In this document: one piece after another, positions 1 through 60,257 of the stretch
How positions within the stretch are numbered: the stretch's first letter is position 1
How the letters are laid out: the number at the start of each line of letters is the position of its first letter
Source of the DNA: a virus
Taxonomy: Duplodnaviria > Caudoviricetes
Reading direction: 5' to 3' (one strand)
DNA length: 60,257 bases
Virus record (IMG/VR): IMGVR_UViG_3300027759_000010
Location: 1-60,257 of that record
Position numbers and translations under genes: made by a program
The notes under the pieces: model-generated
Database searches by the model: none
The model's input: the letters and a program-made list of their open reading frames with translations, nothing else
What the model was told of the DNA's origin: nothing

Positions 1-127
1 CTTGTACCCGCCGCCAGCAGCTTTATAACGTTTAGCCATCAATTGAGCTTTACGGGCCGACCACTCGCCAGCACCTGTACCCTGCACTGCGGCAGCTTTT
101 ACGCTGTTAAAAATACGCTTGCGTAGC
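1..127. repeat. 127-bp terminal direct repeat, copy 1 (circular assembly overlap)
   Basis: 1-127 is identical to 60131-60257; an ORF reads in frame across the join. Confidence 0.97.
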
Positions 128-282
128 TCGGGCTTGGTGTAGTTGCCAGCTTCGTTCACCTTAGATTTCACTGCGCCACCCTCTTTGTACTGGGTGAAGT
201 CAGTGTTATCCCGGCGAGTTTTACGCTTGCCCTTGGGCATTTTACTGGGGGAGATGGCTCCCATCCCACGGCTAGCTAGCAT
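1..282 (-). CDS. Small basic protein spanning the circular junction (282 to 1, then 60130 to 60125; 95 aa), resembles N-terminal half of DUF5872 proteins
   Basis: Manual translation MLASRGMGAISPSK...YKEGGAVKSK...YTKPELRKRIF...GEWSARKAQLMAKRYKAAGGGYKD*; absent from the ORF track because it wraps. Confidence 0.8.
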   Translation of the reverse strand, partial: MLASRGMGAISPSKMPKGKRKTRRDNTDFTQYKEGGAVKSKVNEAGNYTKPELRKRIFNSVKAAAVQGTGAGEWSARKAQLMAKRYKAAGGGYK

Positions 283-284
283 GA

Positions 285-701
285 CTACACCATCTTCCCA
301 CGGGTCTTACCCTTGGTGGCACAGCCATCAGCACGAGATGAAGCCGAGGACACTTTACCGCCTTTTTTCATATTTTTGCTGGCGTCTTCATAGGCTTTGT
401 TTGTACGCTCTTGCAATTTCATCTCAGCGGCGGCTTCACGGGCGCGGTCGGTAGAAGTTTTTTCAACCCCACGTGTTTCGCGCTTCATCTCAGCGGCGGC
501 TTCGGCTTCGCGTTTTTCTCGGGCATTTTGAATTAGCTTGCTGCCACCAATACCGCCAAGCATAGCTAATGCAGCGGGGCCCGCCACCTTGCCAACTGTT
601 TCAAGCGTACTTGAGCTACGAGCACCGCCGCCGCCCATACCTCCAGCACCGCCTCCCTCAAGCGTTTCTAACTCAGCTAGTTTTTGACGTATTTTTGGCA
701 T
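285..701 (-). CDS. Small basic putative virion protein with MKKGG motif and C-terminal RADGCATKGKTRGKMV tag
   Basis: 138-aa ORF, GGAG RBS, co-oriented with the head genes; shares tag with neighbours. Confidence 0.75.
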   Translation of the reverse strand: MPKIRQKLAELETLEGGGAGGMGGGGARSSSTLETVGKVAGPAALAMLGGIGGSKLIQNAREKREAEAAAEMKRETRGVEKTSTDRAREAAAEMKLQERTNKAYEDASKNMKKGGKVSSASSRADGCATKGKTRGKMV

Positions 702-710
702 GATGGCTCC

Positions 711-1268
711 TTAGCAGGTTTTGCCGCCGCTCTTCATAGTGATCATCTTGCCTTTGGTTTTACCCTTAGACTCAATGCCGCCACCTTTAGCGTAGCCCAT
801 GCCACCCATGTTCATTTTCTTGGTCGCGCCGCCATGTTTCATTGCGCCTTTGCCATCAGCAGCAAAAGCTGGAATCTTTTTGCCGTCTTTCATGACCATA
901 GGCATACCGCCATCGGCCATACCGCCTTTTTTCATGCCCATCATGGAGGTCTTAGCCATAGGTGTAGGACTTTTCATGCCATCCTTAGCCATGCTCATAC
1001 CTTTTTTCATCACAGGTTTGCCCATATTTGTAGCCATAGTTTCACCGCCTTCTTTCATGATTGACATCTTGCCGTGAAGTGTCTTAGGTTTATTAACTTT
1101 TTGAAGGTCGGGGCGGGACGCATTAGTGTCCTTGCCAAACTTCATCCCCTTGCTCTCGCCGCTAAATTCCTTAGCAACCGATACCGGTACACCCGCAGCT
1201 TTTGCAAACTTGGGGTTGTGTGCAGCCGCATCCATGAACAGCTTTTGTTTTTCACTCGTTGCTGGCAT
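711..1268 (-). CDS. Met/Lys/Gly-rich putative virion protein with multiple xxxGG motifs
   Basis: 185 aa; MKEGG, MKKGG, MADGG, MKHGG, YAKGG, MKSGG; GIESKGKTKGKMI near the C terminus. Confidence 0.75.
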   Translation of the reverse strand: MPATSEKQKLFMDAAAHNPKFAKAAGVPVSVAKEFSGESKGMKFGKDTNASRPDLQKVNKPKTLHGKMSIMKEGGETMATNMGKPVMKKGMSMAKDGMKSPTPMAKTSMMGMKKGGMADGGMPMVMKDGKKIPAFAADGKGAMKHGGATKKMNMGGMGYAKGGGIESKGKTKGKMITMKSGGKTC

Positions 1269-1455
1269 CTTTTTTCCTGCGGATTATTTCAGCAAAAGGT
1301 TTACCTGCAATCATTTCAGTGATCCGCATGCCTGTCCACACAATCGTAAACAGCGCGGCAACCGCAGGTAGCAGTTGCATTAACGTACCAATAGCCGTAA
1401 CAGCGGCGACGCCATCCGCTACATGCTTTAGGGTTTCAACGTTTGCTTGGTTCAT
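1252..1455 (-). CDS. Small membrane protein (possibly holin-like)
   Basis: 67 aa with a long hydrophobic segment and a basic C-terminal tail. Confidence 0.6.
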   Translation of the reverse strand: MNQANVETLKHVADGVAAVTAIGTLMQLLPAVAALFTIVWTGMRITEMIAGKPFAEIIRRKKDASNE

Positions 1456-1775
1456 ACCATACGCCCTTTTGTCTTGCCTTTGGTAGCGCAGCCGTCAGCC
1501 GCAGTTACATAACCGCCTTCTGCACAGTTCCAAGCCCGCAGGCTCTTATTGATGCGTGAATTCGGGTCGTTGGCCGTCTTGGCGCTGGTCAGCTTCTTCT
1601 TCATGCCTTCCATACGGGCGCAGAAAGAGTCGCGCCTGCTGCCGCCCTCGGGCTGGGGTGCTTTCAACCCCGGCTTGCCCGGATTGGCTTTGTTGTAAGA
1701 CGCACGGCCCTTGGCGTTCAAGCCACCCTTTGGGTTCTTGCCTTCTTTGCGAGTCCATGCTGCTGATTTAGCCAT
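1452..1775 (-). CDS. Basic conserved phage protein (DUF6321-like) with C-terminal ADGCATKGKTKGRMV tag
   Basis: AWTRKEGKNPKGGLNAKGRASY...RRDSFCARM...PNSRINKSLRAWNC pattern recognised from memory. Confidence 0.7.
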   Translation of the reverse strand: MAKSAAWTRKEGKNPKGGLNAKGRASYNKANPGKPGLKAPQPEGGSRRDSFCARMEGMKKKLTSAKTANDPNSRINKSLRAWNCAEGGYVTAADGCATKGKTKGRMV

Positions 1776-1776
1776 G

Positions 1777-2256
1777 TTACTGGCCTACAGTTACGGTAGT
1801 GTTGAGTTCCAGAGGTTCCCAACGTAGATAATGCCGCCAAGTACCTGTGGTAGAACCTACTGCAATTACAATTTTAATAGCCCCAGCAGGTACGCGCACT
1901 CCACGGGAAGAGGTGTTTAGCAACACTCCCGATAAATTCTGCCCCGGATTCTCACCCAGTGCACTTGTAGCGGTCAAGATAACTGAATACCCCGGAGCCG
2001 TATTTGCCAAAGTAGTAGACGCAGCGGATAAATCTACCGTCTGTGGAGAAGCTGCGGCTGTTACATAAGTAAACTTCAGCGTGGATGCCGTGGCATTGTT
2101 AAGCGTAACGCATTCAGATACAAGACTTACGATCTGAATACTTCCAGTAACCGTAAAAATTGTGTCCCCAGTAACCATTACCTTGGCCCCGGTCTTGGCT
2201 GTGTGGTCTGAAGGCTCGCCTAAACCAGCAACAGGGTAGTTAATTGAGACTGCCAT
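1777..2256 (-). CDS. Putative structural protein (beta-rich)
   Basis: 159 aa, Thr/Ala/Val-rich, in the head operon. Confidence 0.65.
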   Translation of the reverse strand: MAVSINYPVAGLGEPSDHTAKTGAKVMVTGDTIFTVTGSIQIVSLVSECVTLNNATASTLKFTYVTAAASPQTVDLSAASTTLANTAPGYSVILTATSALGENPGQNLSGVLLNTSSRGVRVPAGAIKIVIAVGSTTGTWRHYLRWEPLELNTTVTVGQ

Positions 2257-2258
2257 GA

Positions 2259-2585
2259 TTAACCTTTCATGTACACGGTAACCGTAGCCGTTGAACCCGA
2301 TATTGACGATACATTAGCTCGGTAGTACTCGTACGTGTTAGCGCAAGCAAACCCATCAGACGTAGCCGAAGTGCCAAGCACCAAAGTAATCGTGCCTAAA
2401 GTAATGTAGTTTGTCCCGTCATTACTGACTTGAATCAGAATAACTGCTGCCCCTGTGCTACTGGCAACTGTTCCTGTGGCTTGAAAGCTGTGCTGGACGT
2501 ATGTCGCTAATGCCGTGGTATCACGGGGATTCCATGCTGTGCCAGCGCCTGTTGTTGTAGCCGCATTAAGTAGTATCTGTGCCAT
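2259..2585 (-). CDS. Putative structural protein (small beta-sandwich)
   Basis: 108 aa, IQVSNDGTNY...YYRANV pattern common in phage virion proteins. Confidence 0.65.
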   Translation of the reverse strand: MAQILLNAATTTGAGTAWNPRDTTALATYVQHSFQATGTVASSTGAAVILIQVSNDGTNYITLGTITLVLGTSATSDGFACANTYEYYRANVSSISGSTATVTVYMKG

Positions 2586-2733
2586 CTTGTTGCTCCGGTG
2601 CGTCTAGCCTGTTTATCAGCATCTTGTACGCTTGGATTGTGCCTTGAGCTTGGATTAGAAAGTTTTGGGCTTTCTGGGCTTCAGTCTCAAGGTCACGAAT
2701 CTCAGTCTCCAAGAATTCCTTGGTAATTTGCAT
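2566..2733 (-). CDS. Small coiled-coil protein (55 aa)
   Basis: Manual translation MQITKEFLETEIRDLETEAQKAQNFLIQAQGTIQAYKMLINRLD...; ATG overlaps the upstream TAA. Confidence 0.65.
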   Translation of the reverse strand: MQITKEFLETEIRDLETEAQKAQNFLIQAQGTIQAYKMLINRLDAPEQQDGTDTT

Positions 2734-3335
2734 TATGCAAACGTAGCGTAAGCAGGGACGTAGTACACAGTGCCGCCGATCATGACTTTGATCGCTTTAG
2801 ACACAGTAGTCACGCTGGTTGCTGTAGGCGCAATCGTAGCTGCGGGAGCGGTGTCAATATTCATCAACAAAGGAATTTCGCCAGTGTTTGCACCACTGTC
2901 AGTCACGCGAATGAACGAGGCTGTTGCTGGCAAAGTGGCATTAACTGTGTAGTTGGTATCCAACTGAATCACAGCCAAAGTACCGCCGGGAGTACCGTCA
3001 GTGCCGCCCAGAGTAGCACGAATTGCGTTAGCAGCGCCAGAAATACTGGCTGAAGCGCCATCAATTTCCAAAGAAATGTGAGCACCGTTGATTGTGCCTG
3101 CAGTGGCGGCAGATGCACCCGTTACAACAGAGAAAGCACGGAGCGTTTCGCCTGAACCTGTAGAGGTAAAGGTAAGTTTGTTGTAGCTTAAACGTGTATC
3201 GCCAGATGCTGCGGACGTTGTAGCAAATGCAGCGTTAACGTTTTCTGCTGTAGTTACAGCAAGGGGAGAAGCGGAAGTGCCCGTATCAAAGCCGTTGTTA
3301 GATACGACTGGGCCGGAGAACGTGGTGGTTGCCAT
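2733..3335 (-). CDS. Putative head decoration/fibre protein
   Basis: 200 aa, MATTTFSGPV start, first gene after the major capsid gene; AAGGA RBS. Confidence 0.65.
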   Translation of the reverse strand: MATTTFSGPVVSNNGFDTGTSASPLAVTTAENVNAAFATTSAASGDTRLSYNKLTFTSTGSGETLRAFSVVTGASAATAGTINGAHISLEIDGASASISGAANAIRATLGGTDGTPGGTLAVIQLDTNYTVNATLPATASFIRVTDSGANTGEIPLLMNIDTAPAATIAPTATSVTTVSKAIKVMIGGTVYYVPAYATFA

Positions 3336-3347
3336 GATTGTTTCCTT

Positions 3348-3415
3348 ACATGCAAGTTAGGCGTATCAGTCTGCATGTCGTCAGCCGGGACTGTCTGATA
3401 CACCGGAAAGCCCGG
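3348..3415 (-). ncRNA. Structured RNA with kissing-hairpin topology downstream of the gpT-like capsid gene (candidate Mu-gpT-DE motif)
   Basis: Three interlocked helices: 3409-3415/3385-3392, 3395-3404/3360-3369 (10 bp), 3372-3378/3348-3354. Confidence 0.65.
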
Positions 3416-3434
3416 AATGAAGTCAATATACACC

Positions 3435-3464
3435 AAAAGAAAAGGGGGCACAAGGCCCCCCTTC
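3435..3464 (-). terminator. Rho-independent terminator after the major capsid gene
   Basis: Minus strand GGGGGC-CTTGT-GCCCCC followed by TTTTCTTTT. Confidence 0.75.
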
Positions 3465-3483
3465 AAATATTCCCGAAGAAATA

Positions 3484-4401
3484 TTAGGTCGAACCGGACG
3501 AGCCGAACATGCCCAATGGGTCAGACCAGCCGAAGCTGTAACGCTCACGGGACTTGTAACGCACGTTACCGGTGTCAAAGTCACCGTCCATCTTGTTCTC
3601 CAGAGGAGAGCGGATGAAGTGCTTCAAACCGTTAGGCACGTCGGTGCACAAGAACCAAGCGTTTGTGTCGGTCAAGTAGTTGTTGACTGTGTAGCCTTCA
3701 GGGATAGAACCGTTGTTTTTCAACGCATTAATATCATTGTCAGCAGTACCAACACGCAGTGAAGTCTCAAGCAAACGAGTTGCCGTGAACTGCAATGCAG
3801 GTGGAACAATCAGCTTCTTAGGCTTGCCAGCAATCAGCAAACCACGCTCATCAGTCCAAGCAGCGATCTGGATAACGGCGGCTTCCAAAGAAGTCTCGTT
3901 TAGGTCAGCTTGAGTAGATGGGGTATTGCTGTTAGTACCACCGGAGATCAAGGGGTGTGCTGTACTAAACAGAGGAACGCCATCACCACCGTAATAAACG
4001 GCAGAGTTAGTGAAACCATTGTTCAAAACAGCAGCAGCTTTAACCTGCTTGGTGTAGGCCATAGCGCGAGCCAAAGCTTTGGTGTAACGGGCTGACAACG
4101 AGTCATACAAGTTGTCTTCCACAGCTTCTTCAGTGATGGAGAAACCCAAAGCGATAGTTTCGTGGTTGTAACGAGTTGTCCATGCTTCTTGTGCATTGTC
4201 GTAAGCGATGGCAGAGCCCTCGTTCTTAACAGGTGCGGCAGAGAAGCCAGACAGTTTCGTTTCTTCTTCGAACGAACGCTCTGAAGTTTCGGTTTCATAA
4301 ATTTCTTTATGTTGTTCACCGTAACGAGCGTACTCCATACCAAACAAAGCGTTCAGGCCGGGAAGAAGTTCTTTAAGTAGTTGTGCGCGTGAAATAGCCA
4401 T
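3484..4401 (-). CDS. Major capsid protein (Mu gpT-like, HK97 fold)
   Basis: 305 aa, MAISRAQLLKELLPGLNALFG...DGVPLFSTAHP...YKSRERYSFGWSDP; position after portal and scaffold. Confidence 0.9.
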   Translation of the reverse strand: MAISRAQLLKELLPGLNALFGMEYARYGEQHKEIYETETSERSFEEETKLSGFSAAPVKNEGSAIAYDNAQEAWTTRYNHETIALGFSITEEAVEDNLYDSLSARYTKALARAMAYTKQVKAAAVLNNGFTNSAVYYGGDGVPLFSTAHPLISGGTNSNTPSTQADLNETSLEAAVIQIAAWTDERGLLIAGKPKKLIVPPALQFTATRLLETSLRVGTADNDINALKNNGSIPEGYTVNNYLTDTNAWFLCTDVPNGLKHFIRSPLENKMDGDFDTGNVRYKSRERYSFGWSDPLGMFGSSGST

Positions 4402-4413
4402 GATTTATGCTCC

Positions 4414-5019
4414 TTATACGCCAGTAGCGTTGTTGTACTGATGCATAGTCGCATTGATCTTAACGATAACTTCAGGGAAGACATCGGCGGCAGTGGCGGT
4501 TTCCCGAACTACATCAATGATACGAATAGGCAGAGTATTGGTTGTCGCAGTAGTAGCCAGAATAGCCACTTTGGAATTACCCGTCGTGGCGCTTCCTGCG
4601 TTCTGTACCAACGTGGCGTTATTCCCGATGGCGGAAATGCCAACACCGGTAATAACAGTCGTACCAGACACAACAGCTACTTGGAACAGCGTATCAGGAT
4701 CATCTGCAACAACTGCAAAAATCAACGTGCCAGACTTGACTTGCTGGCTCGCTGGATAAAATTGCTGTTGCTGAATTTGACCTGTCGAAGCGTTAGTAAA
4801 ACTTACACCAAGAAAAATACCGCAAGGCGTGGCAGTTGTTGTGCCCGTGTCTAGCTCGATAGTTCCATCAGAGATACGTTTTACCAAATCACCATAGAAA
4901 ATGCTAGTGGCATAACCACTCGCAATCTGCATCAGGCGGGTTGCGCCTGCAAATACCTGTCCACCTATTAGGTTTACAGGCTTTAGACCGTAAGGGGCCG
5001 AGACTGTAGGATAAGCCAT
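4414..5019 (-). CDS. Putative capsid-associated (cement/decoration) protein
   Basis: 201 aa immediately upstream of the MCP gene, APYGLKPV motif. Confidence 0.65.
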   Translation of the reverse strand: MAYPTVSAPYGLKPVNLIGGQVFAGATRLMQIASGYATSIFYGDLVKRISDGTIELDTGTTTATPCGIFLGVSFTNASTGQIQQQQFYPASQQVKSGTLIFAVVADDPDTLFQVAVVSGTTVITGVGISAIGNNATLVQNAGSATTGNSKVAILATTATTNTLPIRIIDVVRETATAADVFPEVIVKINATMHQYNNATGV

Positions 5020-5036
5020 TTAAGACTCCTATAAAT

Positions 5037-5510
5037 TTAAGTACCAGAACCGAAAGTAACCTTAGTTTTTCTCTCCGAAAAGAGAGGCATCCTAGGATCA
5101 TTTTCACGAAGGAAATTGTTATCTACCGAGTCAATCTGAGACTTATTTTGCTTGTCGTAATATTCGGCACGCTGTTTTAAGAACTCTTCAGGAATACGGC
5201 ACAACAACAACCCACCAATCTCAATACCGCCTTTAAAGCGGCCTTCAACGGTGGCGTGCATCATAAGCTCGGGATAATCTTCTGCTTTGCAGGGTTCATA
5301 TCCTTCACGTAACTTTGAAGAAATATTACTAGGATCAGCCACGCCCAATGTGCTAGTGCGGATATACCTGTGCTTCCAACCGGGACGGTCTTCGGGCATG
5401 GGCAGTGTCTCAGGCGGACGCCACGCTTCAGGGCGTTGAGTCATTGCACGAGAATCCACTTCACGAGCGTTACGGTTTTGTGTCTTTCCAGACGATAAAA
5501 CTTGATCCAT
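5037..5510 (-). CDS. Conserved head-module protein
   Basis: 157 aa, PGWKHRYIR...LREGYEP...GGLLLCRIP pattern. Confidence 0.7.
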   Translation of the reverse strand: MDQVLSSGKTQNRNAREVDSRAMTQRPEAWRPPETLPMPEDRPGWKHRYIRTSTLGVADPSNISSKLREGYEPCKAEDYPELMMHATVEGRFKGGIEIGGLLLCRIPEEFLKQRAEYYDKQNKSQIDSVDNNFLRENDPRMPLFSERKTKVTFGSGT

Positions 5511-6514
5511 TATTCACCTCTTCTTAGTTGAGCAACCTGTTTAGCGTATTCTTCCAAAGGAACCCCAAGGCGGCGAGCTATCGCTGCTTCAGATGCCTTT
5601 AGCCTAATACGATTAGGCGGAGTGCTACGGGAGGCGGGTGCCACCACGTTAGCGGGCTTTGTTGCACGGCGTTGGGTTTCACCCTCGTAAGCCGGTTCGG
5701 ATACCTTTTTCGAAGGAGTATCATCTTCATAGCTCTGGGTATCATCTTCATAATACTCAGGAAATCGTCTACGCATTGTAGCGTCTACTCGTTTGTAGTA
5801 GTCATCAGACCCCACAAAGTCAGCACCTTGTTCCTTAGCCAGCTTCTGATGCAACCCGAGGGCGGAAGCTGTCATTTCAGGATCAGTGCCAAACCAAGTG
5901 TTTTTCTGCATCCAACGCTGGTCGCGCTGTGACACATTAGGCTGATTTGTACTACGTTGTTGTATTTGTACACCTTTTTCTTGGGCTTGTAAAGGCCTCA
6001 TGTTCTGAACTTTATCCAAATTCAGTGTTGCCCGCGAAACATCTGCCTGTGCATCTACTACAGCATCAGAATCCCCGGACTCATAAGCCTCTTTGTATTT
6101 TTTCTTGGCACTCTCAAATTCCAACTCAGCGGAACTTTTTGATTGCTCAATATACGCCATTGACCCAAGCTCAACTTGTTGCTGTAGCCTGCGGTTTTGA
6201 TCCCACAATTGCTTGGTCATCTTCTCAGCCGCCTCGCGTTCACGCAGTGCTTCTTCCTTAGCACGGCGCTCGTCGTGGTAGCCTTTTCCTAATTTCTTAA
6301 TGCGGGCCTGAACTTTTTCGTCGTATTCGGACAGTTCACCGTCAGTAACGTCCTCTACCTGTACTTTCATGGGCTTTCGGCCACGATCTTCCAGCGGAGT
6401 ATCGTCTTCAATTTCTACTTCAAAGCCATCGTCTTCTACTACGGGTTTACCCTTAGTTTCATCGGCTTCATGAGGAAACTTAAATTCCTCGTCTTTTACT
6501 TCAGCTTGTGCCAT
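5510..6514 (-). CDS. Putative scaffolding protein
   Basis: 334 aa, acidic N terminus, long coiled coil, C-terminal IARRLGVPLEEYAKQ; lies between portal and MCP. Confidence 0.65.
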   Translation of the reverse strand: MAQAEVKDEEFKFPHEADETKGKPVVEDDGFEVEIEDDTPLEDRGRKPMKVQVEDVTDGELSEYDEKVQARIKKLGKGYHDERRAKEEALREREAAEKMTKQLWDQNRRLQQQVELGSMAYIEQSKSSAELEFESAKKKYKEAYESGDSDAVVDAQADVSRATLNLDKVQNMRPLQAQEKGVQIQQRSTNQPNVSQRDQRWMQKNTWFGTDPEMTASALGLHQKLAKEQGADFVGSDDYYKRVDATMRRRFPEYYEDDTQSYEDDTPSKKVSEPAYEGETQRRATKPANVVAPASRSTPPNRIRLKASEAAIARRLGVPLEEYAKQVAQLRRGE

Positions 6515-6526
6515 GTATTAGCTCCT

Positions 6527-6931
6527 TTATGATGCACGCGAAATACCACGCGGGTCTTCCACAACTGCTTCAACCGAATCATCATTAATGAGACGGAATT
6601 CACGACCGTGGATTTTCAGGCGAGTTCCTGAATTGGGGCGGACGACGACAAAGTCACCTTCCTTGCACGAGGGGCCAGAGGGAAACCGGCTCTCGTCTTT
6701 GTAGCAGTCAGGGCCAAGCTTTACTACAAACAGCACTGGGGTCAGTACCTCTTCGTAGTGCATAGTCTGACTAGATTTAACTAGCGCACTGTCTTCATAC
6801 TCTTCGGATGCGTCGGGGACGACACAAAGCATCATGAACCTTTTCGGGTCAGGCAACTGTTTGGCTTTTTGTTCAGGCGTCTTATTCAGAATACCCGACA
6901 AATCTACCGCAGCGACATCAAAATCAGTCAT
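6527..6931 (-). CDS. groES: GroES-like co-chaperonin
   Basis: VVKLGPDCY...CKEGDFVVV..NSGTRLKIHGREFRLINDDSVEAVV matches the Cpn10 pattern; likely start MTDFD at 6931. Confidence 0.8.
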   Translation of the reverse strand: MTDFDVAAVDLSGILNKTPEQKAKQLPDPKRFMMLCVVPDASEEYEDSALVKSSQTMHYEEVLTPVLFVVKLGPDCYKDESRFPSGPSCKEGDFVVVRPNSGTRLKIHGREFRLINDDSVEAVVEDPRGISRAS

Positions 6932-7121
6932 CACTAGTCTCCATTTTTTGCACGAGGTCATTGACAAAATTTTCTGCGTGAGTCAGACCCCGGATGACCC
7001 CACAGACATGACGATACTCGTCAAAAGTTTTAGCTCCTCCTCCATTGAGGAAGGTTTGTTGATCGCTTCGGAGCTTGTCAATCTCTTTAGCGATGTGCGC
7101 CAACAGTTTGTAGTCGTTCAA
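6924..7121 (-). CDS. Small conserved protein downstream of the portal gene
   Basis: 65 aa, FDEYRHVCGVIRGL. Confidence 0.7.
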   Translation of the reverse strand: MNDYKLLAHIAKEIDKLRSDQQTFLNGGGAKTFDEYRHVCGVIRGLTHAENFVNDLVQKMETSDD

Positions 7122-7123
7122 CG

Positions 7124-9619
7124 TTACTCCTTCTTAGGTTTTTGAGACGTTCTTTGTGCCATTTGCACGGCCATCTGAGCGCGGTTTTTAGCAATATCAA
7201 CGCCAATTTTTGCCCCCTCAAGCAACTGCTGTTTCTGGAGCTTGTCTTTTGCAGCGGCAGCGCTCGCACCAACTTGCATAGCCGCAATTTCTTTCTGGGC
7301 CGCAATGCGTGATTCTTCGACCCTAATCTGGTCAGCCTTAGCCGCCGCATCAACTTGTTGCTTCTGAACTTTAAGCTGCAACTCTTGCATCTTGATCTGG
7401 AGTTCTTGCTGCTGCATTTGGATGATCGGGTCTTGTGCTTGTTGCTGAGCCTGCTGCTGTGCGGCCTGTGCTTGAGCTTGCTGGGTCATGCGGGTAGACG
7501 CTTGTGCAGCCAACTGCGCAACTTGCGCAGCCACCTCTGGAGTCATGTTTTTTTCTTGTTCCTCGGTAGGCAACAAGAGGCCAACTGTCTGCTCAACTTC
7601 TTTGCGGTATGCAAACGCCAAGTGCTCGTTGATATGAGCCATCATTGAGCCCATGATTGACTGGCCTTGCGGAGTTGACTGGATAAGCCCCATGATCTTG
7701 GGGTTCTGTAGCATCGACGTATGCACAGCAATGTGGGCTTGGTGATCCTGCTCAATGAACGCCTTCATAGGTTTGCCGGTCAGAGCGTTCTGGTTCTCCT
7801 GCACTGGGTCTGTAGCTGTAGCATCGTCCTCAACCGGTATGAGTTTGGCTGCGTTCTTGATGCCCAACACCTCAATCATCTGACGATGAAGAAGCGGCAG
7901 GTTGTAGAGTTGTGGTGCTGTCTGCGCGAGTTGCAATGCAGCCTGATACTGAACAATCTTCTGCGCCATTGTTGCGGCGTTTGGATCACTCACAGGGATC
8001 ACAGCGACCATGTCGTAGTCAGATTTCTTAGCACGGCGTGAGCCATCAACCGGCTCGTAGTCGTACTCTTCTGGTGTGTAGTCAGCAATAATTGCCTTGA
8101 GCAGCTTGAACTCTTGCTTCATGCTGTAGTGCATACGAGCTTGTACTGCGCCCATCACTTTTAGTGTGCGCTCAAGAATAGCCAGCGTAGTCCCCACGGG
8201 TGCTTGCGCACTCATGTCGCTGACCTTCATGTCTCCTGCGGACGCAAACTGCCTGCCTTCCTGCACAATGTTCTGGAACAGGGTGTAGAGAACTTGGCTT
8301 GGCTCCTTATACGGCAGCGGCAAGATGTTGTCCCGGATCGAGCCACTTGGCACGTCCACATCACGGAACTCACCGGGCGCAATCGGAGTGTCATCACCCT
8401 TGATACGCAGACCACGGGACTTCAGACCACCGGGCAAGTTAGAGAGTGTTCCCGCATCAACAAGCTGCCGGATGAGCATGGTCGCGCTCTTGGCATACCC
8501 ACCGATCAAGTGGATGAGGCCATACCCATAGAACCCAAACCCCGGAATGTACTGGTAGTGGACAAAGTGCTGGCGCTTCATGTGAAGATCATCGCCCTCG
8601 TACCAATTGCGGCGGATGGCAAGAATCTTAGTCGTAGCCTTCTCAACAGTCACAACATAGGGCAGCGCAATACCCGTCATCTCGCCCTCTTTGTCCTTGT
8701 GCTCGTAGCCTTCTAGGTCAAGATCAACGTGCATCTCCAGTATCCTGTACCTGTCGTCCTGCACCGCTGACATGCCCGTCTCTTCATTCTTCTGCTTCTC
8801 AATATCATCAAGCTCATTGGACGGCTCACCCAACTCCACGTCGCTGTAGAACCCAGCTTCTTGCAGCTTGATAATCTCATTCTCAGTTTTACGCATCACG
8901 TGCGTAACGCGCTCGGCACGCTCTAAGTTAGACGCGCCATAGGGAACAACGATGTCTTCTGCGGGGATGAACATCGCAACCTGACGGCCAATGCTCGGGT
9001 CGTAGTAGACCTTCTTAAACGCTGAACCCGCAAGTGGCAAATTCCACAATAGCTTTTCATGCTCCGGGCGATACTCCACCATCACATCAGTAAGCTGGTA
9101 GTTCATGTCCTCGCGCACGCGAGCCGAGGCTTCTTCTTTTTCAGGTGTATCTTTGCCAAGAATCTGCGTCTTTACGGGGCCAGCGGCGGGGAATGTCTCC
9201 ATGATCCCTTCACTTTGAAACCGCACCACAGACTCAGTGAGCATCGGGTGGAACACGCCACAAGCACCAGCCCACGGCTCTGTACGCTCCTCATACTTCA
9301 AACCTAGCAGCTTCAGGCCGTCAACATAAGTTTTGATCCAGTCTTTGCGGTCGCCAATATCTTTATCAAAGTTTGACACCAACTCCGAGCCAAGAGTACC
9401 AAGCACGCTGTCGCTAATATAGTCAGCTAAGTTGGCATCAAAATCATCGTCGCCTTCTTTGTCACTTCCGGGCTCTAATTCAATCTCAATATCGCCCATA
9501 GCAATAGTGACAGACTCAGGGTCTTCAATCTCAATTTCAATAGGAGGAGCCATGCCCATGCCCTCTTCAATACCCAAGGGGGCTGCGTACAAACCTTTGT
9601 CCATTGAACTTGTTGCCAT
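7124..9619 (-). CDS. Portal protein
   Basis: 831 aa directly after TerL; GSAFKKVYYD motif; Gln-rich C-terminal coiled coil reminiscent of the P22 portal barrel. Confidence 0.85.
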   Translation of the reverse strand: MATSSMDKGLYAAPLGIEEGMGMAPPIEIEIEDPESVTIAMGDIEIELEPGSDKEGDDDFDANLADYISDSVLGTLGSELVSNFDKDIGDRKDWIKTYVDGLKLLGLKYEERTEPWAGACGVFHPMLTESVVRFQSEGIMETFPAAGPVKTQILGKDTPEKEEASARVREDMNYQLTDVMVEYRPEHEKLLWNLPLAGSAFKKVYYDPSIGRQVAMFIPAEDIVVPYGASNLERAERVTHVMRKTENEIIKLQEAGFYSDVELGEPSNELDDIEKQKNEETGMSAVQDDRYRILEMHVDLDLEGYEHKDKEGEMTGIALPYVVTVEKATTKILAIRRNWYEGDDLHMKRQHFVHYQYIPGFGFYGYGLIHLIGGYAKSATMLIRQLVDAGTLSNLPGGLKSRGLRIKGDDTPIAPGEFRDVDVPSGSIRDNILPLPYKEPSQVLYTLFQNIVQEGRQFASAGDMKVSDMSAQAPVGTTLAILERTLKVMGAVQARMHYSMKQEFKLLKAIIADYTPEEYDYEPVDGSRRAKKSDYDMVAVIPVSDPNAATMAQKIVQYQAALQLAQTAPQLYNLPLLHRQMIEVLGIKNAAKLIPVEDDATATDPVQENQNALTGKPMKAFIEQDHQAHIAVHTSMLQNPKIMGLIQSTPQGQSIMGSMMAHINEHLAFAYRKEVEQTVGLLLPTEEQEKNMTPEVAAQVAQLAAQASTRMTQQAQAQAAQQQAQQQAQDPIIQMQQQELQIKMQELQLKVQKQQVDAAAKADQIRVEESRIAAQKEIAAMQVGASAAAAKDKLQKQQLLEGAKIGVDIAKNRAQMAVQMAQRTSQKPKKE

Positions 9620-9628
9620 TTTTAATCC

Positions 9629-11149
9629 TTAGACTGTATAGAACCGCTCGCGGCGGCTACCTTTAAACCATTTAATTTCTTCAGGCTCATCGCTCGGTAA
9701 GCGCAGGAACCCACCTTGACGAAAGCGCATCAGCGCTAAAGTTGTTGCGTCAACCAAGTCATCGTGTTCGCCTGACGGGAATGCTGCAACCTCGTCCACT
9801 AGCTCTTCTGCCCAGCGAGTTTGTGGAACCCACACTTTCCCACTCGCAATTATGTCTGAGACCGAGTTCAAACGGGCAATTTTGTCTTGGCCCTTACCCG
9901 GCGTGTACTCCTGCACCGGTATGCCCATTGCCCGCAGGTCATAGATGAGCGGCGCACCGGACGCCTTCTTCTCCACGATTAATGAGTCAGGTTCATACTC
10001 GTTGTACTCACGCAAAACATCCCGCTTGAGGTCTGGGAACTCCACACGCTTCTTATATGTGTTGAGCAAAATAATGTTGGGGGCGAAGTTATCTTCCTCG
10101 CAGTTAAAGATACCCCACGTAGTACCGGCTGAATAGTCGGCACGCTGAGTTTTCTCAAACGCCGTATCCCATGACTGCAAGATGTAGTCGCACACAGGGG
10201 GATCATCTTTCTCCCACCACTTCCACCAATCTCTCTTAACAATAGCAGACTCATTGCCCACCGGGTTCTGCTGATACTGCGCCTGCCACTTGGAGTTGGG
10301 CAACTCTTCGCGCAAGGCTTCGAGTTCTTCTTTGCTCCAAAACTGAGGCCATACAGGGTTGCCCGAAGGCAGGATTGCGGGGAACTCAATGACCTCCCAC
10401 TCTTCGCCTGCCCTCTGAGCCGCGCTTTTGAGCACCTGACCCGTCAAATCTCTTGCCGCCCAGCGCGTCATAACGATCACAATAGCCCCACCCGGCTGCA
10501 AACGCTGCCTAGGGCCGGACGTGTACCACTCATACACCTTGTCGTACACCTCTGGATTGCTTGCTGCCATCGCAGCTTCTTGTTCTGAGTGCGGATCGTC
10601 AATAATAAGCACGTCAGCGCCCTTACCGGTCACTGCACCACCCACACCAATCGCAAAATAGTCACCACCCCTGCTGGTATTCCACCGGCCAGCCGCTTTT
10701 GAGTCAGCTTGCAGCACTAAATTAGGAAAAATCCCGTTGTAAATCTCGGAATCCACCAAATTTCGCACTTTTCTACCAAATCCCACCGCCAATTCAGCAG
10801 TGTGGGACGTCTGAATCACCTTTTTATGGGGAAATTTGCCCAAAAACCAAGCTGGCAACAGATAAGAAGCAAACTCAGACTTGGTATGACGAGGGGGCAT
10901 ATTGATAATAAGACGTTTGCAAGTTCCATTAGCAACCCTTTCAAAAGCTTCGGCCATTCGCTTGTGGTGCGCACCTGAAATAAAAGTTGGCCAGACCTTT
11001 TCTACAAACTTGATGAACTTGTCTTGGCAAAGTTCACGGTCTTTGAGCTTTTCCAACTTAACAAGCTGAGCTTCCAACACGCGCAGGTCAGCATCGGATA
11101 GCTTGCCGGTGTTTATGGCCGACTCGATGTCTTTAAGAGTTAGGCTCAT
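9629..11149 (-). CDS. terL: Terminase large subunit
   Basis: INMPPRHTKS Walker A, LIIDDP Walker B, MTRW, SWDTA, VEKKASG and HDDLVDA nuclease motifs. Confidence 0.95.
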   Translation of the reverse strand: MSLTLKDIESAINTGKLSDADLRVLEAQLVKLEKLKDRELCQDKFIKFVEKVWPTFISGAHHKRMAEAFERVANGTCKRLIINMPPRHTKSEFASYLLPAWFLGKFPHKKVIQTSHTAELAVGFGRKVRNLVDSEIYNGIFPNLVLQADSKAAGRWNTSRGGDYFAIGVGGAVTGKGADVLIIDDPHSEQEAAMAASNPEVYDKVYEWYTSGPRQRLQPGGAIVIVMTRWAARDLTGQVLKSAAQRAGEEWEVIEFPAILPSGNPVWPQFWSKEELEALREELPNSKWQAQYQQNPVGNESAIVKRDWWKWWEKDDPPVCDYILQSWDTAFEKTQRADYSAGTTWGIFNCEEDNFAPNIILLNTYKKRVEFPDLKRDVLREYNEYEPDSLIVEKKASGAPLIYDLRAMGIPVQEYTPGKGQDKIARLNSVSDIIASGKVWVPQTRWAEELVDEVAAFPSGEHDDLVDATTLALMRFRQGGFLRLPSDEPEEIKWFKGSRRERFYTV

Positions 11150-11732
11150 TTATATCTTCAGGTACGTCTACCATACGTGTTTCTTCTGTTGGGCCTAGGA
11201 GCGTATCCAGATCATCTAGAGGTGTGGCATCCATCACTTCTGCGTTCATGAGCCGCTTGATACGTTCCTTGATGGAGTCTTCCAGCCCCTTGCTTGTGGT
11301 GTGATGCACAGTAATCTCACTGCGCTCAGTAAAGAGGCCGATGTCTGAATGTTTGCCCAACAACTCAAGCGCTTTGATCTCAATCTTCGGATCGCCGCAG
11401 TCAGTCATCTTGACCAACTTGTTCGTAATAAATGTGCGGGCTTGTTGTATATCCGTAAATGCTTGGAAGTCAAATTGCTTGACAAGTACAGACGCAGCCT
11501 TAGCCTCTGCCGCACTAAGTACGTGCTTAGGCACATTGGGTTTATTGGTGCCGTTAATTAGCTCTGCTGCTTTATGCAGAGAGTTGTCATCGTAATCAAT
11601 GCCGGGGCCCAGCACATCAATAAGGTCTGCGGTATTTGCAGCGATGGCTATGCCGTCCTTGTGAGTCTTGGGCTGCTCATCGGACATATCGAACGGTAAC
11701 TTGTGTTCCGTTGTTGGCTGAATTTCAATCAT
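11133..11732 (-). CDS. Putative terminase small subunit
   Basis: Overlaps the TerL start; IKALELLGKH..GLFTER motif; likely start MIEIQ at 11732. Confidence 0.6.
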   Translation of the reverse strand: MIEIQPTTEHKLPFDMSDEQPKTHKDGIAIAANTADLIDVLGPGIDYDDNSLHKAAELINGTNKPNVPKHVLSAAEAKAASVLVKQFDFQAFTDIQQARTFITNKLVKMTDCGDPKIEIKALELLGKHSDIGLFTERSEITVHHTTSKGLEDSIKERIKRLMNAEVMDATPLDDLDTLLGPTEETRMVDVPEDINEPNS

Positions 11733-12034
11733 AGGCACCGTAGGTGAACGGGAGTGGTGCAAATGTAACACTACTTTTAAATTTTTGCAAAAATTTTTTT
11801 GGGCTAGCCTTTTATTTTTGCACCGGGGGGTGTTTGGGAGCGGAGAAAAAGAGGATAAAAAGCGGAAAACTGAAAGGGGGTGGGGGGATTTTTAATTTAG
11901 CTCATCGGGAGAGCTACACAGTGTGTATGTGACTACGGGACTCCTTTGCTCAAAATCTGGGTGATGGGGTATTGCTGGTGGCAAAACCTAACTTTTGTTA
12001 TGGGATGCCCCTATTTATCTTTTTATTTATTACT

Positions 12035-12062
12035 TTGCATTTTGTGGTGCGATTTGTATAAT
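12035..12062 (+). promoter_or_regulatory. Sigma70-like promoter for the first early gene
   Basis: TTGCAT-N16-TATAAT. Confidence 0.55.
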
Positions 12063-12139
12063 AGATAGCATGCACCGCACAATGTGATGCATCCCTGATA
12101 GCAGGGTTTTATTAGATGATATTAGAAAAGGTATTTATC

Positions 12140-12655
12140 ATGACTACAGTTATTCAGACCCAAGCAATTGACACCGGTATCCTTGATGCAGCAGAGATTG
12201 CATTAGTTGACGGGGTTAGCAAAACCGGTGACTTAATTCAAGGTTACGCCGATGCACTGTGCGCGGTATTCAATCGGCGCGACACTGAGGGTCATACCCT
12301 CGAAGCATGGTACAACCTAGTCGGTGCGGAGCGTAAGGGTATCAAGGCGCGCCGCGCTTCATTTGTTCAACGCATGATTGCACGCGGACATGTTAAGGCT
12401 GGGACTACTGACAAACCCAGTGCAACAGTTGACACCTACTGGCAACGGGTCAAGGAAGCTTCGGGCTATGTGCCAAAAGGCAGGGTTTCCGGTGGCACTG
12501 ACGTAGATGCTAAGACCCTTGCAGAATTGAAGACCATGATTAATCGGATTCTGAAGTCCGAGGAAGACGGCAAAGACTGTAACGCTTCGATGTTCAAAGG
12601 CAACCTGATGGAGGTCTTCGAGGGCTTGGGCGGTGAAGTGGATACGCTCGGATAA
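12140..12655 (+). CDS. Hypothetical early protein
   Basis: 171 aa from MTTVIQ, AAAGG RBS, downstream of a promoter. Confidence 0.75.
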   Translation: MTTVIQTQAIDTGILDAAEIALVDGVSKTGDLIQGYADALCAVFNRRDTEGHTLEAWYNLVGAERKGIKARRASFVQRMIARGHVKAGTTDKPSATVDTYWQRVKEASGYVPKGRVSGGTDVDAKTLAELKTMINRILKSEEDGKDCNASMFKGNLMEVFEGLGGEVDTLG

Positions 12656-12665
12656 GTAAATCACG

Positions 12666-12689
12666 GAACCTAGGGGAAACCCTAGGTTC
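12666..12689 (+). other. Perfect 10-bp hairpin with GAAA tetraloop
   Basis: GAACCTAGGG-GAAA-CCCTAGGTTC, directly abutting a CTAAC dyad; no U tract. Confidence 0.6.
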
Positions 12690-12717
12690 TAACAAATGTT
12701 AGAAACTGGAGAAAATT

Positions 12718-12867
12718 ATGGTCATTCGTTTAAGTGGTACATTTTGCCGGTTCTTGTTATCGAAGCATATGATGTGGGCTTGGAAATTCTGGTGGATTGG
12801 AACCGCCCGAGTCGGCACTGATTGCACCAACTACGTTCGCATAGGTTGGATCACCCCAAAATTCTAA
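12718..12867 (+). CDS. Small Trp-rich hypothetical protein (49 aa)
   Basis: GGAGA RBS; MVIRLSGTFCRFLLSKHMMWAWKFWWIG...; manual translation. Confidence 0.55.
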   Translation: MVIRLSGTFCRFLLSKHMMWAWKFWWIGTARVGTDCTNYVRIGWITPKF

Positions 12868-12885
12868 CCTAATGTTATAAAACTT

Positions 12886-12909
12886 AGCCCGCCTAGTGCG
12901 GGCTTTTTT
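12886..12909 (+). terminator. Rho-independent terminator
   Basis: AGCCCGC-CTAGT-GCGGGCT-TTTTT. Confidence 0.8.
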
Positions 12910-12931
12910 GCGTCTGTACCTAACAAATGTT

Positions 12932-13073
12932 AGCGCACCACAATGTTATTTTTAGTCTGGATTTTGTCTTGCACCAGTTCTCTGTGCGGGGGTAGGACAG
13001 CGTACCACAATGTTATTTGTTCTATTGATGGGACAATTTAGGCTTGCACCAGTTCTCTGTGCGGGGGTAGGAC
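12932..13073. repeat. Imperfect tandem duplication with a perfect 31-bp core
   Basis: CTTGCACCAGTTCTCTGTGCGGGGGTAGGAC at 12968-12998 and 13043-13073; AGCGYACCACAATGTTATTT at 12932 and 12999. Confidence 0.85.
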
Positions 13074-13165
13074 TAAGCAAATCTAACAAATGTTATGTTT
13101 CGGTGTGGCAAAATTTGGCTTTGTTACGTTACAAAAATGGAAACGTAACGCACTTTCTTCAATGA

Positions 13166-13178
13166 AATCAACAACTTA
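13166..13178 (+). promoter_or_regulatory. IHF-binding consensus site
   Basis: AATCAACAACTTA matches WATCAANNNNTTR. Confidence 0.65.
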
Positions 13179-13340
13179 GCCCCTAATGTTACATGTTACG
13201 TTTTTTTGCGAAGTGGCATGGCGGTCAGAAAGGCGGCGCAAGTCAGCAAGTGCAATCTGTACCATGATATAATCTAGGAAAGCCTTATATATAATTCTTA
13301 AAAAAACTTAACATTGTAACTTTACCCGTTTTTTCTCTCG

Positions 13341-13353
13341 TAACCTGTTGATT
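13341..13353 (-). promoter_or_regulatory. IHF-binding consensus site (inverted)
   Basis: Minus strand AATCAACAGGTTA matches WATCAANNNNTTR; overlaps the inverted repeat 13160-13173/13346-13359. Confidence 0.65.
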
Positions 13354-13483
13354 TCATTGGACTTTATAATGTTATATGTCAAAACTTTTTCTCGTAACAT
13401 TCTGCAACATTGTCACAAATAAACGTAACACCCCCACACCAGCAGAACGTAACAATACTGCGCCGATGCACACCCCCAAATAC

Positions 13484-13512
13484 TTGACATATCCATAACT
13501 TTGTGGTATAAT
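13484..13512 (+). promoter_or_regulatory. Consensus sigma70 early promoter with extended -10
   Basis: TTGACA-N17-TATAAT with TG at -15/-14. Confidence 0.9.
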
Positions 13513-13595
13513 ATAAAGATGGGTTGGGGTTATTGTGTTCGTCGTTAGGTTTGCCCAGCCCAGTAAAGCCTAACATTTGTTAGAAAGGTTAGAAG

Positions 13596-13760
13596 ATGAA
13601 ATCAGTATGGATTCTCACGCAGAACTTGGCGTTCATTTGCGGAGTGTACTCAAGCGAAGCAAAAGCCGAGCGCGTCATGCGTGAGTTAGAAGCCCGAGAC
13701 CTAGAGGGTGGGACACCTCTGGCTAACAGCTACTACGTGACAGAAGAAGACGTTGAATAA
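13596..13760 (+). CDS. Small hypothetical early protein (54 aa)
   Basis: MKSVWILTQNLAFICGVYSSEAKAE...; bounded by dyads at both ends, with the stop codon inside the second. Confidence 0.7.
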   Translation: MKSVWILTQNLAFICGVYSSEAKAERVMRELEARDLEGGTPLANSYYVTEEDVE

Positions 13761-13782
13761 CATTTGTTAGAAAGGTTAGATC

Positions 13783-14007
13783 ATGAATGATTGGAAGCTA
13801 TGCCGTGACTGCGGCGATGAGTTCTCTGTAGAGCGCTGGAGCTTAGGCTATCGGCACTGCCTATTCTGCGGTGAGGAAGCTGCCCGTACCGAGCGCATGA
13901 GTTGGTGCGTTATCCAAGAGTACACCAAGGGTAATTACCAATTTGTTACAACTGCTAGCGCACATACAACGCTCAAACAGACTAATCAAAAAGAATTGAG
14001 GGGCTGA
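13783..14007 (+). CDS. Small zinc-finger protein
   Basis: CRDC...CLFC. Confidence 0.75.
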   Translation: MNDWKLCRDCGDEFSVERWSLGYRHCLFCGEEAARTERMSWCVIQEYTKGNYQFVTTASAHTTLKQTNQKELRG

Positions 14008-14010
14008 CCC

Positions 14011-14184
14011 ATGACCGAAGACCCCAAAGATACAGCCGAGAGGATGGTTAGCCTGTACAAGCACAGCAAGTACACGCCCGAGGAAAGGGCGACTGACCAT
14101 GCGTTTGCCTACGACAGCCACGAAGCAGGGCGCAAGTTCTGGATTGCGGTTCTAAACCATATCAACAAAGGAGCAAACAAATGA
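14011..14184 (+). CDS. Small hypothetical protein (57 aa)
   Basis: GAGGGG RBS, manual translation MTEDPKDTAERMV...; ATGA overlap with the next gene. Confidence 0.6.
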   Translation: MTEDPKDTAERMVSLYKHSKYTPEERATDHAFAYDSHEAGRKFWIAVLNHINKGANK

Positions 14185-14501
14185 GCGACACAAAAAAGAT
14201 AGCCGCTTTTCTGCTGTACATGGCAGAGCACGAGCGCCCGACAGTTAATCGAATGGCAGGTTTAACTGTATTTGCCGACTTGGTATCGCTTGCGAAGCAT
14301 GAGTTTGAAACCATGAGCGTGGAGGAGCGGGACAAGTTTAAGAAGCCCGAGTACACCATGAACGAAGCCGAGATATATATCGAGGAGAGATTGAAGCACA
14401 TGCGAGAAGCGTTTGACAAAGCATTGGAGGAAGCCGAGTACCAAGCAGATTATTACGAGCGGAGATTCAATGCAGTCCGAGAAGCCGTAGAAAAAGCCTA
14501 A
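14181..14501 (+). CDS. Hypothetical protein
   Basis: 106 aa, AAGGAG RBS, stop codon within a dyad. Confidence 0.7.
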   Translation: MSDTKKIAAFLLYMAEHERPTVNRMAGLTVFADLVSLAKHEFETMSVEERDKFKKPEYTMNEAEIYIEERLKHMREAFDKALEEAEYQADYYERRFNAVREAVEKA

Positions 14502-14526
14502 CAATTGTTAGAAAAGGAGCAAACAA

Positions 14527-14700
14527 ATGAGGCCAAGACACGTAAAGGTGGACAAGCTGACCAAGCGAGTTAGCCAGACCGACTACTTACAAATGTTAGA
14601 TGAGGCCATGAAGTACGCAAGGATTCAGGAGTCCAAGCCCATGTTGCAGGTGAGGGAGTTGCCCATACACACTAAGGAGGGAGTACAAGATGCTGACTAG
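14527..14700 (+). CDS. Small hypothetical protein (57 aa)
   Basis: AAAGGAGCAAACAAATG start, same RBS block as 14181; manual translation. Confidence 0.6.
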   Translation: MRPRHVKVDKLTKRVSQTDYLQMLDEAMKYARIQESKPMLQVRELPIHTKEGVQDAD

Positions 14701-14779
14701 AACCGAGAAGATCACCCGCGTGGTGTTCCTGCTTTGTCTTATTGTCGTAGCCCTAGACCTGTTTTATTGGAGGCCATGA
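14690..14779 (+). CDS. Small membrane peptide (29 aa)
   Basis: MLTRTEKITRVVFLLCLIVVALDLFYWRP; GGAG RBS. Confidence 0.55.
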   Translation: MLTRTEKITRVVFLLCLIVVALDLFYWRP

Positions 14780-14931
14780 TGAGGTTGTTACAAGACGAGT
14801 GCCGAGGACTGAGCAGCTGGTTTGCAAGCCGACTGGATGCTAGGGAAGTGGTACGAAATAATCTTAGGGAGGAACTAACAGATGTTAGGGAGTGGGAACT
14901 TAACAACGATCAACCGAGCAGGGAGGGCTAG
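14776..14931 (+). CDS. Small hypothetical protein
   Basis: GGAGG RBS, MMRLLQDECRGLSSWFASRLDAR. Confidence 0.6.
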   Translation: MMRLLQDECRGLSSWFASRLDAREVVRNNLREELTDVREWELNNDQPSREG

Positions 14932-15120
14932 ATGAACAACTATTACCTTTGCCGAGTACCACACACGAAGGTGGTTGTCGTGCTTACGGACATGGACTAC
15001 AGATACCAGCGTTTGCATGAGAGCCAACTGCGCGAGCCTAACCCTGAATATAACTTTGTGCTGTTGGCGCAGGGGTCGGAGAAACTTATGAAGCAGTACA
15101 GAAACTTAATGGGGGTCTAA
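14932..15120 (+). CDS. Small hypothetical protein
   Basis: 62 aa, GGAGG RBS, stop codon in a dyad. Confidence 0.65.
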   Translation: MNNYYLCRVPHTKVVVVLTDMDYRYQRLHESQLREPNPEYNFVLLAQGSEKLMKQYRNLMGV

Positions 15121-15123
15121 CAA

Positions 15124-15285
15124 ATGTTAGCTAGATACTACGTGACAGGGTGGAGTGGTGGGTTCGGCAGATGGATTGCCGAGAGCCTCGAAGCTAAGAG
15201 TATGACGGTGGCGAAGCAGAGGTTCACTACCAAGTACCCCACACTCAAGACTATTAAAGCATACAAATTGAGAGGAGAAGCATAG
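15124..15285 (+). CDS. Small hypothetical protein (53 aa)
   Basis: ATG lies inside a dyad; MLARYYVTGWSGGFGRWIAESLEAKS... Confidence 0.6.
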   Translation: MLARYYVTGWSGGFGRWIAESLEAKSMTVAKQRFTTKYPTLKTIKAYKLRGEA

Positions 15286-15294
15286 GCGAGAAAC

Positions 15295-15323
15295 TTGACA
15301 TACCCATTAAATTGTGGTATAAT
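15295..15323 (+). promoter_or_regulatory. Consensus sigma70 early promoter with extended -10
   Basis: TTGACA-N17-TATAAT; near-copy of the 13484 promoter. Confidence 0.9.
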
Positions 15324-15433
15324 TAAGGTTGCTATGGATAATTGTGTCTGTAGTAGTTAGAGTAGGTGGAAGCGTTTAGAGCGCAACCCCCTAACATTTG
15401 TTAGAAATATTAGCGTAATCAGAAGGATTGAAA

Positions 15434-16504
15434 ATGGCAGAAATCAATTTCGGTAAGAGCATCACGCTCAAGCAAGCGGCTAACCTTATCCGCACAAACC
15501 CAACGACTCGGTTCTTACTGCAAGGTGAGCCCGGCATTGGGAAGTCTTCCCTACTAGAGAATATCGCTGACTCCCTCGGCTATGAGCATGCGTACATCGA
15601 TGTGCCGAACATGGACTTGGGCGATATTGCGATGCCTGTGATCGACCACGACACAAAGACTACCCGCTACTACCCTAACGCTAGGTTCAAGATACACGAG
15701 AAGAAGCCGCTGGTCATCATGCTCGATGAGTTCACTAAGGGTGCTGACCCCGTGAAGAACATGCTTCACCCCATGCTAGAGAAGGCTAACCCGAGGCTTG
15801 GTGACATCCCCCTCACCACTTCACCGCCAACCATTGTGTTTCTCACAGGTAATCTAACTACCGATGGAGTGGGTGATTCCCTCAAAGCACATAGCCGTAA
15901 CCGCTTAGTCCCAGTAACGATTGCTAAACCCGATGCCGAGCAGTGGATTGAGTGGGCGATCGGTAAAGGTATCGAAGCCGAGGTGATTGCATGGGTGAGC
16001 CGTTTCCCGCAAGTACTCGCAAGCTACACCGATGGGGCGCAGGGTGACAACCCGTACATCTACAACCCACGCAAGACTCAGCATGCGTTCGTATCACCAC
16101 GCTCATTGGAGACGGCGAGCAACATTGTCCGCACTCGCAAAGAGAACGACCCTGATTCAGTGATTGCCGCCTTGACTGGTGCGATCGGTGAATCCGGTGC
16201 GCGTGATATGCAAGCGTACATTGAGTTCTCAGATCAGCTACCCACATGGGAGGCCACGATCAAAGAGCCAAAGACTACGACAGTACCGACAAGTTCGGGA
16301 GCCTGCGCTATTGTGGTGTTCGGTGCTATCTCTCGCATTACGAAGGAAACCATTAGCCCGTTCATGGAGTACTTGGAGAGGTTCGATGCCGAGTGGCAAG
16401 CCGTGTTCGCTATCAACATTGCCAAGAACTCCACTAAGCAGAGCATTGCGTTCTCAAGCAGTGCGTTCAAGGACTGGGTTGTTAAGAACCAAGACCTGCT
16501 CTGA
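15434..16504 (+). CDS. MoxR-like AAA+ ATPase
   Basis: GEPGIGKS Walker A, IMLDEF Walker B, TGN sensor, NR finger, SPRS sensor II. Confidence 0.85.
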   Translation: MAEINFGKSITLKQAANLIRTNPTTRFLLQGEPGIGKSSLLENIADSLGYEHAYIDVPNMDLGDIAMPVIDHDTKTTRYYPNARFKIHEKKPLVIMLDEFTKGADPVKNMLHPMLEKANPRLGDIPLTTSPPTIVFLTGNLTTDGVGDSLKAHSRNRLVPVTIAKPDAEQWIEWAIGKGIEAEVIAWVSRFPQVLASYTDGAQGDNPYIYNPRKTQHAFVSPRSLETASNIVRTRKENDPDSVIAALTGAIGESGARDMQAYIEFSDQLPTWEATIKEPKTTTVPTSSGACAIVVFGAISRITKETISPFMEYLERFDAEWQAVFAINIAKNSTKQSIAFSSSAFKDWVVKNQDLL

Positions 16505-16516
16505 GATACCTAACAA

Positions 16517-16738
16517 ATGTTAGGAATGAATGGTATGTCAGCAAGTGACCTCAAGAAACTACCCCGCTACTACATGCAGTGGGTGACTGTGCCCTACCCC
16601 GAGGAGACTGGGGTTGCTCGGTTACAGGTAGAGGGGCTAATCATACGAGACGCCGAGACGGATGGCTTTCCGATTGTGTTTGAGCATACTGATAAGCGAG
16701 TAGTAGCGAAGATGTTAACAATTTTAAACGAAGGGTAA
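16517..16738 (+). CDS. Small hypothetical protein
   Basis: About 70 aa between two dyads; exact start uncertain. Confidence 0.6.
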   Translation: MLGMNGMSASDLKKLPRYYMQWVTVPYPEETGVARLQVEGLIIRDAETDGFPIVFEHTDKRVVAKMLTILNEG

Positions 16739-16741
16739 CAA

Positions 16742-17953
16742 ATGTTAGAAGAAAGAAAAGTTCAGAAGGCGAAGATTACTTTGATGCGTGACCCGAAGTT
16801 TGCTCTTTGGTCGGGCATTTTGATGGTTGGGCGTACTAGCGTAGTGGACAACATTCCGACTGCATGCACCAACGGGCGTGACGAGATGTACGGGCGTAAG
16901 TTTGTAGCCGGACTCAAAGAGCCCGAGTTGAATTTCGTGGTGTTGCATGAGAACTTGCACAAGGCATTCCGTCACCTGACCACATGGAAGAAGCTGCATG
17001 ATGAAGATCACCAGCTCGCTAATTCTGCTTGTGACTACGTTATTAACCTCAAGCTCAAAGACCTCGATCCGAGCGAGCGACTCATTGCGATGCCACGTTG
17101 GGCAGATGGTGAACTCAAGGGCAAACCGATGGGGTTGGTTGACGAGAAGTATCGCGGCCTCAATGCCAAACAAGTGTTCGACCTACTCAAAGAGAAGCAG
17201 GAGGATAACGGCAGCTCGGGCGGTGGTGGCGATGTCCCCGGTGGGTTCGATGAGCACGACTGGGCTGGGGCAAAGGAGATGACCGAGGAGGAGAAGAAGG
17301 TTCTCGAGCGCGAGATAGATCAGGCTATTCGCCAAGGGGTAATGGCGCACCAAAAGATCGCGGGAACTGGTGGTGGTGATCTAGATCGGGACTTGCTTGA
17401 CTTGCTTGAGCCGAAGGTCGACTGGCGTGAGATGTTGCGTGAGTTCGTGAAGTCTACGTGTAGCGCAAAAGATACATCGTCATGGCGTAGGGTGAATCGT
17501 AGGTTCTTGTCTACGGGTATCTACATGCCGAGCCTGATCGGTGAGAAGGTAGGGCACTTGGTTATTGCTGTGGATACGTCAGGTTCTGTTGGGCAGGAAG
17601 AGTTGTCGGGCTTCCTAACAGAAGTTAGGGGTATCGCAGAAGAAGTTAAGCCGAGCCAAGTGGACTTGATCTATTGGGATAGCCGAGTAGCCGCACACGA
17701 AGAGTACACCGAGAACGATGTGTCCAACATCATTAACTCGACCAAGCCTAAAGGCGGTGGTGGTACGTCACCCTCATGCGTGTCTAGGTACTTGAAAGAC
17801 AAGCACATTGCGCCCGAGTGCGTCATCGTTCTCACCGATGGGTACGTGGGTGAAGACTGGGGTAGCGACTGGACTGCGCCTGTACTGTGGGCGATCGTAG
17901 GAGGAAACGATTGTGTTGCAGGCAATGGCAAAACAGTTCATGTCAAGGACTAA
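16742..17953 (+). CDS. Metallopeptidase plus vWA domain protein (DUF2201-like)
   Basis: HENLH zincin motif; MIDAS DTSGS, GGGT, LTDGY. Confidence 0.85.
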   Translation: MLEERKVQKAKITLMRDPKFALWSGILMVGRTSVVDNIPTACTNGRDEMYGRKFVAGLKEPELNFVVLHENLHKAFRHLTTWKKLHDEDHQLANSACDYVINLKLKDLDPSERLIAMPRWADGELKGKPMGLVDEKYRGLNAKQVFDLLKEKQEDNGSSGGGGDVPGGFDEHDWAGAKEMTEEEKKVLEREIDQAIRQGVMAHQKIAGTGGGDLDRDLLDLLEPKVDWREMLREFVKSTCSAKDTSSWRRVNRRFLSTGIYMPSLIGEKVGHLVIAVDTSGSVGQEELSGFLTEVRGIAEEVKPSQVDLIYWDSRVAAHEEYTENDVSNIINSTKPKGGGGTSPSCVSRYLKDKHIAPECVIVLTDGYVGEDWGSDWTAPVLWAIVGGNDCVAGNGKTVHVKD

Positions 17954-17987
17954 GTGGTGGTTCATAACAAATGTTAGGAGAGCAAAA

Positions 17988-18218
17988 ATGATTGTAGTGA
18001 CTATGGGGTATTCAGATTACGTGATGAGCGCCAAGGATGCGTTCACACTCAGTGAGATTCTTAGCCGAGCCGAGAGGTACGAGAACAAGTACCGAGGTAG
18101 TGGTAATGAGAATACGTTCCACGTGTATGAGAACGACAAACCGTTCCCCATGCACATCATTGCCGACGACATATATCGTATGGCTAAGTTAGCCGGTAAA
18201 CCAACCAAGGAGAATTGA
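17988..18218 (+). CDS. Hypothetical protein
   Basis: AGGAG RBS after a dyad; MIVVTMGYSDYVM. Confidence 0.7.
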   Translation: MIVVTMGYSDYVMSAKDAFTLSEILSRAERYENKYRGSGNENTFHVYENDKPFPMHIIADDIYRMAKLAGKPTKEN

Positions 18219-18219
18219 A

Positions 18220-18402
18220 ATGAAATTAGAAGATGTACAGAACGCGCTGTTCGCAGCGTATGACTTACGAAATGCCATGACATCGGCAGACAAGCGCCGA
18301 CCTACAGCCAACGAGAATTTTGGTACGAGCCTTGCCGAAGTGATTGAGTTTTTGGTAGGGCTTGAAGAAGAGTTTTTATCATCAGAAGGAGAAACATTAT
18401 GA
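18220..18402 (+). CDS. Hypothetical protein
   Basis: 60 aa, AAGGAG RBS. Confidence 0.65.
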   Translation: MKLEDVQNALFAAYDLRNAMTSADKRRPTANENFGTSLAEVIEFLVGLEEEFLSSEGETL

Positions 18403-19247
18403 GTATTAGCGCATCAGCAGTTTTGGTCGAGTTGAACCTTAGCGTTTGGCCTGCCGCAAAGATCGACCGTGAACTTACGAACCAAGTCAACACCAATGCG
18501 TCTGCCCACAAGGACGCATCACAGACCAAGAAGAATCTGTTTGCGGGTACAAGCCTACGAGCAGACATCGAGAAGTTCGCCGCAAGGGTACGTCTCTATC
18601 ACAACCAACACACGTTGCCGTGGGCTGACAAGGGTGAGCGCATGTTGCCGACCAAGTTATTCATGGACTACAAGCAGACTATGAATGGATACGAGCGTAC
18701 GTTCAACATGCTATGCGATAACTTCTTTGATGAGTACGAGACTCTGGTGCAGGATGCCAAGGTGAACCTTGCCGGTATGTACAAAGCAGAAGACTATCCT
18801 GATCTAACAAATGTTAAGACTAAGTTCAGCTTTAGACGTAGCGTGAAGCCTTTGCCCGAGGCTGGTGACTTTCGCTTGGACATTCCCGCGCATGACTTAG
18901 AGGAGATGCGAGCCGCGTACGAAGGTCAGTATTCGGACAAGCTGGCCGAAGCGATGCGAGCACCGTGGGAGCGCCTGCATAAAGTTCTCTTAGGTATGTC
19001 TGAGAAGCTGGAAAGCTCAGGCGATGAGAAGAAGCGTTTCCACGACTCATTGATCTCCAACCCACTGGAGTTGTGTGAGTTGCTGACGAAACTGAACGTT
19101 ACTAACGACCCGAAGCTGGAGGATGCACGTAGGCAAGTAGAACTAGCCATGCTCGGGGCCGACATTGAAGAAGTCAAGGATAGCCCGCTGGTTCGTGAGA
19201 ATCTGAAGTCCAAGGTTGACGCCATCCTTGGTAAGTTCGAATGGTAA
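18399..19247 (+). CDS. Conserved helical protein (DUF3150-like)
   Basis: 282 aa, HTLPW...R.LP...YP...F.F pattern; family call tentative. Confidence 0.65.
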   Translation: MSISASAVLVELNLSVWPAAKIDRELTNQVNTNASAHKDASQTKKNLFAGTSLRADIEKFAARVRLYHNQHTLPWADKGERMLPTKLFMDYKQTMNGYERTFNMLCDNFFDEYETLVQDAKVNLAGMYKAEDYPDLTNVKTKFSFRRSVKPLPEAGDFRLDIPAHDLEEMRAAYEGQYSDKLAEAMRAPWERLHKVLLGMSEKLESSGDEKKRFHDSLISNPLELCELLTKLNVTNDPKLEDARRQVELAMLGADIEEVKDSPLVRENLKSKVDAILGKFEW

Positions 19248-19272
19248 TAACATTTGTTAGGAGTAGGTGAGT

Positions 19273-20151
19273 ATGAGTATGAATACATTGAATTTGAGCA
19301 ACGTGGTGCTCAGCGAAGACTTAGAGGGGCAGCGTAGCAAGATCGGAGGCGTTCACAAGTTGATCGACCCTGTGGTTAACCGACTGGCTACGTTGAATCC
19401 GCTTTGGATATTCGAGGCTAGGGCTAGAGGTAACGTCCCCAGTGGGTACATGGTGGATAACTTTGTTGTCAAGTTAGACGGTGAGCCTTTGGGTTGCATT
19501 ACAAACAGCTACATGGGTAGCCGGGGCTATGTGATCTCTATCAGCAACGACCGTATTGGTAAGAGCCGATCACGTAGCGATTCGTATCGCACTGCTGATG
19601 CAGACAAAGCTGTACTCATGGCGAAGAAGATGTTTGGCAAGATGAATCCGACTGAGCGTATCAGCAAGGCTAATGCTGCGGCAGAACGTGTAGTGACTCG
19701 GGGAGCTTGGAACAAAGAGCGAGAGCGTCAGACCCATACCAGCACAGTGCATGGTGCGTTGCTAGCGTGGGCTGAGAGCAAGGGCATGCCAATGTTCTTG
19801 GAGTTCATCGACAAGGAAGCGCTACTGGACACTAGGCAAAAGATTACTACTAGCATGGAAAAGCTAGAGGTGATTAACACCGAGATGAAAACTATCGAGC
19901 GTGTTCAGAAGGACTTCAACGACAGTAAAACTGCGCTAGTGGTCAAAGACTCGGGTAAGTATCTAGTCAGGATAGGTGACAAGGTAGACCTATACGATGA
20001 TAATACGCTCCCCGTGGATATGCGTATGAAGATGGGTATGCTCAAGTTGGTGGAAGACGAGCAGTACATCACTGACGTAGGCTGCAAGGTGACGAGTGAG
20101 ATATTTGTTTTGTTGGTCGACAAGGAGGCCGTGCATGAAAGCCGTACTTGA
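19273..20151 (+). CDS. Hypothetical protein
   Basis: About 292-aa ORF after a dyad and AGGAG RBS. Confidence 0.75.
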   Translation: MSMNTLNLSNVVLSEDLEGQRSKIGGVHKLIDPVVNRLATLNPLWIFEARARGNVPSGYMVDNFVVKLDGEPLGCITNSYMGSRGYVISISNDRIGKSRSRSDSYRTADADKAVLMAKKMFGKMNPTERISKANAAAERVVTRGAWNKERERQTHTSTVHGALLAWAESKGMPMFLEFIDKEALLDTRQKITTSMEKLEVINTEMKTIERVQKDFNDSKTALVVKDSGKYLVRIGDKVDLYDDNTLPVDMRMKMGMLKLVEDEQYITDVGCKVTSEIFVLLVDKEAVHESRT

Positions 20152-20320
20152 GTTCACGTATCCACAAGATGAGACCAAGCTCAAGCATGCGTTGAAGGGT
20201 GAGGACTACTACTTGGCGTTGATTGAAATTGACCGAGCGCTTGTGAATGCTCGACAGTTTGGAGGAGCCGACATGCCCGACAGGATTAGATATATTTTAG
20301 AGGGGGTAATAGATGTATGA
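20135..20320 (+). CDS. Small hypothetical protein
   Basis: AAGGAGG RBS, MKAVLEFTYPQD. Confidence 0.7.
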   Translation: MKAVLEFTYPQDETKLKHALKGEDYYLALIEIDRALVNARQFGGADMPDRIRYILEGVIDV

Positions 20321-20481
20321 AATGCCCCCTATGCCAAGCCCCAACGGAGATTAAAGACTCACGACTGACTAGCAAAGGCTACGTAAGACGTAGGAAATGT
20401 TTTAACGACCACGTATTCAAGACTGTGGAAACACTGCTGACCGAACCTAAAAAGAAGGGGAGTAAAAATGACAGGGATTGA
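20317..20481 (+). CDS. NrdR-like zinc-ribbon protein (54 aa)
   Basis: Manual translation MKCPLCQAPTEIKDSR...VRRRKCFNDHVFKTVE, resembling the NrdR N-terminal Zn ribbon. Confidence 0.7.
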   Translation: MKCPLCQAPTEIKDSRLTSKGYVRRRKCFNDHVFKTVETLLTEPKKKGSKNDRD

Positions 20482-20671
20482 GAACCTAAAACTGGAACAA
20501 CAAAAGAAAGGGCGGGGGCTTGGTAAGAAACCCGCACTGTTCTGTACGAGCTTGCGTCTACCAAAGGATGTGATGGATTACTTCAACACAAACTTCGCGT
20601 ATACAAAGCAAGCCAAGATGAGAGAAATTCTTACCGAGTATGTTAGCAACCAAACAGGAGATAAAGCATGA
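20468..20671 (+). CDS. BrnA-like ribbon-helix-helix protein
   Basis: GRG..KKP....SLRLPKDVMDYF......QAKMREIL..Y pattern. Confidence 0.65.
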   Translation: MTGIENLKLEQQKKGRGLGKKPALFCTSLRLPKDVMDYFNTNFAYTKQAKMREILTEYVSNQTGDKA

Positions 20672-21201
20672 TTAAACCAGCACAAAACAAAGCGGCGCAA
20701 ATCCGTGAGTACATTGCGGCTAACCCCAAAGCTAAACCAGCAGAAATAGGCAAGGCAGTGGGCTCTAGCAAACAGTACGTATACATAGTGCAGAGTAAAG
20801 AAAAGGCCAAGATAGCGAAGAAGGCCAAGGCAGCGAAGAAGACTAAGCCCGCACACAAACCTAATTGGAAACGGTTGGGTTTCTTTAGTTCAGACACTCC
20901 AGTGGTCGAGGATACAGTTACCGATACGTACAAAGACCGTATGATGGAGTTGGCATACGCAGCGACAACGGGTAGGGCGAAGATACGTATGGAAGGCGAC
21001 CGAGGCGACCCGGTTAACAACCCTGCTCATTACACAGTAGGGGGAATCGAGACGATTGACTTCATCGAAGCTAAGAAGTTGAACTACCGCCTTGGTAACG
21101 TGGTGAAGTACCTGACACGTGCCGACCACAAGGGCAACAAGATCGAAGACCTACGTAAAGCGCAGTGGTACTTGGAGCGAGAGATCGAGAGCCTGTCCTA
21201 A
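20668..21201 (+). CDS. DUF3310 domain protein with Lys-rich N-terminal extension
   Basis: DPVNNPAHYT.GGIETIDFI...GNVVKYLTRADHKG..EDLRKAQWYL. Confidence 0.8.
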   Translation: MIKPAQNKAAQIREYIAANPKAKPAEIGKAVGSSKQYVYIVQSKEKAKIAKKAKAAKKTKPAHKPNWKRLGFFSSDTPVVEDTVTDTYKDRMMELAYAATTGRAKIRMEGDRGDPVNNPAHYTVGGIETIDFIEAKKLNYRLGNVVKYLTRADHKGNKIEDLRKAQWYLEREIESLS

Positions 21202-21228
21202 CTTTTGTTAGGAGTTAGGGTAATCACT

Positions 21229-21251
21229 AGCCACCTTCGGGTGGCTTTTTT
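21229..21251 (+). terminator. Rho-independent terminator ending the early region
   Basis: AGCCACC-TTCG-GGTGGCT-TTTTT. Confidence 0.85.
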
Positions 21252-21263
21252 GCGTCTGTAGTA

Positions 21264-21291
21264 TTGACAAAGTAAAAACTTCGGATAGAAT
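21264..21291 (+). promoter_or_regulatory. Promoter for replication genes
   Basis: TTGACA-N16-TAGAAT. Confidence 0.7.
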
Positions 21292-21320
21292 TAAGACTCG
21301 AAAACAAATTGGAGTGTTAG

Positions 21321-21626
21321 ATGGCGACCACGCCCGAGGCAAAAGTTAAAGCCAAGATCAAGGCTATCTTAAAAGCCCACAACATCTACTACGCCATGCC
21401 TATCGGCACTGGCTACGGCAACAGCGGTGTGCCCGACTTCCTGTGTTGCATCAACGGTCACTTTGTGGCTATCGAAGCCAAGGCTGGCAAGGGTAAAGTT
21501 ACTGCGCTACAACAAAAAAACCTACGCGAGATACAAGATGCAGGGGGCATAACCCTAGTTCTTAACGAGGAGAGTTTTAATCTGCGACCATCCCCCCTTG
21601 AGTTTGTATTGAAAGAGCTCGCATGA
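21321..21626 (+). CDS. VRR-NUC domain nuclease (possible resolvase)
   Basis: PE.KVK...GVPD...IEAKA...TALQ. Confidence 0.85.
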   Translation: MATTPEAKVKAKIKAILKAHNIYYAMPIGTGYGNSGVPDFLCCINGHFVAIEAKAGKGKVTALQQKNLREIQDAGGITLVLNEESFNLRPSPLEFVLKELA

Positions 21627-23440
21627 AATTTTTAACGATTGACTTTGAGACCTACTACTCACGTGAGTTCAGCCTAACAAAAGTTACCACTGAGGAATAC
21701 ATTCGCAGTGAGCAGTTTGAGGCTATCGGTGTAGCTGTACAGGTGGACGATGCAAAGCCCGAGTGGTTCAGCGGCGATGCTGAATCCATGCACCAGTTCC
21801 TTGCTCAATTTGATTGGGCTAACAGCTTAGCTATTGCGCACAACGCCCCGTTCGATGGTGCAATTTTGAAGTGGGTCTACGGACTCAGCCCTAAAGGTTG
21901 GCTTGATACTTTGTCTATGGGCAGAGCGCTACACGGTACGGAGGTAGGTGGTAGCTTGAAGGTGCTAGCTAATTACTACGGCCTTGGCGAGAAGGGTACG
22001 GAGGTTGAGAACGCCTTGGGTCTGCACCGTGCCGACTTCAGCCCCGAGCAGTTGGCTAGGTACGGCGATTACTGCAAGAACGATGTGGCGCTTACGTGGG
22101 AATTGTTTGGGCAGATGAGCAAAGGTTTCCCCAAGGTTGAGTTGCGCCTGATCGACTTGACTGTGCGTATGTTCACCGAGCCGGTACTGCGCTTAGATAC
22201 CGTTTTGTTAGACAGCTACTTAGAAGAGGTTGTGAAAAAGAAGCGCTTTGCACTGGCTAACTACGACCGCGATGATTTGATGAGCAACCCAAAGTTTGCC
22301 GAGTTGCTTGTAAAGCTTGGTGTCGAGCCGCCTATGAAGGTCAGCCCCGCGACGGGCAAACAAACCTTTGCATTCTCCAAGACAGACGAAGCGTTCAAGG
22401 CATTGCTTGAACATGAAAACCCCGAGGTACAGGCTTTAGTAGCAGCGAGATTGGGCACTAAATCTACAATAGAAGAGACAAGAACTGAGAGGTTCATTGG
22501 TATTGCCAAGCGCGGTGCGTTACCTGTACCCCTACGCTACTATGCCGCGCACACTGGACGTTGGGGCGGGGATGACAAGCTGAACTTGCAGAACTTACCA
22601 CGGGGTTCTGTGCTTAAGAGTTGCATCGAAGCGCCGGATGGGTATCTGATGATTGACTCAGACTCATCACAAATTGAAGCCCGTACGCTGGCATGGCTTG
22701 CAGAACAGAACGACTTGGTAGATGCGTTTGATAGGGGTGAAGATGTTTATAAAATTATGGCGTCTGCTATCTATAACAAAGATGTGTCAGCGATTACAAA
22801 AGACGAGAGGTTTGTTGGCAAGACTACGATTCTTGGTTGCGGCTACGGCATGGGGGCAAAGAAGTTCCAAGCGCAACTCAAGAACTTTGGTGTGGCGATT
22901 GATTTGGACGAAGCGACACGCATTATTGACACGTACCGCGCAACGTATCCGAAGATTGTTGAGCTATGGAAGTCTGCGGCGTCAGCCCTAAAGTCCATAC
23001 TACAGAAACAGCACACCACGCTAGGCCGAGGCGATATTTTAAAAGTCGAGGGCGTCAAGGGTATTTTGTTACCCAACACCTTGTACTTGCGTTACCCCAA
23101 CTTGCGTAAGCTCCAAGACGATGACGGCGAGATCGAACTTGTATACGACACCAAGAAGGGCAAAGCAATTATTCCAACACGCATCTACGGCGGCAAGGTG
23201 ATTGAGAACGTGTGTCAAGCCTTGGCTCGGATTGTGATCGGTGAGCAGATGCTATTGGTTGCGAAGAAGTACCGAGTGGTTATGACTGTGCATGACGCTA
23301 TCGCTTGCATTGTGCCGTCTGAACAGGTTGAAAACGCTATGGAGTACGTTGAGATGTGCATGCGTACACGACCAGATTGGGGCATGGATTTACCACTGAA
23401 CTGCGAGGCAGGGTACGGGAGAAATTATGGAGCATGCTAA
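21623..23440 (+). CDS. polA: DNA polymerase family A with 3'-5' exonuclease
   Basis: Exonuclease DFET, HNAPFD, YCKND; polymerase motif A DSSQIEAR, B RFVGKTTILGCGYG, C VHD. Confidence 0.95.
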   Translation: MKFLTIDFETYYSREFSLTKVTTEEYIRSEQFEAIGVAVQVDDAKPEWFSGDAESMHQFLAQFDWANSLAIAHNAPFDGAILKWVYGLSPKGWLDTLSMGRALHGTEVGGSLKVLANYYGLGEKGTEVENALGLHRADFSPEQLARYGDYCKNDVALTWELFGQMSKGFPKVELRLIDLTVRMFTEPVLRLDTVLLDSYLEEVVKKKRFALANYDRDDLMSNPKFAELLVKLGVEPPMKVSPATGKQTFAFSKTDEAFKALLEHENPEVQALVAARLGTKSTIEETRTERFIGIAKRGALPVPLRYYAAHTGRWGGDDKLNLQNLPRGSVLKSCIEAPDGYLMIDSDSSQIEARTLAWLAEQNDLVDAFDRGEDVYKIMASAIYNKDVSAITKDERFVGKTTILGCGYGMGAKKFQAQLKNFGVAIDLDEATRIIDTYRATYPKIVELWKSAASALKSILQKQHTTLGRGDILKVEGVKGILLPNTLYLRYPNLRKLQDDDGEIELVYDTKKGKAIIPTRIYGGKVIENVCQALARIVIGEQMLLVAKKYRVVMTVHDAIACIVPSEQVENAMEYVEMCMRTRPDWGMDLPLNCEAGYGRNYGAC

Positions 23441-24368
23441 TAAGCCACTTATCGACAAGTTTTTTGACCGTGTTACATCTAATGATCTTGGATTGCCGAC
23501 TGAGTTCCGGCACAACGTACCGAAGAAGGATGTGCAAACATTTATCCTGTCGCCCGAAGTTGCGTTGAGCGCCGAGATGCTTGTGCGTTCTAAGTCTTTC
23601 AAGATGCCTAACCTTGCTGAATTGCGTATGCCGTACCCGCATACGGTGATCGAGTACCCGCTAACAGAGGACATTCGCAAACTGCGGCACAACGGCACTA
23701 TAAACGGCATCGTTGAGATAACACGCATCGGCGCATACATCCAAGAAATCAACGAAGGTGTGTTTACTTGTTTGCCGTATTGGGAGTTTGTTGACGGTCG
23801 TATTCAGCATAGCTTTTTTATGTTTTTATTTGGCATGAATGCGCTTGGCGCACTTAAAGTGTCCCTTAGCTCTAGGGTCAACGGAGAGGATGCTATTGAT
23901 TGCAACATCGTACCGTGCACATCGTTTATCGTAGCCGCAGAAAAAGCGGGGGTTCCACCCGAGCGATTTAAACAACTATTTGCAGCGCCTGAAACACAAC
24001 AACATATCAGGGAAGCTGCCACAGAAATTCCATGTCTTATGTTTGCCTCCTATCTCTTGCTTAGCTGTAAAAGTGGAGTAGGTCGGACTAAAGTTTCCGC
24101 ACGAGTACCCCCTAAAGGCATGAAGCTTGGCGGTAAAAAACAGAAAGCATACTCTGCTAGTGCGTACACACTGCTGCATTTGGAAGAGATTGAGAGCGCC
24201 ACCACCGAGGGTGTTGTAAGTCGCCGTTCAGATATTTCAGCCCACTACGTGCGAGGCCACTTTAAGCAGCGCAAAAGCGGTATCTATTGGTGGAATTCAT
24301 TTGTGCGCGGTAACGGGGAGCCCCGTAAACGCGAAGCTTACTTGGTGAAAGACTATGGAGCATGCTGA
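23427..24368 (+). CDS. Hypothetical protein flanked by 13-bp direct repeats
   Basis: 313 aa, C-terminal HYVRGHFK...WW..FVRG motif; TATGGAGCATGCT at 23426 and 24354. Confidence 0.75.
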   Translation: MEHANKPLIDKFFDRVTSNDLGLPTEFRHNVPKKDVQTFILSPEVALSAEMLVRSKSFKMPNLAELRMPYPHTVIEYPLTEDIRKLRHNGTINGIVEITRIGAYIQEINEGVFTCLPYWEFVDGRIQHSFFMFLFGMNALGALKVSLSSRVNGEDAIDCNIVPCTSFIVAAEKAGVPPERFKQLFAAPETQQHIREAATEIPCLMFASYLLLSCKSGVGRTKVSARVPPKGMKLGGKKQKAYSASAYTLLHLEEIESATTEGVVSRRSDISAHYVRGHFKQRKSGIYWWNSFVRGNGEPRKREAYLVKDYGAC

Positions 24369-24498
24369 AAATGGAATGCGCATACTGTGGAAGTACATCA
24401 ACAAGAAGACAAGAGACATTCACTATTCATGGGAACGCTGGAGTCGAGGCGATGCCTACGGATTTTGGGAAGTTAGATTCCCTCCCGAGCAAGATTAA
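24355..24498 (+). CDS. Small hypothetical protein (47 aa)
   Basis: Manual translation MEHAENGMRILWKYINKKTRDIHYSWERW...; an alternative frame from 24362 is also open. Confidence 0.4.
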   Translation: MEHAENGMRILWKYINKKTRDIHYSWERWSRGDAYGFWEVRFPPEQD

Positions 24499-24524
24499 CC
24501 AACTGAAAAAGAAGAGGGGCAACA

Positions 24525-24740
24525 ATGTTTAAATATTTATGGACAGAACTCAAGCTGATGCTCAAGACCGTTACGCCGATTCAAGCGGTGACACATGAGC
24601 TACTTCACGCAGAACACGCTCTATTACAGGCAGAGTCAGGCGTGGAATATGCGACTGCACTGGTGGCGTACAACAAGAATCGGGTCAAGCGCTTGAGGGC
24701 GTATTTGGATAAGACTGAAGAAGTGAAGGAGCCGACATGA
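24525..24740 (+). CDS. Hypothetical protein
   Basis: 71 aa, GAGGGG RBS. Confidence 0.7.
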   Translation: MFKYLWTELKLMLKTVTPIQAVTHELLHAEHALLQAESGVEYATALVAYNKNRVKRLRAYLDKTEEVKEPT

Positions 24741-24973
24741 ACTGCGACACAGGAGCAATCTGCCCACATACGCCTCAGTGTGACCACATTTGCCAAGCCA
24801 TCGAAACCCGCAAAATCAAGCCGTATCCGGCAATACCTGATGACATTGAGCCAGTGCCGCAAGTGTGGCAAGTGGTTGGCAGCGTTTTAGTTGGTTTTGT
24901 GCTGGTGGCGCTGGTAGTGATAGCCGCCCTGTTTTTCTTTACTGGGCTTTACATTTGGAGCTTGTTGATATGA
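24737..24973 (+). CDS. Small membrane protein
   Basis: Cys-rich N terminus, C-terminal hydrophobic helix; AAGGAG RBS. Confidence 0.65.
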   Translation: MNCDTGAICPHTPQCDHICQAIETRKIKPYPAIPDDIEPVPQVWQVVGSVLVGFVLVALVVIAALFFFTGLYIWSLLI

Positions 24974-25026
24974 CCAAAGACGAAGCACTGAAGCTGGCGC
25001 TGGAGGCGCTGGAAGAATACCATTAA
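24970..25026 (+). pseudogene. Truncated gene remnant (MTKDEALKLALEALEEYH*)
   Basis: ATGA-coupled start with GGAG RBS, but the frame stops after 18 aa. Confidence 0.45.
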
Positions 25027-25080
25027 GCGCACTGCTGACCTGACCACGATTCACACATGCACACCACCAAGGGAAAACAC

Positions 25081-25242
25081 ATGAACTTTGGCCAAAATAA
25101 ACTTATCGATGGGTTGGTTGAAGACCTATTAAAAACAATCCACAAATACGATGACTCTCTGTACATGGCGACTGTGATTGGCTGCATGGAGATTGTTAAA
25201 CAGCAACTGATTGATGAGGCAAAGGAGGACGGGCATGACTGA
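25081..25242 (+). CDS. Small hypothetical protein
   Basis: MNFGQNKLIDGLVEDLL...VIGCMEIVKQQLI. Confidence 0.65.
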   Translation: MNFGQNKLIDGLVEDLLKTIHKYDDSLYMATVIGCMEIVKQQLIDEAKEDGHD

Positions 25243-25414
25243 AGAAGACGATGATACACAGGTGTACAAGAAGCCGTGGGTAAACCTGAGTGATTCACAG
25301 ATAGAAGCGATCTACTACGAGGTGGTAGCGGAACACCGAGGTGCGCCTATGCCTTGGGGACAAGTAGTGTTTGCAAAAGCGGTGCAAGCTATGTTGAAGG
25401 AGTTGAACGCATGA
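25235..25414 (+). CDS. Small hypothetical protein
   Basis: MTEEDDDTQVYKKPWVNLSD...FAKAVQAMLKELNA. Confidence 0.65.
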   Translation: MTEEDDDTQVYKKPWVNLSDSQIEAIYYEVVAEHRGAPMPWGQVVFAKAVQAMLKELNA

Positions 25415-25635
25415 CACTACAAGAACAGTTTGGGCAAGCCAAAGTACAGCTTGAACAACTTGTCGCAGGTAGGCCGAAGTTTTATCGTGCATGGGAGGAC
25501 ACATGGGCTACGTTTCACGAAGATCCAGCCGCTTTCCGCAAGGCATACGACAGCTTGTACGGCTATGACGTTGAGAAGAACAAAGTTTGGGACGAAGTAA
25601 AGCGTCTGAGAAAAATAATTGAGGAGAACGCATGA
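25411..25635 (+). CDS. Small hypothetical protein
   Basis: ATGA-coupled, AAGGAG RBS. Confidence 0.6.
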   Translation: MTLQEQFGQAKVQLEQLVAGRPKFYRAWEDTWATFHEDPAAFRKAYDSLYGYDVEKNKVWDEVKRLRKIIEENA

Positions 25636-25805
25636 CCTACGAAGAGTTCATTGACTTTGTTAAATCAGAGTGTATGCACGAAACCATTTACGAAGACAGC
25701 GAAGGCAGACTAATCCTTGTGATTGATTTGCTGAGCGCATACGTCATGGTGAACAAACTCAAGGAGAATTGGAAAAAACCATACGGCCCAAAGGTGAACA
25801 CATGA
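25632..25805 (+). CDS. Small hypothetical protein (57 aa)
   Basis: Manual translation MTYEEFIDFVKSECMHETIYEDSEGR...; ATGA-coupled at both ends. Confidence 0.6.
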   Translation: MTYEEFIDFVKSECMHETIYEDSEGRLILVIDLLSAYVMVNKLKENWKKPYGPKVNT

Positions 25806-26005
25806 GGCCGCACTTTAATTTCCATCGGCGCATTGGTCTCACCCCCAGCGTTGGGGTTGAGTTTGCCAACTACAACTCAAGTGGGACAATCATCCTGCGT
25901 TTGTGGTGGTCTGCGGTTACATGTACGTTTGATGTCCCCAAGCGGTATCGGAAAGTGGAGGACGAAGAGACCCGTTTTTACAGACAACTCAGGGAGAACA
26001 TATGA
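25802..26005 (+). CDS. Small hypothetical protein
   Basis: MRPHFNFHRRIG..., ATGA-coupled. Confidence 0.55.
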   Translation: MRPHFNFHRRIGLTPSVGVEFANYNSSGTIILRLWWSAVTCTFDVPKRYRKVEDEETRFYRQLRENI

Positions 26006-26132
26006 CAATACAGCTTGCAGCCGACGATGGGGATTTTTACGGATTGCCCCGTGACTCGGTAAGTTCGTCAAACGCGGGCGGCAATGGCGTGACTGCTGGA
26101 GAGACAGCACCTATTAACGTGGGGGTAAAGCG

Positions 26133-26378
26133 GTGATTAAGTACGACGGCTACGACGAAGCGATCATTGGGCCAGCGTATATCTGGCGTGACAGTACGCA
26201 CGTATCTGTATTGGTTTACGACGCGGAGAAAATACGGGATATTCTTATGAAGCGTGATGGCATGTTGCACGAGGACGCACGTGAGTTTATTGAGTTCAAT
26301 ATTGAAGGCGGCTACTTGGGTGAACAAACCCCTGTGCTAGTTTGGCCTAATGACCTATGGGATTGGGATGAGTCATGA
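26133..26378 (+). CDS. Conserved small phage protein
   Basis: DGYDEAIIG...VYD...EDAREFIEFNIEGGYLGEQTP. Confidence 0.75.
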   Translation: MIKYDGYDEAIIGPAYIWRDSTHVSVLVYDAEKIRDILMKRDGMLHEDAREFIEFNIEGGYLGEQTPVLVWPNDLWDWDES

Positions 26379-27037
26379 GTATCGTTTGGTCATTCAGCAG
26401 CCTAAAAACATTTCAGCAGTGCCCTAAGAAGTACTACCACACTAAGATAGCTAAGGACATTGTCGAACCTGACACAACGGCAACGCTGTATGGCAAGACT
26501 GCTCACACTGTGGCGGAGGAATACGTCAAAGATGGAGTCCCGATCCCTAAAGCGTTTGCGTATATGCAAGCTACTCTAGACGTTCTAAAAGAAATCCCCG
26601 GAGACAAATTATGCGAGGTAAAGCTTGGGTTGACAAAGAACTTGGAAAGTTGCGATTTCGATGCACCGAATGTGTGGTGGCATGGGATAGCCGATTTGGT
26701 AGTTATCAATCGGGAGACTGGGACGGCTCACTCGGTCGACTACAAGACAAGCAAGAATGCGAGATATGCGGACGTGAAGCAACTCGATCTTGTAGCCTGT
26801 GGCCTGTTCGCCAAGTTTCCGGAAGTCAAGAGGGTGAAGTCTGCTCTCCTTTTCGTGGTGAGTAAGGAGTTCGTCAAGGCTGAGCACCATTCCGAGATGT
26901 TGATTAAGTACATGGAGTCCCCCTCCAAAGATGTTGCAAGAATTGAGGCGGCATTGGACAATGGTGTCTGGAACCCAATCCAAGGCCCACTGTGCAAGTT
27001 CTGTGCAGTGAGAGATTGTGAATACAACAGGAGCTAA
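26375..27037 (+). CDS. PD-(D/E)XK exonuclease (Cas4/AddB-like)
   Basis: WSFSSLKTFQQCP, G...H, GIAD, DYKT, QL, C..C....C. Confidence 0.85.
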   Translation: MSIVWSFSSLKTFQQCPKKYYHTKIAKDIVEPDTTATLYGKTAHTVAEEYVKDGVPIPKAFAYMQATLDVLKEIPGDKLCEVKLGLTKNLESCDFDAPNVWWHGIADLVVINRETGTAHSVDYKTSKNARYADVKQLDLVACGLFAKFPEVKRVKSALLFVVSKEFVKAEHHSEMLIKYMESPSKDVARIEAALDNGVWNPIQGPLCKFCAVRDCEYNRS

Positions 27038-27039
27038 AA

Positions 27040-27396
27040 ATGGAAAATGATTATGTACGCGCACGGAAGACAGACCCCTCGACAAGCCATGAGGCAGCGG
27101 ATAGAGTAAAAGAGTTTGTTCACGCGCACTACCAACAAATACTGCAAGCTTTACTAGACCACGGCCCATTAGGTAAAGACGGTATAGCTAAGAAAGCTAA
27201 TACGAATAACCGTGAGGATGGGGTTGCTATATCTCGCCGACTGCCTGAGTTGCAGAAGATGGGTTTGGTACTTCTTACAGGTGAAAAAGTTCAGTCGCGT
27301 AGTGGGCGCAATGAACGTGAGTGGGTAATTAACCAAGACGCTTATAAAGAAAGGGTCAAACAAAATGCCATACGTAAACAAACCCCGTCCGTATAA
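27040..27396 (+). CDS. Putative winged-helix DNA-binding protein
   Basis: ARKTDPSTSHEAA...SRRLPEL...G......SRSGR.EREW. Confidence 0.7.
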   Translation: MENDYVRARKTDPSTSHEAADRVKEFVHAHYQQILQALLDHGPLGKDGIAKKANTNNREDGVAISRRLPELQKMGLVLLTGEKVQSRSGRNEREWVINQDAYKERVKQNAIRKQTPSV

Positions 27397-27679
27397 AAAA
27401 GAGTACACCCAACAAATTACACGAGGAGAAGCTGATGAACGGCTGGAGCGACAACGAGCACGAGAGTCAATTGACAAGAAAAGTGCCGACACAAACAAAG
27501 ACGGACGTGCTGATGTCCGCGAAGGCAAAGATGTTGCTCATATCAAAGCACTATCTAAAGGGGGCGCTAATAAAAACGGAGTCAAGCTTCAGTCGCCTTC
27601 AGCCAACCGATCGTTTAAGCGTGGCTCAAACCACAAAGTAGTGTCAGAAGTAAGCACCAAAGAACGTAAGAAAAAATGA
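27365..27679 (+). CDS. HNH-like small basic protein
   Basis: R.YKKEY...GKDVAHIKALSKGG.N.......S.NRS. Confidence 0.65.
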   Translation: MPYVNKPRPYKKEYTQQITRGEADERLERQRARESIDKKSADTNKDGRADVREGKDVAHIKALSKGGANKNGVKLQSPSANRSFKRGSNHKVVSEVSTKERKKK

Positions 27680-29079
27680 ACCTATCAGAATATACGTGGC
27701 CCCGCCCACCGGGGTTCACGCCGTTTGAGCATCAGAAGACTACATCAGAATTTCTCACCATAAACCGCAAGGCGTTCTGCTTCAACGAGCAAGGTACAGG
27801 TAAGACAGCATCAGTTATTTGGGCTGTGGACTACTTGATGTCCATTGGTTTAATTAAGCGTGTGTTAGTGATCTGCCCTCTGTCGATCATGAAGTCGGCT
27901 TGGCAGAACGACTTGTTTAAGTTTGCTATCCACAGAACCGTATCAATTGCTTACGGAGCCGCACGTAAGCGCAAAGAAATTGTGAACGCTGGTGCTGAGT
28001 TTGTCATCATCAACTTTGATGGCGTTGGCATCGTTAAAAAAGAAATCATTGCCGGTGGGTTTGATCTCATCGTAGTGGACGAGGCGTCAGCCTATAAGAA
28101 CGCGCAGACTGAGCGTTGGAAAGACTTGCGCGATTTAGCAAAGAACATCAAGGGCTTGTGGATGCTGACTGGTACGCCTGCTGCGCAGTCACCTGTGGAT
28201 GCTTACGGATTGGCAAAGCTTGTGAACCCCAAGGGTGTGTCGCCTTTCTTTGGTCAGTTCCGAGACACGGTGATGATGAAGCTCACTATGTACAAGTGGA
28301 TACCGAAGCCGACCGCACAGCTAATTGTCCACAAAGCCTTGCAGCCAGCCATTCGGTTTGAGAAAGCCGACTGCCTTGATTTGCCGCCCGTTACGTTTGT
28401 TGAGCGAGACGCACCACTGACCCCGCAGCAGTTAAAGTTCTACAACATACTTAAGAAGCAGATGCTGATCGAGGCTGCTGGCGAAGAGGTATCAGCCGTT
28501 AACGCTGCCGTACAGATTAACAAACTCCTGCAAATAGCTGGAGGTGCGGTGTATACGGATACAAAGGAAGTCATTGAGTTCGACGTAAGTAGCCGACTGA
28601 ATGTGGTGCAAGAAGTCATCGAAGAGTCAAGCCACAAGGTGCTTGTGTTTGTTCCGTTTACGCACACCATACAACTGCTTGAGAAGCACTTACAAAAGAA
28701 CAACATTACGTGCGAAGTAATTAACGGCGCGGTTCCTGTAAACAGGCGCTCAGACATTGTCAAGCAGTTCCAAGAGCAGCCAGAGCCAAAGGTGCTAATC
28801 ATCCAGCCGAAGGCGGCGTCACACGGGTTAACGCTAACTGCCGCCAACACAATCATTTGGTATGCTCCATGCACAAGTGTTGAGACGTACCTACAAGCTA
28901 ACGCACGTATCGACAGACCGGGGCAAGTCAACAACATGACTGTGGTACACATCAAGGGTAGCCCCATCGAGGCCAAGATGTACGCACTGCTTCAGGGCAA
29001 CATTAACAACCACCAAAAAGTAATCGACTTGTACCGCCAAGAAATTTCTTCGGAAACTCTTGACAATGTAAAAAGTTAG
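27676..29079 (+). CDS. SNF2-family (SF2) helicase
   Basis: QGTGKT, VVDEA, LTGTP, HGLTLT, QANARIDRPGQ. Confidence 0.9.
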   Translation: MNLSEYTWPRPPGFTPFEHQKTTSEFLTINRKAFCFNEQGTGKTASVIWAVDYLMSIGLIKRVLVICPLSIMKSAWQNDLFKFAIHRTVSIAYGAARKRKEIVNAGAEFVIINFDGVGIVKKEIIAGGFDLIVVDEASAYKNAQTERWKDLRDLAKNIKGLWMLTGTPAAQSPVDAYGLAKLVNPKGVSPFFGQFRDTVMMKLTMYKWIPKPTAQLIVHKALQPAIRFEKADCLDLPPVTFVERDAPLTPQQLKFYNILKKQMLIEAAGEEVSAVNAAVQINKLLQIAGGAVYTDTKEVIEFDVSSRLNVVQEVIEESSHKVLVFVPFTHTIQLLEKHLQKNNITCEVINGAVPVNRRSDIVKQFQEQPEPKVLIIQPKAASHGLTLTAANTIIWYAPCTSVETYLQANARIDRPGQVNNMTVVHIKGSPIEAKMYALLQGNINNHQKVIDLYRQEISSETLDNVKS

Positions 29080-29087
29080 AGTAGAAT
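29060..29087 (+). promoter_or_regulatory. Promoter, same class as 21264
   Basis: TTGACA-N16-TAGAAT; shares TTGACAAWGTAAAAA with 21264. Confidence 0.7.
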
Positions 29088-29138
29088 TAGATTTGTGTGG
29101 GCCTTTGCCGCCACACACTTAACCATTAGGAGAATTAG

Positions 29139-29564
29139 ATGGACGAAGACGTCAAGGACAGAGTCACCCCCGTAGATTTGGACAAGCTGACCACAATCTA
29201 CATCAAGATTAGAGACGCCCGTGCCGACAACAAGCGCACGTTTGAGTCTGAAGACAACGAACTTAAAGAGCAGATGGAAGTGCTAGAGGCACAGATGCTC
29301 GATGTATGCAAAGAGATGAAAGCGGATAGTATCCGCACCCCACACGGCACGATCATTCGCTCGGTAAAGTCACGGTACTGGACGAACGATTGGGATTCAA
29401 TGTACGACTTCATAGAGGAGCACGGTGCATTTGGCCTGTTAGAGAAGAGACTTCATCAAACAAACATGAAAGACTTTCTCTCTGAGAATCCCGAAGTTCT
29501 ACCACTTGGCCTCAATGTGGAGAATTCTTATTCCGTGGTAGTTAGACGTTCAAAGGAAAAATGA
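29139..29564 (+). CDS. Conserved replication-module protein (coiled coil)
   Basis: 141 aa, AGGAG RBS; SIRTPHGT...DW...FI.E......LLEKR. Confidence 0.75.
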   Translation: MDEDVKDRVTPVDLDKLTTIYIKIRDARADNKRTFESEDNELKEQMEVLEAQMLDVCKEMKADSIRTPHGTIIRSVKSRYWTNDWDSMYDFIEEHGAFGLLEKRLHQTNMKDFLSENPEVLPLGLNVENSYSVVVRRSKEK

Positions 29565-29565
29565 A

Positions 29566-30456
29566 ATGAGTAATGTCATGGTCATCAACGAAGACTTGCC
29601 TGACTTCCTGCAAAGTGCAGGGGTTAGCGAGCTTACAAAACAACTCGCCGGTAAGACTGGCGTTAAGCGCATCGTGCCTAAAAACGGAATCTTCCGTAAG
29701 ACGGTCGGTGGTGAAGAGATGGGGAAAGTCAAAGGCAGCTTAGACGTCATCATCGTTAACGCATCTCCCGCTGTGGGCCGCATCTTCTACGTAAAACCGT
29801 GGAGTCCTGATGCCGAGCCGACTGCGCCCGACTGCTTCTCTAACGATGGTCGCACACCTGATGCCGGTGCAGAGAACCCACAAGCTGAGCGTTGCGACAA
29901 CTGCCAACAGAACATCAAGGGTTCGGGCATGGGCAACTCAAAGTCTTGCCGCTATTCACGCCGTATCGCTATGGTGCTGAAAGAGGATTTCGGTACTTCA
30001 CTTGAAGGCGAAGTCTATCAAATGAACTTGGCGTCCAAGTCATTGTTCGGTGAGGGCGCGGGTGAAAACACGCACACCTTTGAAAACTACTCCAAGTATT
30101 TGTCCAACAACGGCAAGAGCTTGGACTACGTTGTTACGCAGATCAGTTTCAACGAAGAGAACGATAACCAGTCTGTGCTGTTCACGCCGACTGGCTACAT
30201 CAACAAAGCGCAATTTGCTGTGACTAGCGAAGTAGCTAAGAAACCTGACGTGTTGAGGATGGTCGTTATGACACCATACCAAGCTGACATGGCGGGCAAG
30301 CAAGCTAAGTTAGATGCACCAGTTTCCAAAGCCACTGCGCCTAAAGCTGAGTCTTCCATTGAAGAGCCAACTAAGCGTGAAAAGAAAGCTGAACCTAAAC
30401 CTACAGTTAAGAAAGACCTTGACTCTGTGGTGAAGGCTTGGAGCGACGAGGAATAA
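29566..30456 (+). CDS. Putative ssDNA-binding/annealing protein
   Basis: 296 aa, PDCFSNDG..PD...C..C.QN.KGS....K.C motif, acidic WSDEE tail, located before the primase gene. Confidence 0.6.
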   Translation: MSNVMVINEDLPDFLQSAGVSELTKQLAGKTGVKRIVPKNGIFRKTVGGEEMGKVKGSLDVIIVNASPAVGRIFYVKPWSPDAEPTAPDCFSNDGRTPDAGAENPQAERCDNCQQNIKGSGMGNSKSCRYSRRIAMVLKEDFGTSLEGEVYQMNLASKSLFGEGAGENTHTFENYSKYLSNNGKSLDYVVTQISFNEENDNQSVLFTPTGYINKAQFAVTSEVAKKPDVLRMVVMTPYQADMAGKQAKLDAPVSKATAPKAESSIEEPTKREKKAEPKPTVKKDLDSVVKAWSDEE

Positions 30457-30458
30457 CT

Positions 30459-30707
30459 ATGCCCTACGGTTACAGCCAAAGCTTGGTGTACGCAAATAAA
30501 CAAGCAAACATTAAGTCTTTGGGTGTGGCCTTGGGACGTGTTTGTATTCGTGCGGACATTAGCGTTAGCGAGGTTGCAGGGTTCTTCGGGGTATCTCGGA
30601 TGACTATCTACAATTGGTTCAAGGGGGACTCTGTCCCCTACCCTTGCTACGCTGAAGTCATCAGCGAATACATCACCCGCACCAAAGCTACCATCCAAAC
30701 AAAGTAA
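30459..30707 (+). CDS. XRE-type helix-turn-helix protein
   Basis: SVSEVAGFFGVSRMTIYNWFKG. Confidence 0.8.
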   Translation: MPYGYSQSLVYANKQANIKSLGVALGRVCIRADISVSEVAGFFGVSRMTIYNWFKGDSVPYPCYAEVISEYITRTKATIQTK

Positions 30708-30710
30708 AAC

Positions 30711-33563
30711 ATGTCATCTTTCGATCTGCTTGATGCGGTACTGCCACCGGAAGGGCGCTACTGTGTGATAGGGATTGGCAAGTATCCTGACCAACATTTT
30801 GTAGAGACTAAGGAACAGGTTGAAGAGTTAGCGAAGGGGTTTGTTAAACGCAAGATTGACGTGTTCTTTGGATGCGCCAAGTTTGGTTCGTTAGACAACC
30901 GCACCCATGAAAATGCAAAATACTTCCGTGCTCTGTGGATGGACATTGATTGTGGCCCAACCAAAGGTGTACCCGACAAAAAAGGCATTATCAAGGGCTA
31001 TCTCGATCAGCAAACTGGACTCGACGAGTTCAAGAAGTTCTGCATTACGGTCGGCTTACCAAGGCCAATATTAGTTAGCTCCGGCTACGGCATACATGCG
31101 TACTGGCTGCTAGAAGAAACAGTGTCCCGCCGAGAGTGGGAGCCACTAGCCAATAGGCTTCGTGAACTGTGCGTTGAGCAAGGGTTAATTGTGGACTCCT
31201 CAGTCTTTGAGGCTTCACGTGTCCTGCGCATCCCCGGCACATTCAATTTTAAACAGGAAGACCCTAAAGAGGTAACAGTACTAAACGAGTTGACGCCTCG
31301 CATGACATACCAAGAAGTTAAAGACTTGCTTGGTGCGCCTGAACCAAAGGACGATACACCCGATTTCATCCCTCGCTCAATGAGCCCGATGATGGAAGCA
31401 CTCATGGGTAACAAAGTCAAGCGGTTTAAGACGATCATGATGAAGGGTGAGGGCGGGTGCGCTCAACTTAACTACTGCTTTGAAAACCAAAACAGCATCG
31501 AAGAACCGTTATGGCGCTCCGCTCTTTCTATTGCAGCTTTTTGCGTAGACGGAGATAAGGCTGTACATAAACTGTCAGACCAGCACGAGGGCTACGATGC
31601 CGTAGAAGTTGACAACAAGGTTAATAACCTACGTAGCAAAGGTGGCCCACACCACTGCGCGACATTTGCAAAACTCAATCCGCAAGGCTGTGAGGGTTGC
31701 ATCCATAGAGGCAAAATTAAATCGCCCATCATGCTCGGCGTTGAGATTGAAGAGGCCGATGCAGAAGATAACGAATACGCCGTTGAAGATGAAGACGGTG
31801 AGGTTGAAATACAGCACATCCCAGAGTATCCGTTTCCGTTTTTCCGTGGCAAGAAGGGTGGCATTTACATTCGCCCCGAGAGCGAAGACGAAGAGGCCGA
31901 GCCCAAACTTGTTTACGAGCATGACTTTTACGTAGTCAAGCGCATGCGTGACCCCGAGCTTGGCGAGATAGCTTTGTTTCGTTTGCACTTACCGCACGAC
32001 GGTGTCCGAGAGTTCAGCATCCCTACGATGGGTATCTCTTCACCCGATGAGTTGCGCAAACAGTTGGCACACAACGGAGTTGTAGCTCATAAGTCACAGT
32101 ACGAATTACTCGCAAGATACGTTGTTTTCTTTATAAAAAATTTGCAATACATTAAAAAGGCAGAAACCATGAGAACTCAGTTTGGTTGGGTAGAGGGGGA
32201 CAGCAAGTTCATCCTCGGTGATCGAGAGATTACAAAAGACGGAGTGTTTTACAGCCCGCCGTCGAGCGTTACAAAAGATGTTGCCGCAAAACTAATTGTT
32301 AAAGGCACGATGGAGAAGTGGAAAGAAGCGTTCAACATGTACGCTAGAAAGGGGCTCGAACCCCATGCGTTTGCCGCGCTCACAGCGTTTGGCTCACCAC
32401 TGCTGAAGTTCACAGGTCTTGAAGGCGCGATCATCAACGTGATTCACCCTGACTCTGGTTCGGGCAAGTCGACGGCATTGTTTATGTGCAACAGCGTGTA
32501 CGGTCAGCCCAAGGAGTTGACCTCCATGTACAAGGATACGTTCAATGCAAAGATGCACCAGCTTGGTGTGATGAACAACCTGCCCAACACCATCGACGAG
32601 ATTACCAACCTCAGTGGCATGGAGTTCTCTGACTTGGCGTACAGCATTAGCCAAGGCCGTGGCAAAAACAAAATGAACGGCTCAACAAACACTCTGCGTG
32701 TTAACAACACTAGCTGGCAGGGCACGACTTTGTGCTCGGCAAACGCCAGCTTCTACGAAAAGTTAGGTGCGGCAAAGAATACACCCGATGGCGAGTCTAT
32801 GCGTCTGCTCGAGTACAAGATCGAACCTAACAGCGCGATTGGTGTGCAGGAGGGCAAGCAGATGTTTGACCACCAACTGCGTGAGAACTTTGGCCATGCC
32901 GGTGAAATCTACATCCAGTGGCTTGTCAATAACTTGGAAGAAGCAGTAGCCCTGATGCGTAAGATTCAGGCTCGGCTCGATAAAGAAGTACAGTTTAGTC
33001 AGAAGGAGCGTTTCTGGTCGGCTGTATCAGCTTGCAACATAGCTGGTGGTTTGATTGCGTCCCAACTGGAACTGCACGACTACGACATGAAAGCTGTGTA
33101 CGACTGGCTCAAGGGTATGCTTAACGAGATGCGGTTTGAGATCCAAGCACCTAACTCAACACCCGTAACAATCCTTGGTGAGTTCGTTAATGCGCACATC
33201 AATAACGCCCTAGTAGTGAACGGTGAAGTCGATTCTCGTAGCAACCTACAGTCCATGCCTATGCTCGAGCCCCGTGGAGAGCTACTCATACGCTACGAGC
33301 CAGACACTAAGGAATTATTTATTGCGGCCAAGCAATTCAAAGACTTTTGCGTCAAGCAGCAGATCAACTACAAGACTACTCTGAAAGAGTTGGGCAATGC
33401 CAAGATTTATGTGGACGGTGTGAACAAGCGGATGTCCAAGGGCATGAAGGTTGTGTCCCCCGCAGTTCGGGTGCTGAAGTTCGATGCCTCAGCCGCCGAG
33501 TTCTTACAGATGGATACTTTTGCGGTTGCAGATGAAAATAGAGACGGTGTCGTACCAGATTGA
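30711..33563 (+). CDS. Primase-helicase (AEP/RepB-like primase, DUF927, P-loop helicase)
   Basis: WMDID, SSGYGIHAYW, RVLRIPGT, Cys cluster, QFGW, SGSGKST Walker A, IDE. Confidence 0.85.
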   Translation: MSSFDLLDAVLPPEGRYCVIGIGKYPDQHFVETKEQVEELAKGFVKRKIDVFFGCAKFGSLDNRTHENAKYFRALWMDIDCGPTKGVPDKKGIIKGYLDQQTGLDEFKKFCITVGLPRPILVSSGYGIHAYWLLEETVSRREWEPLANRLRELCVEQGLIVDSSVFEASRVLRIPGTFNFKQEDPKEVTVLNELTPRMTYQEVKDLLGAPEPKDDTPDFIPRSMSPMMEALMGNKVKRFKTIMMKGEGGCAQLNYCFENQNSIEEPLWRSALSIAAFCVDGDKAVHKLSDQHEGYDAVEVDNKVNNLRSKGGPHHCATFAKLNPQGCEGCIHRGKIKSPIMLGVEIEEADAEDNEYAVEDEDGEVEIQHIPEYPFPFFRGKKGGIYIRPESEDEEAEPKLVYEHDFYVVKRMRDPELGEIALFRLHLPHDGVREFSIPTMGISSPDELRKQLAHNGVVAHKSQYELLARYVVFFIKNLQYIKKAETMRTQFGWVEGDSKFILGDREITKDGVFYSPPSSVTKDVAAKLIVKGTMEKWKEAFNMYARKGLEPHAFAALTAFGSPLLKFTGLEGAIINVIHPDSGSGKSTALFMCNSVYGQPKELTSMYKDTFNAKMHQLGVMNNLPNTIDEITNLSGMEFSDLAYSISQGRGKNKMNGSTNTLRVNNTSWQGTTLCSANASFYEKLGAAKNTPDGESMRLLEYKIEPNSAIGVQEGKQMFDHQLRENFGHAGEIYIQWLVNNLEEAVALMRKIQARLDKEVQFSQKERFWSAVSACNIAGGLIASQLELHDYDMKAVYDWLKGMLNEMRFEIQAPNSTPVTILGEFVNAHINNALVVNGEVDSRSNLQSMPMLEPRGELLIRYEPDTKELFIAAKQFKDFCVKQQINYKTTLKELGNAKIYVDGVNKRMSKGMKVVSPAVRVLKFDASAAEFLQMDTFAVADENRDGVVPD

Positions 33564-33726
33564 CTGGTCTAAGTTCCGGCGCGGCTATTCTTTCTTTGTA
33601 CCCTGCATTGATGATAAAGCCGCCCGGAGAACAATTGCGGCAATAAGTAAGCGGCTAAAGATGCCTACAGTTACGAAGGTAGTTATAGAGGAAGGCATCA
33701 AAGGTTTGCGAGTGTGGCGGGTTTGA
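33532..33726 (+). CDS. Small basic protein
   Basis: IDWSKF..GYSFFVPC...GLRVWRV. Confidence 0.7.
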   Translation: MKIETVSYQIDWSKFRRGYSFFVPCIDDKAARRTIAAISKRLKMPTVTKVVIEEGIKGLRVWRV

Positions 33727-33779
33727 GCTACACTGCTCATGTTGGCTTCTCGCAGTTGCTGACGTTGCTACTCCTCTTT

Positions 33780-33807
33780 ATCCCCGGCTAATCACCGGGG
33801 ATTTTTT
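33780..33807 (+). terminator. Terminator at the convergence of the two arms
   Basis: ATCCCCGG-CTAATCA-CCGGGGAT-TTTTT, overlapping the stop codon of the 2096-aa gene. Confidence 0.8.
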
Positions 33808-36800
33808 CTGCCTTTCGTTTAGCCGCCATCTCAGTGGCCCGTCGATCTAGACGATCTTGCAGCTTGTCCGCAGCTTCTCCAACGATTGAAACATTCTTCT
33901 CCGTGACGTTCACACCTGCACGAGAGCTTGCACGTTGTTCAGCCTTCTTGAGAAGCGAATTGTAGATGGAGTCGGCATCAAGTGCGTAAGACGGGTTCTT
34001 CTTGTTGAACTTAGAAACTTCGTTCTCTATGATGTCGGCAAACTTATCATCCCCTGCATCGGTCTCTTTACGGCGTTGGAAATCAAGTTTGTTCAGTATC
34101 AAGTTGCGTTGGTTATTGATTTTTTGCTCGATACCCGAATATTTAAACGCTGGGCCTTGAGTAGCGGCAAGGATATCAGGACGGAAACCAATTGCTTGGC
34201 CAATTATTTCACCCGTTTTTACATCGTCTTTGCCGACTAACTCCTTGCCGCGACCAGTCTGCATACCTTCGTCTGCGTATTTGTTAGCAACTACAAGGTT
34301 ACGAACCACAGCGGGGAGCATGCGCTCCAACATCTTCTGGTAGTCACCCATTGCGTAAGCATCGTAGGCATCGGCAAAACCTAACATCAAACTGGCAGTC
34401 GGGCCACCAAAGTGATCCAGCATAAAAGCAATTGCGCTTTCACGAGAAGTCTTAGTCTCTTTGCTGTCACGCCCAAATAGATCGGCTAGTCCAATACGAG
34501 CACCAATAGCCCATCCGGTAAGCGCATTAAATGGGCCTTCTTTAACGAGGTCGCTTACGGGCACGCCGCCAAGCGTAACGTCGCCTAACTTATCGGGGAG
34601 AAGTACTTCAAAGAACCAAGTAAAGAAGTCAATATTTTTAAGTTCTTCAGGCCAGTCGTCGTCCAAACTCAACTGGCTCCAAGCCCATCCAGCAAGCCCC
34701 ATGATTGGGTTAATCAAAGCCATGTTTGCCGCACCAGCAAGCAAGAATGATGTGCCCATCATGCCAAAGAATTTAGTAGCTGCTTCTTTCTTGCCTTCTT
34801 TGTTGAGGAAGGGGAGCATCTTCTTAAAGTTGGTTAGCAGCAGCAAAGACATCTGCAACGGATACGTCTTGAACTGAAACGCAATCTTGCCAATACCTTG
34901 CTGCATAAACCGTGGGCGGTTTGTAACGTCGTAGTTACCCAGCGCTTCGTTGGTGGAGTCAACAGCTTTTTGTACGGCAGTGTCGTAGTCAAGTCCCTGC
35001 TTCTTACCCAACCGATACGCAGCTAGATACACGGCCTCACGGCTTAAACGCTCAGTGTTGTGCATCAATGCACCGACCATCAAGTTTGCAAGACGCTTGC
35101 CTTTACCTACAACACCCTCAAACTGCTCGGTGGACATGCTTTTGTAGCCCCACACCAAAGAGGCATAGGTTGACTCAGACACACCACGGGCTGTCATCTC
35201 ACCGATAGCTTTGCGCTCGTCGGCAGGAAGAGTTTTGTTATTGGCAATGCTCGGCGCAGAAATAGAGGTTGTACCGTCTACATTAGGGCGGAATACGCTG
35301 TATTGATTAACCAGAGTGGTCATCTTTGCAAGCTCAGTAGCCGCACCTGTAGCGTTGTTGTAGTTACCAGCAAGTACAGGCAAACCAGAAATAAATATGC
35401 TAGAAGGCTGAATCAATGCCGACGCAGCAGAAGACAAGTACCAGAAGTAAGACGCTTTGTTTGCAACACCAGCAACAGACTCGCTTAAAGAACCGTGAGC
35501 GCCAGACAACGCCATGTCAATACGTTTCTCAGCTTCTTGCACAAACGGGGACAACTCTTCACGCTCGGCAATAGAGTTACGCGCTTCTGACATTGCGTTA
35601 CGGAGAAGCGGCCCGTACTTCAAACGTGCCAACTGAATGGATTGTTTAGAAGCAGTAGTCGCAATGTTTCGCTGCAAGTCTGTACTAAAACCAGCCCGAC
35701 CTTTACGGTGAGTAAACTGCCTGCGGAACGATTGCTCCGGCATTGTGGTCAGATAGATCTGGTAGACCGCATCCTTCAAACCTTCTTTAGCTTCAGGCGA
35801 GCCCAAGTCTTTGGCGTCGATTGCTGCAAAAACTTCTTTAAGCATCTCGCTTGAGTTCTGTGATGCGGCGCGTAGTTCTTTTAGGTCGTTGCCTTGCTCA
35901 AACTCTTTATCGGCCACCAACTCAGCTAAACTTTTCCCCCGTTCAGCCGCTAATTTTTTAGCCGCTTCATTACGTTCTGCGCGAGTCTCAAATAGATAGA
36001 ACAAGCGTTGCTCACCCGAGCCAATGGCTAGGAAGAAATCACCACGGCGCACTAACGGGAAGAAAGGCTTGATCCTCGACTCGGCTTCAAATGTTTTACG
36101 CAAGACAGCCATCAGATTTTTCTTCTCTTCCGTAGTCATACCCTGCAAGTTATTTATCTGCTCGTCCAACAGATCAGAGTACAACTCAATGACTGACTCA
36201 TAGTAGTCCCGCAACTTCTTGTACATGCGCTGACCGACAGGGCCGAGTGCTTTGTAGTCGTCATCAAGTTCTTTACTGCGTACACGGGTGCTAGTGTCAG
36301 ACGGGTCTATCTCTGCCAGCGTAGTGGCGTACACAAATTCTGAAAATTTCTCACGGCTAAGTTTGGGGTCTTCCTTAAACCCACGGTTCATAGAACCAAT
36401 TATCTGCTCTGCGCCAACCAAAAACTTCTGGGACATACCCAACATGCGTTGCATTTGAGTGTTAGCTTTATTTAGCGCAGGTATACCCGCATCAGCGGCC
36501 CACTTAGCTAAGAAGTCAAACGTAGGAAGGCGCACAGTAGCTTGTAGCTTGGCATACCCCAGCGCATCAGTTACGTTAGCCAGTATTTCGCGCACAGCTT
36601 TGGGGTCACGCGCCAACTGCATCAACTCAACGTTCTTAGCCTCTTCGCCTTCACGGGACAGCCGCACTTTTTCTTTTGCAATCTTTGCGTCTTTTTCAAG
36701 CTGAGCAGCGGTGCGTTTTACTTTAGAGTCGGCCTCTTCGTCGAACAAATCTTCTGGGCCTTTTTGTTGGAGCGAAGTTCTTCCTGTTTCAACTGCTGTC

Positions 36801-39800
36801 AGTCTTGTATCAAGCATCTTGTCTGTGATGTCAACCAAGTCAGTGAACGCAGTAGCTTCACCCTGCTTGATACCAAACAAATCACGGATACTGCTAACAA
36901 ACGTAGAGAAGAGAGTTGGCTCTTTGCGTACACCTTGCACGCGCATCAAGAACTTTTGGAACTCCGGGCTAGACATGCCGTAAGCCAAGAACTCATTAGG
37001 GTCTTTAAATATGTCGTAGCTGTCTGTTTTGTCGTTGTAGGTTCTGCTAACTATGTCGTTAACGTCCTCATCAACCATGTCAAGGTACGCCAAGTCTTTG
37101 TATTCCTGCTCGGCACGCTTCATGATGCCGTCCATCTCGCGCATAAATTTCTGCAAACTAGCGTTTTTAAAGCCTTTCAATAGACCTGCTGTAATACGAC
37201 TAGCCGTTGCTGCGTGCAACAATTCATGTAGCACTGTTATATTATTTATACCCTGTTGGTCTCCGAAGCTACTACCACGCACGTAGATAGTACGTTCTTT
37301 CCCTAGCATCACAAACAAGCCCCGCGCACCTTCTAACTCGGCAAGAATACTGGCCGGGGTTGCATCACCCTTCTCAACAACCACAAACTTAACGCCAACC
37401 ACAAAGTTACGAATGCGCTGGGCCACAAACCGCTGGAACAGATTGCCTGTCTTGATGATTTGCGCAATTGCTTGCGAGCCGTTAACCAGTCCGCTAAACC
37501 CTGTGTCAGCTTTGGCTACTTTGGCCTCAGAAGAACGCATCTTTTTAGGAATGTCCTTGGGGTCGATGTCTTCTTCAAGCATCTGCTTGGCACGTTCACG
37601 CACTGCTTTGGGTGCGCTAGGATCATTTGCAGCGTCGTTGATATACATAGCTGCATTAGCTATGCTAGTTTTTTCTGCGGGCGAGTTATACGTCTCAAGC
37701 GCCGACTCCAAGGCAGCAAGTTCTACTTTGGTGTCCTGATCTACTTCAACAGTGCCGTCTTCTGATGGGGCTTTAGCTGGTCGGCCTCGGCCTTGTGAAG
37801 CAAGTGCTTTATCAAGTTCAGCTTGGTACTGAGTAGCACGGGCAGCATCGCCCCTGTCTTGCGCTTTAGCCAGATTTACAGCCGCAGTAGCTTGCTTCCT
37901 GTTCTTGTAGGTCGCGGTTACTGCACCGTCTGTAACGTGTTCAAACCCACCTTCGGGGTTCTGTGCTACTACATGCTTTTGCGGGGCGGGTGGCCGACCA
38001 CGCTTACCGGTTACTGCTCCGGTTGTTGGTGGTGTTTGTCCTTCTTGCGCTGCTTCGATGGTTTCAGAGGTTTCAGTGCCAAGTGGGGCTCCTTCAGTTT
38101 CAGTTACGGGTTCTTCTATTGCGGCTGGTGCAAGTGTTTCAGGTGTTTTAGGTGTTTCAGTTACGGGTTCTTCTATTGCAGTCGGCTCGAGTCTTTCTCC
38201 TCCAACAACCCCTGTAACATCCTGTCCAGCAGGAACCACTCCACTTGGCTCAGCGACTCCAACTCCTCCGGCGGGGGGCTCTGCACTGGGCTGTCCAGCC
38301 ACTTGAACGCTGTCTCTACTTGGCTCGGTGATAGTCTGTCCAACATTTGTTTCTCCTTGAGCTTCTACCCGCGCAAGTTCATCCGCTTGCACTTCCTCTT
38401 GAGCTAGGTTTTGGGCATCAATTACTGCTTGCTGTGGTGGGACGCCAGACGCAATTAAGTCTTGCGTGATTTGCTCAACACGGTTCTCAGGTACTTTTAT
38501 GGCGGCGTCTTTATTCTCGGCCTTTAGCTGGGCATCAACTTTGCGTGTGGCAATATTTTCAGCGTTTTCTGCGGGAATACCTTGTTGGATATTAATTTCA
38601 GTAAGCGCGGCAATGCGGTCGGCGCGAACTTTTTCGGGTGTTGTTTCTAGTGGTGGCGCTTCTTTTAAGTCGTCGCTTGGACGCACTTTGCCAAGTTCGC
38701 CTAAGTTTGTATCCGTTGGTTTTTTCTCCGCCGCAAGCTCAGCGTTAATCACGGCTTGTTGCTCGGCCATCTTAGCGTCGCGTAAATTAGAACGCGCTTC
38801 TAGCGGAGCAGTAACGCCCTCGGCCAAAGCCTCAAGTAACACATCGGCGGGTTTGTTTTCACCTGTAGCTTTTTGCGCTGCAAACTCACCACCTGCGCCT
38901 CCAGCCATTTGGGTTGTTAATTCTTTGCCCCACGCCGCCATCGTAGCTTTTGTAGCCGCAGAGCCAGCAAGTTTGCCTTCCGCAATAAGAGCCCGTGCGG
39001 GCTTTAAGAACCTACCTGCTATGCCCATAGATAGAGCGTCGAATGCGCCGACGATTAAACCCCGCTTAGCGCCCTTGTCTTTGATCTCCGCAATAATTTT
39101 AGGGTCAGATAGAGCTTTGGACACCGCGTTTGCGTCCAGCATATTGACGCCTTTGTCTTGCAAGACATCAGCCATAACGGAGCCATACTCAAGACCACCA
39201 GAACTAAGGCCAGCCGCGCCAGAACGAGCCAAAACTCCAGCGGGGCCGAGCACCAAAGCAGGAGCCATAGCAGGCAAAGACACAGCCACCGACTCAACTA
39301 GCATGGTAAATGTTGCACGTGGGTTAGAAGCCAGAGCGGTAATAGCGTCGCCGTAAGTTTTAGCGTTGCCAATTTCTTCCATACCCTCACGTATAGCCTG
39401 TGATGGGGCAGCGGCAGCTCTTTGTTTTGCGTTACGCGCCAGCAAGCGTCCAGCGGCATCTGCGTCGGTTACACCGGTTTGAAACAAGAAACTTGTGGCC
39501 ACATCGCCTAGGCTTGCGTCTACGCGCTTAAACATATTGCCCATTGCTTCTGCGACGTACTTTACGTCTGTTACGGGAGACTCAAAAAACTCCGTCTCGG
39601 GCGTTGCTTTAATTTCACCAGCGGGTTGGGCTTTAACGGCTGGTACAGGCGCAGCCATTGGCGCTTGCTGCTTAAAGTAGTCACTACCCCGCCCCTGTCC
39701 GTGCTTAACTACATCACCCCATTTGACGCCCATTTTCTGCAAGGACTGCTTCATCTTATTAAGGTCTGCACCCTCTTCAATAAGATTGACGGCGTCGTCT

Positions 39801-40078
39801 AGCATTTCCCTTCGGTCTTTGTACGGGGCGGCTTTAGCTGGCCCCGGTTCTTTGCCCACTACGGGCGCAATTGGGGTTTCAGCAGGGGCAATGTCAGCCG
39901 CCATTGCAGCGCCAAAGTCATATCCCGCTTTAGGCTCCGCAGCTTGCGTAGGTTTTTGTGTAGGCGCAGGTTGGCTCCCTGCAATTAAACGCTTAACAGT
40001 GGATTGGATTACCGCTGGGTCTGTGCCATCGGGAAACTCAAGAACTCGCCCATCTGCGAGTTGTGCCTCGATTGCCAT
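33788..40078 (-). CDS. Giant internal virion/ejection protein (polyvalent-protein-like) with zincin motif
   Basis: 2096 aa, last late gene; LEFPDGTDP start, TVLHELLHAAT..EF.A metallopeptidase motif, helical C-terminal half. Confidence 0.7.
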   Translation of the reverse strand: MAIEAQLADGRVLEFPDGTDPAVIQSTVKRLIAGSQPAPTQKPTQAAEPKAGYDFGAAMAADIAPAETPIAPVVGKEPGPAKAAPYKDRREMLDDAVNLIEEGADLNKMKQSLQKMGVKWGDVVKHGQGRGSDYFKQQAPMAAPVPAVKAQPAGEIKATPETEFFESPVTDVKYVAEAMGNMFKRVDASLGDVATSFLFQTGVTDADAAGRLLARNAKQRAAAAPSQAIREGMEEIGNAKTYGDAITALASNPRATFTMLVESVAVSLPAMAPALVLGPAGVLARSGAAGLSSGGLEYGSVMADVLQDKGVNMLDANAVSKALSDPKIIAEIKDKGAKRGLIVGAFDALSMGIAGRFLKPARALIAEGKLAGSAATKATMAAWGKELTTQMAGGAGGEFAAQKATGENKPADVLLEALAEGVTAPLEARSNLRDAKMAEQQAVINAELAAEKKPTDTNLGELGKVRPSDDLKEAPPLETTPEKVRADRIAALTEINIQQGIPAENAENIATRKVDAQLKAENKDAAIKVPENRVEQITQDLIASGVPPQQAVIDAQNLAQEEVQADELARVEAQGETNVGQTITEPSRDSVQVAGQPSAEPPAGGVGVAEPSGVVPAGQDVTGVVGGERLEPTAIEEPVTETPKTPETLAPAAIEEPVTETEGAPLGTETSETIEAAQEGQTPPTTGAVTGKRGRPPAPQKHVVAQNPEGGFEHVTDGAVTATYKNRKQATAAVNLAKAQDRGDAARATQYQAELDKALASQGRGRPAKAPSEDGTVEVDQDTKVELAALESALETYNSPAEKTSIANAAMYINDAANDPSAPKAVRERAKQMLEEDIDPKDIPKKMRSSEAKVAKADTGFSGLVNGSQAIAQIIKTGNLFQRFVAQRIRNFVVGVKFVVVEKGDATPASILAELEGARGLFVMLGKERTIYVRGSSFGDQQGINNITVLHELLHAATASRITAGLLKGFKNASLQKFMREMDGIMKRAEQEYKDLAYLDMVDEDVNDIVSRTYNDKTDSYDIFKDPNEFLAYGMSSPEFQKFLMRVQGVRKEPTLFSTFVSSIRDLFGIKQGEATAFTDLVDITDKMLDTRLTAVETGRTSLQQKGPEDLFDEEADSKVKRTAAQLEKDAKIAKEKVRLSREGEEAKNVELMQLARDPKAVREILANVTDALGYAKLQATVRLPTFDFLAKWAADAGIPALNKANTQMQRMLGMSQKFLVGAEQIIGSMNRGFKEDPKLSREKFSEFVYATTLAEIDPSDTSTRVRSKELDDDYKALGPVGQRMYKKLRDYYESVIELYSDLLDEQINNLQGMTTEEKKNLMAVLRKTFEAESRIKPFFPLVRRGDFFLAIGSGEQRLFYLFETRAERNEAAKKLAAERGKSLAELVADKEFEQGNDLKELRAASQNSSEMLKEVFAAIDAKDLGSPEAKEGLKDAVYQIYLTTMPEQSFRRQFTHRKGRAGFSTDLQRNIATTASKQSIQLARLKYGPLLRNAMSEARNSIAEREELSPFVQEAEKRIDMALSGAHGSLSESVAGVANKASYFWYLSSAASALIQPSSIFISGLPVLAGNYNNATGAATELAKMTTLVNQYSVFRPNVDGTTSISAPSIANNKTLPADERKAIGEMTARGVSESTYASLVWGYKSMSTEQFEGVVGKGKRLANLMVGALMHNTERLSREAVYLAAYRLGKKQGLDYDTAVQKAVDSTNEALGNYDVTNRPRFMQQGIGKIAFQFKTYPLQMSLLLLTNFKKMLPFLNKEGKKEAATKFFGMMGTSFLLAGAANMALINPIMGLAGWAWSQLSLDDDWPEELKNIDFFTWFFEVLLPDKLGDVTLGGVPVSDLVKEGPFNALTGWAIGARIGLADLFGRDSKETKTSRESAIAFMLDHFGGPTASLMLGFADAYDAYAMGDYQKMLERMLPAVVRNLVVANKYADEGMQTGRGKELVGKDDVKTGEIIGQAIGFRPDILAATQGPAFKYSGIEQKINNQRNLILNKLDFQRRKETDAGDDKFADIIENEVSKFNKKNPSYALDADSIYNSLLKKAEQRASSRAGVNVTEKNVSIVGEAADKLQDRLDRRATEMAAKRKAEKIPGD

Positions 40079-40087
40079 AAGAACCCT

Positions 40088-41614
40088 TTACGGAAGTTGT
40101 TTACCCGCCGCATCAAATTTTAATACAGTCCTAGGGTTAGCAGATTGTGGGTTTACAGTTACATAATTCTTTTTAAACTTAGTTTCCGCAGCTTCTACGC
40201 TACCCGCATCCGCAACAGCTTTTTTCCACTCGCGGCTATTCATAAGCTTGTGTTTAGCAAGCGCTTCGTTTGCTGCAATATTTTCCTTAGACTCAACGGG
40301 TGCAATCCTAGTTGCAGCGTTAAGCCCCCCAATTTCACCAGTAGAAAACGAAGTCTTGGTTTGTTTTGCAGTCAATGCGCCAGCTTGTGCGCGTATACGT
40401 GCCGTAAATGCTTCTGGCGACTCACCTTTTTTTGGCTTACTAGTTGCCATTAGGTCAGCTACGTTATCTGCGTATAGTTGTTCAGCCAACTTAGGCCCAG
40501 CGCCAGCGCCAGCGCCTTTACCGGTAGCTCGATTACCTGTAACGCCTTTAGCGGCTAGGTTAGCCACGGCATTATTTAAATCAAACTCAGCTTTGTTTTC
40601 GTCTTGCTGGAACTTTCTGTAGTTCTCCATAGAAGCATCTGCGGCGCGTAAATTACCCATACGCTCTTTACGTTGTGCATCTTTAAGGGCAAACTGCATC
40701 TTAGCGTTAGCAGTTTTCATGGCTTGATCGGCACGGTCAACTTCGCCCATTGCACCTGCGTAAGCTGGCAGTGCGTTACTAGCGCCCTCAGAAAGACTAC
40801 GGCCTTTAAGAACAGCGCCCGCCGCAGTCAACAGTGCCATAGCTTCACCAGTATTACGGCGTTTGGCTCTGTCGGCGTCTTCTTGCGCCCCACGTGCTAT
40901 TTCAGGCCCGTAAATATCTGGGCCAGCATTTTTAGTCTCACGCTCTAAAAACTTTGCACGTAATGCTTCTTGTTCTGTCGGGTTTGTTTTTCGAGCCCTC
41001 CTTTTTTGCATATTTTCTATTTGTTTTATTAGCAGCGAGTTAAACCGATCAGTTGCACTACCTGTGCCAGCATCCGTAGCTGTATCCGTATCAGCGTCAT
41101 CATCTACATACATACCTGTTTCGTCTTCGCTATACGGTGTACCGGGTGGCACGGTAAGCTCCCCACCGACTGGGGCAATGTTGTCCGTAACCAAACTGTT
41201 GTTATTTTCTTTGGTAGGCCCTGCAAACGCAACAATGCCGCCAGCAGCGTAGTCTTCTTCGGGCGTGTACATACCGGCCAAACCACCGGAAGCGGCTTGC
41301 ATCGTAGGCTGTGGCATTGGGGGGCGCTGCGGCATACCTTGGGGGGCTTGACCCATTGCACCGGGCACCATCGCCCCTAGACCTTGCATCATAGGAGGAG
41401 GGGCCATGTTCTCAGCAACGATAGATGGGGACGAACTCGGCTGTTGTGCCTGACCCGCCATAGCCATTCTTTGAGATTCTTTGACCAGCTTCAGTGCATT
41501 TAGCGCAGTGTAGGGGTCTAGCTTAGGGTCAGGGCTCTGGCCCATCACCGCAGCTTGCAGAGCTTGAGGGTTTTGTTTGTACCGCTCGGCGTAGACAGAT
41601 GCCATGTCAATCAT
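40088..41614 (-). CDS. Putative ejection/internal virion protein
   Basis: 508 aa, Ala/Gln-rich and helical; AASGG and YAAGG motifs. Confidence 0.65.
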   Translation of the reverse strand: MIDMASVYAERYKQNPQALQAAVMGQSPDPKLDPYTALNALKLVKESQRMAMAGQAQQPSSSPSIVAENMAPPPMMQGLGAMVPGAMGQAPQGMPQRPPMPQPTMQAASGGLAGMYTPEEDYAAGGIVAFAGPTKENNNSLVTDNIAPVGGELTVPPGTPYSEDETGMYVDDDADTDTATDAGTGSATDRFNSLLIKQIENMQKRRARKTNPTEQEALRAKFLERETKNAGPDIYGPEIARGAQEDADRAKRRNTGEAMALLTAAGAVLKGRSLSEGASNALPAYAGAMGEVDRADQAMKTANAKMQFALKDAQRKERMGNLRAADASMENYRKFQQDENKAEFDLNNAVANLAAKGVTGNRATGKGAGAGAGPKLAEQLYADNVADLMATSKPKKGESPEAFTARIRAQAGALTAKQTKTSFSTGEIGGLNAATRIAPVESKENIAANEALAKHKLMNSREWKKAVADAGSVEAAETKFKKNYVTVNPQSANPRTVLKFDAAGKQLP

Positions 41615-41623
41615 GATTATTCC

Positions 41624-42616
41624 TTAAACCAAGTGATTCAAAGCAAGTGCGCCAATACCGCCGCCGTTTGATTCCACCGCACCGCCGTTGGCAAACAGTT
41701 TGCTGATACCAGCCGCGCCAAGACCCAACGATGCAATATTTTGTGCAGCCGAGGGAGGAGCTTGATAAATAGAACTACCTGTTTGCGACAGAGGCGTGCC
41801 GCGCAACATATCAGACATAAAGCTAAGCTGCTTATACGGGTAGTTCTGGAAGTTCAGATAGTCTTGGTATTTATTGTTTAAATCACTTTGCACCTGTTGC
41901 TGCTGTTGCAAACCGTACTGGTTCTGAAATGCGTTAATGCCCATGTTCTGTTGGTACTGCGTGTTGCCCAGATTGCCTAAATTTTGAGCAGCTTGACCAG
42001 CCGTTTGCAGACCCTGAAGACCTAGACCCGCACCAAACTGTTGCTGCTGAGCGTTAAGTTGGTTTTGAGCGTTGTACTGTTGCATTGCTTGGTTGTAAGC
42101 GTTTTGCAGCCCAGTAGCTTGGATGTCACCCTTTTGACGGGCTAAGTTATTTGCTGCTTGGCTACGCATAAGGTAGTCACCGCTACCGCCAAATGCACCC
42201 GAACGAGCCGCTTGAGCTTGCTGCGCTTGTCCTGCAATTTGAGCTTGGCGTTGAGCGTCCTGCTGCTGCCGAGCCACCACATTGTCCATGTAAGGACTCA
42301 TCAGGTTTTGAGCAGCCGAAGAGTTAAAGTTCGCCGGGTTAAACGTGTACTGTGTATTAAGTGCGCCCAACCCAGCCATACCAGCCAAAGCCGTTGCGTC
42401 TTTTAACTGAGGCGCAGTCTGCATCAAAGCCGCGTTTTCATACGACTGGTTTTGCAGTGGAGAGAACTGCGCGGTACGCTCCCCCTGATACTGCATGTAC
42501 GGATTTGCTTCTAAGTCAGTTAGAGCCGCACTCTGGCCGAGCATGTTTTGCGCATACTCTGCTACTTCAGGGGCAAAACCGTATTGGATTTGCTGTGTTT
42601 GTGTGGGCGTAGCCAT
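41624..42616 (-). CDS. Putative ejection (pilot) protein
   Basis: 330 aa, Gln/Ala-rich, MSPY, GAFGGS, C-terminal GLGAAG helix then FANGG. Confidence 0.7.
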   Translation of the reverse strand: MATPTQTQQIQYGFAPEVAEYAQNMLGQSAALTDLEANPYMQYQGERTAQFSPLQNQSYENAALMQTAPQLKDATALAGMAGLGALNTQYTFNPANFNSSAAQNLMSPYMDNVVARQQQDAQRQAQIAGQAQQAQAARSGAFGGSGDYLMRSQAANNLARQKGDIQATGLQNAYNQAMQQYNAQNQLNAQQQQFGAGLGLQGLQTAGQAAQNLGNLGNTQYQQNMGINAFQNQYGLQQQQQVQSDLNNKYQDYLNFQNYPYKQLSFMSDMLRGTPLSQTGSSIYQAPPSAAQNIASLGLGAAGISKLFANGGAVESNGGGIGALALNHLV

Positions 42617-42626
42617 GATTTATTCC

Positions 42627-45600
42627 TTATGCGGGAAGATATTTATCGGCGCGGCTATTTTTAGCCACTTTGCCTTTGCCAATTGAGTTTCGGCGGGCGG
42701 CTTGGATTCTGTCCATCATGGCGTACAGTTTACGCGCACCAGCTTCTGTTGAGCCGTTACCCAACTCAGAAACAATTCGTGCGGGAACTACAAATTCACC
42801 GTCGGCAAGTCGAGCCGGTTGTTTTTTGCCAATCATCGCGGGGATTGAATCACTAGTACCATCGCCGGGGCCACGCAGAAGCCTGCCGCCATCGGAGTAG
42901 TCACCAAGGTTATACATACCACCTCGGGCCAGAGCAGCTATGCCGCCGTAAGCAAAGCCATCAGGGGAAGCGCTTTCGGCGCTGTCAACACCACTACCAC
43001 TAGGGCTACCATCAGGGCTACCACCAATATCATCTGCCCCATCATCCAGTTGGCCAAGGTCTGCTTGAACGTAGGTATCGTCTTGTATAGGGCCACCTAC
43101 TACTACACCGGTATTCGTAGTGCCTTGACCATCATAGTCGCCCTCTTGGTCGCCTAAAGTACCCATCAAGCCGCCGCCCCACGTATAAGACCCCGGTATT
43201 GCATCGAGGTCGTTATCTTGAACATCTTGGTTCCTACTAGAAACAACTTCGTTAAGTGCTGTACCCCTGCTTTCCACAGGCGCAAAGTTGTTAGATTTGC
43301 TGTCAAACATATTTGCAAGATACCCAAGTGCAATTGGGAGGCCGTTAATAAGCCCGTAGCCGGGCATCATTCCTTTTGCAGCACCTAATGCGTAAGCGGC
43401 TATATTTGCTTGTAGTGGATTTTGTTCGAAAAACTCCGCTCTCCCTTTGTCAGACAGGTTTGTCCACGCAGGGTTTGAATCAACATAGGGGTCGCTACTT
43501 CCGCCGAAGGTACTATACTCGCCAAGACCCATGCCAGTATCTTTCGCGTCGCCTTTTAAGTTGTACCGTTTTTTAGCCTCGGCAACACTAATACCCAGCG
43601 CTCTGGCCACTTGCTCTATAGTGATGTTGTTGGTTTTCAGCCACTGTTCGTAGGCTTTGGTGTCTGTTGCCGAGCCGCCAGTAGCCAAACTAAGCAAGCC
43701 CCCAGTGGCCACTGTTGTACTGGTCAGTGCATCCGCAACTTCTCTGTCAGATTTACCGACAACTCTTTTGCCCTCGGGCGTGTAAGACACAGGGATATAG
43801 TCAGGGTTAACTTTGTATTTCCTAGTAACGGGATCGAACAAAACTTTCTTAGAAGCAATATTTGCAGGCACGCCTAGAACTGATTCAGAATACGGTTTCA
43901 TTACCTCGCCAGTAGCTGTGTACGGCGTAGCTGAATAGTTTGATTTGCCCATCAAGTAGTCATAGGCTTGCTTAGAACCACCAGTCTGCTTGTTATATTT
44001 TTTATCAAACTCTTCAATTGTTTTAGGCGCATAGGACGTATAGCCCAAGCTACCTCCGCCAGCAGTATAGGCGTCCTTCACCTCATCCATACCCGAGAAA
44101 CCGCCGTACGGACGACCCGGAATATTCGGCGTTACAGTGATTGAGCCGTCTGGGTTATATGTTTTATCGCCGGGGTTGGTAGCATTTCCATACGGATTTC
44201 GTATGCTATTAAAATCAAACCCCGTTCTAGCGCCGGGAGCCCGCAATTGAGAAGCAGCAAATATATCTTTGTCAAAGTCAATGTCCGAAGCTACTAGTTG
44301 GGCAACGGTTTTACCTGTTTGCCTCAGAACATCCGCTTCAGTCATACCTCTTGCTGCCAAGGACGCTGTGGCTTCTCTAATTTTTTGGGCAGTTGTAGCA
44401 GCCGAATCAGCTTTAGCGTAGGTTTGGAATTGGCCGTACAGGTTTTTAAGGTCTGGAATAGTTTTTGTTGCGTCGAACGCATCTTTGTACCATGCCTGCG
44501 TTTTATCAGCCGCAGTAACCTCACGCCCAAGCGTATTGCGCACCCACTCGTCGACAATATTAGTCCGATCCGCTGACTGATACCCCGTGTAAGGCGTGAC
44601 AGCAGACGCATAGCTGCTGCTTCTAGCCGGGTCGGTATTAAATATCTCCCCACTTGTACGTGCGTTTCTCAAGAAATCTTCATACACTTGTTCTGGTCTT
44701 TGCCCAGCACTAAGCATCACTGGATTAAACGCTGCTATTCGGTCTGTATAAGTTGCAAGACCACCCGGATCTGCATCACGCCCCAGCACGTTGCGGTACA
44801 TGTCGGCTACTTGCGTTTGTATAGGAGCCTTTGAAAGAGCCTTTTCTGTAGCATCACCAGCGACGCCTTGCCAAGCCTCTACCTCCCAAGGTGCCGCTGC
44901 GCGACCCCACACTTCTTGATAGGCTTTCTGCACCATATCATCACTGACCGTTGGTGATGTGTAATCTACTGTCGCCTGATATTGAGAGCTTGGGTTAGCT
45001 CGTTGTGCTGCTGTTAACGGGGAGTTTTGCAGTGACGATACAAGCGTTTGATAGTCTAGTCCTCCTGTACCGGCAGCTTGTGCCCTACTAAAATCCGTAC
45101 GAGGAGGCGTACCAAACTTGTCCTCCGTCTCAGGAAACGGCATGTTCCCCGGACTACCTAAGGGGTTGTCGCTGTCCATAATAGGCATAGTAGGCCCCCT
45201 TGGGCCGCTGCCGACAGGCAGTGTGTCACCGCCGTCAGCCATGCGAACAACAGGCTCGCTACGCTGAGCAAAGTTTAATTGGCCGGGGCTGTAGCCGCCG
45301 TCATACATGCCCATCAAACCGCCATCGGCTGCTGTTTCTTCGTCTTCTTCTTTTTTTGCTTTTCTAGGCACTTCGTAGTTGCCTGTAGACGTGTAACGCT
45401 GGGTGTATGGATCGAATGAATACGTGCTCATCTGGCCGGGGCGCGTTGTTGTAGTCGGCATATTGGACTTAACTGCTTGGTCAGCTAGGATAGGAGCAGC
45501 ACCTGCGGCTAAATATTTAAAATTGTCCTTGGCAAAACCACCAAAAGCGCTGGGGCTAGATGTGACTGCTTTTGCGCCTGCACTAAGTCTGTCAAAGGGG

Positions 45601-46145
45601 CCTGCACTTGTTGCAACACGAGAAGAGGCCTCGGAAGCGCTATCTATTGCCTGTCGTTTTAGTGCCTCAGCCGCTTCAGTAGTGAGCCCTTGTTCCGCTC
45701 CGTAACGTAAAGCTTCTTCTCCGGCGAGTCTACCGGCTTCGTTTGCAGCTAAATTAGTAGCCTCCCCAGACAACACATTTGTGCCCGCGCCAAGCAAGCC
45801 AGCACCCAAACCAGCGCCACCATAAGCGCCAAGACCTGCGCTAATACCACGACCTAAATCGCCTGTACGTGCTGCTTCAACTGCACCAACACCCAAGCCA
45901 GCCATAGTTGGGCTAATAGCGCCGCCTGACAAATACGAGACACCAAAACCAATAAGAGATGGGAGCAGCTTTTCCAAGAAGTTAGCTTCAGGAAGACCCG
46001 TCTCAGGGTTGATAGTCAGTGAGCCGCCGTTCTTCACGGCCAAAGCTTGTAGCCCCTGCACTTCACGTGGGGACATGTGGATGAGCATCGAGTCAGGGCC
46101 GCGACCCTTGGATGCCATGTGATCGGCTAGTACTGCAAGGCTCAT
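42627..46145 (-). CDS. Large internal virion protein with multiple xxxGG motifs, DUF4214-like repeats and a C-terminal GPGDG/GEFV domain
   Basis: 1172 aa; GRGPDSMLIH...INPETGLPE N terminus; Y..VLGR.AD.GG repeats; GPGDGTSDSIPA...LADGEFVVPA. Confidence 0.7.
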   Translation of the reverse strand: MSLAVLADHMASKGRGPDSMLIHMSPREVQGLQALAVKNGGSLTINPETGLPEANFLEKLLPSLIGFGVSYLSGGAISPTMAGLGVGAVEAARTGDLGRGISAGLGAYGGAGLGAGLLGAGTNVLSGEATNLAANEAGRLAGEEALRYGAEQGLTTEAAEALKRQAIDSASEASSRVATSAGPFDRLSAGAKAVTSSPSAFGGFAKDNFKYLAAGAAPILADQAVKSNMPTTTTRPGQMSTYSFDPYTQRYTSTGNYEVPRKAKKEEDEETAADGGLMGMYDGGYSPGQLNFAQRSEPVVRMADGGDTLPVGSGPRGPTMPIMDSDNPLGSPGNMPFPETEDKFGTPPRTDFSRAQAAGTGGLDYQTLVSSLQNSPLTAAQRANPSSQYQATVDYTSPTVSDDMVQKAYQEVWGRAAAPWEVEAWQGVAGDATEKALSKAPIQTQVADMYRNVLGRDADPGGLATYTDRIAAFNPVMLSAGQRPEQVYEDFLRNARTSGEIFNTDPARSSSYASAVTPYTGYQSADRTNIVDEWVRNTLGREVTAADKTQAWYKDAFDATKTIPDLKNLYGQFQTYAKADSAATTAQKIREATASLAARGMTEADVLRQTGKTVAQLVASDIDFDKDIFAASQLRAPGARTGFDFNSIRNPYGNATNPGDKTYNPDGSITVTPNIPGRPYGGFSGMDEVKDAYTAGGGSLGYTSYAPKTIEEFDKKYNKQTGGSKQAYDYLMGKSNYSATPYTATGEVMKPYSESVLGVPANIASKKVLFDPVTRKYKVNPDYIPVSYTPEGKRVVGKSDREVADALTSTTVATGGLLSLATGGSATDTKAYEQWLKTNNITIEQVARALGISVAEAKKRYNLKGDAKDTGMGLGEYSTFGGSSDPYVDSNPAWTNLSDKGRAEFFEQNPLQANIAAYALGAAKGMMPGYGLINGLPIALGYLANMFDSKSNNFAPVESRGTALNEVVSSRNQDVQDNDLDAIPGSYTWGGGLMGTLGDQEGDYDGQGTTNTGVVVGGPIQDDTYVQADLGQLDDGADDIGGSPDGSPSGSGVDSAESASPDGFAYGGIAALARGGMYNLGDYSDGGRLLRGPGDGTSDSIPAMIGKKQPARLADGEFVVPARIVSELGNGSTEAGARKLYAMMDRIQAARRNSIGKGKVAKNSRADKYLPA

Positions 46146-46179
46146 ATCTGCCTCTCAAAATGTGGGTTGCTGAATAATA

Positions 46180-46452
46180 TCATGTTGACGTCTTTATGCG
46201 AAGCATTTGGCTTGTTGCCTGCACACCATCTTGCGTGTCTCTGTAGACATCGCCAAGCCTCAAAGTAGGCAAGTCCGCCTCAGTAGGCAATGTGGCAAGA
46301 TTTAAATTTAATGTTGACCCGCCCATATCGCCGGGGTTGGACAACTGATTAAAGTACAGGCGCAAGATGTTGTTGAACTGGTCAAAGTACCGTTTGTCGT
46401 ACTCGTCAGGGGGCAACGGTAGGCTTGGGGAGGTTGCGTTTAGTTCAGCCAT
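46180..46452 (-). CDS. Small conserved tail-module protein
   Basis: P.LPLPP.EY....F.QFNNILRLYFNQL. Confidence 0.7.
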   Translation of the reverse strand: MAELNATSPSLPLPPDEYDKRYFDQFNNILRLYFNQLSNPGDMGGSTLNLNLATLPTEADLPTLRLGDVYRDTQDGVQATSQMLRIKTST

Positions 46453-48593
46453 TAGCGTCTACCATCAGCCCTGATGTCAATTCGTGGTGCGCCCAACTGC
46501 CAGCATGTATTGACTTGGTTGGAGCTAATCTTAAATATCATCTGGCGACCACGCATACGGGTAAATATTTGCCCTGTAAATTCTTCGGTAATGACGTACG
46601 TACTACCCTTGATAACCGTACCGCTAGCACTGCTTGTGGTTCCGGAACCAGAATTAGTCAGACCGTACAGCGTCATAGTTACCCGTGGGGCAACGGCGGC
46701 GGGGCTATTAGTAGCATTTTCAAAACTTAAATCGGGTAGGACGCGCCAAACAAAACCAAAGTTATGACCGTCACCAATATCAAACTCGGACGAACTAATG
46801 TAAGCATCAATTGCAGCCGCAGTGCCGGTTGTGTTGTCGTTCAACCCTGTTTCATGGTTAATTAAGTTACCTGTAATTGCAGTGCTGTTGTACTTGGCAG
46901 CAATAGGGACAGCCTGCAAACCAGAGTCAAGCCAAGCTGTACGCTCCATTGTGCCGTAATACCAGATTTTTTCTTGGTAGTTATAGATAACATACCTGTC
47001 CACTACCGTGCTGTTAGCCGAGCAGTAGAACCACCAGACCTCATTGAAGCCTTCGTTTGTTCCGGCAAAAACTTGCAACGACTGCTCTTGATTTAAATCT
47101 TGGAATACATAGCGGCGCAGGTCACAGTTTAGTGTGTTTACACGGCCATCGTAGACGTAGAACTTGTCCACACCCATCCAGTACACAACGCCCGAGGCAA
47201 TCACAGCCGAGTTAGGACTCATGATTGAGATGTTGTCACCAAGAAGCTGCGGCACCCAGACGTAAGGAGGGCCGAGATACTGGAGCGAGTACACAGCCGA
47301 GTCGGTAAACATCACAATTTCTTGGCGAGTTTGTACAATACCTACAATTTCAGAACCGTGAGATATACGGATGAACCCCGCTTGGTTGGTGGGGTCTGGC
47401 GTCCAGTTATAGATGTCGTCTTGCCCTGACCAGCGAATTAACATGGGGTCTAATACATTAGAGCCGTAGTCATTACACCCAAACGCAATTACAAAACGAG
47501 AACTGTCGGACACCGTAAAGTTGTTCTGCACAGTCGGCACATCTACAATTAAAGAAATGTACACACCTGTACCCGTACTTGATGTATTGACCGCATTACC
47601 TGCGCCGTCCAAAAGCTTAAACGTCAACCCATTAACTTCAAATACATAATACGTAGTTGCCGTAGAGATGCCCGTGGGTAAAGATGTGGTGGCCGCAAAC
47701 TGAAGCGCCGCGCCTTCTGTATATAGAATGGTTGAAGTCACCACAGTTGGTGAGGCATTGGTAAAAGTAACCGTACCGCCTAAAGAATTGAGCAACACAC
47801 CCCGAGTGCTTACAGTGTTAGTTGCGTTCCAGTAGTAAATAGCGCCGTTACGGGGGCCGTAAACTAAATCTTGGCCATAGTTAATTTGGTTCCACAAACG
47901 AAGCGAAGATGTGGATGAAAGGCCATAACCCCATGTACCAATCGTGCCACTGGCAGGGGGAGGACTACCCCAAGCGCCAGCGCCCCACCCCACAAGAGGA
48001 ACAGGAATCACGGGGCCAACATTGATCTGGTACGTGGCTACAACAGAAGCACCGCCACCGGGAGAGCCAGCAATAGCCGTGGCATTTGGCGTCACGGAAA
48101 TTACAATTGTGTAGGTGTTGGCTGTTAAAACTGTAACTTGATACTGCGCGTTTAGTATCGTAGCCGTAACGTTTGTGCCGCCACTGCCAATAGCTACAGC
48201 CCCGCTAAATGTTACAAAATCTCCAGTGACGCAGCCGTGGCTTGTGTCTGTTACTGTAACTGTAGTGGAAGCTGTTAACGCAAACGGATTGTTGTTGATC
48301 GTAGAGGACGCACGGATGGGCGTGATGTCGTAGTAGAGGCCACCTTGATTGAGATAGAACTTGAGGTTCGTGCCAACGCCAATTAAGTTGTCGCCACCAA
48401 GCGTCACCCAATTCCACAAAGACCGGCATACGCCTTGATACGTAGCAGCAGAGTACGGTTGCCAGCCACCAATAACTTCTGGATTGCCTTGACGAAAGCG
48501 CACCTTGTCGGCTTCATACCAACCGCCTTCGGTGGTGTAGCGGGTGTTCTCTTTATTTACCCCCGGCTTGAAAAGCACCTTCTGTAATGGCAT
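46452..48593 (-). CDS. Putative tail nozzle/DNA stabilisation protein (P22 gp10-like beta-propeller)
   Basis: 713 aa beta-rich; DPMLIRWS, VYWMG..KFYVYDG, F.EVWWFY patterns; precedes the ejection genes. Confidence 0.7.
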   Translation of the reverse strand: MPLQKVLFKPGVNKENTRYTTEGGWYEADKVRFRQGNPEVIGGWQPYSAATYQGVCRSLWNWVTLGGDNLIGVGTNLKFYLNQGGLYYDITPIRASSTINNNPFALTASTTVTVTDTSHGCVTGDFVTFSGAVAIGSGGTNVTATILNAQYQVTVLTANTYTIVISVTPNATAIAGSPGGGASVVATYQINVGPVIPVPLVGWGAGAWGSPPPASGTIGTWGYGLSSTSSLRLWNQINYGQDLVYGPRNGAIYYWNATNTVSTRGVLLNSLGGTVTFTNASPTVVTSTILYTEGAALQFAATTSLPTGISTATTYYVFEVNGLTFKLLDGAGNAVNTSSTGTGVYISLIVDVPTVQNNFTVSDSSRFVIAFGCNDYGSNVLDPMLIRWSGQDDIYNWTPDPTNQAGFIRISHGSEIVGIVQTRQEIVMFTDSAVYSLQYLGPPYVWVPQLLGDNISIMSPNSAVIASGVVYWMGVDKFYVYDGRVNTLNCDLRRYVFQDLNQEQSLQVFAGTNEGFNEVWWFYCSANSTVVDRYVIYNYQEKIWYYGTMERTAWLDSGLQAVPIAAKYNSTAITGNLINHETGLNDNTTGTAAAIDAYISSSEFDIGDGHNFGFVWRVLPDLSFENATNSPAAVAPRVTMTLYGLTNSGSGTTSSASGTVIKGSTYVITEEFTGQIFTRMRGRQMIFKISSNQVNTCWQLGAPRIDIRADGRR

Positions 48594-48622
48594 AATGACC
48601 TACCTTAAACGGAGACAACACC

Positions 48623-49348
48623 ATGTACGTATACATCTGGAAGACCCTTGAAGGCCAACCGTTCTACGTTGGTTTGACAAAAACTATCCACCGCACTAAC
48701 CCGCGTAACGCTGGGGGACGTAATTGGCTGTGCCGACAAAAATTGGCAGAGCTTGGCGTAGAAAATGTGGTGGTCGAATTTCATACAGTGACCGATATTA
48801 TCAGTGCGCAAGAACTTGAACGCAAGTTAATTACAGAGTACGGGCGTGTGCAATTAAGCAACGGGCCACTCACTAATTTACAAGAAGGCGGCAACGGTGC
48901 ACATGGAATGTCAGCCGCCGGAAAAGAATCTTTACGCCAACACATGCTTGACCCTACGCACCCAATTCGTAGTCCTGAAGCAAGGGCCAAACAACGCGCA
49001 AGGATGAAAGCACCTGATGTCACGGTTTTGTTTAGTGGGGAAAATAACCCATCCAAACGCCCAGAAGTACGCGCTAAGTTAAAAGCAATGTGGACAAATC
49101 CAGAATTTCGTGCAGCACGAATTGCTGAAAGGGTTGGCGTTAAAAAACATTCAGCCCAGTTTAAGGATGCTGCGCGGCAACGCCTACTTGACGTAAATAA
49201 CCCTATGCGGGAGTACCACAAGGTGCTTAATAGCGATCCAACCATAGCCGCAAAACGAGTAGCAACATTACGCAGCCCAGAACAACGCGCTCGGCAATCT
49301 GAAGCAATGAAAGCAAATTGGGCCAAGCGTAAGGCACTCATAGCTTAA
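48623..49348 (+). CDS. GIY-YIG homing endonuclease-like protein, antisense to the late operon
   Basis: YVYIW......PFYVG..., E..LI..YG......L.N...GG.G, then NUMOD-like GENNP/NPM repeats; GGAG RBS. Confidence 0.8.
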   Translation: MYVYIWKTLEGQPFYVGLTKTIHRTNPRNAGGRNWLCRQKLAELGVENVVVEFHTVTDIISAQELERKLITEYGRVQLSNGPLTNLQEGGNGAHGMSAAGKESLRQHMLDPTHPIRSPEARAKQRARMKAPDVTVLFSGENNPSKRPEVRAKLKAMWTNPEFRAARIAERVGVKKHSAQFKDAARQRLLDVNNPMREYHKVLNSDPTIAAKRVATLRSPEQRARQSEAMKANWAKRKALIA

Positions 49349-49374
49349 TCCAGTAGGGCGCATTTGGGTACGCA

Positions 49375-49803
49375 TTAAGCATACGCCCTAACTCCCGCCT
49401 TGTCAATGATAAGCGCTTGCCTACGGGGAGTTCCGTCTGGGGTGTTCGTCACACTGATATGCGTCCATGAATTGAACTCACGGATGATCTGGTCAACCGG
49501 CAAACCCGCAGCAATGACTGCACGTACCACAGCATCGGGAGTCATGCCGGGAACACGGATGTCCGCAGCGCAGCCCAGCCGGTGCTGGCTGGTGTCTTTT
49601 GAACCAACCGAATCATTCACGGCCTTAGACCGGAACCCAGAGTTAATCATGATTGGTTTGCCGTCGAGCGCCGTCTTTACCTGCTCCAAGAACTCAGCAA
49701 GGCGTTGGAGGTTGGCAGTCTCGGCTTCGTTTGGGGTGTTGTCAAACTGCCTGTGGCTAGTGGCGGTCAGTTCGTCCAGCGTAAAGTGCTCGGTAAGGTT
49801 CAT
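49375..49803 (-). CDS. Endolysin, peptidase M15A family
   Basis: LTEHFTLDE, INSGFRS, SQH..G.AAD, WTHIS. Confidence 0.9.
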   Translation of the reverse strand: MNLTEHFTLDELTATSHRQFDNTPNEAETANLQRLAEFLEQVKTALDGKPIMINSGFRSKAVNDSVGSKDTSQHRLGCAADIRVPGMTPDAVVRAVIAAGLPVDQIIREFNSWTHISVTNTPDGTPRRQALIIDKAGVRAYA

Positions 49804-50297
49804 TTAACTGGCCCTGCCTTGGAAAGTAAATCGGTCTTGGCTTGTGAGCCAGCAGATGATCCAAAATAATACGCGATTATTCCCGTCCAAGCTGTGCCGA
49901 GGCTCCCCAACATCATCAAGATTGCTGGATTAGCGCTGTCCACTTTGCCAATGAACATCATCACCATAATGCCAAAAAAACCCAGTGTGACTGTACCCGC
50001 AAGTATTGGCGGCATCAGGCTGCGGGTTGTAGCTTGCATCTCCCGTGCTGACTTCCTGTCCTCAACCTCCAGCTTTTCAAAGTTCAGGCCAAGCTCCTGC
50101 GCTTGTTTCTGCAACTCAATTTCAGCAATCTTGACTTGAGCTATTTGTTCTGCTGACAACTTGTTGTTGGAAATTAGGTCGCCCACCTTGTCGGGGTCAA
50201 CGCCGATAGCCTTGGAGATAGCCGACACAGCCATCCCTGCCAAGGGGCCACCAAGCGCAGTAGCGATTGTCGGTGCGATTTGTTTTAGCCAGTCCAT
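49800..50297 (-). CDS. Holin-like protein (3TM/GTA-type)
   Basis: APTIATALGGPLAG, DRKSAREMQ, hydrophobic helices, YYFGSS. Confidence 0.75.
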   Translation of the reverse strand: MDWLKQIAPTIATALGGPLAGMAVSAISKAIGVDPDKVGDLISNNKLSAEQIAQVKIAEIELQKQAQELGLNFEKLEVEDRKSAREMQATTRSLMPPILAGTVTLGFFGIMVMMFIGKVDSANPAILMMLGSLGTAWTGIIAYYFGSSAGSQAKTDLLSKAGPVK

Positions 50298-50905
50298 TAC
50301 TGTTTACTCCTTGATAACATTGTTGCTGCAATTTGAAGCATGGCGCGGGTGCTGTCCATGTCTTCAGGCTCCGAAGCCCATCCAACTGTAATCTGACCGA
50401 CAAACCTACCCGGCTCCGGGGGGACACTGATGCGACAAGTGTACGCAACACCTCTTGCGATGTACCATAAACCCATCTCCGACTGCGCTGACTTGTACTC
50501 ACTGCACGGGATTTCATTTGCCATCAGCTTGACTACATCAGCGTTATTGGCTGCGTTCTGCGTAAACAGGCCAACATCCAGACCGTCGTTTGTTTTGTCT
50601 CTGCCGTTTTTTCCGTAGGCCCGATACAACACCCTAGTGCCAAACATCGAATTGACCTTAAACACCGCCACGATCAAAGCGCCTGACTGTTTAAACAAAT
50701 GGCTTGCGGCGTCCTCAACTCTATCCTCGGCAATGGATGGTATCTTTTTGGATTCCTTGTATGCCCCTATCAACAACTCTTGGTTTGTATATACAAAATA
50801 CCCTGCAAAAGTCAGCACCGCCATCAACACCATCGCAAACAAACGAAACGGGCTGGACACATACTCCAACACCTTGTCAATGATACTTAGCTGTTCTTTA
50901 CTCAT
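50297..50905 (-). CDS. T4 gpT-like holin (single TM plus GAF-like periplasmic domain)
   Basis: Amphipathic N terminus, one TM helix, YKESK, AVF, GQITVGW and AATMLSRSK parallel T4 holin T as recalled from memory. Confidence 0.55.
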   Translation of the reverse strand: MSKEQLSIIDKVLEYVSSPFRLFAMVLMAVLTFAGYFVYTNQELLIGAYKESKKIPSIAEDRVEDAASHLFKQSGALIVAVFKVNSMFGTRVLYRAYGKNGRDKTNDGLDVGLFTQNAANNADVVKLMANEIPCSEYKSAQSEMGLWYIARGVAYTCRISVPPEPGRFVGQITVGWASEPEDMDSTRAMLQIAATMLSRSKQ

Positions 50906-51393
50906 CTTTGGAAACTGCACTTACCAGCGCATTGTGCAAGGACTTCAAACGAAAGATATGCAATGCCGCCAATCAACCCAAAGAAAATTAACCCTAGTAA
51001 GACAATCTCGATAACTTCGTCCATTTCTTTTTTCTGTTTGGCAGCAGCTTCTCGCTCACGCCGCGCATCGTGGGCAGATTCCACATCCATTGCAGCCGCT
51101 CTGGACTTAATCTTGTTCCAAACATCTATCTTGCCACTCTGCATAAACAGCAACTGCAACTCATCTTCAAACCGCTTAGCCTGATCGAGCGCCATCTCAA
51201 TTTGAATGGCAGTGCCCATCGAGGACTTGGACTTCTTGGCCTGTACCGCAGCCTTAGTTGCCGTAGACTTAGCGTCAAAATACTTGCCCAAGACCGGGCC
51301 AAGAGAGCTTACGTCATCAACAGTCTTGCTGACCTTTTTGATTAGCGCAACCGCCGCCTGTATCCCCGCTAGGGCTGTGATCGGGTCAATCAC
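50902..51393 (-). CDS. Membrane-anchored coiled-coil protein in the lysis region
   Basis: MIDPITAL start, C-terminal TM helix. Confidence 0.65.
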   Translation of the reverse strand: MIDPITALAGIQAAVALIKKVSKTVDDVSSLGPVLGKYFDAKSTATKAAVQAKKSKSSMGTAIQIEMALDQAKRFEDELQLLFMQSGKIDVWNKIKSRAAAMDVESAHDARREREAAAKQKKEMDEVIEIVLLGLIFFGLIGGIAYLSFEVLAQCAGKCSFQR

Positions 51394-51544
51394 TTTCGGC
51401 CTCCGCTACTTTCTTTGGCTCCGGTTTATTTTTCTCCCGCCATTTCAGGCACCAGACCAGCAACCTGTCAGACGACCAACTCCACCGCACGCACTCAAAT
51501 ACGGGCGCTTGTACCGCTGGCGGCGGGGGTGGTAAGGCATCCAT
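51386..51544 (-). CDS. Small hypothetical protein (52 aa)
   Basis: Manual translation MDALPPPPPAVQAPVFECVRWSWSSDRLLVWCLKWRE... Confidence 0.55.
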   Translation of the reverse strand: MDALPPPPPAVQAPVFECVRWSWSSDRLLVWCLKWREKNKPEPKKVAEAESD

Positions 51545-51564
51545 CTTCAGCAGTCATTAGAAAT

Positions 51565-52068
51565 TTACGGTGCAACAGGCCAGTCGATAGTCCAAGGAAA
51601 ACCTGCCTGTGCAGGCACATTGCGCAAAGCAGTACGGTATGTAGCCCATGCAGCCTTGTCAGCAGTGCTGTCGGCAATCTGAGTCCAATCGCAGTCCTTG
51701 AGCTTGTCAGTGCGTGAGACGCGAACCGACTTAGCCTGCTCAGCGTCTTTCATGGCCTTGTATGCAGCTTCGTTCTCAGCCGCAGTCTTGGCAGGGGTTG
51801 TGTCCGTTGCGGGGGTGTCTGTGAACACTGGGCCAAGGATGTACTTGGTGTACCACTTGCCGTCAACTTGCTCAACACCAGCGGCTTGCGAGTATTGATA
51901 GACCGTGCCGCCAGAGGCTTGTGGGCCTTCAAAGACTACATCAGCGCCCAAGGCTTCAAGCACCTCAGTTGTTGTTGTAACCCATGTAGGGCCACCGTTG
52001 GCTTTGGTGTATGCACGAAACTCTGCCTCGTACATTACTGCGCCTGTTTCTCTGATTCGTATTTGCAT
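51565..52068 (-). CDS. Tail fibre assembly chaperone
   Basis: R...L...DWTQ..D......W..YR.ALR.VP.Q.GFP....WP. Confidence 0.8.
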   Translation of the reverse strand: MQIRIRETGAVMYEAEFRAYTKANGGPTWVTTTTEVLEALGADVVFEGPQASGGTVYQYSQAAGVEQVDGKWYTKYILGPVFTDTPATDTTPAKTAAENEAAYKAMKDAEQAKSVRVSRTDKLKDCDWTQIADSTADKAAWATYRTALRNVPAQAGFPWTIDWPVAP

Positions 52069-52077
52069 GATGTGTCC

Positions 52078-54063
52078 TTATGCGATTGCAAGAAAGATGA
52101 ATGTTCCAGCACTTGCGTTGATTGCAGCGGGGGCTGTACTGCTAATCTCAAAACCTGTTGCGGCTGTGTCAATGTAGTCAGTACCTGTCACTTCAGCGTC
52201 AGTGGTGTTTAGCAAAAGGTAAGGGTCGTTACCAGCCACGATGCCACGGGCTGAGTCCCAGACATACCAATCGCCGGTGCTGTCAGTACGCTTTATGAGA
52301 ACAAAGCGGCTCCCCGCTGTGAAACCACAGTTGATGGTTTGTGTAGTTCCAGTACCTGTGTATGAGCCTACTTTGGAGACTCCAGCGCAGGTTGCAAATA
52401 GGTAGGCAACATAGGTATATCCACTGTTGTTGACGTTTGCCTCTGTACCAACACTAAAAACTGATGCTGTTGGTCTAGTACTGTTCCATGTGGTTGTTTC
52501 TCCCGCCAATTCCGCGTAGTCTCTATTTAGTATCATCTTTGAACTTGCTGGCAGTGTCGCTGAATAAATCATCCAACCGTCAATGACGTTACTCCTGCAC
52601 TTCACAATCATCAACTCAGGTACTGCCTGTAAGTTATGGCTCAGAGTTCTGTTTACCCCCGACCCCGTATAGCAAACCTCATCAAAGAAGCTGGGGGCGC
52701 GTCCAAAACTGTAATTTACGTACGGATACCCATTCCCGTTTGTGGGGAGATTGCCCGTCATTTTTACGCCATTTTGAACATCAAAGCCGTTAATAGATGG
52801 ATTAGAAACTTCAGCGCTTGTGCTATTTGAATTTAAATAAAAACTCGCGCCGCGAAGTCTGTCCCAAAAACTGTTTATTGAACTTGCAACACGGTCTGTG
52901 TTTGTGCTGAACATTAAATCAGTAGGCGTAACTGTTGACGTAACTGTTGCTGTTAATCCTGTACCTGTCCTAGCGATAGGCGCAAACACCTTAGTCGCAT
53001 CAGTAGGCACTTTCATCGGGCCACGGCGTATGGCTATGTAGATGACTTGTAATCCACTAGATTGACTAGTTACCTCAAATCCAGTTGCAGTCGGTTTCCA
53101 TCCACCTCTTGTTGTTTCTGCAGCAGATGTATTTGGAACAAGTTGCTTGGCAGAGCCTTGCGATGTACTATTATCCCAACCACGCATAGTATCAAATATT
53201 CTCCACTCTTCAGCAAAAGTTTCTGCTAGTTTAACTAACAAAAACTGTGGCTCATATCCAAGATTAACAACCGCATTTCCAGAACCATCTCCGACATAAC
53301 TCCCACACGAAATCACATTGTCCGTACCCGTCAGGCCAAAGCCTCCTGCGTCATGGGCGAATAGGTAGGCTACGTATGTTTCGCCATTGGCATTTGAATC
53401 TGATATAGAGCCATTAAAATACTCAGGAACAAACCATGTAGTTGAAATAGTTGAAGATGGATTTGTGGCTACGTATTGAGCGTTTGTTGCATTTAATTTA
53501 AGACCAAAACTATATGAATTATTAGTTATTCTTGCAATTGCATTCCAATCTCCAGTTGTACTTGTGCATTTATATACAATAAACCCGGGCTTCGAACCAA
53601 GATTGTGTGAAATTTGTCTATCAGAAGCACCATTGCCTGTCCACGTCACAATATCAAAAAACTTAGGTTGTTTGCGGAATGTCCATGAGACGTAGTTGTT
53701 GGCAGAAAGATTCCAGTAATCAGAAGCCCCGCTTACTGAAAAACCACTTGTAGTAAATGCAGACAATCCATCAGGAGAACCATTAGTTTGAGCACCTGTA
53801 CTGTTAGACTGAAGATAATTATATGCACCTCTTGCGGTGTCATACCACATTTGACCAGTTGAACCTGCCGTTCTGTTCTTAAACCAAACCAACCCACCCT
53901 TGGTAGACAAGTCAATGTTATTAGTAATGGTCTGTGATGTGCTGTTGCCCGTATAAAGGTATGTGCTGAACACTTCCTCAATATAGTTAGCAACAGTAGC
54001 AGCCTGTGCAAACTCCCCAAAGCCTTGAGCCGATGCCGCACCCCTTGTTTGTACTAATGGCAT
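52078..54063 (-). CDS. Tail fibre/receptor-binding protein with internal repeats
   Basis: 661 aa; repeated YTG.G, HNL, W..(W/F)D..RG and YVAYLFA units. Confidence 0.7.
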   Translation of the reverse strand: MPLVQTRGAASAQGFGEFAQAATVANYIEEVFSTYLYTGNSTSQTITNNIDLSTKGGLVWFKNRTAGSTGQMWYDTARGAYNYLQSNSTGAQTNGSPDGLSAFTTSGFSVSGASDYWNLSANNYVSWTFRKQPKFFDIVTWTGNGASDRQISHNLGSKPGFIVYKCTSTTGDWNAIARITNNSYSFGLKLNATNAQYVATNPSSTISTTWFVPEYFNGSISDSNANGETYVAYLFAHDAGGFGLTGTDNVISCGSYVGDGSGNAVVNLGYEPQFLLVKLAETFAEEWRIFDTMRGWDNSTSQGSAKQLVPNTSAAETTRGGWKPTATGFEVTSQSSGLQVIYIAIRRGPMKVPTDATKVFAPIARTGTGLTATVTSTVTPTDLMFSTNTDRVASSINSFWDRLRGASFYLNSNSTSAEVSNPSINGFDVQNGVKMTGNLPTNGNGYPYVNYSFGRAPSFFDEVCYTGSGVNRTLSHNLQAVPELMIVKCRSNVIDGWMIYSATLPASSKMILNRDYAELAGETTTWNSTRPTASVFSVGTEANVNNSGYTYVAYLFATCAGVSKVGSYTGTGTTQTINCGFTAGSRFVLIKRTDSTGDWYVWDSARGIVAGNDPYLLLNTTDAEVTGTDYIDTAATGFEISSTAPAAINASAGTFIFLAIA

Positions 54064-54072
54064 GATTGTCCT

Positions 54073-55203
54073 TTAAGCAAACTTGGTCTGTGAAGTAAAC
54101 ACAGTAAATGCCGCATTGCCCGTCTTGACGATTGTGTACATATACACATCAATGCTTGAAGCATTACCAGCCGCCCATGCAGTACCTCCTTGATATTTAG
54201 GAGTTACAGAACTTCCATCCACTTGAACCGCGCTGTTGTAATAAGCAGTCGCGCCCTGAGTAACTAAAAAAGCCGCAGTCACAGACTGACCCGTTGTCAT
54301 AGCAGTATTTAAAGAAGTGCCGCTAGAAGCTCTGAAATTAACTGTCCAGTTTGCTGATGCGGCAGTCGTGTAGTAAATAACAGATTGGGTAGTTACATCG
54401 TAGTTAATCGTGCCAGTAGCCGCTGTAGCTGATACTGTAGCAATCTCTGCCGTGTCGTTCAAGATCATTGCAAGTGCTGATGATGTGCCGCTAAAGGTTT
54501 GAGTGGCTGTAAAGGTTGTTGCTGTGCCGGGGGCCACATAATCCGTACCCGCAGTGGCATTTGCTAACGCGCCGCCAGAATTGGCTTTAAGAATTGCAGT
54601 GCCCGAGGGTGGGGCTAAGTAGTCAGTACCAGAAGTAGCCGCAGAGATTGCAGTGCCGTTACCTTTTAGAACACCCGTAATTGATGTTGTTAAAGTTAAA
54701 GCGGGAGTTGCGCCACCCGAACTTGTGCCTGCAAAACCATTACTCGATGCAACGGATACTGCGGTTACGGTGCCTGTCCCGGCAGTGCTGGTGGCAATCT
54801 TTACGTAGTCAGTGCCGTTGTAGTACACAAAACACTTCTCACCCACAGCAACGGAAACACCGGATTGGCCAGCGGCTTTAAAAGTTACCGCGCTGGTAGC
54901 GCCTGCGTGATCCACCATGTACAGCTTGCTGTAGCTGGGAGCAGTGATAACCTTGGTAACAGTTTGCGTGCCGGTGATACGAATCACCATGTACTGGGCT
55001 GTGGTAGTAGTTATTGCATTTCCCGACGCGCTACCTGTGGTGTTTGCCAATGTAATAGCACCATCACCCGCAAAAGACAACGTACCCGCAATGGCAATGT
55101 CAAGGTAGTCAGAAATGCCGTAGTTGACTGTGTCGCCCCACGTACCAGAGAGCGTCCCCTGTGTGGGGGTGACTAAGCCCAAAAGAGTCGTTGTAGCTGC
55201 CAT
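54073..55203 (-). CDS. Tail fibre protein
   Basis: 376 aa Thr/Ala/Gly-rich; SGTWG.T.N N terminus, GTVTAVSV, GTDY repeats. Confidence 0.7.
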   Translation of the reverse strand: MAATTTLLGLVTPTQGTLSGTWGDTVNYGISDYLDIAIAGTLSFAGDGAITLANTTGSASGNAITTTTAQYMVIRITGTQTVTKVITAPSYSKLYMVDHAGATSAVTFKAAGQSGVSVAVGEKCFVYYNGTDYVKIATSTAGTGTVTAVSVASSNGFAGTSSGGATPALTLTTSITGVLKGNGTAISAATSGTDYLAPPSGTAILKANSGGALANATAGTDYVAPGTATTFTATQTFSGTSSALAMILNDTAEIATVSATAATGTINYDVTTQSVIYYTTAASANWTVNFRASSGTSLNTAMTTGQSVTAAFLVTQGATAYYNSAVQVDGSSVTPKYQGGTAWAAGNASSIDVYMYTIVKTGNAAFTVFTSQTKFA

Positions 55204-55213
55204 TTAAGTGCTC

Positions 55214-55957
55214 CTAATTCGTTGCAACAGCAGTCCAACCCGCCGTTTGTGTGTTACCGATATTTTGCCAGTTTGCGGTCTGCGTGTCATCTATTACATC
55301 CCAGAAAGGCCGTGATGTGATTGAATCTGTTCCCGTTGCCAACTCATTAATGGAAGCTATAAACGCCGCCGCCGCTGCCAATGTATCTGCGCTCGTTGCA
55401 GTTTCTACTACCGATGCACCCAAGCTAGCCGTTGTTGTAACCGCATCCGTACCTGTTGCACTCTCAGTAACCGAAGAACTCAATGTAAGCAACGAACTAA
55501 CGGCATCCGACCCTGTGGCTGACTCCGTTATTGCCCCAAAGAACGTAAAACTAGAATTGACTGCCTCTGTACCTGTTGCAGTCTCTGCAACTGTAGCCGC
55601 GTACACAGGAGCACTTGATACCGCATCCGCCCCCGTTGCTGTCTCCGCTATGATTGGGAAGTACGTTAGTGCTCCTGTTATTGCGTCACTACCCGTACTT
55701 GTCTCAGTAACCGAAGTTCCAAACCCTTGCGCCGCTACAACATCGTCTGTGCCCGTTGCCGTTTCCGTAACCGCCGCATTTACTGCAACCGACGAAACTA
55801 CGTCATCCGACCCCGTTCCTGTTTCGCTAACCGAAGCCGCTAGTGCCACTAACGCCGTTACTGCGTCCGATCCCGTAGATGTTTCGTCAACCGTGCTTGA
55901 AAAAGCCGTGAAGCCCCAGCCACCTTCACCCCATGTGCCGGAACCCCACGCTGACAT
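55214..55957 (-). CDS. Repeat-containing structural protein
   Basis: About 8 repeats of 25 aa with E(T/S)xT(G/S)xD core; WG.G.WG..GWG N terminus. Confidence 0.7.
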   Translation of the reverse strand: MSAWGSGTWGEGGWGFTAFSSTVDETSTGSDAVTALVALAASVSETGTGSDDVVSSVAVNAAVTETATGTDDVVAAQGFGTSVTETSTGSDAITGALTYFPIIAETATGADAVSSAPVYAATVAETATGTEAVNSSFTFFGAITESATGSDAVSSLLTLSSSVTESATGTDAVTTTASLGASVVETATSADTLAAAAAFIASINELATGTDSITSRPFWDVIDDTQTANWQNIGNTQTAGWTAVATN

Positions 55958-55958
55958 A

Positions 55959-56537
55959 TTAAGCCGCCAAGCTGAATGTGTAAGTCACAGACAAAGTATC
56001 GCTGTTTACCACAGAACGGTCGCCGGGTGAGCCAAAGTCAGCCGCAGAGAACAATGTACCTGTCGTGCCACTCTTAGCACTACCGCTGGTCAGGAAAGCC
56101 CCGCCTACGGTTGTTGTACCGTTGATGTTGAACACAGCAGGGGAAGCTGTGTTAGTCACTACAGAAGGATTGGCAGTGGTAGCCGTTACGAACGTAGCAG
56201 CCACACGAGTGGCGTTGCTATAGGTTACATTTTCTGTCCAGCCAGCGTGGGAGGCCATTGTGTCGCCAGCCGCAGGTGTATTAGAAGCGCCAGCGCCATA
56301 CAAACCCAAATACCAAGTGGTGATCTGGGTTACTGAAGTCAAAGCTGAACCCGCCATGTACGCCAGACCTGCATTGACTACAAGATTCTTAGACTTCGCT
56401 TCCCACTTCAGGTTGCCGTCTTTGTCGTGGCATTTGATTTCAAACAAACCGGTCGCTTTTGCGTCCTCACCGGCTTTGATGTTACAGGTCAGACCACTAG
56501 AAACAGTGTCAATGGCTTTAAGTTTTTCGGTGGTCAT
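55959..56537 (-). CDS. Putative tail/structural protein
   Basis: DKDGNLKW....NLVVNAG, GAFL, DTLSVTYT. Confidence 0.7.
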   Translation of the reverse strand: MTTEKLKAIDTVSSGLTCNIKAGEDAKATGLFEIKCHDKDGNLKWEAKSKNLVVNAGLAYMAGSALTSVTQITTWYLGLYGAGASNTPAAGDTMASHAGWTENVTYSNATRVAATFVTATTANPSVVTNTASPAVFNINGTTTVGGAFLTSGSAKSGTTGTLFSAADFGSPGDRSVVNSDTLSVTYTFSLAA

Positions 56538-56546
56538 ATTGACTCC

Positions 56547-56966
56547 TTAATTAGAACTACGAATAAGAGCCGCCGTAGCGGTGTTTGCGGGCATGGTGAT
56601 TGTAAATGTGATGGTGGACGTCTTATCGGATCCAAAGTCTAAAACAGCAACGGATTTGTTGCCCTGACTGGAGTTGTAGATCAACGCACACCGCGCTGTG
56701 ATAGCCCCTGTCCACGAGATGTTTGGGAAGCCCACATAGGCTGTGTATCCAGAAGACGATACCGTAATGGGCGTTAGTGTTGCCCCACCAGCAGCGTACG
56801 TGCCCGTGTTGGCTACTTCATTTGTAGCGGAGTACGCCGTTGTTGTCTCGTCTAAATTAGCAGAAGCTGTGTACAAAGCAATCTTTATGACATCCGTAGT
56901 CAAGTCGTGGACGCCTTTATAAAGCTCCACTTTAAACGACGTAGTTTGGGTTTGGACAATGCTCAC
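56547..56966 (-). CDS. Putative tail/structural protein
   Basis: SFK.EL..G.HD....KIALYT...Y.AGG.TL...ARCALIYN...VLDFG.DK. Confidence 0.7.
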   Translation of the reverse strand: MSIVQTQTTSFKVELYKGVHDLTTDVIKIALYTASANLDETTTAYSATNEVANTGTYAAGGATLTPITVSSSGYTAYVGFPNISWTGAITARCALIYNSSQGNKSVAVLDFGSDKTSTITFTITMPANTATAALIRSSN

Positions 56967-57625
56967 GTTGTGATCCGTAGTTTAGTTTGTCCATCACGGT
57001 ACGCATCACCGCGCTCAAGTCCGTCGCCCAGACGTTTAGCCAACGCAAGTGCTTCTTGGTACTTACCGTTGTACAGCGCCATCATGTCTTGCTCACCTTT
57101 CATGTAGGTGTACGCCTCAACCAAAGAACCGTACAACAGCACCGTGTCAAAGTTATCGCCCAGCCACGAAGTAAAGGGTGCCACGGTAATACTTGGCGGG
57201 TAAAAATAGTAGTGCAGTTCGGAACTGTACGCCGCATCGGGTGTTGGGCCAAGAATAAAAGTTAGCTCTGCTGCGTTATCCGAGCGTGGGCCAAACAAAG
57301 CGTAGTACTTAGGGATCCCCTTGTCTGTGGGCTGTGGATACGCTTGCCGGATAAAGTTAACGTCTTTGTTCAACAAATACTCATACTCACCGCTGGCGTT
57401 AATGACGGCCAACGAGTACACCGCTAAGAAATCTGTAGGGCACTGCAAGTACTTATTATTTGTAGTCATTGACCCCGTTACGTTCTTGCGAATAGAGGGG
57501 AACTGCACTGAGTTGTAGATACGCTGCTCAGCCTGCGTAACGAACACGGGAATATTAGCCACGAAATCTGTTTCCGTGTTCTCCGTGTACGCTTGAATCG
57601 CGTTGCTGAGTTCAGTGTAATTCAT
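56963..57625 (-). CDS. Putative head-tail adaptor protein
   Basis: MNY.EL...I..Y.E...AE.RI, G.PKYYA, PTPD..Y, LLYGSL.EA. Confidence 0.7.
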   Translation of the reverse strand: MNYTELSNAIQAYTENTETDFVANIPVFVTQAEQRIYNSVQFPSIRKNVTGSMTTNNKYLQCPTDFLAVYSLAVINASGEYEYLLNKDVNFIRQAYPQPTDKGIPKYYALFGPRSDNAAELTFILGPTPDAAYSSELHYYFYPPSITVAPFTSWLGDNFDTVLLYGSLVEAYTYMKGEQDMMALYNGKYQEALALAKRLGDGLERGDAYRDGQTKLRITT

Positions 57626-57882
57626 GCCATTGGGCCTCTGGCTGTAATGCCCTTAGTAGCCGCGCCGTTACCACGGGTGACGATACCGGATGTCTTAGTT
57701 GGGTTTTCACCGTTGTTAATGACACCAACACTCATTCTCATGGTGCTAAGGCTGCTAATGCTGGAATCCTTGCCGGGATTTTCTGACATCACCAAAACTT
57801 TGCCGTTCATTTTGTGCGGCACAGCATAAGTGGCGGCGTCGCCAACTTCTTTACCCATAACTTTTTTGCTGAATTTAGCCAT
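57622..57882 (-). CDS. Small basic protein with C-terminal RGNGAATKG tag
   Basis: 86 aa; GGAGG RBS. Confidence 0.7.
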   Translation of the reverse strand: MAKFSKKVMGKEVGDAATYAVPHKMNGKVLVMSENPGKDSSISSLSTMRMSVGVINNGENPTKTSGIVTRGNGAATKGITARGPMA

Positions 57883-57884
57883 GA

Positions 57885-58085
57885 TTAGCCTCCACGTTGG
57901 TTAGCAACTTTAGCCATGCCACGACCGTACTTGAGCATCATCTCATTGGTCTTACCGCCCTTAGCTAGCTTTGTAGGTGGTTTGCCGGGGTGCATGTTTT
58001 TCTCGTGTTTACCGATAGCAGACTTAATCATCTTTTTGTCCTGCGCCATGTCCATCTTCATGTCTGCTTTTGCGTCATCATGTTT
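57885..58085 (-). CDS. Small basic protein with LAKGG motif
   Basis: About 67 aa (ORF track 57885-58088); AAGGAG RBS. Confidence 0.65.
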   Translation of the reverse strand, partial: KHDDAKADMKMDMAQDKKMIKSAIGKHEKNMHPGKPPTKLAKGGKTNEMMLKYGRGMAKVANQRGG

Positions 58086-58099
58086 CATATTAAACTCCT

Positions 58100-58483
58100 T
58101 TAATTAACTGTAACTGTACCAACAAATGTCGTTGCCACCAAGTAGTTTGGCGTCAGAGCGGCATCAAAATTACTGGCCCCACCTACTGGGTTCCAACCCC
58201 ACTGAATGTCTCGTGAACCACCGGTCGGATTGCCAGCAGTGTTTACGCCCGCCGTAACGTAGGTTGAGTCGTGGCGTGGATTGCGCACCGCTTGTGGGTC
58301 ATCTACTGGGTACATACCCAACTGCAACTGCGGCTGGTCAGGATCAAAACATTGAGGGCAAACAAGTAGGTTATATATCTTGGTCTTTTGTATCTCTTTA
58401 CGAAGCGCTGTCAATTTAAACTGAAAACCGCAGCGATCACACATAGCAATACTGTTTTTACCAGAGGCAAAACGATTACCCAT
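58100..58483 (-). CDS. Conserved zinc-binding phage protein
   Basis: MGNRFASGK...CDRCG...VCPQC.DPDQPQL. Confidence 0.75.
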   Translation of the reverse strand: MGNRFASGKNSIAMCDRCGFQFKLTALRKEIQKTKIYNLLVCPQCFDPDQPQLQLGMYPVDDPQAVRNPRHDSTYVTAGVNTAGNPTGGSRDIQWGWNPVGGASNFDAALTPNYLVATTFVGTVTVN

Positions 58484-58943
58484 GTGCCACCTCAAACTTA
58501 TTCTTCTTGCGTATGTTGTCTACGCCGCGCAAAAACTGAAGGTTGTTTGGTACATGCAACCCAGACACAAGTTTACCTTGCAGTGGGACTACGTGGTCAA
58601 CATGCCACGGTTCTTCGTTGTTACGCGCCAGCATTGCCGCAACCGAGTAGTAGCATTTAATTTTTAACCGGTCAAACGGTGAAAGCCACACAGGTGTACG
58701 TTGCTTAATCACTTTTTTGCGCATCGAACACAAAAAGTTTATTTTGCCTTTGTTTGCTTGCCGGTACTCTCGTTTTTGCGCTAGGCTTGCTTCTTGTGTA
58801 GCGTAATACGCAGCCCGTTTGTTGGCAATAATTTTCTCTTTATTAGCCGCCCTGTAAGCGCGTTTAACCTCTGCAATACGGGCTTTGTTGGCCTCGTAGT
58901 ACGCCTTGTGGTACGCAGTGTCGGTAACGCGCTTTGGCTTCAT
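58476..58943 (-). CDS. HNH endonuclease
   Basis: TP.W, WHVDHVVPLQGKLVSGLHVPNNLQ.L....N..K.N; start MKPKR overlaps the upstream stop. Confidence 0.85.
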   Translation of the reverse strand: MKPKRVTDTAYHKAYYEANKARIAEVKRAYRAANKEKIIANKRAAYYATQEASLAQKREYRQANKGKINFLCSMRKKVIKQRTPVWLSPFDRLKIKCYYSVAAMLARNNEEPWHVDHVVPLQGKLVSGLHVPNNLQFLRGVDNIRKKNKFEVAHG

Positions 58944-59890
58944 GTGCCGCTTCCAATAAACATCTGCCGAGGCACGAATCTGACACTTGCTTTTTCTCTG
59001 TCCTCGGTTGCAGCCAACTCCCAAGCCTCATCGTACTGTTGCTTTAGTACAGGCAAGCGTTCAGCGCCGCCAACAATTTTTAACGCCAGATAGTACGCAA
59101 GGCCAGCGGCCAAACATGGGATAAACCTGAACGGCACGTCCATCACGTTCACACCACCACCGGCATCCTGCGTGCGGCGTAAGCGCCAGTAGACAAATGT
59201 GTATTGCTGCGATCCATCAGGAGTCGGCCAGACCGTAACGGCGGGGACTTGCGCCCAGTACACAGTAGCCGCAGCGGTATGAGCCGCAGCGATCGTTTCT
59301 TGCTGGCCACGGGAGCAGTTAAACAGCGTACCCGTCTTAGCGTTTGCGTTCTGGGTGATGTAACCGTAGTTGATGATCTCGTCATCAATCTTAACGAAGC
59401 CCGTAGCGGGTAGACCCGTTACATCATTCAGCACAATGGATGTACTCGTAGACGTAATTGTTGTTGTAAGCGTCGCAGCAACCGGGGTATTTTGGCCGTT
59501 GTACCGCTGAATCCAGACTTGGATCGGTCTGGCTTGTTGAATCTTGTTGGGGATCGTAGCGTACGTAGAAACACTAATACGTGTGATCGTTAAGTCAGCC
59601 TGTGTATTGGCTACATTGTTGCCGGTACGTATAACGTGCTCGATCAGATCCACTGTGTCATCTGGCAGGGCGTATGTATTCTGGCCTTGAACAAGAGTGA
59701 TCTCACCTTGCTCCATTGTCCACATATTGATACCGCGATTGGCCCAATCTGCAAACATGATGTTCAAGCTACGGCGGGCAGTACGCAAGTCGTAACCAGT
59801 ACGCATCTCGCTTCCGGCGCGTTCAAACGCCTCCTCAACTAGCTCATCGAGTTGGAGGTTAAAACTAGATGCGCCAGAAGTAATTGCCAT
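58940..59890 (-). CDS. Putative head-tail adaptor/connector protein with an inserted beta domain
   Basis: EEAFERAG...ARRSLN.M...WANRG.N.WT, WPTPD, P.RF...L..GLAYYLA. Confidence 0.7.
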   Translation of the reverse strand: MAITSGASSFNLQLDELVEEAFERAGSEMRTGYDLRTARRSLNIMFADWANRGINMWTMEQGEITLVQGQNTYALPDDTVDLIEHVIRTGNNVANTQADLTITRISVSTYATIPNKIQQARPIQVWIQRYNGQNTPVAATLTTTITSTSTSIVLNDVTGLPATGFVKIDDEIINYGYITQNANAKTGTLFNCSRGQQETIAAAHTAAATVYWAQVPAVTVWPTPDGSQQYTFVYWRLRRTQDAGGGVNVMDVPFRFIPCLAAGLAYYLALKIVGGAERLPVLKQQYDEAWELAATEDREKASVRFVPRQMFIGSGT

Positions 59891-60123
59891 TATCTAAACC
59901 CTGCCGTTTTCTTTGCAATTGTTTTGGGTTGGGCTACGAACTGCTTCCCGGCGGCTTTTCCTGCTCGCTTGGCTTTGGTCGTTGCAGCGTACTCACTAGA
60001 GCTAAGACTTTTAATCGCAGCGCTTGGAAGGTATCTTTCACCTGTTTCAGAAGATTTTTTACCACTTTTTGTTCTCCATTTTTGGTCGCCCCAGTCTTTC
60101 AGGGATTTCTGCGGGGCTTTCAT
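59890..60123 (-). CDS. Small basic protein resembling the C-terminal half of DUF5872 proteins
   Basis: QKSLKDW..QKWRTKSG......ERYLP..A...LS..E...T...KR.....GKQFV. Confidence 0.75.
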   Translation of the reverse strand: MKAPQKSLKDWGDQKWRTKSGKKSSETGERYLPSAAIKSLSSSEYAATTKAKRAGKAAGKQFVAQPKTIAKKTAGFR

Positions 60124-60130
60124 CTCAGTC

Positions 60131-60257
60131 CTTGTACCCGCCGCCAGCAGCTTTATAACGTTTAGCCATCAATTGAGCTTTACGGGCCGACCACTCGCCA
60201 GCACCTGTACCCTGCACTGCGGCAGCTTTTACGCTGTTAAAAATACGCTTGCGTAGC
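60131..60257. repeat. 127-bp terminal direct repeat, copy 2 (circular assembly overlap)
   Basis: Identical to 1-127. Confidence 0.97.

Follow-up and report, generated by a model that had tools for sequence, protein, structure and literature searches.

The window, that is, the whole stretch of 60,257 bases that was analysed, is a complete 60-kb phage genome, that of a freshwater, podovirus-like and apparently virulent phage, and its early plus-strand operons carry an array of short dyads. The exact form, CTAAC-N4-GTTAG (CTAACNNNNGTTAG), occurs ten times, always within 12689–21211, where 100 dinucleotide-preserving shuffles of the window lead one to expect 0.07 copies (standard deviation 0.26, maximum 1); the same exact scan returned no match to the pattern read backwards. 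When one mismatch is allowed there are 19 copies, every one inside 11988–21687 and none in the remainder of the window. The earlier note had reported about 20 copies in the early region, with starts confined to 11988–21674, and this positional enrichment is borne out. A further 19 matches with two mismatches are dispersed across the whole window and are at chance level, since the resulting total of 38 compares with 26.1 expected and was reached by 5 of the 100 shuffles. The centres of the 19 copies are AAAT (nine), ATTT (four), TTTT (two) and AATT, AAAA, AGAT and AGAA (one each), so both orientations are present on one strand, as had also been claimed. Position 6 is A in 17 of the 19 and position 9 is T in 16, and the true unit is thus a 14-bp palindrome, CTAACA-WW-TGTTAG. 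The string TAACA-N2-TGTTA is found 14 times in the window, and half-sites standing alone are not enriched there.

The first early unit has its own promoter and its own terminator. The promoter is sigma-70-like (TTTGCA-17-TATAAT, plus strand, 12034–12062), and a copy with one mismatch (CTAACTTTTGTTAT, 11988–12001) lies 33 bp upstream of its -35 element. The first early gene, here called E1 (plus strand, 12140–12655), encodes 171 residues from the ATG at 12140, in a reading frame that opens at 12116, and an exact copy at 12689–12702 separates its stop codon from the ribosome-binding site (RBS) of a 49-residue ORF. A degenerate copy, CTAAC-N5-GTTAT (12864–12878), stands outside the 19 and provides the stop codon at 12867 with its TAA. 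The unit is closed by a hairpin with a T run that resembles an intrinsic terminator (plus strand, 12886–12904); an exact copy follows immediately (12920–12933), and one with a mismatch lies within a non-coding gap (13083–13096). Two consensus sigma-70 promoters, both TTGACA-17-TATAAT, TG-extended and on the plus strand, are located at 13484–13512 and 15295–15323. Each has an exact copy in its 5' leader, at 13570–13583 (58 nt past the -10 element and 12 nt before the ATG at 13596) and at 15391–15404 (68 nt past the -10 element, ahead of an ATPase gene). Between these two leader sites there are copies at 13757–13770 (one mismatch), whose TAA is the stop at 13760 and is followed by an RBS and the ATG at 13783; at 14498–14511 (CTAACAATTGTTAG, a perfect 14-bp palindrome), whose TAA is the stop at 14501; at 14586–14599 (one mismatch) and 14875–14888 (exact), both inside ORFs; and at 15117–15130 (exact), which supplies both the stop at 15120 and the start at 15124. 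The exact copy at 16510–16523 marks the junction of the ATPase gene with a 73-residue ORF and offers a possible start at 16517. The next copy (16735–16748, one mismatch) combines the stop at 16738 with the start of a DUF2201 gene at 16742, an ATG that is retained as the start in relatives, and a further exact copy (17615–17628) is placed inside that gene. The copies at 17964–17977, 18804–18817 and 19247–19260, each with one mismatch, precede an RBS and ATG, lie inside the ORF at 18399–19247, and fall at the junction of the 18399 and 19267 genes, respectively. The last junction copy (21198–21211, exact) forms the stop at 21201 just before a terminator-like hairpin (plus strand, 21229–21246) that ends the array-bearing early operon, and the sole copy past this terminator (21674–21687, one mismatch) is inside the DNA polymerase gene. 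The earlier note had held that the TAA of the dyad serves as a stop codon, that its ATG can start genes and that copies are also kept within coding sequences. The first of these applies to the five stops given above for copies among the 19, the stop at 12867 belonging to the degenerate copy; ORFs are indeed opened at 15124, 16517 and 16742, and the copies at 14586, 14875, 17615, 18804 and 21674 are the five intragenic ones.

None of the copies overlaps a predicted sigma-70 promoter; they occupy 5' leaders and stop/RBS/start junctions. The leader sites of one relative, L204, are found 44 and 45 nt past the -10 element. After exclusion of sites spanned by a long ORF, 190 of 248 sites in the family are left, and of these, 52 have a TAA that terminates an ORF of 40 codons or more and 63 have an ATG that opens such an ORF. 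The copies keep to the early operons, and the view that the array is module-wide is upheld.

The repeats are also kept in position among relatives. These were fetched without reference to the motif, as 78 loci with homology to the 18399 protein, and 75 of them hold at least three copies of a TAACA dyad, which answers the question of conservation raised in the earlier note. The top dyad at this threshold is TAACA-N2-TGTTA in 64 of the 78 loci and TAACA-N-TGTTA in 11, although such locus counts are not phylogenetically independent, L283/L284 and L291/L292 being near-duplicates. In two complete relatives, G001 and G002, all copies (11 of 11 and 8 of 8) lie in the early region. Between lineages the palindrome changes in concert: close relatives, with core proteins 83–96% identical, bear an altered palindrome at the same junctions, either GTTACA-N-TGTAAC or a 13-bp CTAACA-N-TGTTAG. 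G001 and G002 are such a pair, the former with CTAACA-NN-TGTTAG and the latter with GTTACA-N-TGTAAC and no CTAAC site, and at four orthologous junctions each has its own palindrome. Similarly, L286 and L284, whose nucleotides are 87% identical along an alignment of 11.2 kb, have 22 copies of the 14-bp form and 16 of the 13-bp form, respectively. In a second phage group, for which a DNA polymerase is all that was found in common with the window, this architecture recurs with six or more further palindromes; the identical 14-mer array also stands at early gene junctions there, and across the two groups there are at least eight different palindromes.

The symmetry of the repeat is of the kind seen in DNA sites. 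Across the window and 55 oriented relatives, which together give 251 unique site contexts, conservation is limited to the 14 bp and the flanks carry no -35 or -10 signal; A6 (94%) and T9 (83%) are conserved around a centre of AA, TT or AT, and the most frequent variants, C1 to A (12%) and G14 to T (8%), mirror each other. Tandem copies with a period of 21–22 bp occur in L134 and L178. Symmetric variants, both centre orientations and weak RNA hairpins together favour a double-stranded DNA site for a dimeric protein over an RNA hairpin, in agreement with the earlier note. The repeats might instead act in mRNA, as a 5-bp hairpin beside each RBS that signals processing, stability or translational control and is recognised by a hairpin-specific protein or an RNase. 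This is very unlikely, even though every copy is on the transcribed side of the early operons, most lie at about -30 to +20 from a start codon in three registers, and 9 of the 19 sites form the hairpin in their minimum-energy fold. The hairpins are barely stable (-2.4 kcal/mol in the consensus, and from -0.7 to -1.2 in the sister motifs GTTACATTGTAAC, TTTACAATTGTAAA and ATTACACAATGTAAC), a loop of 2 nt would be too short for A6 to pair with T9, the variants are mirror-symmetric rather than wobble-compatible, and within a lineage there are no compensatory stem changes. Three copies, at 11988 (upstream of the promoter), 12920 and 13083 (past the terminator), fall outside the predicted transcripts. 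The A-rich bias of the centre on the coding strand (AAAT 111 vs ATTT 53, AAAA 24 vs TTTT 5) would suit an RNA element, but it corresponds to the general AT skew of the strand, and about 30% of the centres are reversed, with AAAT as well as ATTT found at functional and equally good junctions. Recombination offers another explanation, in which the repeats are linkers for shuffling early genes as cassettes between co-infecting relatives, as had been suggested for small early genes. The exact placement at gene boundaries, the highly variable gene content between sites among relatives (12–15.4 kb part) and the gene-by-gene variation in identity between G001 and G002 (43–96%) would be in keeping with it. 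However, 436 BLASTN alignment ends from 50 related loci gave 8.1 breakpoints per site-bearing junction against 10.4 per site-less junction, the five intragenic sites attract 0, 3, 0, 0 and 7, and runs of up to nine variable genes are free of sites. The genome has no match to a tyrosine or serine recombinase, an integrase or a resolvase, and the concerted replacement of the motif at junctions of conserved genes would be left unexplained. A role as recombination boundary is therefore scarcely credible.

The reading preferred here is that the repeats are double-stranded DNA operators, CTAACA-WW-TGTTAG, for a putative symmetric-dimer protein that shuts off early transcription by roadblock, with E1 as the likeliest binder; for this reading as a whole the balance of belief and doubt is about even. 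None of the RNA runs searched contains sequence of the window. Host RNA polymerase would initiate at the consensus sigma-70 promoters and meet operators about 45–70 nt downstream, in the leaders, and then at nearly every stop/RBS/start junction. As the binder accumulates it would fill these sites and block the elongating polymerase, and it may in addition occlude DNA near sites of translation initiation. Joint silencing of the early operons would follow, on the same principle as with stoperators. Most probably the phage itself encodes the binder. On co-variation alone E1 is the best candidate, a new one that was not named in the earlier note. By BLAST, the E1 proteins of L204 and L205 do not match each other, nor do those of L286 and L284, in contrast to neighbouring genes at about 90% identity or more. 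Among 41 E1 proteins from 37 loci, those of the window type accompany the 14-bp palindrome in 21 of 25 loci and the 13-bp form in none (the other four have mixed or few copies), those of the L204 type accompany the 14-bp form in four of four, and those of a WxR(V/I)R cluster go with the 13-bp form in six of eight and with a 13-bp GTTACA form in one. The second group repeats this pattern: L127 and L173 have different palindromes, and the products of their first early genes stand apart with 32% identity, against 80–89% for most other shared proteins. There are exceptions, in that L009 combines an R-type E1 with seven 14-bp sites, 13- and 14-bp sites are mixed beside a single E1 in L038/L272 and in L098, and window-type and L204-type E1 proteins are about 15% identical yet go with the same 14-bp motif. 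Because genes at the left end of the early region are hypervariable as a rule, the divergence of E1 may be coincidental, and E1 could alternatively be an arms-race protein. A DNA-binding fold was not recognised in its all-helical AlphaFold2 model (mean pLDDT 77), for which Foldseek gave nothing at E ≤ 0.001 and the best VIA Z score, 6.3, does not rise above the background for helical proteins; E1 matches no family in Pfam or PHROG, and the pI is 5.6–7.9 in five of the six family members computed (5.7 in the window).

Other binders have to be set against E1. Among those proposed in the earlier note, a 67-residue protein encoded near the far end of the early operon (plus strand, 20468–20671), ribbon-helix-helix (RHH) by sequence pattern only, is a doubtful second candidate; being last to accumulate, it would serve as a timer that represses the entire array by delayed negative feedback. 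It has an Arc-like strand (TSLRLP) followed by two helices, a basic GRG/KKP tail (pI 9.6) and homologues in 114 related loci, and its DNA-facing strand differs between L204 (VHVNVRIP, with CTAACA) and L205 (PLVNLRLP, with GTTACA), proteins 72% identical among neighbours at 94–96%. The protein is universal, but tail and strand (KKPALYCTSLRLP) are identical in L286 and L284 despite their 14-bp and 13-bp sites. The strand LFNTSLRLS is likewise found in four 14-bp and two 13-bp loci and LYCTSLRLP in two and six, and the contact residues of window-type (C/N-S-R) and L204-type (H-N-R) proteins both accompany one motif. It has no Pfam family, a PDB profile search gave only 2q2k at E = 0.7, and no homologue was found in the second-group sequence searched. 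Two further suggestions are disfavoured: the XRE/HTH_23 protein (30438–30707) is 87% identical between two phages with different palindromes, and the winged-helix protein (27040) has no homologue in G001 and G002, both complete. The last suggestion, a host DNA-binding protein (for instance a nucleoid protein or a global regulator) which is co-opted or titrated by the phage, is unlikely as well; other palindromes would then reflect infection of hosts in which the orthologous factor has another specificity. The second group has the identical 14-mer array, and its first early proteins show no homology to those of the first (hhalign probability 0.3), a combination which a shared host factor would explain no less well than E1. 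Tail-region proteins of G001 and G002 are 45% and 25% identical, beside 15.8 kb without a match, and the difference in their palindromes could accordingly stem from a host switch. The 12-bp core TAACAAATGTTA, in the partial descriptions available, is also the core of the PrfA box in Listeria and of one Aca11 operator, which indicates that cellular helix-turn-helix (HTH) dimers can read such sequences. Against a host factor, the spacer length differs between phages whose DNA is 87% identical along 11 kb and its change coincides with replacement of the phage gene E1, and the eight or more palindromes in two groups are closer to immunity-type diversification of phages than to host regulons. In species-representative bacterial genomes, the exact 14-mer gave single scattered matches and no multi-site locus among the matches listed (at least 120), which argues weakly in the same direction.

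Several known systems resemble the array that is here proposed to be read by E1. The promoter-early stem-loops (PeSL) of T4-type phages and the boundary sequences of lambdoid phages are short repeats that border small early genes and are tied to promoters or recombination; the window repeats likewise border small early genes in a hypervariable region, but their motif has no flanking promoter signal and breakpoints are not enriched at them. The 434-type Cro/CI operators of lambdoid phages are 14-bp palindromes with conserved outer half-sites and an AT-rich centre, a geometry suited to an HTH dimer, and in these features the window site is alike. They overlap one or few promoters, however, whereas the window has about 20 sites downstream of promoters, at junctions, a difference that also applies to the PrfA box and the Aca11 inverted repeat. 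The latter two, as far as their descriptions are available, differ further from the window site in its outermost C/G bases, and a Crp/Fnr-type or Aca11-type protein was not identified in the phage. In the temperate Streptomyces phage phiC31, the conserved inverted repeats (CIRs), palindromes of 17 bp, are repeated in the early region near early transcription signals and are bound by repressor c, a member of PF25746. The window palindrome is also repeated many times in the early region, near transcription signals, with one phage protein as its putative reader, but it has 14 bp instead of 17; PF25746 had no match in the window or in 17 E1 members, and a protein-atlas hint to it scored 0.81, a level which for that tool is often chance. 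The stoperators of cluster A mycobacteriophages, bound by repressors of the L5 gp71 type, had been invoked in the earlier note. In the sections available of two sources, they are sites of 13–14 bp in at least 20 copies, placed in short intergenic spaces of transcription units with many overlapping stop or start codons, proposed to act on elongating RNA polymerase, and diverged together with their repressors in related phages (PMC9283540; PMC6550527). The same sections describe them as asymmetric, bound by a monomer through an HTH and a stoperator domain, oriented with the direction of transcription, and spread over both genome arms of temperate phages for immunity (PMC9283540; PMC6550527). The window array, by contrast, is palindromic with both centre orientations, is confined to early operons and belongs to a genome with no integrase or resolvase match; no homologue of a stoperator-type repressor was recognised in it, and as the array lacks the asymmetry that defines stoperators and shows no tie between orientation and transcription direction, membership of the stoperator family is rejected. 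The likeness extends, on these sections, to about 20 copies of one short site, short junctions, overlap with stop and start codons, a proposed polymerase block and diverged motifs in related phages, and since the sites are within transcription units, at short junctions and off the promoters, the functional analogy with stoperators is a reasonable one.

The dyad CTAAC-N4-GTTAG recurs in the window far above expectation and, as the earlier note had claimed, is confined to the early region: CTAACNNNNGTTAG occurs in 10 exact copies against 0.07 expected, and the 19 copies found at no more than one mismatch all lie within 11988-21687. Matches with two mismatches are dispersed over the window at chance level, and lone half-sites (CTAACA or TGTTAG not in a full site) show no higher density in the early region than in the rest of the window. 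Since 17 of the 19 copies have A at position 6 and 16 have T at position 9, the true element is CTAACA-WW-TGTTAG, longer than first described; the 14498 copy is palindromic over all 14 bp. The overlaps with stop and start codons had been described correctly in their details, except that the stop at 12867 sits in a degenerate copy whose spacer has 5 nt. Most sites, 14 of 19 in the window, lie outside ORFs, and 190 of 248 sites in the family have no long ORF spanning them.

The 60,257 bases have direct terminal repeats and represent one complete virus record. Structural and packaging genes (portal, large terminase, major head protein, tail fibre and a 2096-aa virion protein) occupy the - strand at 1-11771 and 33788-60257; the early/replication module (about 11.9-33.6 kb, + strand) encodes small early genes, a MoxR-like ATPase, a DUF2201 metallopeptidase/VWA protein, DUF3310, DNA polymerase A, helicase and primase. 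The 2096-aa protein (33788-40078, -) opens the late module, and its C-terminal 740 residues match 'DarB-like antirestriction' giant virion proteins (phrog_10089, E = 4.8e-59). A homing-endonuclease-like ORF (48623-49348, +; phrog_314, E = 3.7e-10) runs in the opposite direction to the late module around it. Because neither a tyrosine integrase (PF00589) nor a serine recombinase/resolvase was matched in the window genome, and tRNA genes likewise were not found in it, the phage is probably virulent. Of the large proteins searched, none was recognisable as a phage RNA polymerase. The large terminase is 49-57% identical to those of the nearest cultured phages, which are DSL-LC04, 023Pt_psg01, pelagiphages HTVC027P/023P and Planktothrix/Synechococcus phages. 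The early region is present in DNA runs from freshwater and drinking-water metagenomes, and no RNA run was listed as a match for 12000-21900.

Consensus sigma-70 promoters are predicted at 13484-13512 and 15295-15323 (both TTGACA-17-TATAAT with TG) and at 21264-21291, a weaker one at 12034-12062, and terminator-like hairpins at 12886-12904 and 21229-21246. As these predicted elements partition the early region, the array appears to occupy three units: a first-gene unit at 12.0-12.9 kb, a unit from the 13484 promoter, and a unit from the 15295 promoter that stops at the terminator just past the last junction copy. The downstream replication operon holds only one copy, with one mismatch. None of the copies in the window overlaps a predicted promoter; the leading copy of a unit lies 58 or 68 nt 3' of the -10 and immediately 5' of the Shine-Dalgarno (SD) sequence, and the same arrangement is seen in the distant relative L204, with dyads 44 and 45 nt past the -10. 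The motif was also considered as a promoter and rejected: no -35/-10 occurs at a fixed distance on either side, and positions outside 1-14 carry less than 0.3 bit.

Several other features accompany these units. A 9-bp perfect stem without a T run, AACCTAGGG-GAAA-CCCTAGGTT (12655-12688), is placed after the first early gene's stop codon and ahead of the dyad at 12689; it may stabilise the RNA or act as a pause element. The roughly 650 bp between the first terminator and the next promoter (12905-13560) contain no convincing gene; they hold a direct repeat of 67-75 bp (12932-12998 and 12999-13073), seven CGTAAC/GTTACG words at 13123-13453, an AT-rich patch at about 13280-13320 and several half-palindromes such as AACATTGTAAC, and may form a replication origin or a second regulatory region. 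The MoxR-like AAA ATPase (phrog_1297, 15428-16504) is followed by the DUF2201 putative metallopeptidase and VWA-like protein (16742-17953), which PHROGs labels 'HNH endonuclease', a label without Pfam support; the pair is kept in every relative examined, and a dyad copy precedes each gene. A small CxxC...CxxC zinc-ribbon protein is conserved family-wide (window 13783-14007; L204 7976-8224; L206 7732-7941; L207 7378-7596). It resembles TraR/DksA-type fingers but has no Pfam match; its start codon is the palindrome's own ATG in three relatives, and the first codons of the L205 version contain the replacement palindrome. A 54-aa ORF (20317-20481) matches only the NrdR N-terminal zinc ribbon (PF22811, E = 2.6e-7), without the ATP-cone.

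An exact 14-mer scan of IMG/VR gave at least 118 stretches; 56 of those listed are relatives of the window (tBLASTN E <= 1e-8), with 253 copies in 429 kb, and one 14.2-kb contig of this motif-selected set carries 22. Since such a set is biased toward the motif, the test was repeated with loci fetched by homology to the 18399 protein alone, which gave at least 470 confirmed IMG/VR stretches; the best 80 were taken and 78 examined, L035 and L094 being omitted as already in the motif-scan set. Among these 78 of the best 80 from at least 470 stretches, TAACA-N2-TGTTA is the commonest dyad, with at least three copies, in 64, the 13-bp form TAACA-N-TGTTA in 11 and CTAAG-N4-CTTAG in one, and two have no dyad reaching three copies. 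No dyad array was found in 34.3 kb of sequence from the cultured relative DSL-LC04 or in 39.4 kb from 023Pt_psg01, and a megablast of the early region against the phage collection gave no match.

The most informative result of the analysis is that the palindrome switches between lineages. Site forms include CTAACAAATGTTAG, the 13-bp form CTAACA-N-TGTTAG and GTTACATTGTAAC. In two complete related genomes, G001 (L204) and G002 (L205), core early, replication and head proteins are 83-96% identical, whereas G001 has 11 copies of CTAAC-N4-GTTAG and none of GTTAC-N3-GTAAC, and G002 has eight of the latter and none of the former. All copies lie in the early region in both genomes (11/11 and 8/8), and at four orthologous junctions each genome carries its own palindrome. 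In other relatives the site is CTAACA-N-TGTTAG, which reaches 24 copies in 21 kb of L210, and 13- and 14-bp forms occur together in some. Another pair, L286 with 22 copies of 14 bp and L284 with 16 copies of 13 bp, shares 87% DNA identity over 11.2 kb. Such coordinated change at many scattered sites is what co-evolution with a single trans-acting reader would predict. G001 and G002 also differ elsewhere: about 15.8 kb of + strand genes in G001 (L218, 1-15825) have no counterpart in the otherwise collinear G002 (73.6 kb vs 61.7 kb), and the 750-aa and 2271-aa proteins of G001 are only 45% and 25% identical to their G002 matches, which suggests either that their tail/host-recognition modules are distinct or that the contig is chimeric.

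A second phage group was found via a 6.5-kb contig that has no protein similarity to the window and carries five exact copies at early gene junctions; only DNA polymerase was found to be common to this group and the window. Its members, linked through a GP88-family protein, each carry one palindrome at the same type of junction, just 5' of the SD: CTAACAAATGTTAG, TTTACAATTGTAAA, ATTACACAATGTAAC, TCTCACAATGTGAGA, TCTCACTCAGTGAGA, GTGGGACTGTCCCAC or CTGTTAGTCTAACAG. The first early gene is again an outlier, with 32% identity between L127 and L173, where most other shared proteins reach 80-89%. Second-group loci L179-L187 (e.g. L181, 4367-15190) carry 12-18 copies of T(C/T)GTTGA-N3-TCAACG(A/G), many of them in pairs some 58 bp apart that flank a GC-rich GACCCC-N4-GGGGTC hairpin and its T run, which makes a composite palindrome-terminator-palindrome unit.

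Whether the motif acts as DNA or as RNA can be weighed from its symmetry. The logo, built from 251 unique contexts in the window and 55 oriented relatives, has its information confined to the 14 bp apart from a weak C/G extension, and shows no promoter signal on either side. A double-stranded site for a symmetric dimer, preferred over an RNA hairpin in the earlier note, is favoured here as well: both centre orientations occur at equally typical junctions (111 AAAT vs 53 ATTT, about 30% of centres being reversed), figures that are inflated because the AAAT/ATTT form served as the seed for these loci. The centre is AA, TT or AT; the conserved A6/T9 could not pair across a 2-nt loop; the commonest variants are mirror-symmetric (C1 to A in 12%, G14 to T in 8%) and break the pair in ways not compatible with wobble; and within one lineage the base sequence, not just pairing, is kept. 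Predicted RNA hairpins are marginal, at -2.4 kcal/mol or weaker, and those of three sister-lineage motifs reach just -0.7 to -1.2. In favour of a role at the RNA level, the majority of copies lie between about 30 nt before and 20 nt after a start codon, and three registers occur (site-SD-ATG; SD-site with the site's ATG as start; site just within the coding sequence), but a compact genome leaves a constrained 14-bp sequence hardly any other place. As compactness alone could explain this placement, the RNA reading is given a low probability. Also in favour of the double-stranded reading, in L134 (3171-3229) and L178 (3903-3961) three local palindromes stand head to tail directly 5' of an early gene with a period of 21-22 bp, two helical turns. 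The proposal that the sites are recombination boundaries shuffling early genes found no support: homology break-points number 8.1 per junction with a site vs 10.4 without, in a test that is coarse because some HSP ends are locus edges. Break-points gather at gene borders generally, and there are long runs of variable genes without sites.

The binder of the DNA site must be either universal in the phage family or host-derived. A host regulon was set aside, an exact 14-mer scan of genome contigs having given scattered single matches among at least 120 listed. Phage pairs with different palindromes were compared in the search for the binder, and two of the proteins proposed earlier fared badly: the HTH_23/XRE-like protein (30438-30707) keeps 87% identity from G001 to G002 despite their different palindromes, and the wHTH protein (27040) has a homologue in neither. 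The proposed RHH-like protein (67 aa, 20468-20671, +) stands better, being present in 114 loci with an Arc-like strand and a basic tail, and 72% identical between G001 and G002 with strand changes; however, L286 and L284 do not differ in its tail and strand, and single strand types occur with both 13- and 14-bp spacings. Its TSLRLP and predicted helices (H33-42, H47-62) fit the sequence pattern of ribbon-helix-helix repressors (Arc/MetJ/CopG), in which an N-terminal strand and two helices build an intertwined dimer, and the monomer model has two helices. Pfam and Foldseek gave no match, a PDB profile search gave 2q2k weakly (E = 0.7), and the homodimer prediction, with a median score of 0.41 against a mark of 0.42, gave no answer either way. 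No homologue was found in the second-group parts examined.

The best candidate, by co-variation, appears to be E1, the product of the first early gene (12140-12655, +). It is the outlier in both palindrome-switched pairs, with no BLAST match within the L204/L205 pair or the L286/L284 pair, and all its versions align as one family in which W57, W101 and R103 are invariant. Among 41 E1 proteins from 37 loci, which include near-duplicates and are not phylogenetically independent, the 25 loci with WIN-type E1 comprise 21 with the 14-bp form, none with the 13-bp form and four with mixed forms or few copies; L204-type E1 goes with the 14-bp form in 4/4, and a cluster with a conserved helix ending in R (WxR[VI]R) with 13-bp forms in 7/8, the exception being L009. 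Clean independent E1/palindrome swaps number two. The candidacy is limited to co-variation because E1 has no recognisable DNA-binding fold or family (Foldseek against the PDB gave nothing at E <= 0.001), has a near-neutral or acidic pI and is part of a segment that is hypervariable overall. The best Z from VIA wide, 6.3 to chorismate-mutase-like helices and helical hairpins, is uninformative. Two leads from the protein atlas, to DUF3102 (0.82) and Phage_Repressor_c (0.81), found no backing when 17 E1 members and the genome were scanned with Pfam. E1 and the first early protein of the second group show no homology (hhalign probability 0.3).

In the proposed mechanism, host polymerase would transcribe E1 from its separate unit and the binder would then build up, either E1 itself as an immediate-early product or the RHH-like protein, distal in its operon, as delayed feedback. 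Bound to leader and junction operators, it would stop elongation through the two downstream early operons, and the nearly site-free replication operon would escape the block. Alternatively, the sites may serve in activation, genome organisation or entry of leading DNA. Multi-operator arrays within operons are known from temperate actinophages. The 14-mer and CTAAC-N4-GTTAG had no match in the literature searched, and on palindromic intergenic repeats before early phage genes nothing comparable was found among the matches listed. A palindromic array restricted to early operons, with lineage-specific switching, in abundant, apparently lytic freshwater phages and a second group, appears to be undescribed.

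A joint reading, tentative and somewhat improbable as a whole, is that virulent aquatic podophages of at least two groups, sharing little beyond DNA polymerase, use an undescribed design in which a fast-evolving first-early-gene protein of unknown fold reads a lineage-specific palindrome at the translation starts of nearly all early genes and shuts off the whole early programme, with binder/operator pairs diversifying like immunity groups (13- vs 14-bp spacing; CTAACA, GTTACA, TTTACA, TCTCAC and GTGGGAC half-sites). If this were true, lytic phages would have cross-repression or exclusion specificities like temperate phages, and early-gene timing without an own RNA polymerase would have a simple account in very common uncultured freshwater phages, whose marker protein is encoded by at least 470 IMG/VR stretches. 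The stoperator principle of many elongation-blocking operators within operons would then reach beyond temperate actinophages, to symmetric sites and to phages that seem lytic and whose hosts use SD sequences and sigma-70. Closely related phages with switched palindromes (14-bp, 13-bp, GTTACA) are a natural specificity-swap experiment; the system may point to a new DNA-binding fold, and compact orthogonal operator/binder roadblock pairs could be useful synthetic biology parts.

Among known systems, RNA hairpin operators and processing sites (RNase III, Csy4-like, coat-protein operators) have a stable stem with compensatory or wobble changes and a fixed orientation, which the dyad lacks. The integron attC core is GTTRRRY / RYYYAAC. 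Integron cassette arrays combine the IntI tyrosine recombinase with long imperfect attC sites, whereas the window has no PF00589 match and 14-bp sites, and the GTT core is missing from sister-lineage palindromes. The phiC31 CIR system is alike in layout only, a multi-copy inverted repeat in the early region (19 copies in the window); its repressor c carries the Phage_Repressor_c domain (PF25746), which had no match at E <= 1 in a six-frame search of the whole window genome and none in 17 E1 members. The proposed mechanism comes closest to stoperator logic, as set out for cluster A mycobacteriophages (PMC9283540, PMC6550527). Stoperators are asymmetric 13-bp sites bound by a monomer and oriented with transcription, whereas the dyad is a palindrome with mirror-image half-site variants and both centre orientations on the coding strand; they are spread throughout a temperate phage genome with a role in immunity, whereas the dyad occurs only at 11988-21687 in a genome with no integrase/resolvase match; and the halting of elongation by a bound repressor is, in the window phage, a proposal. 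Of the traits that mark the stoperators with which the earlier note had compared the array, asymmetry, orientation dependence and genome-wide spread in a temperate phage fall away; what stands is the layout of many sites in short intergenic gaps within transcription units, 3' of predicted promoters.
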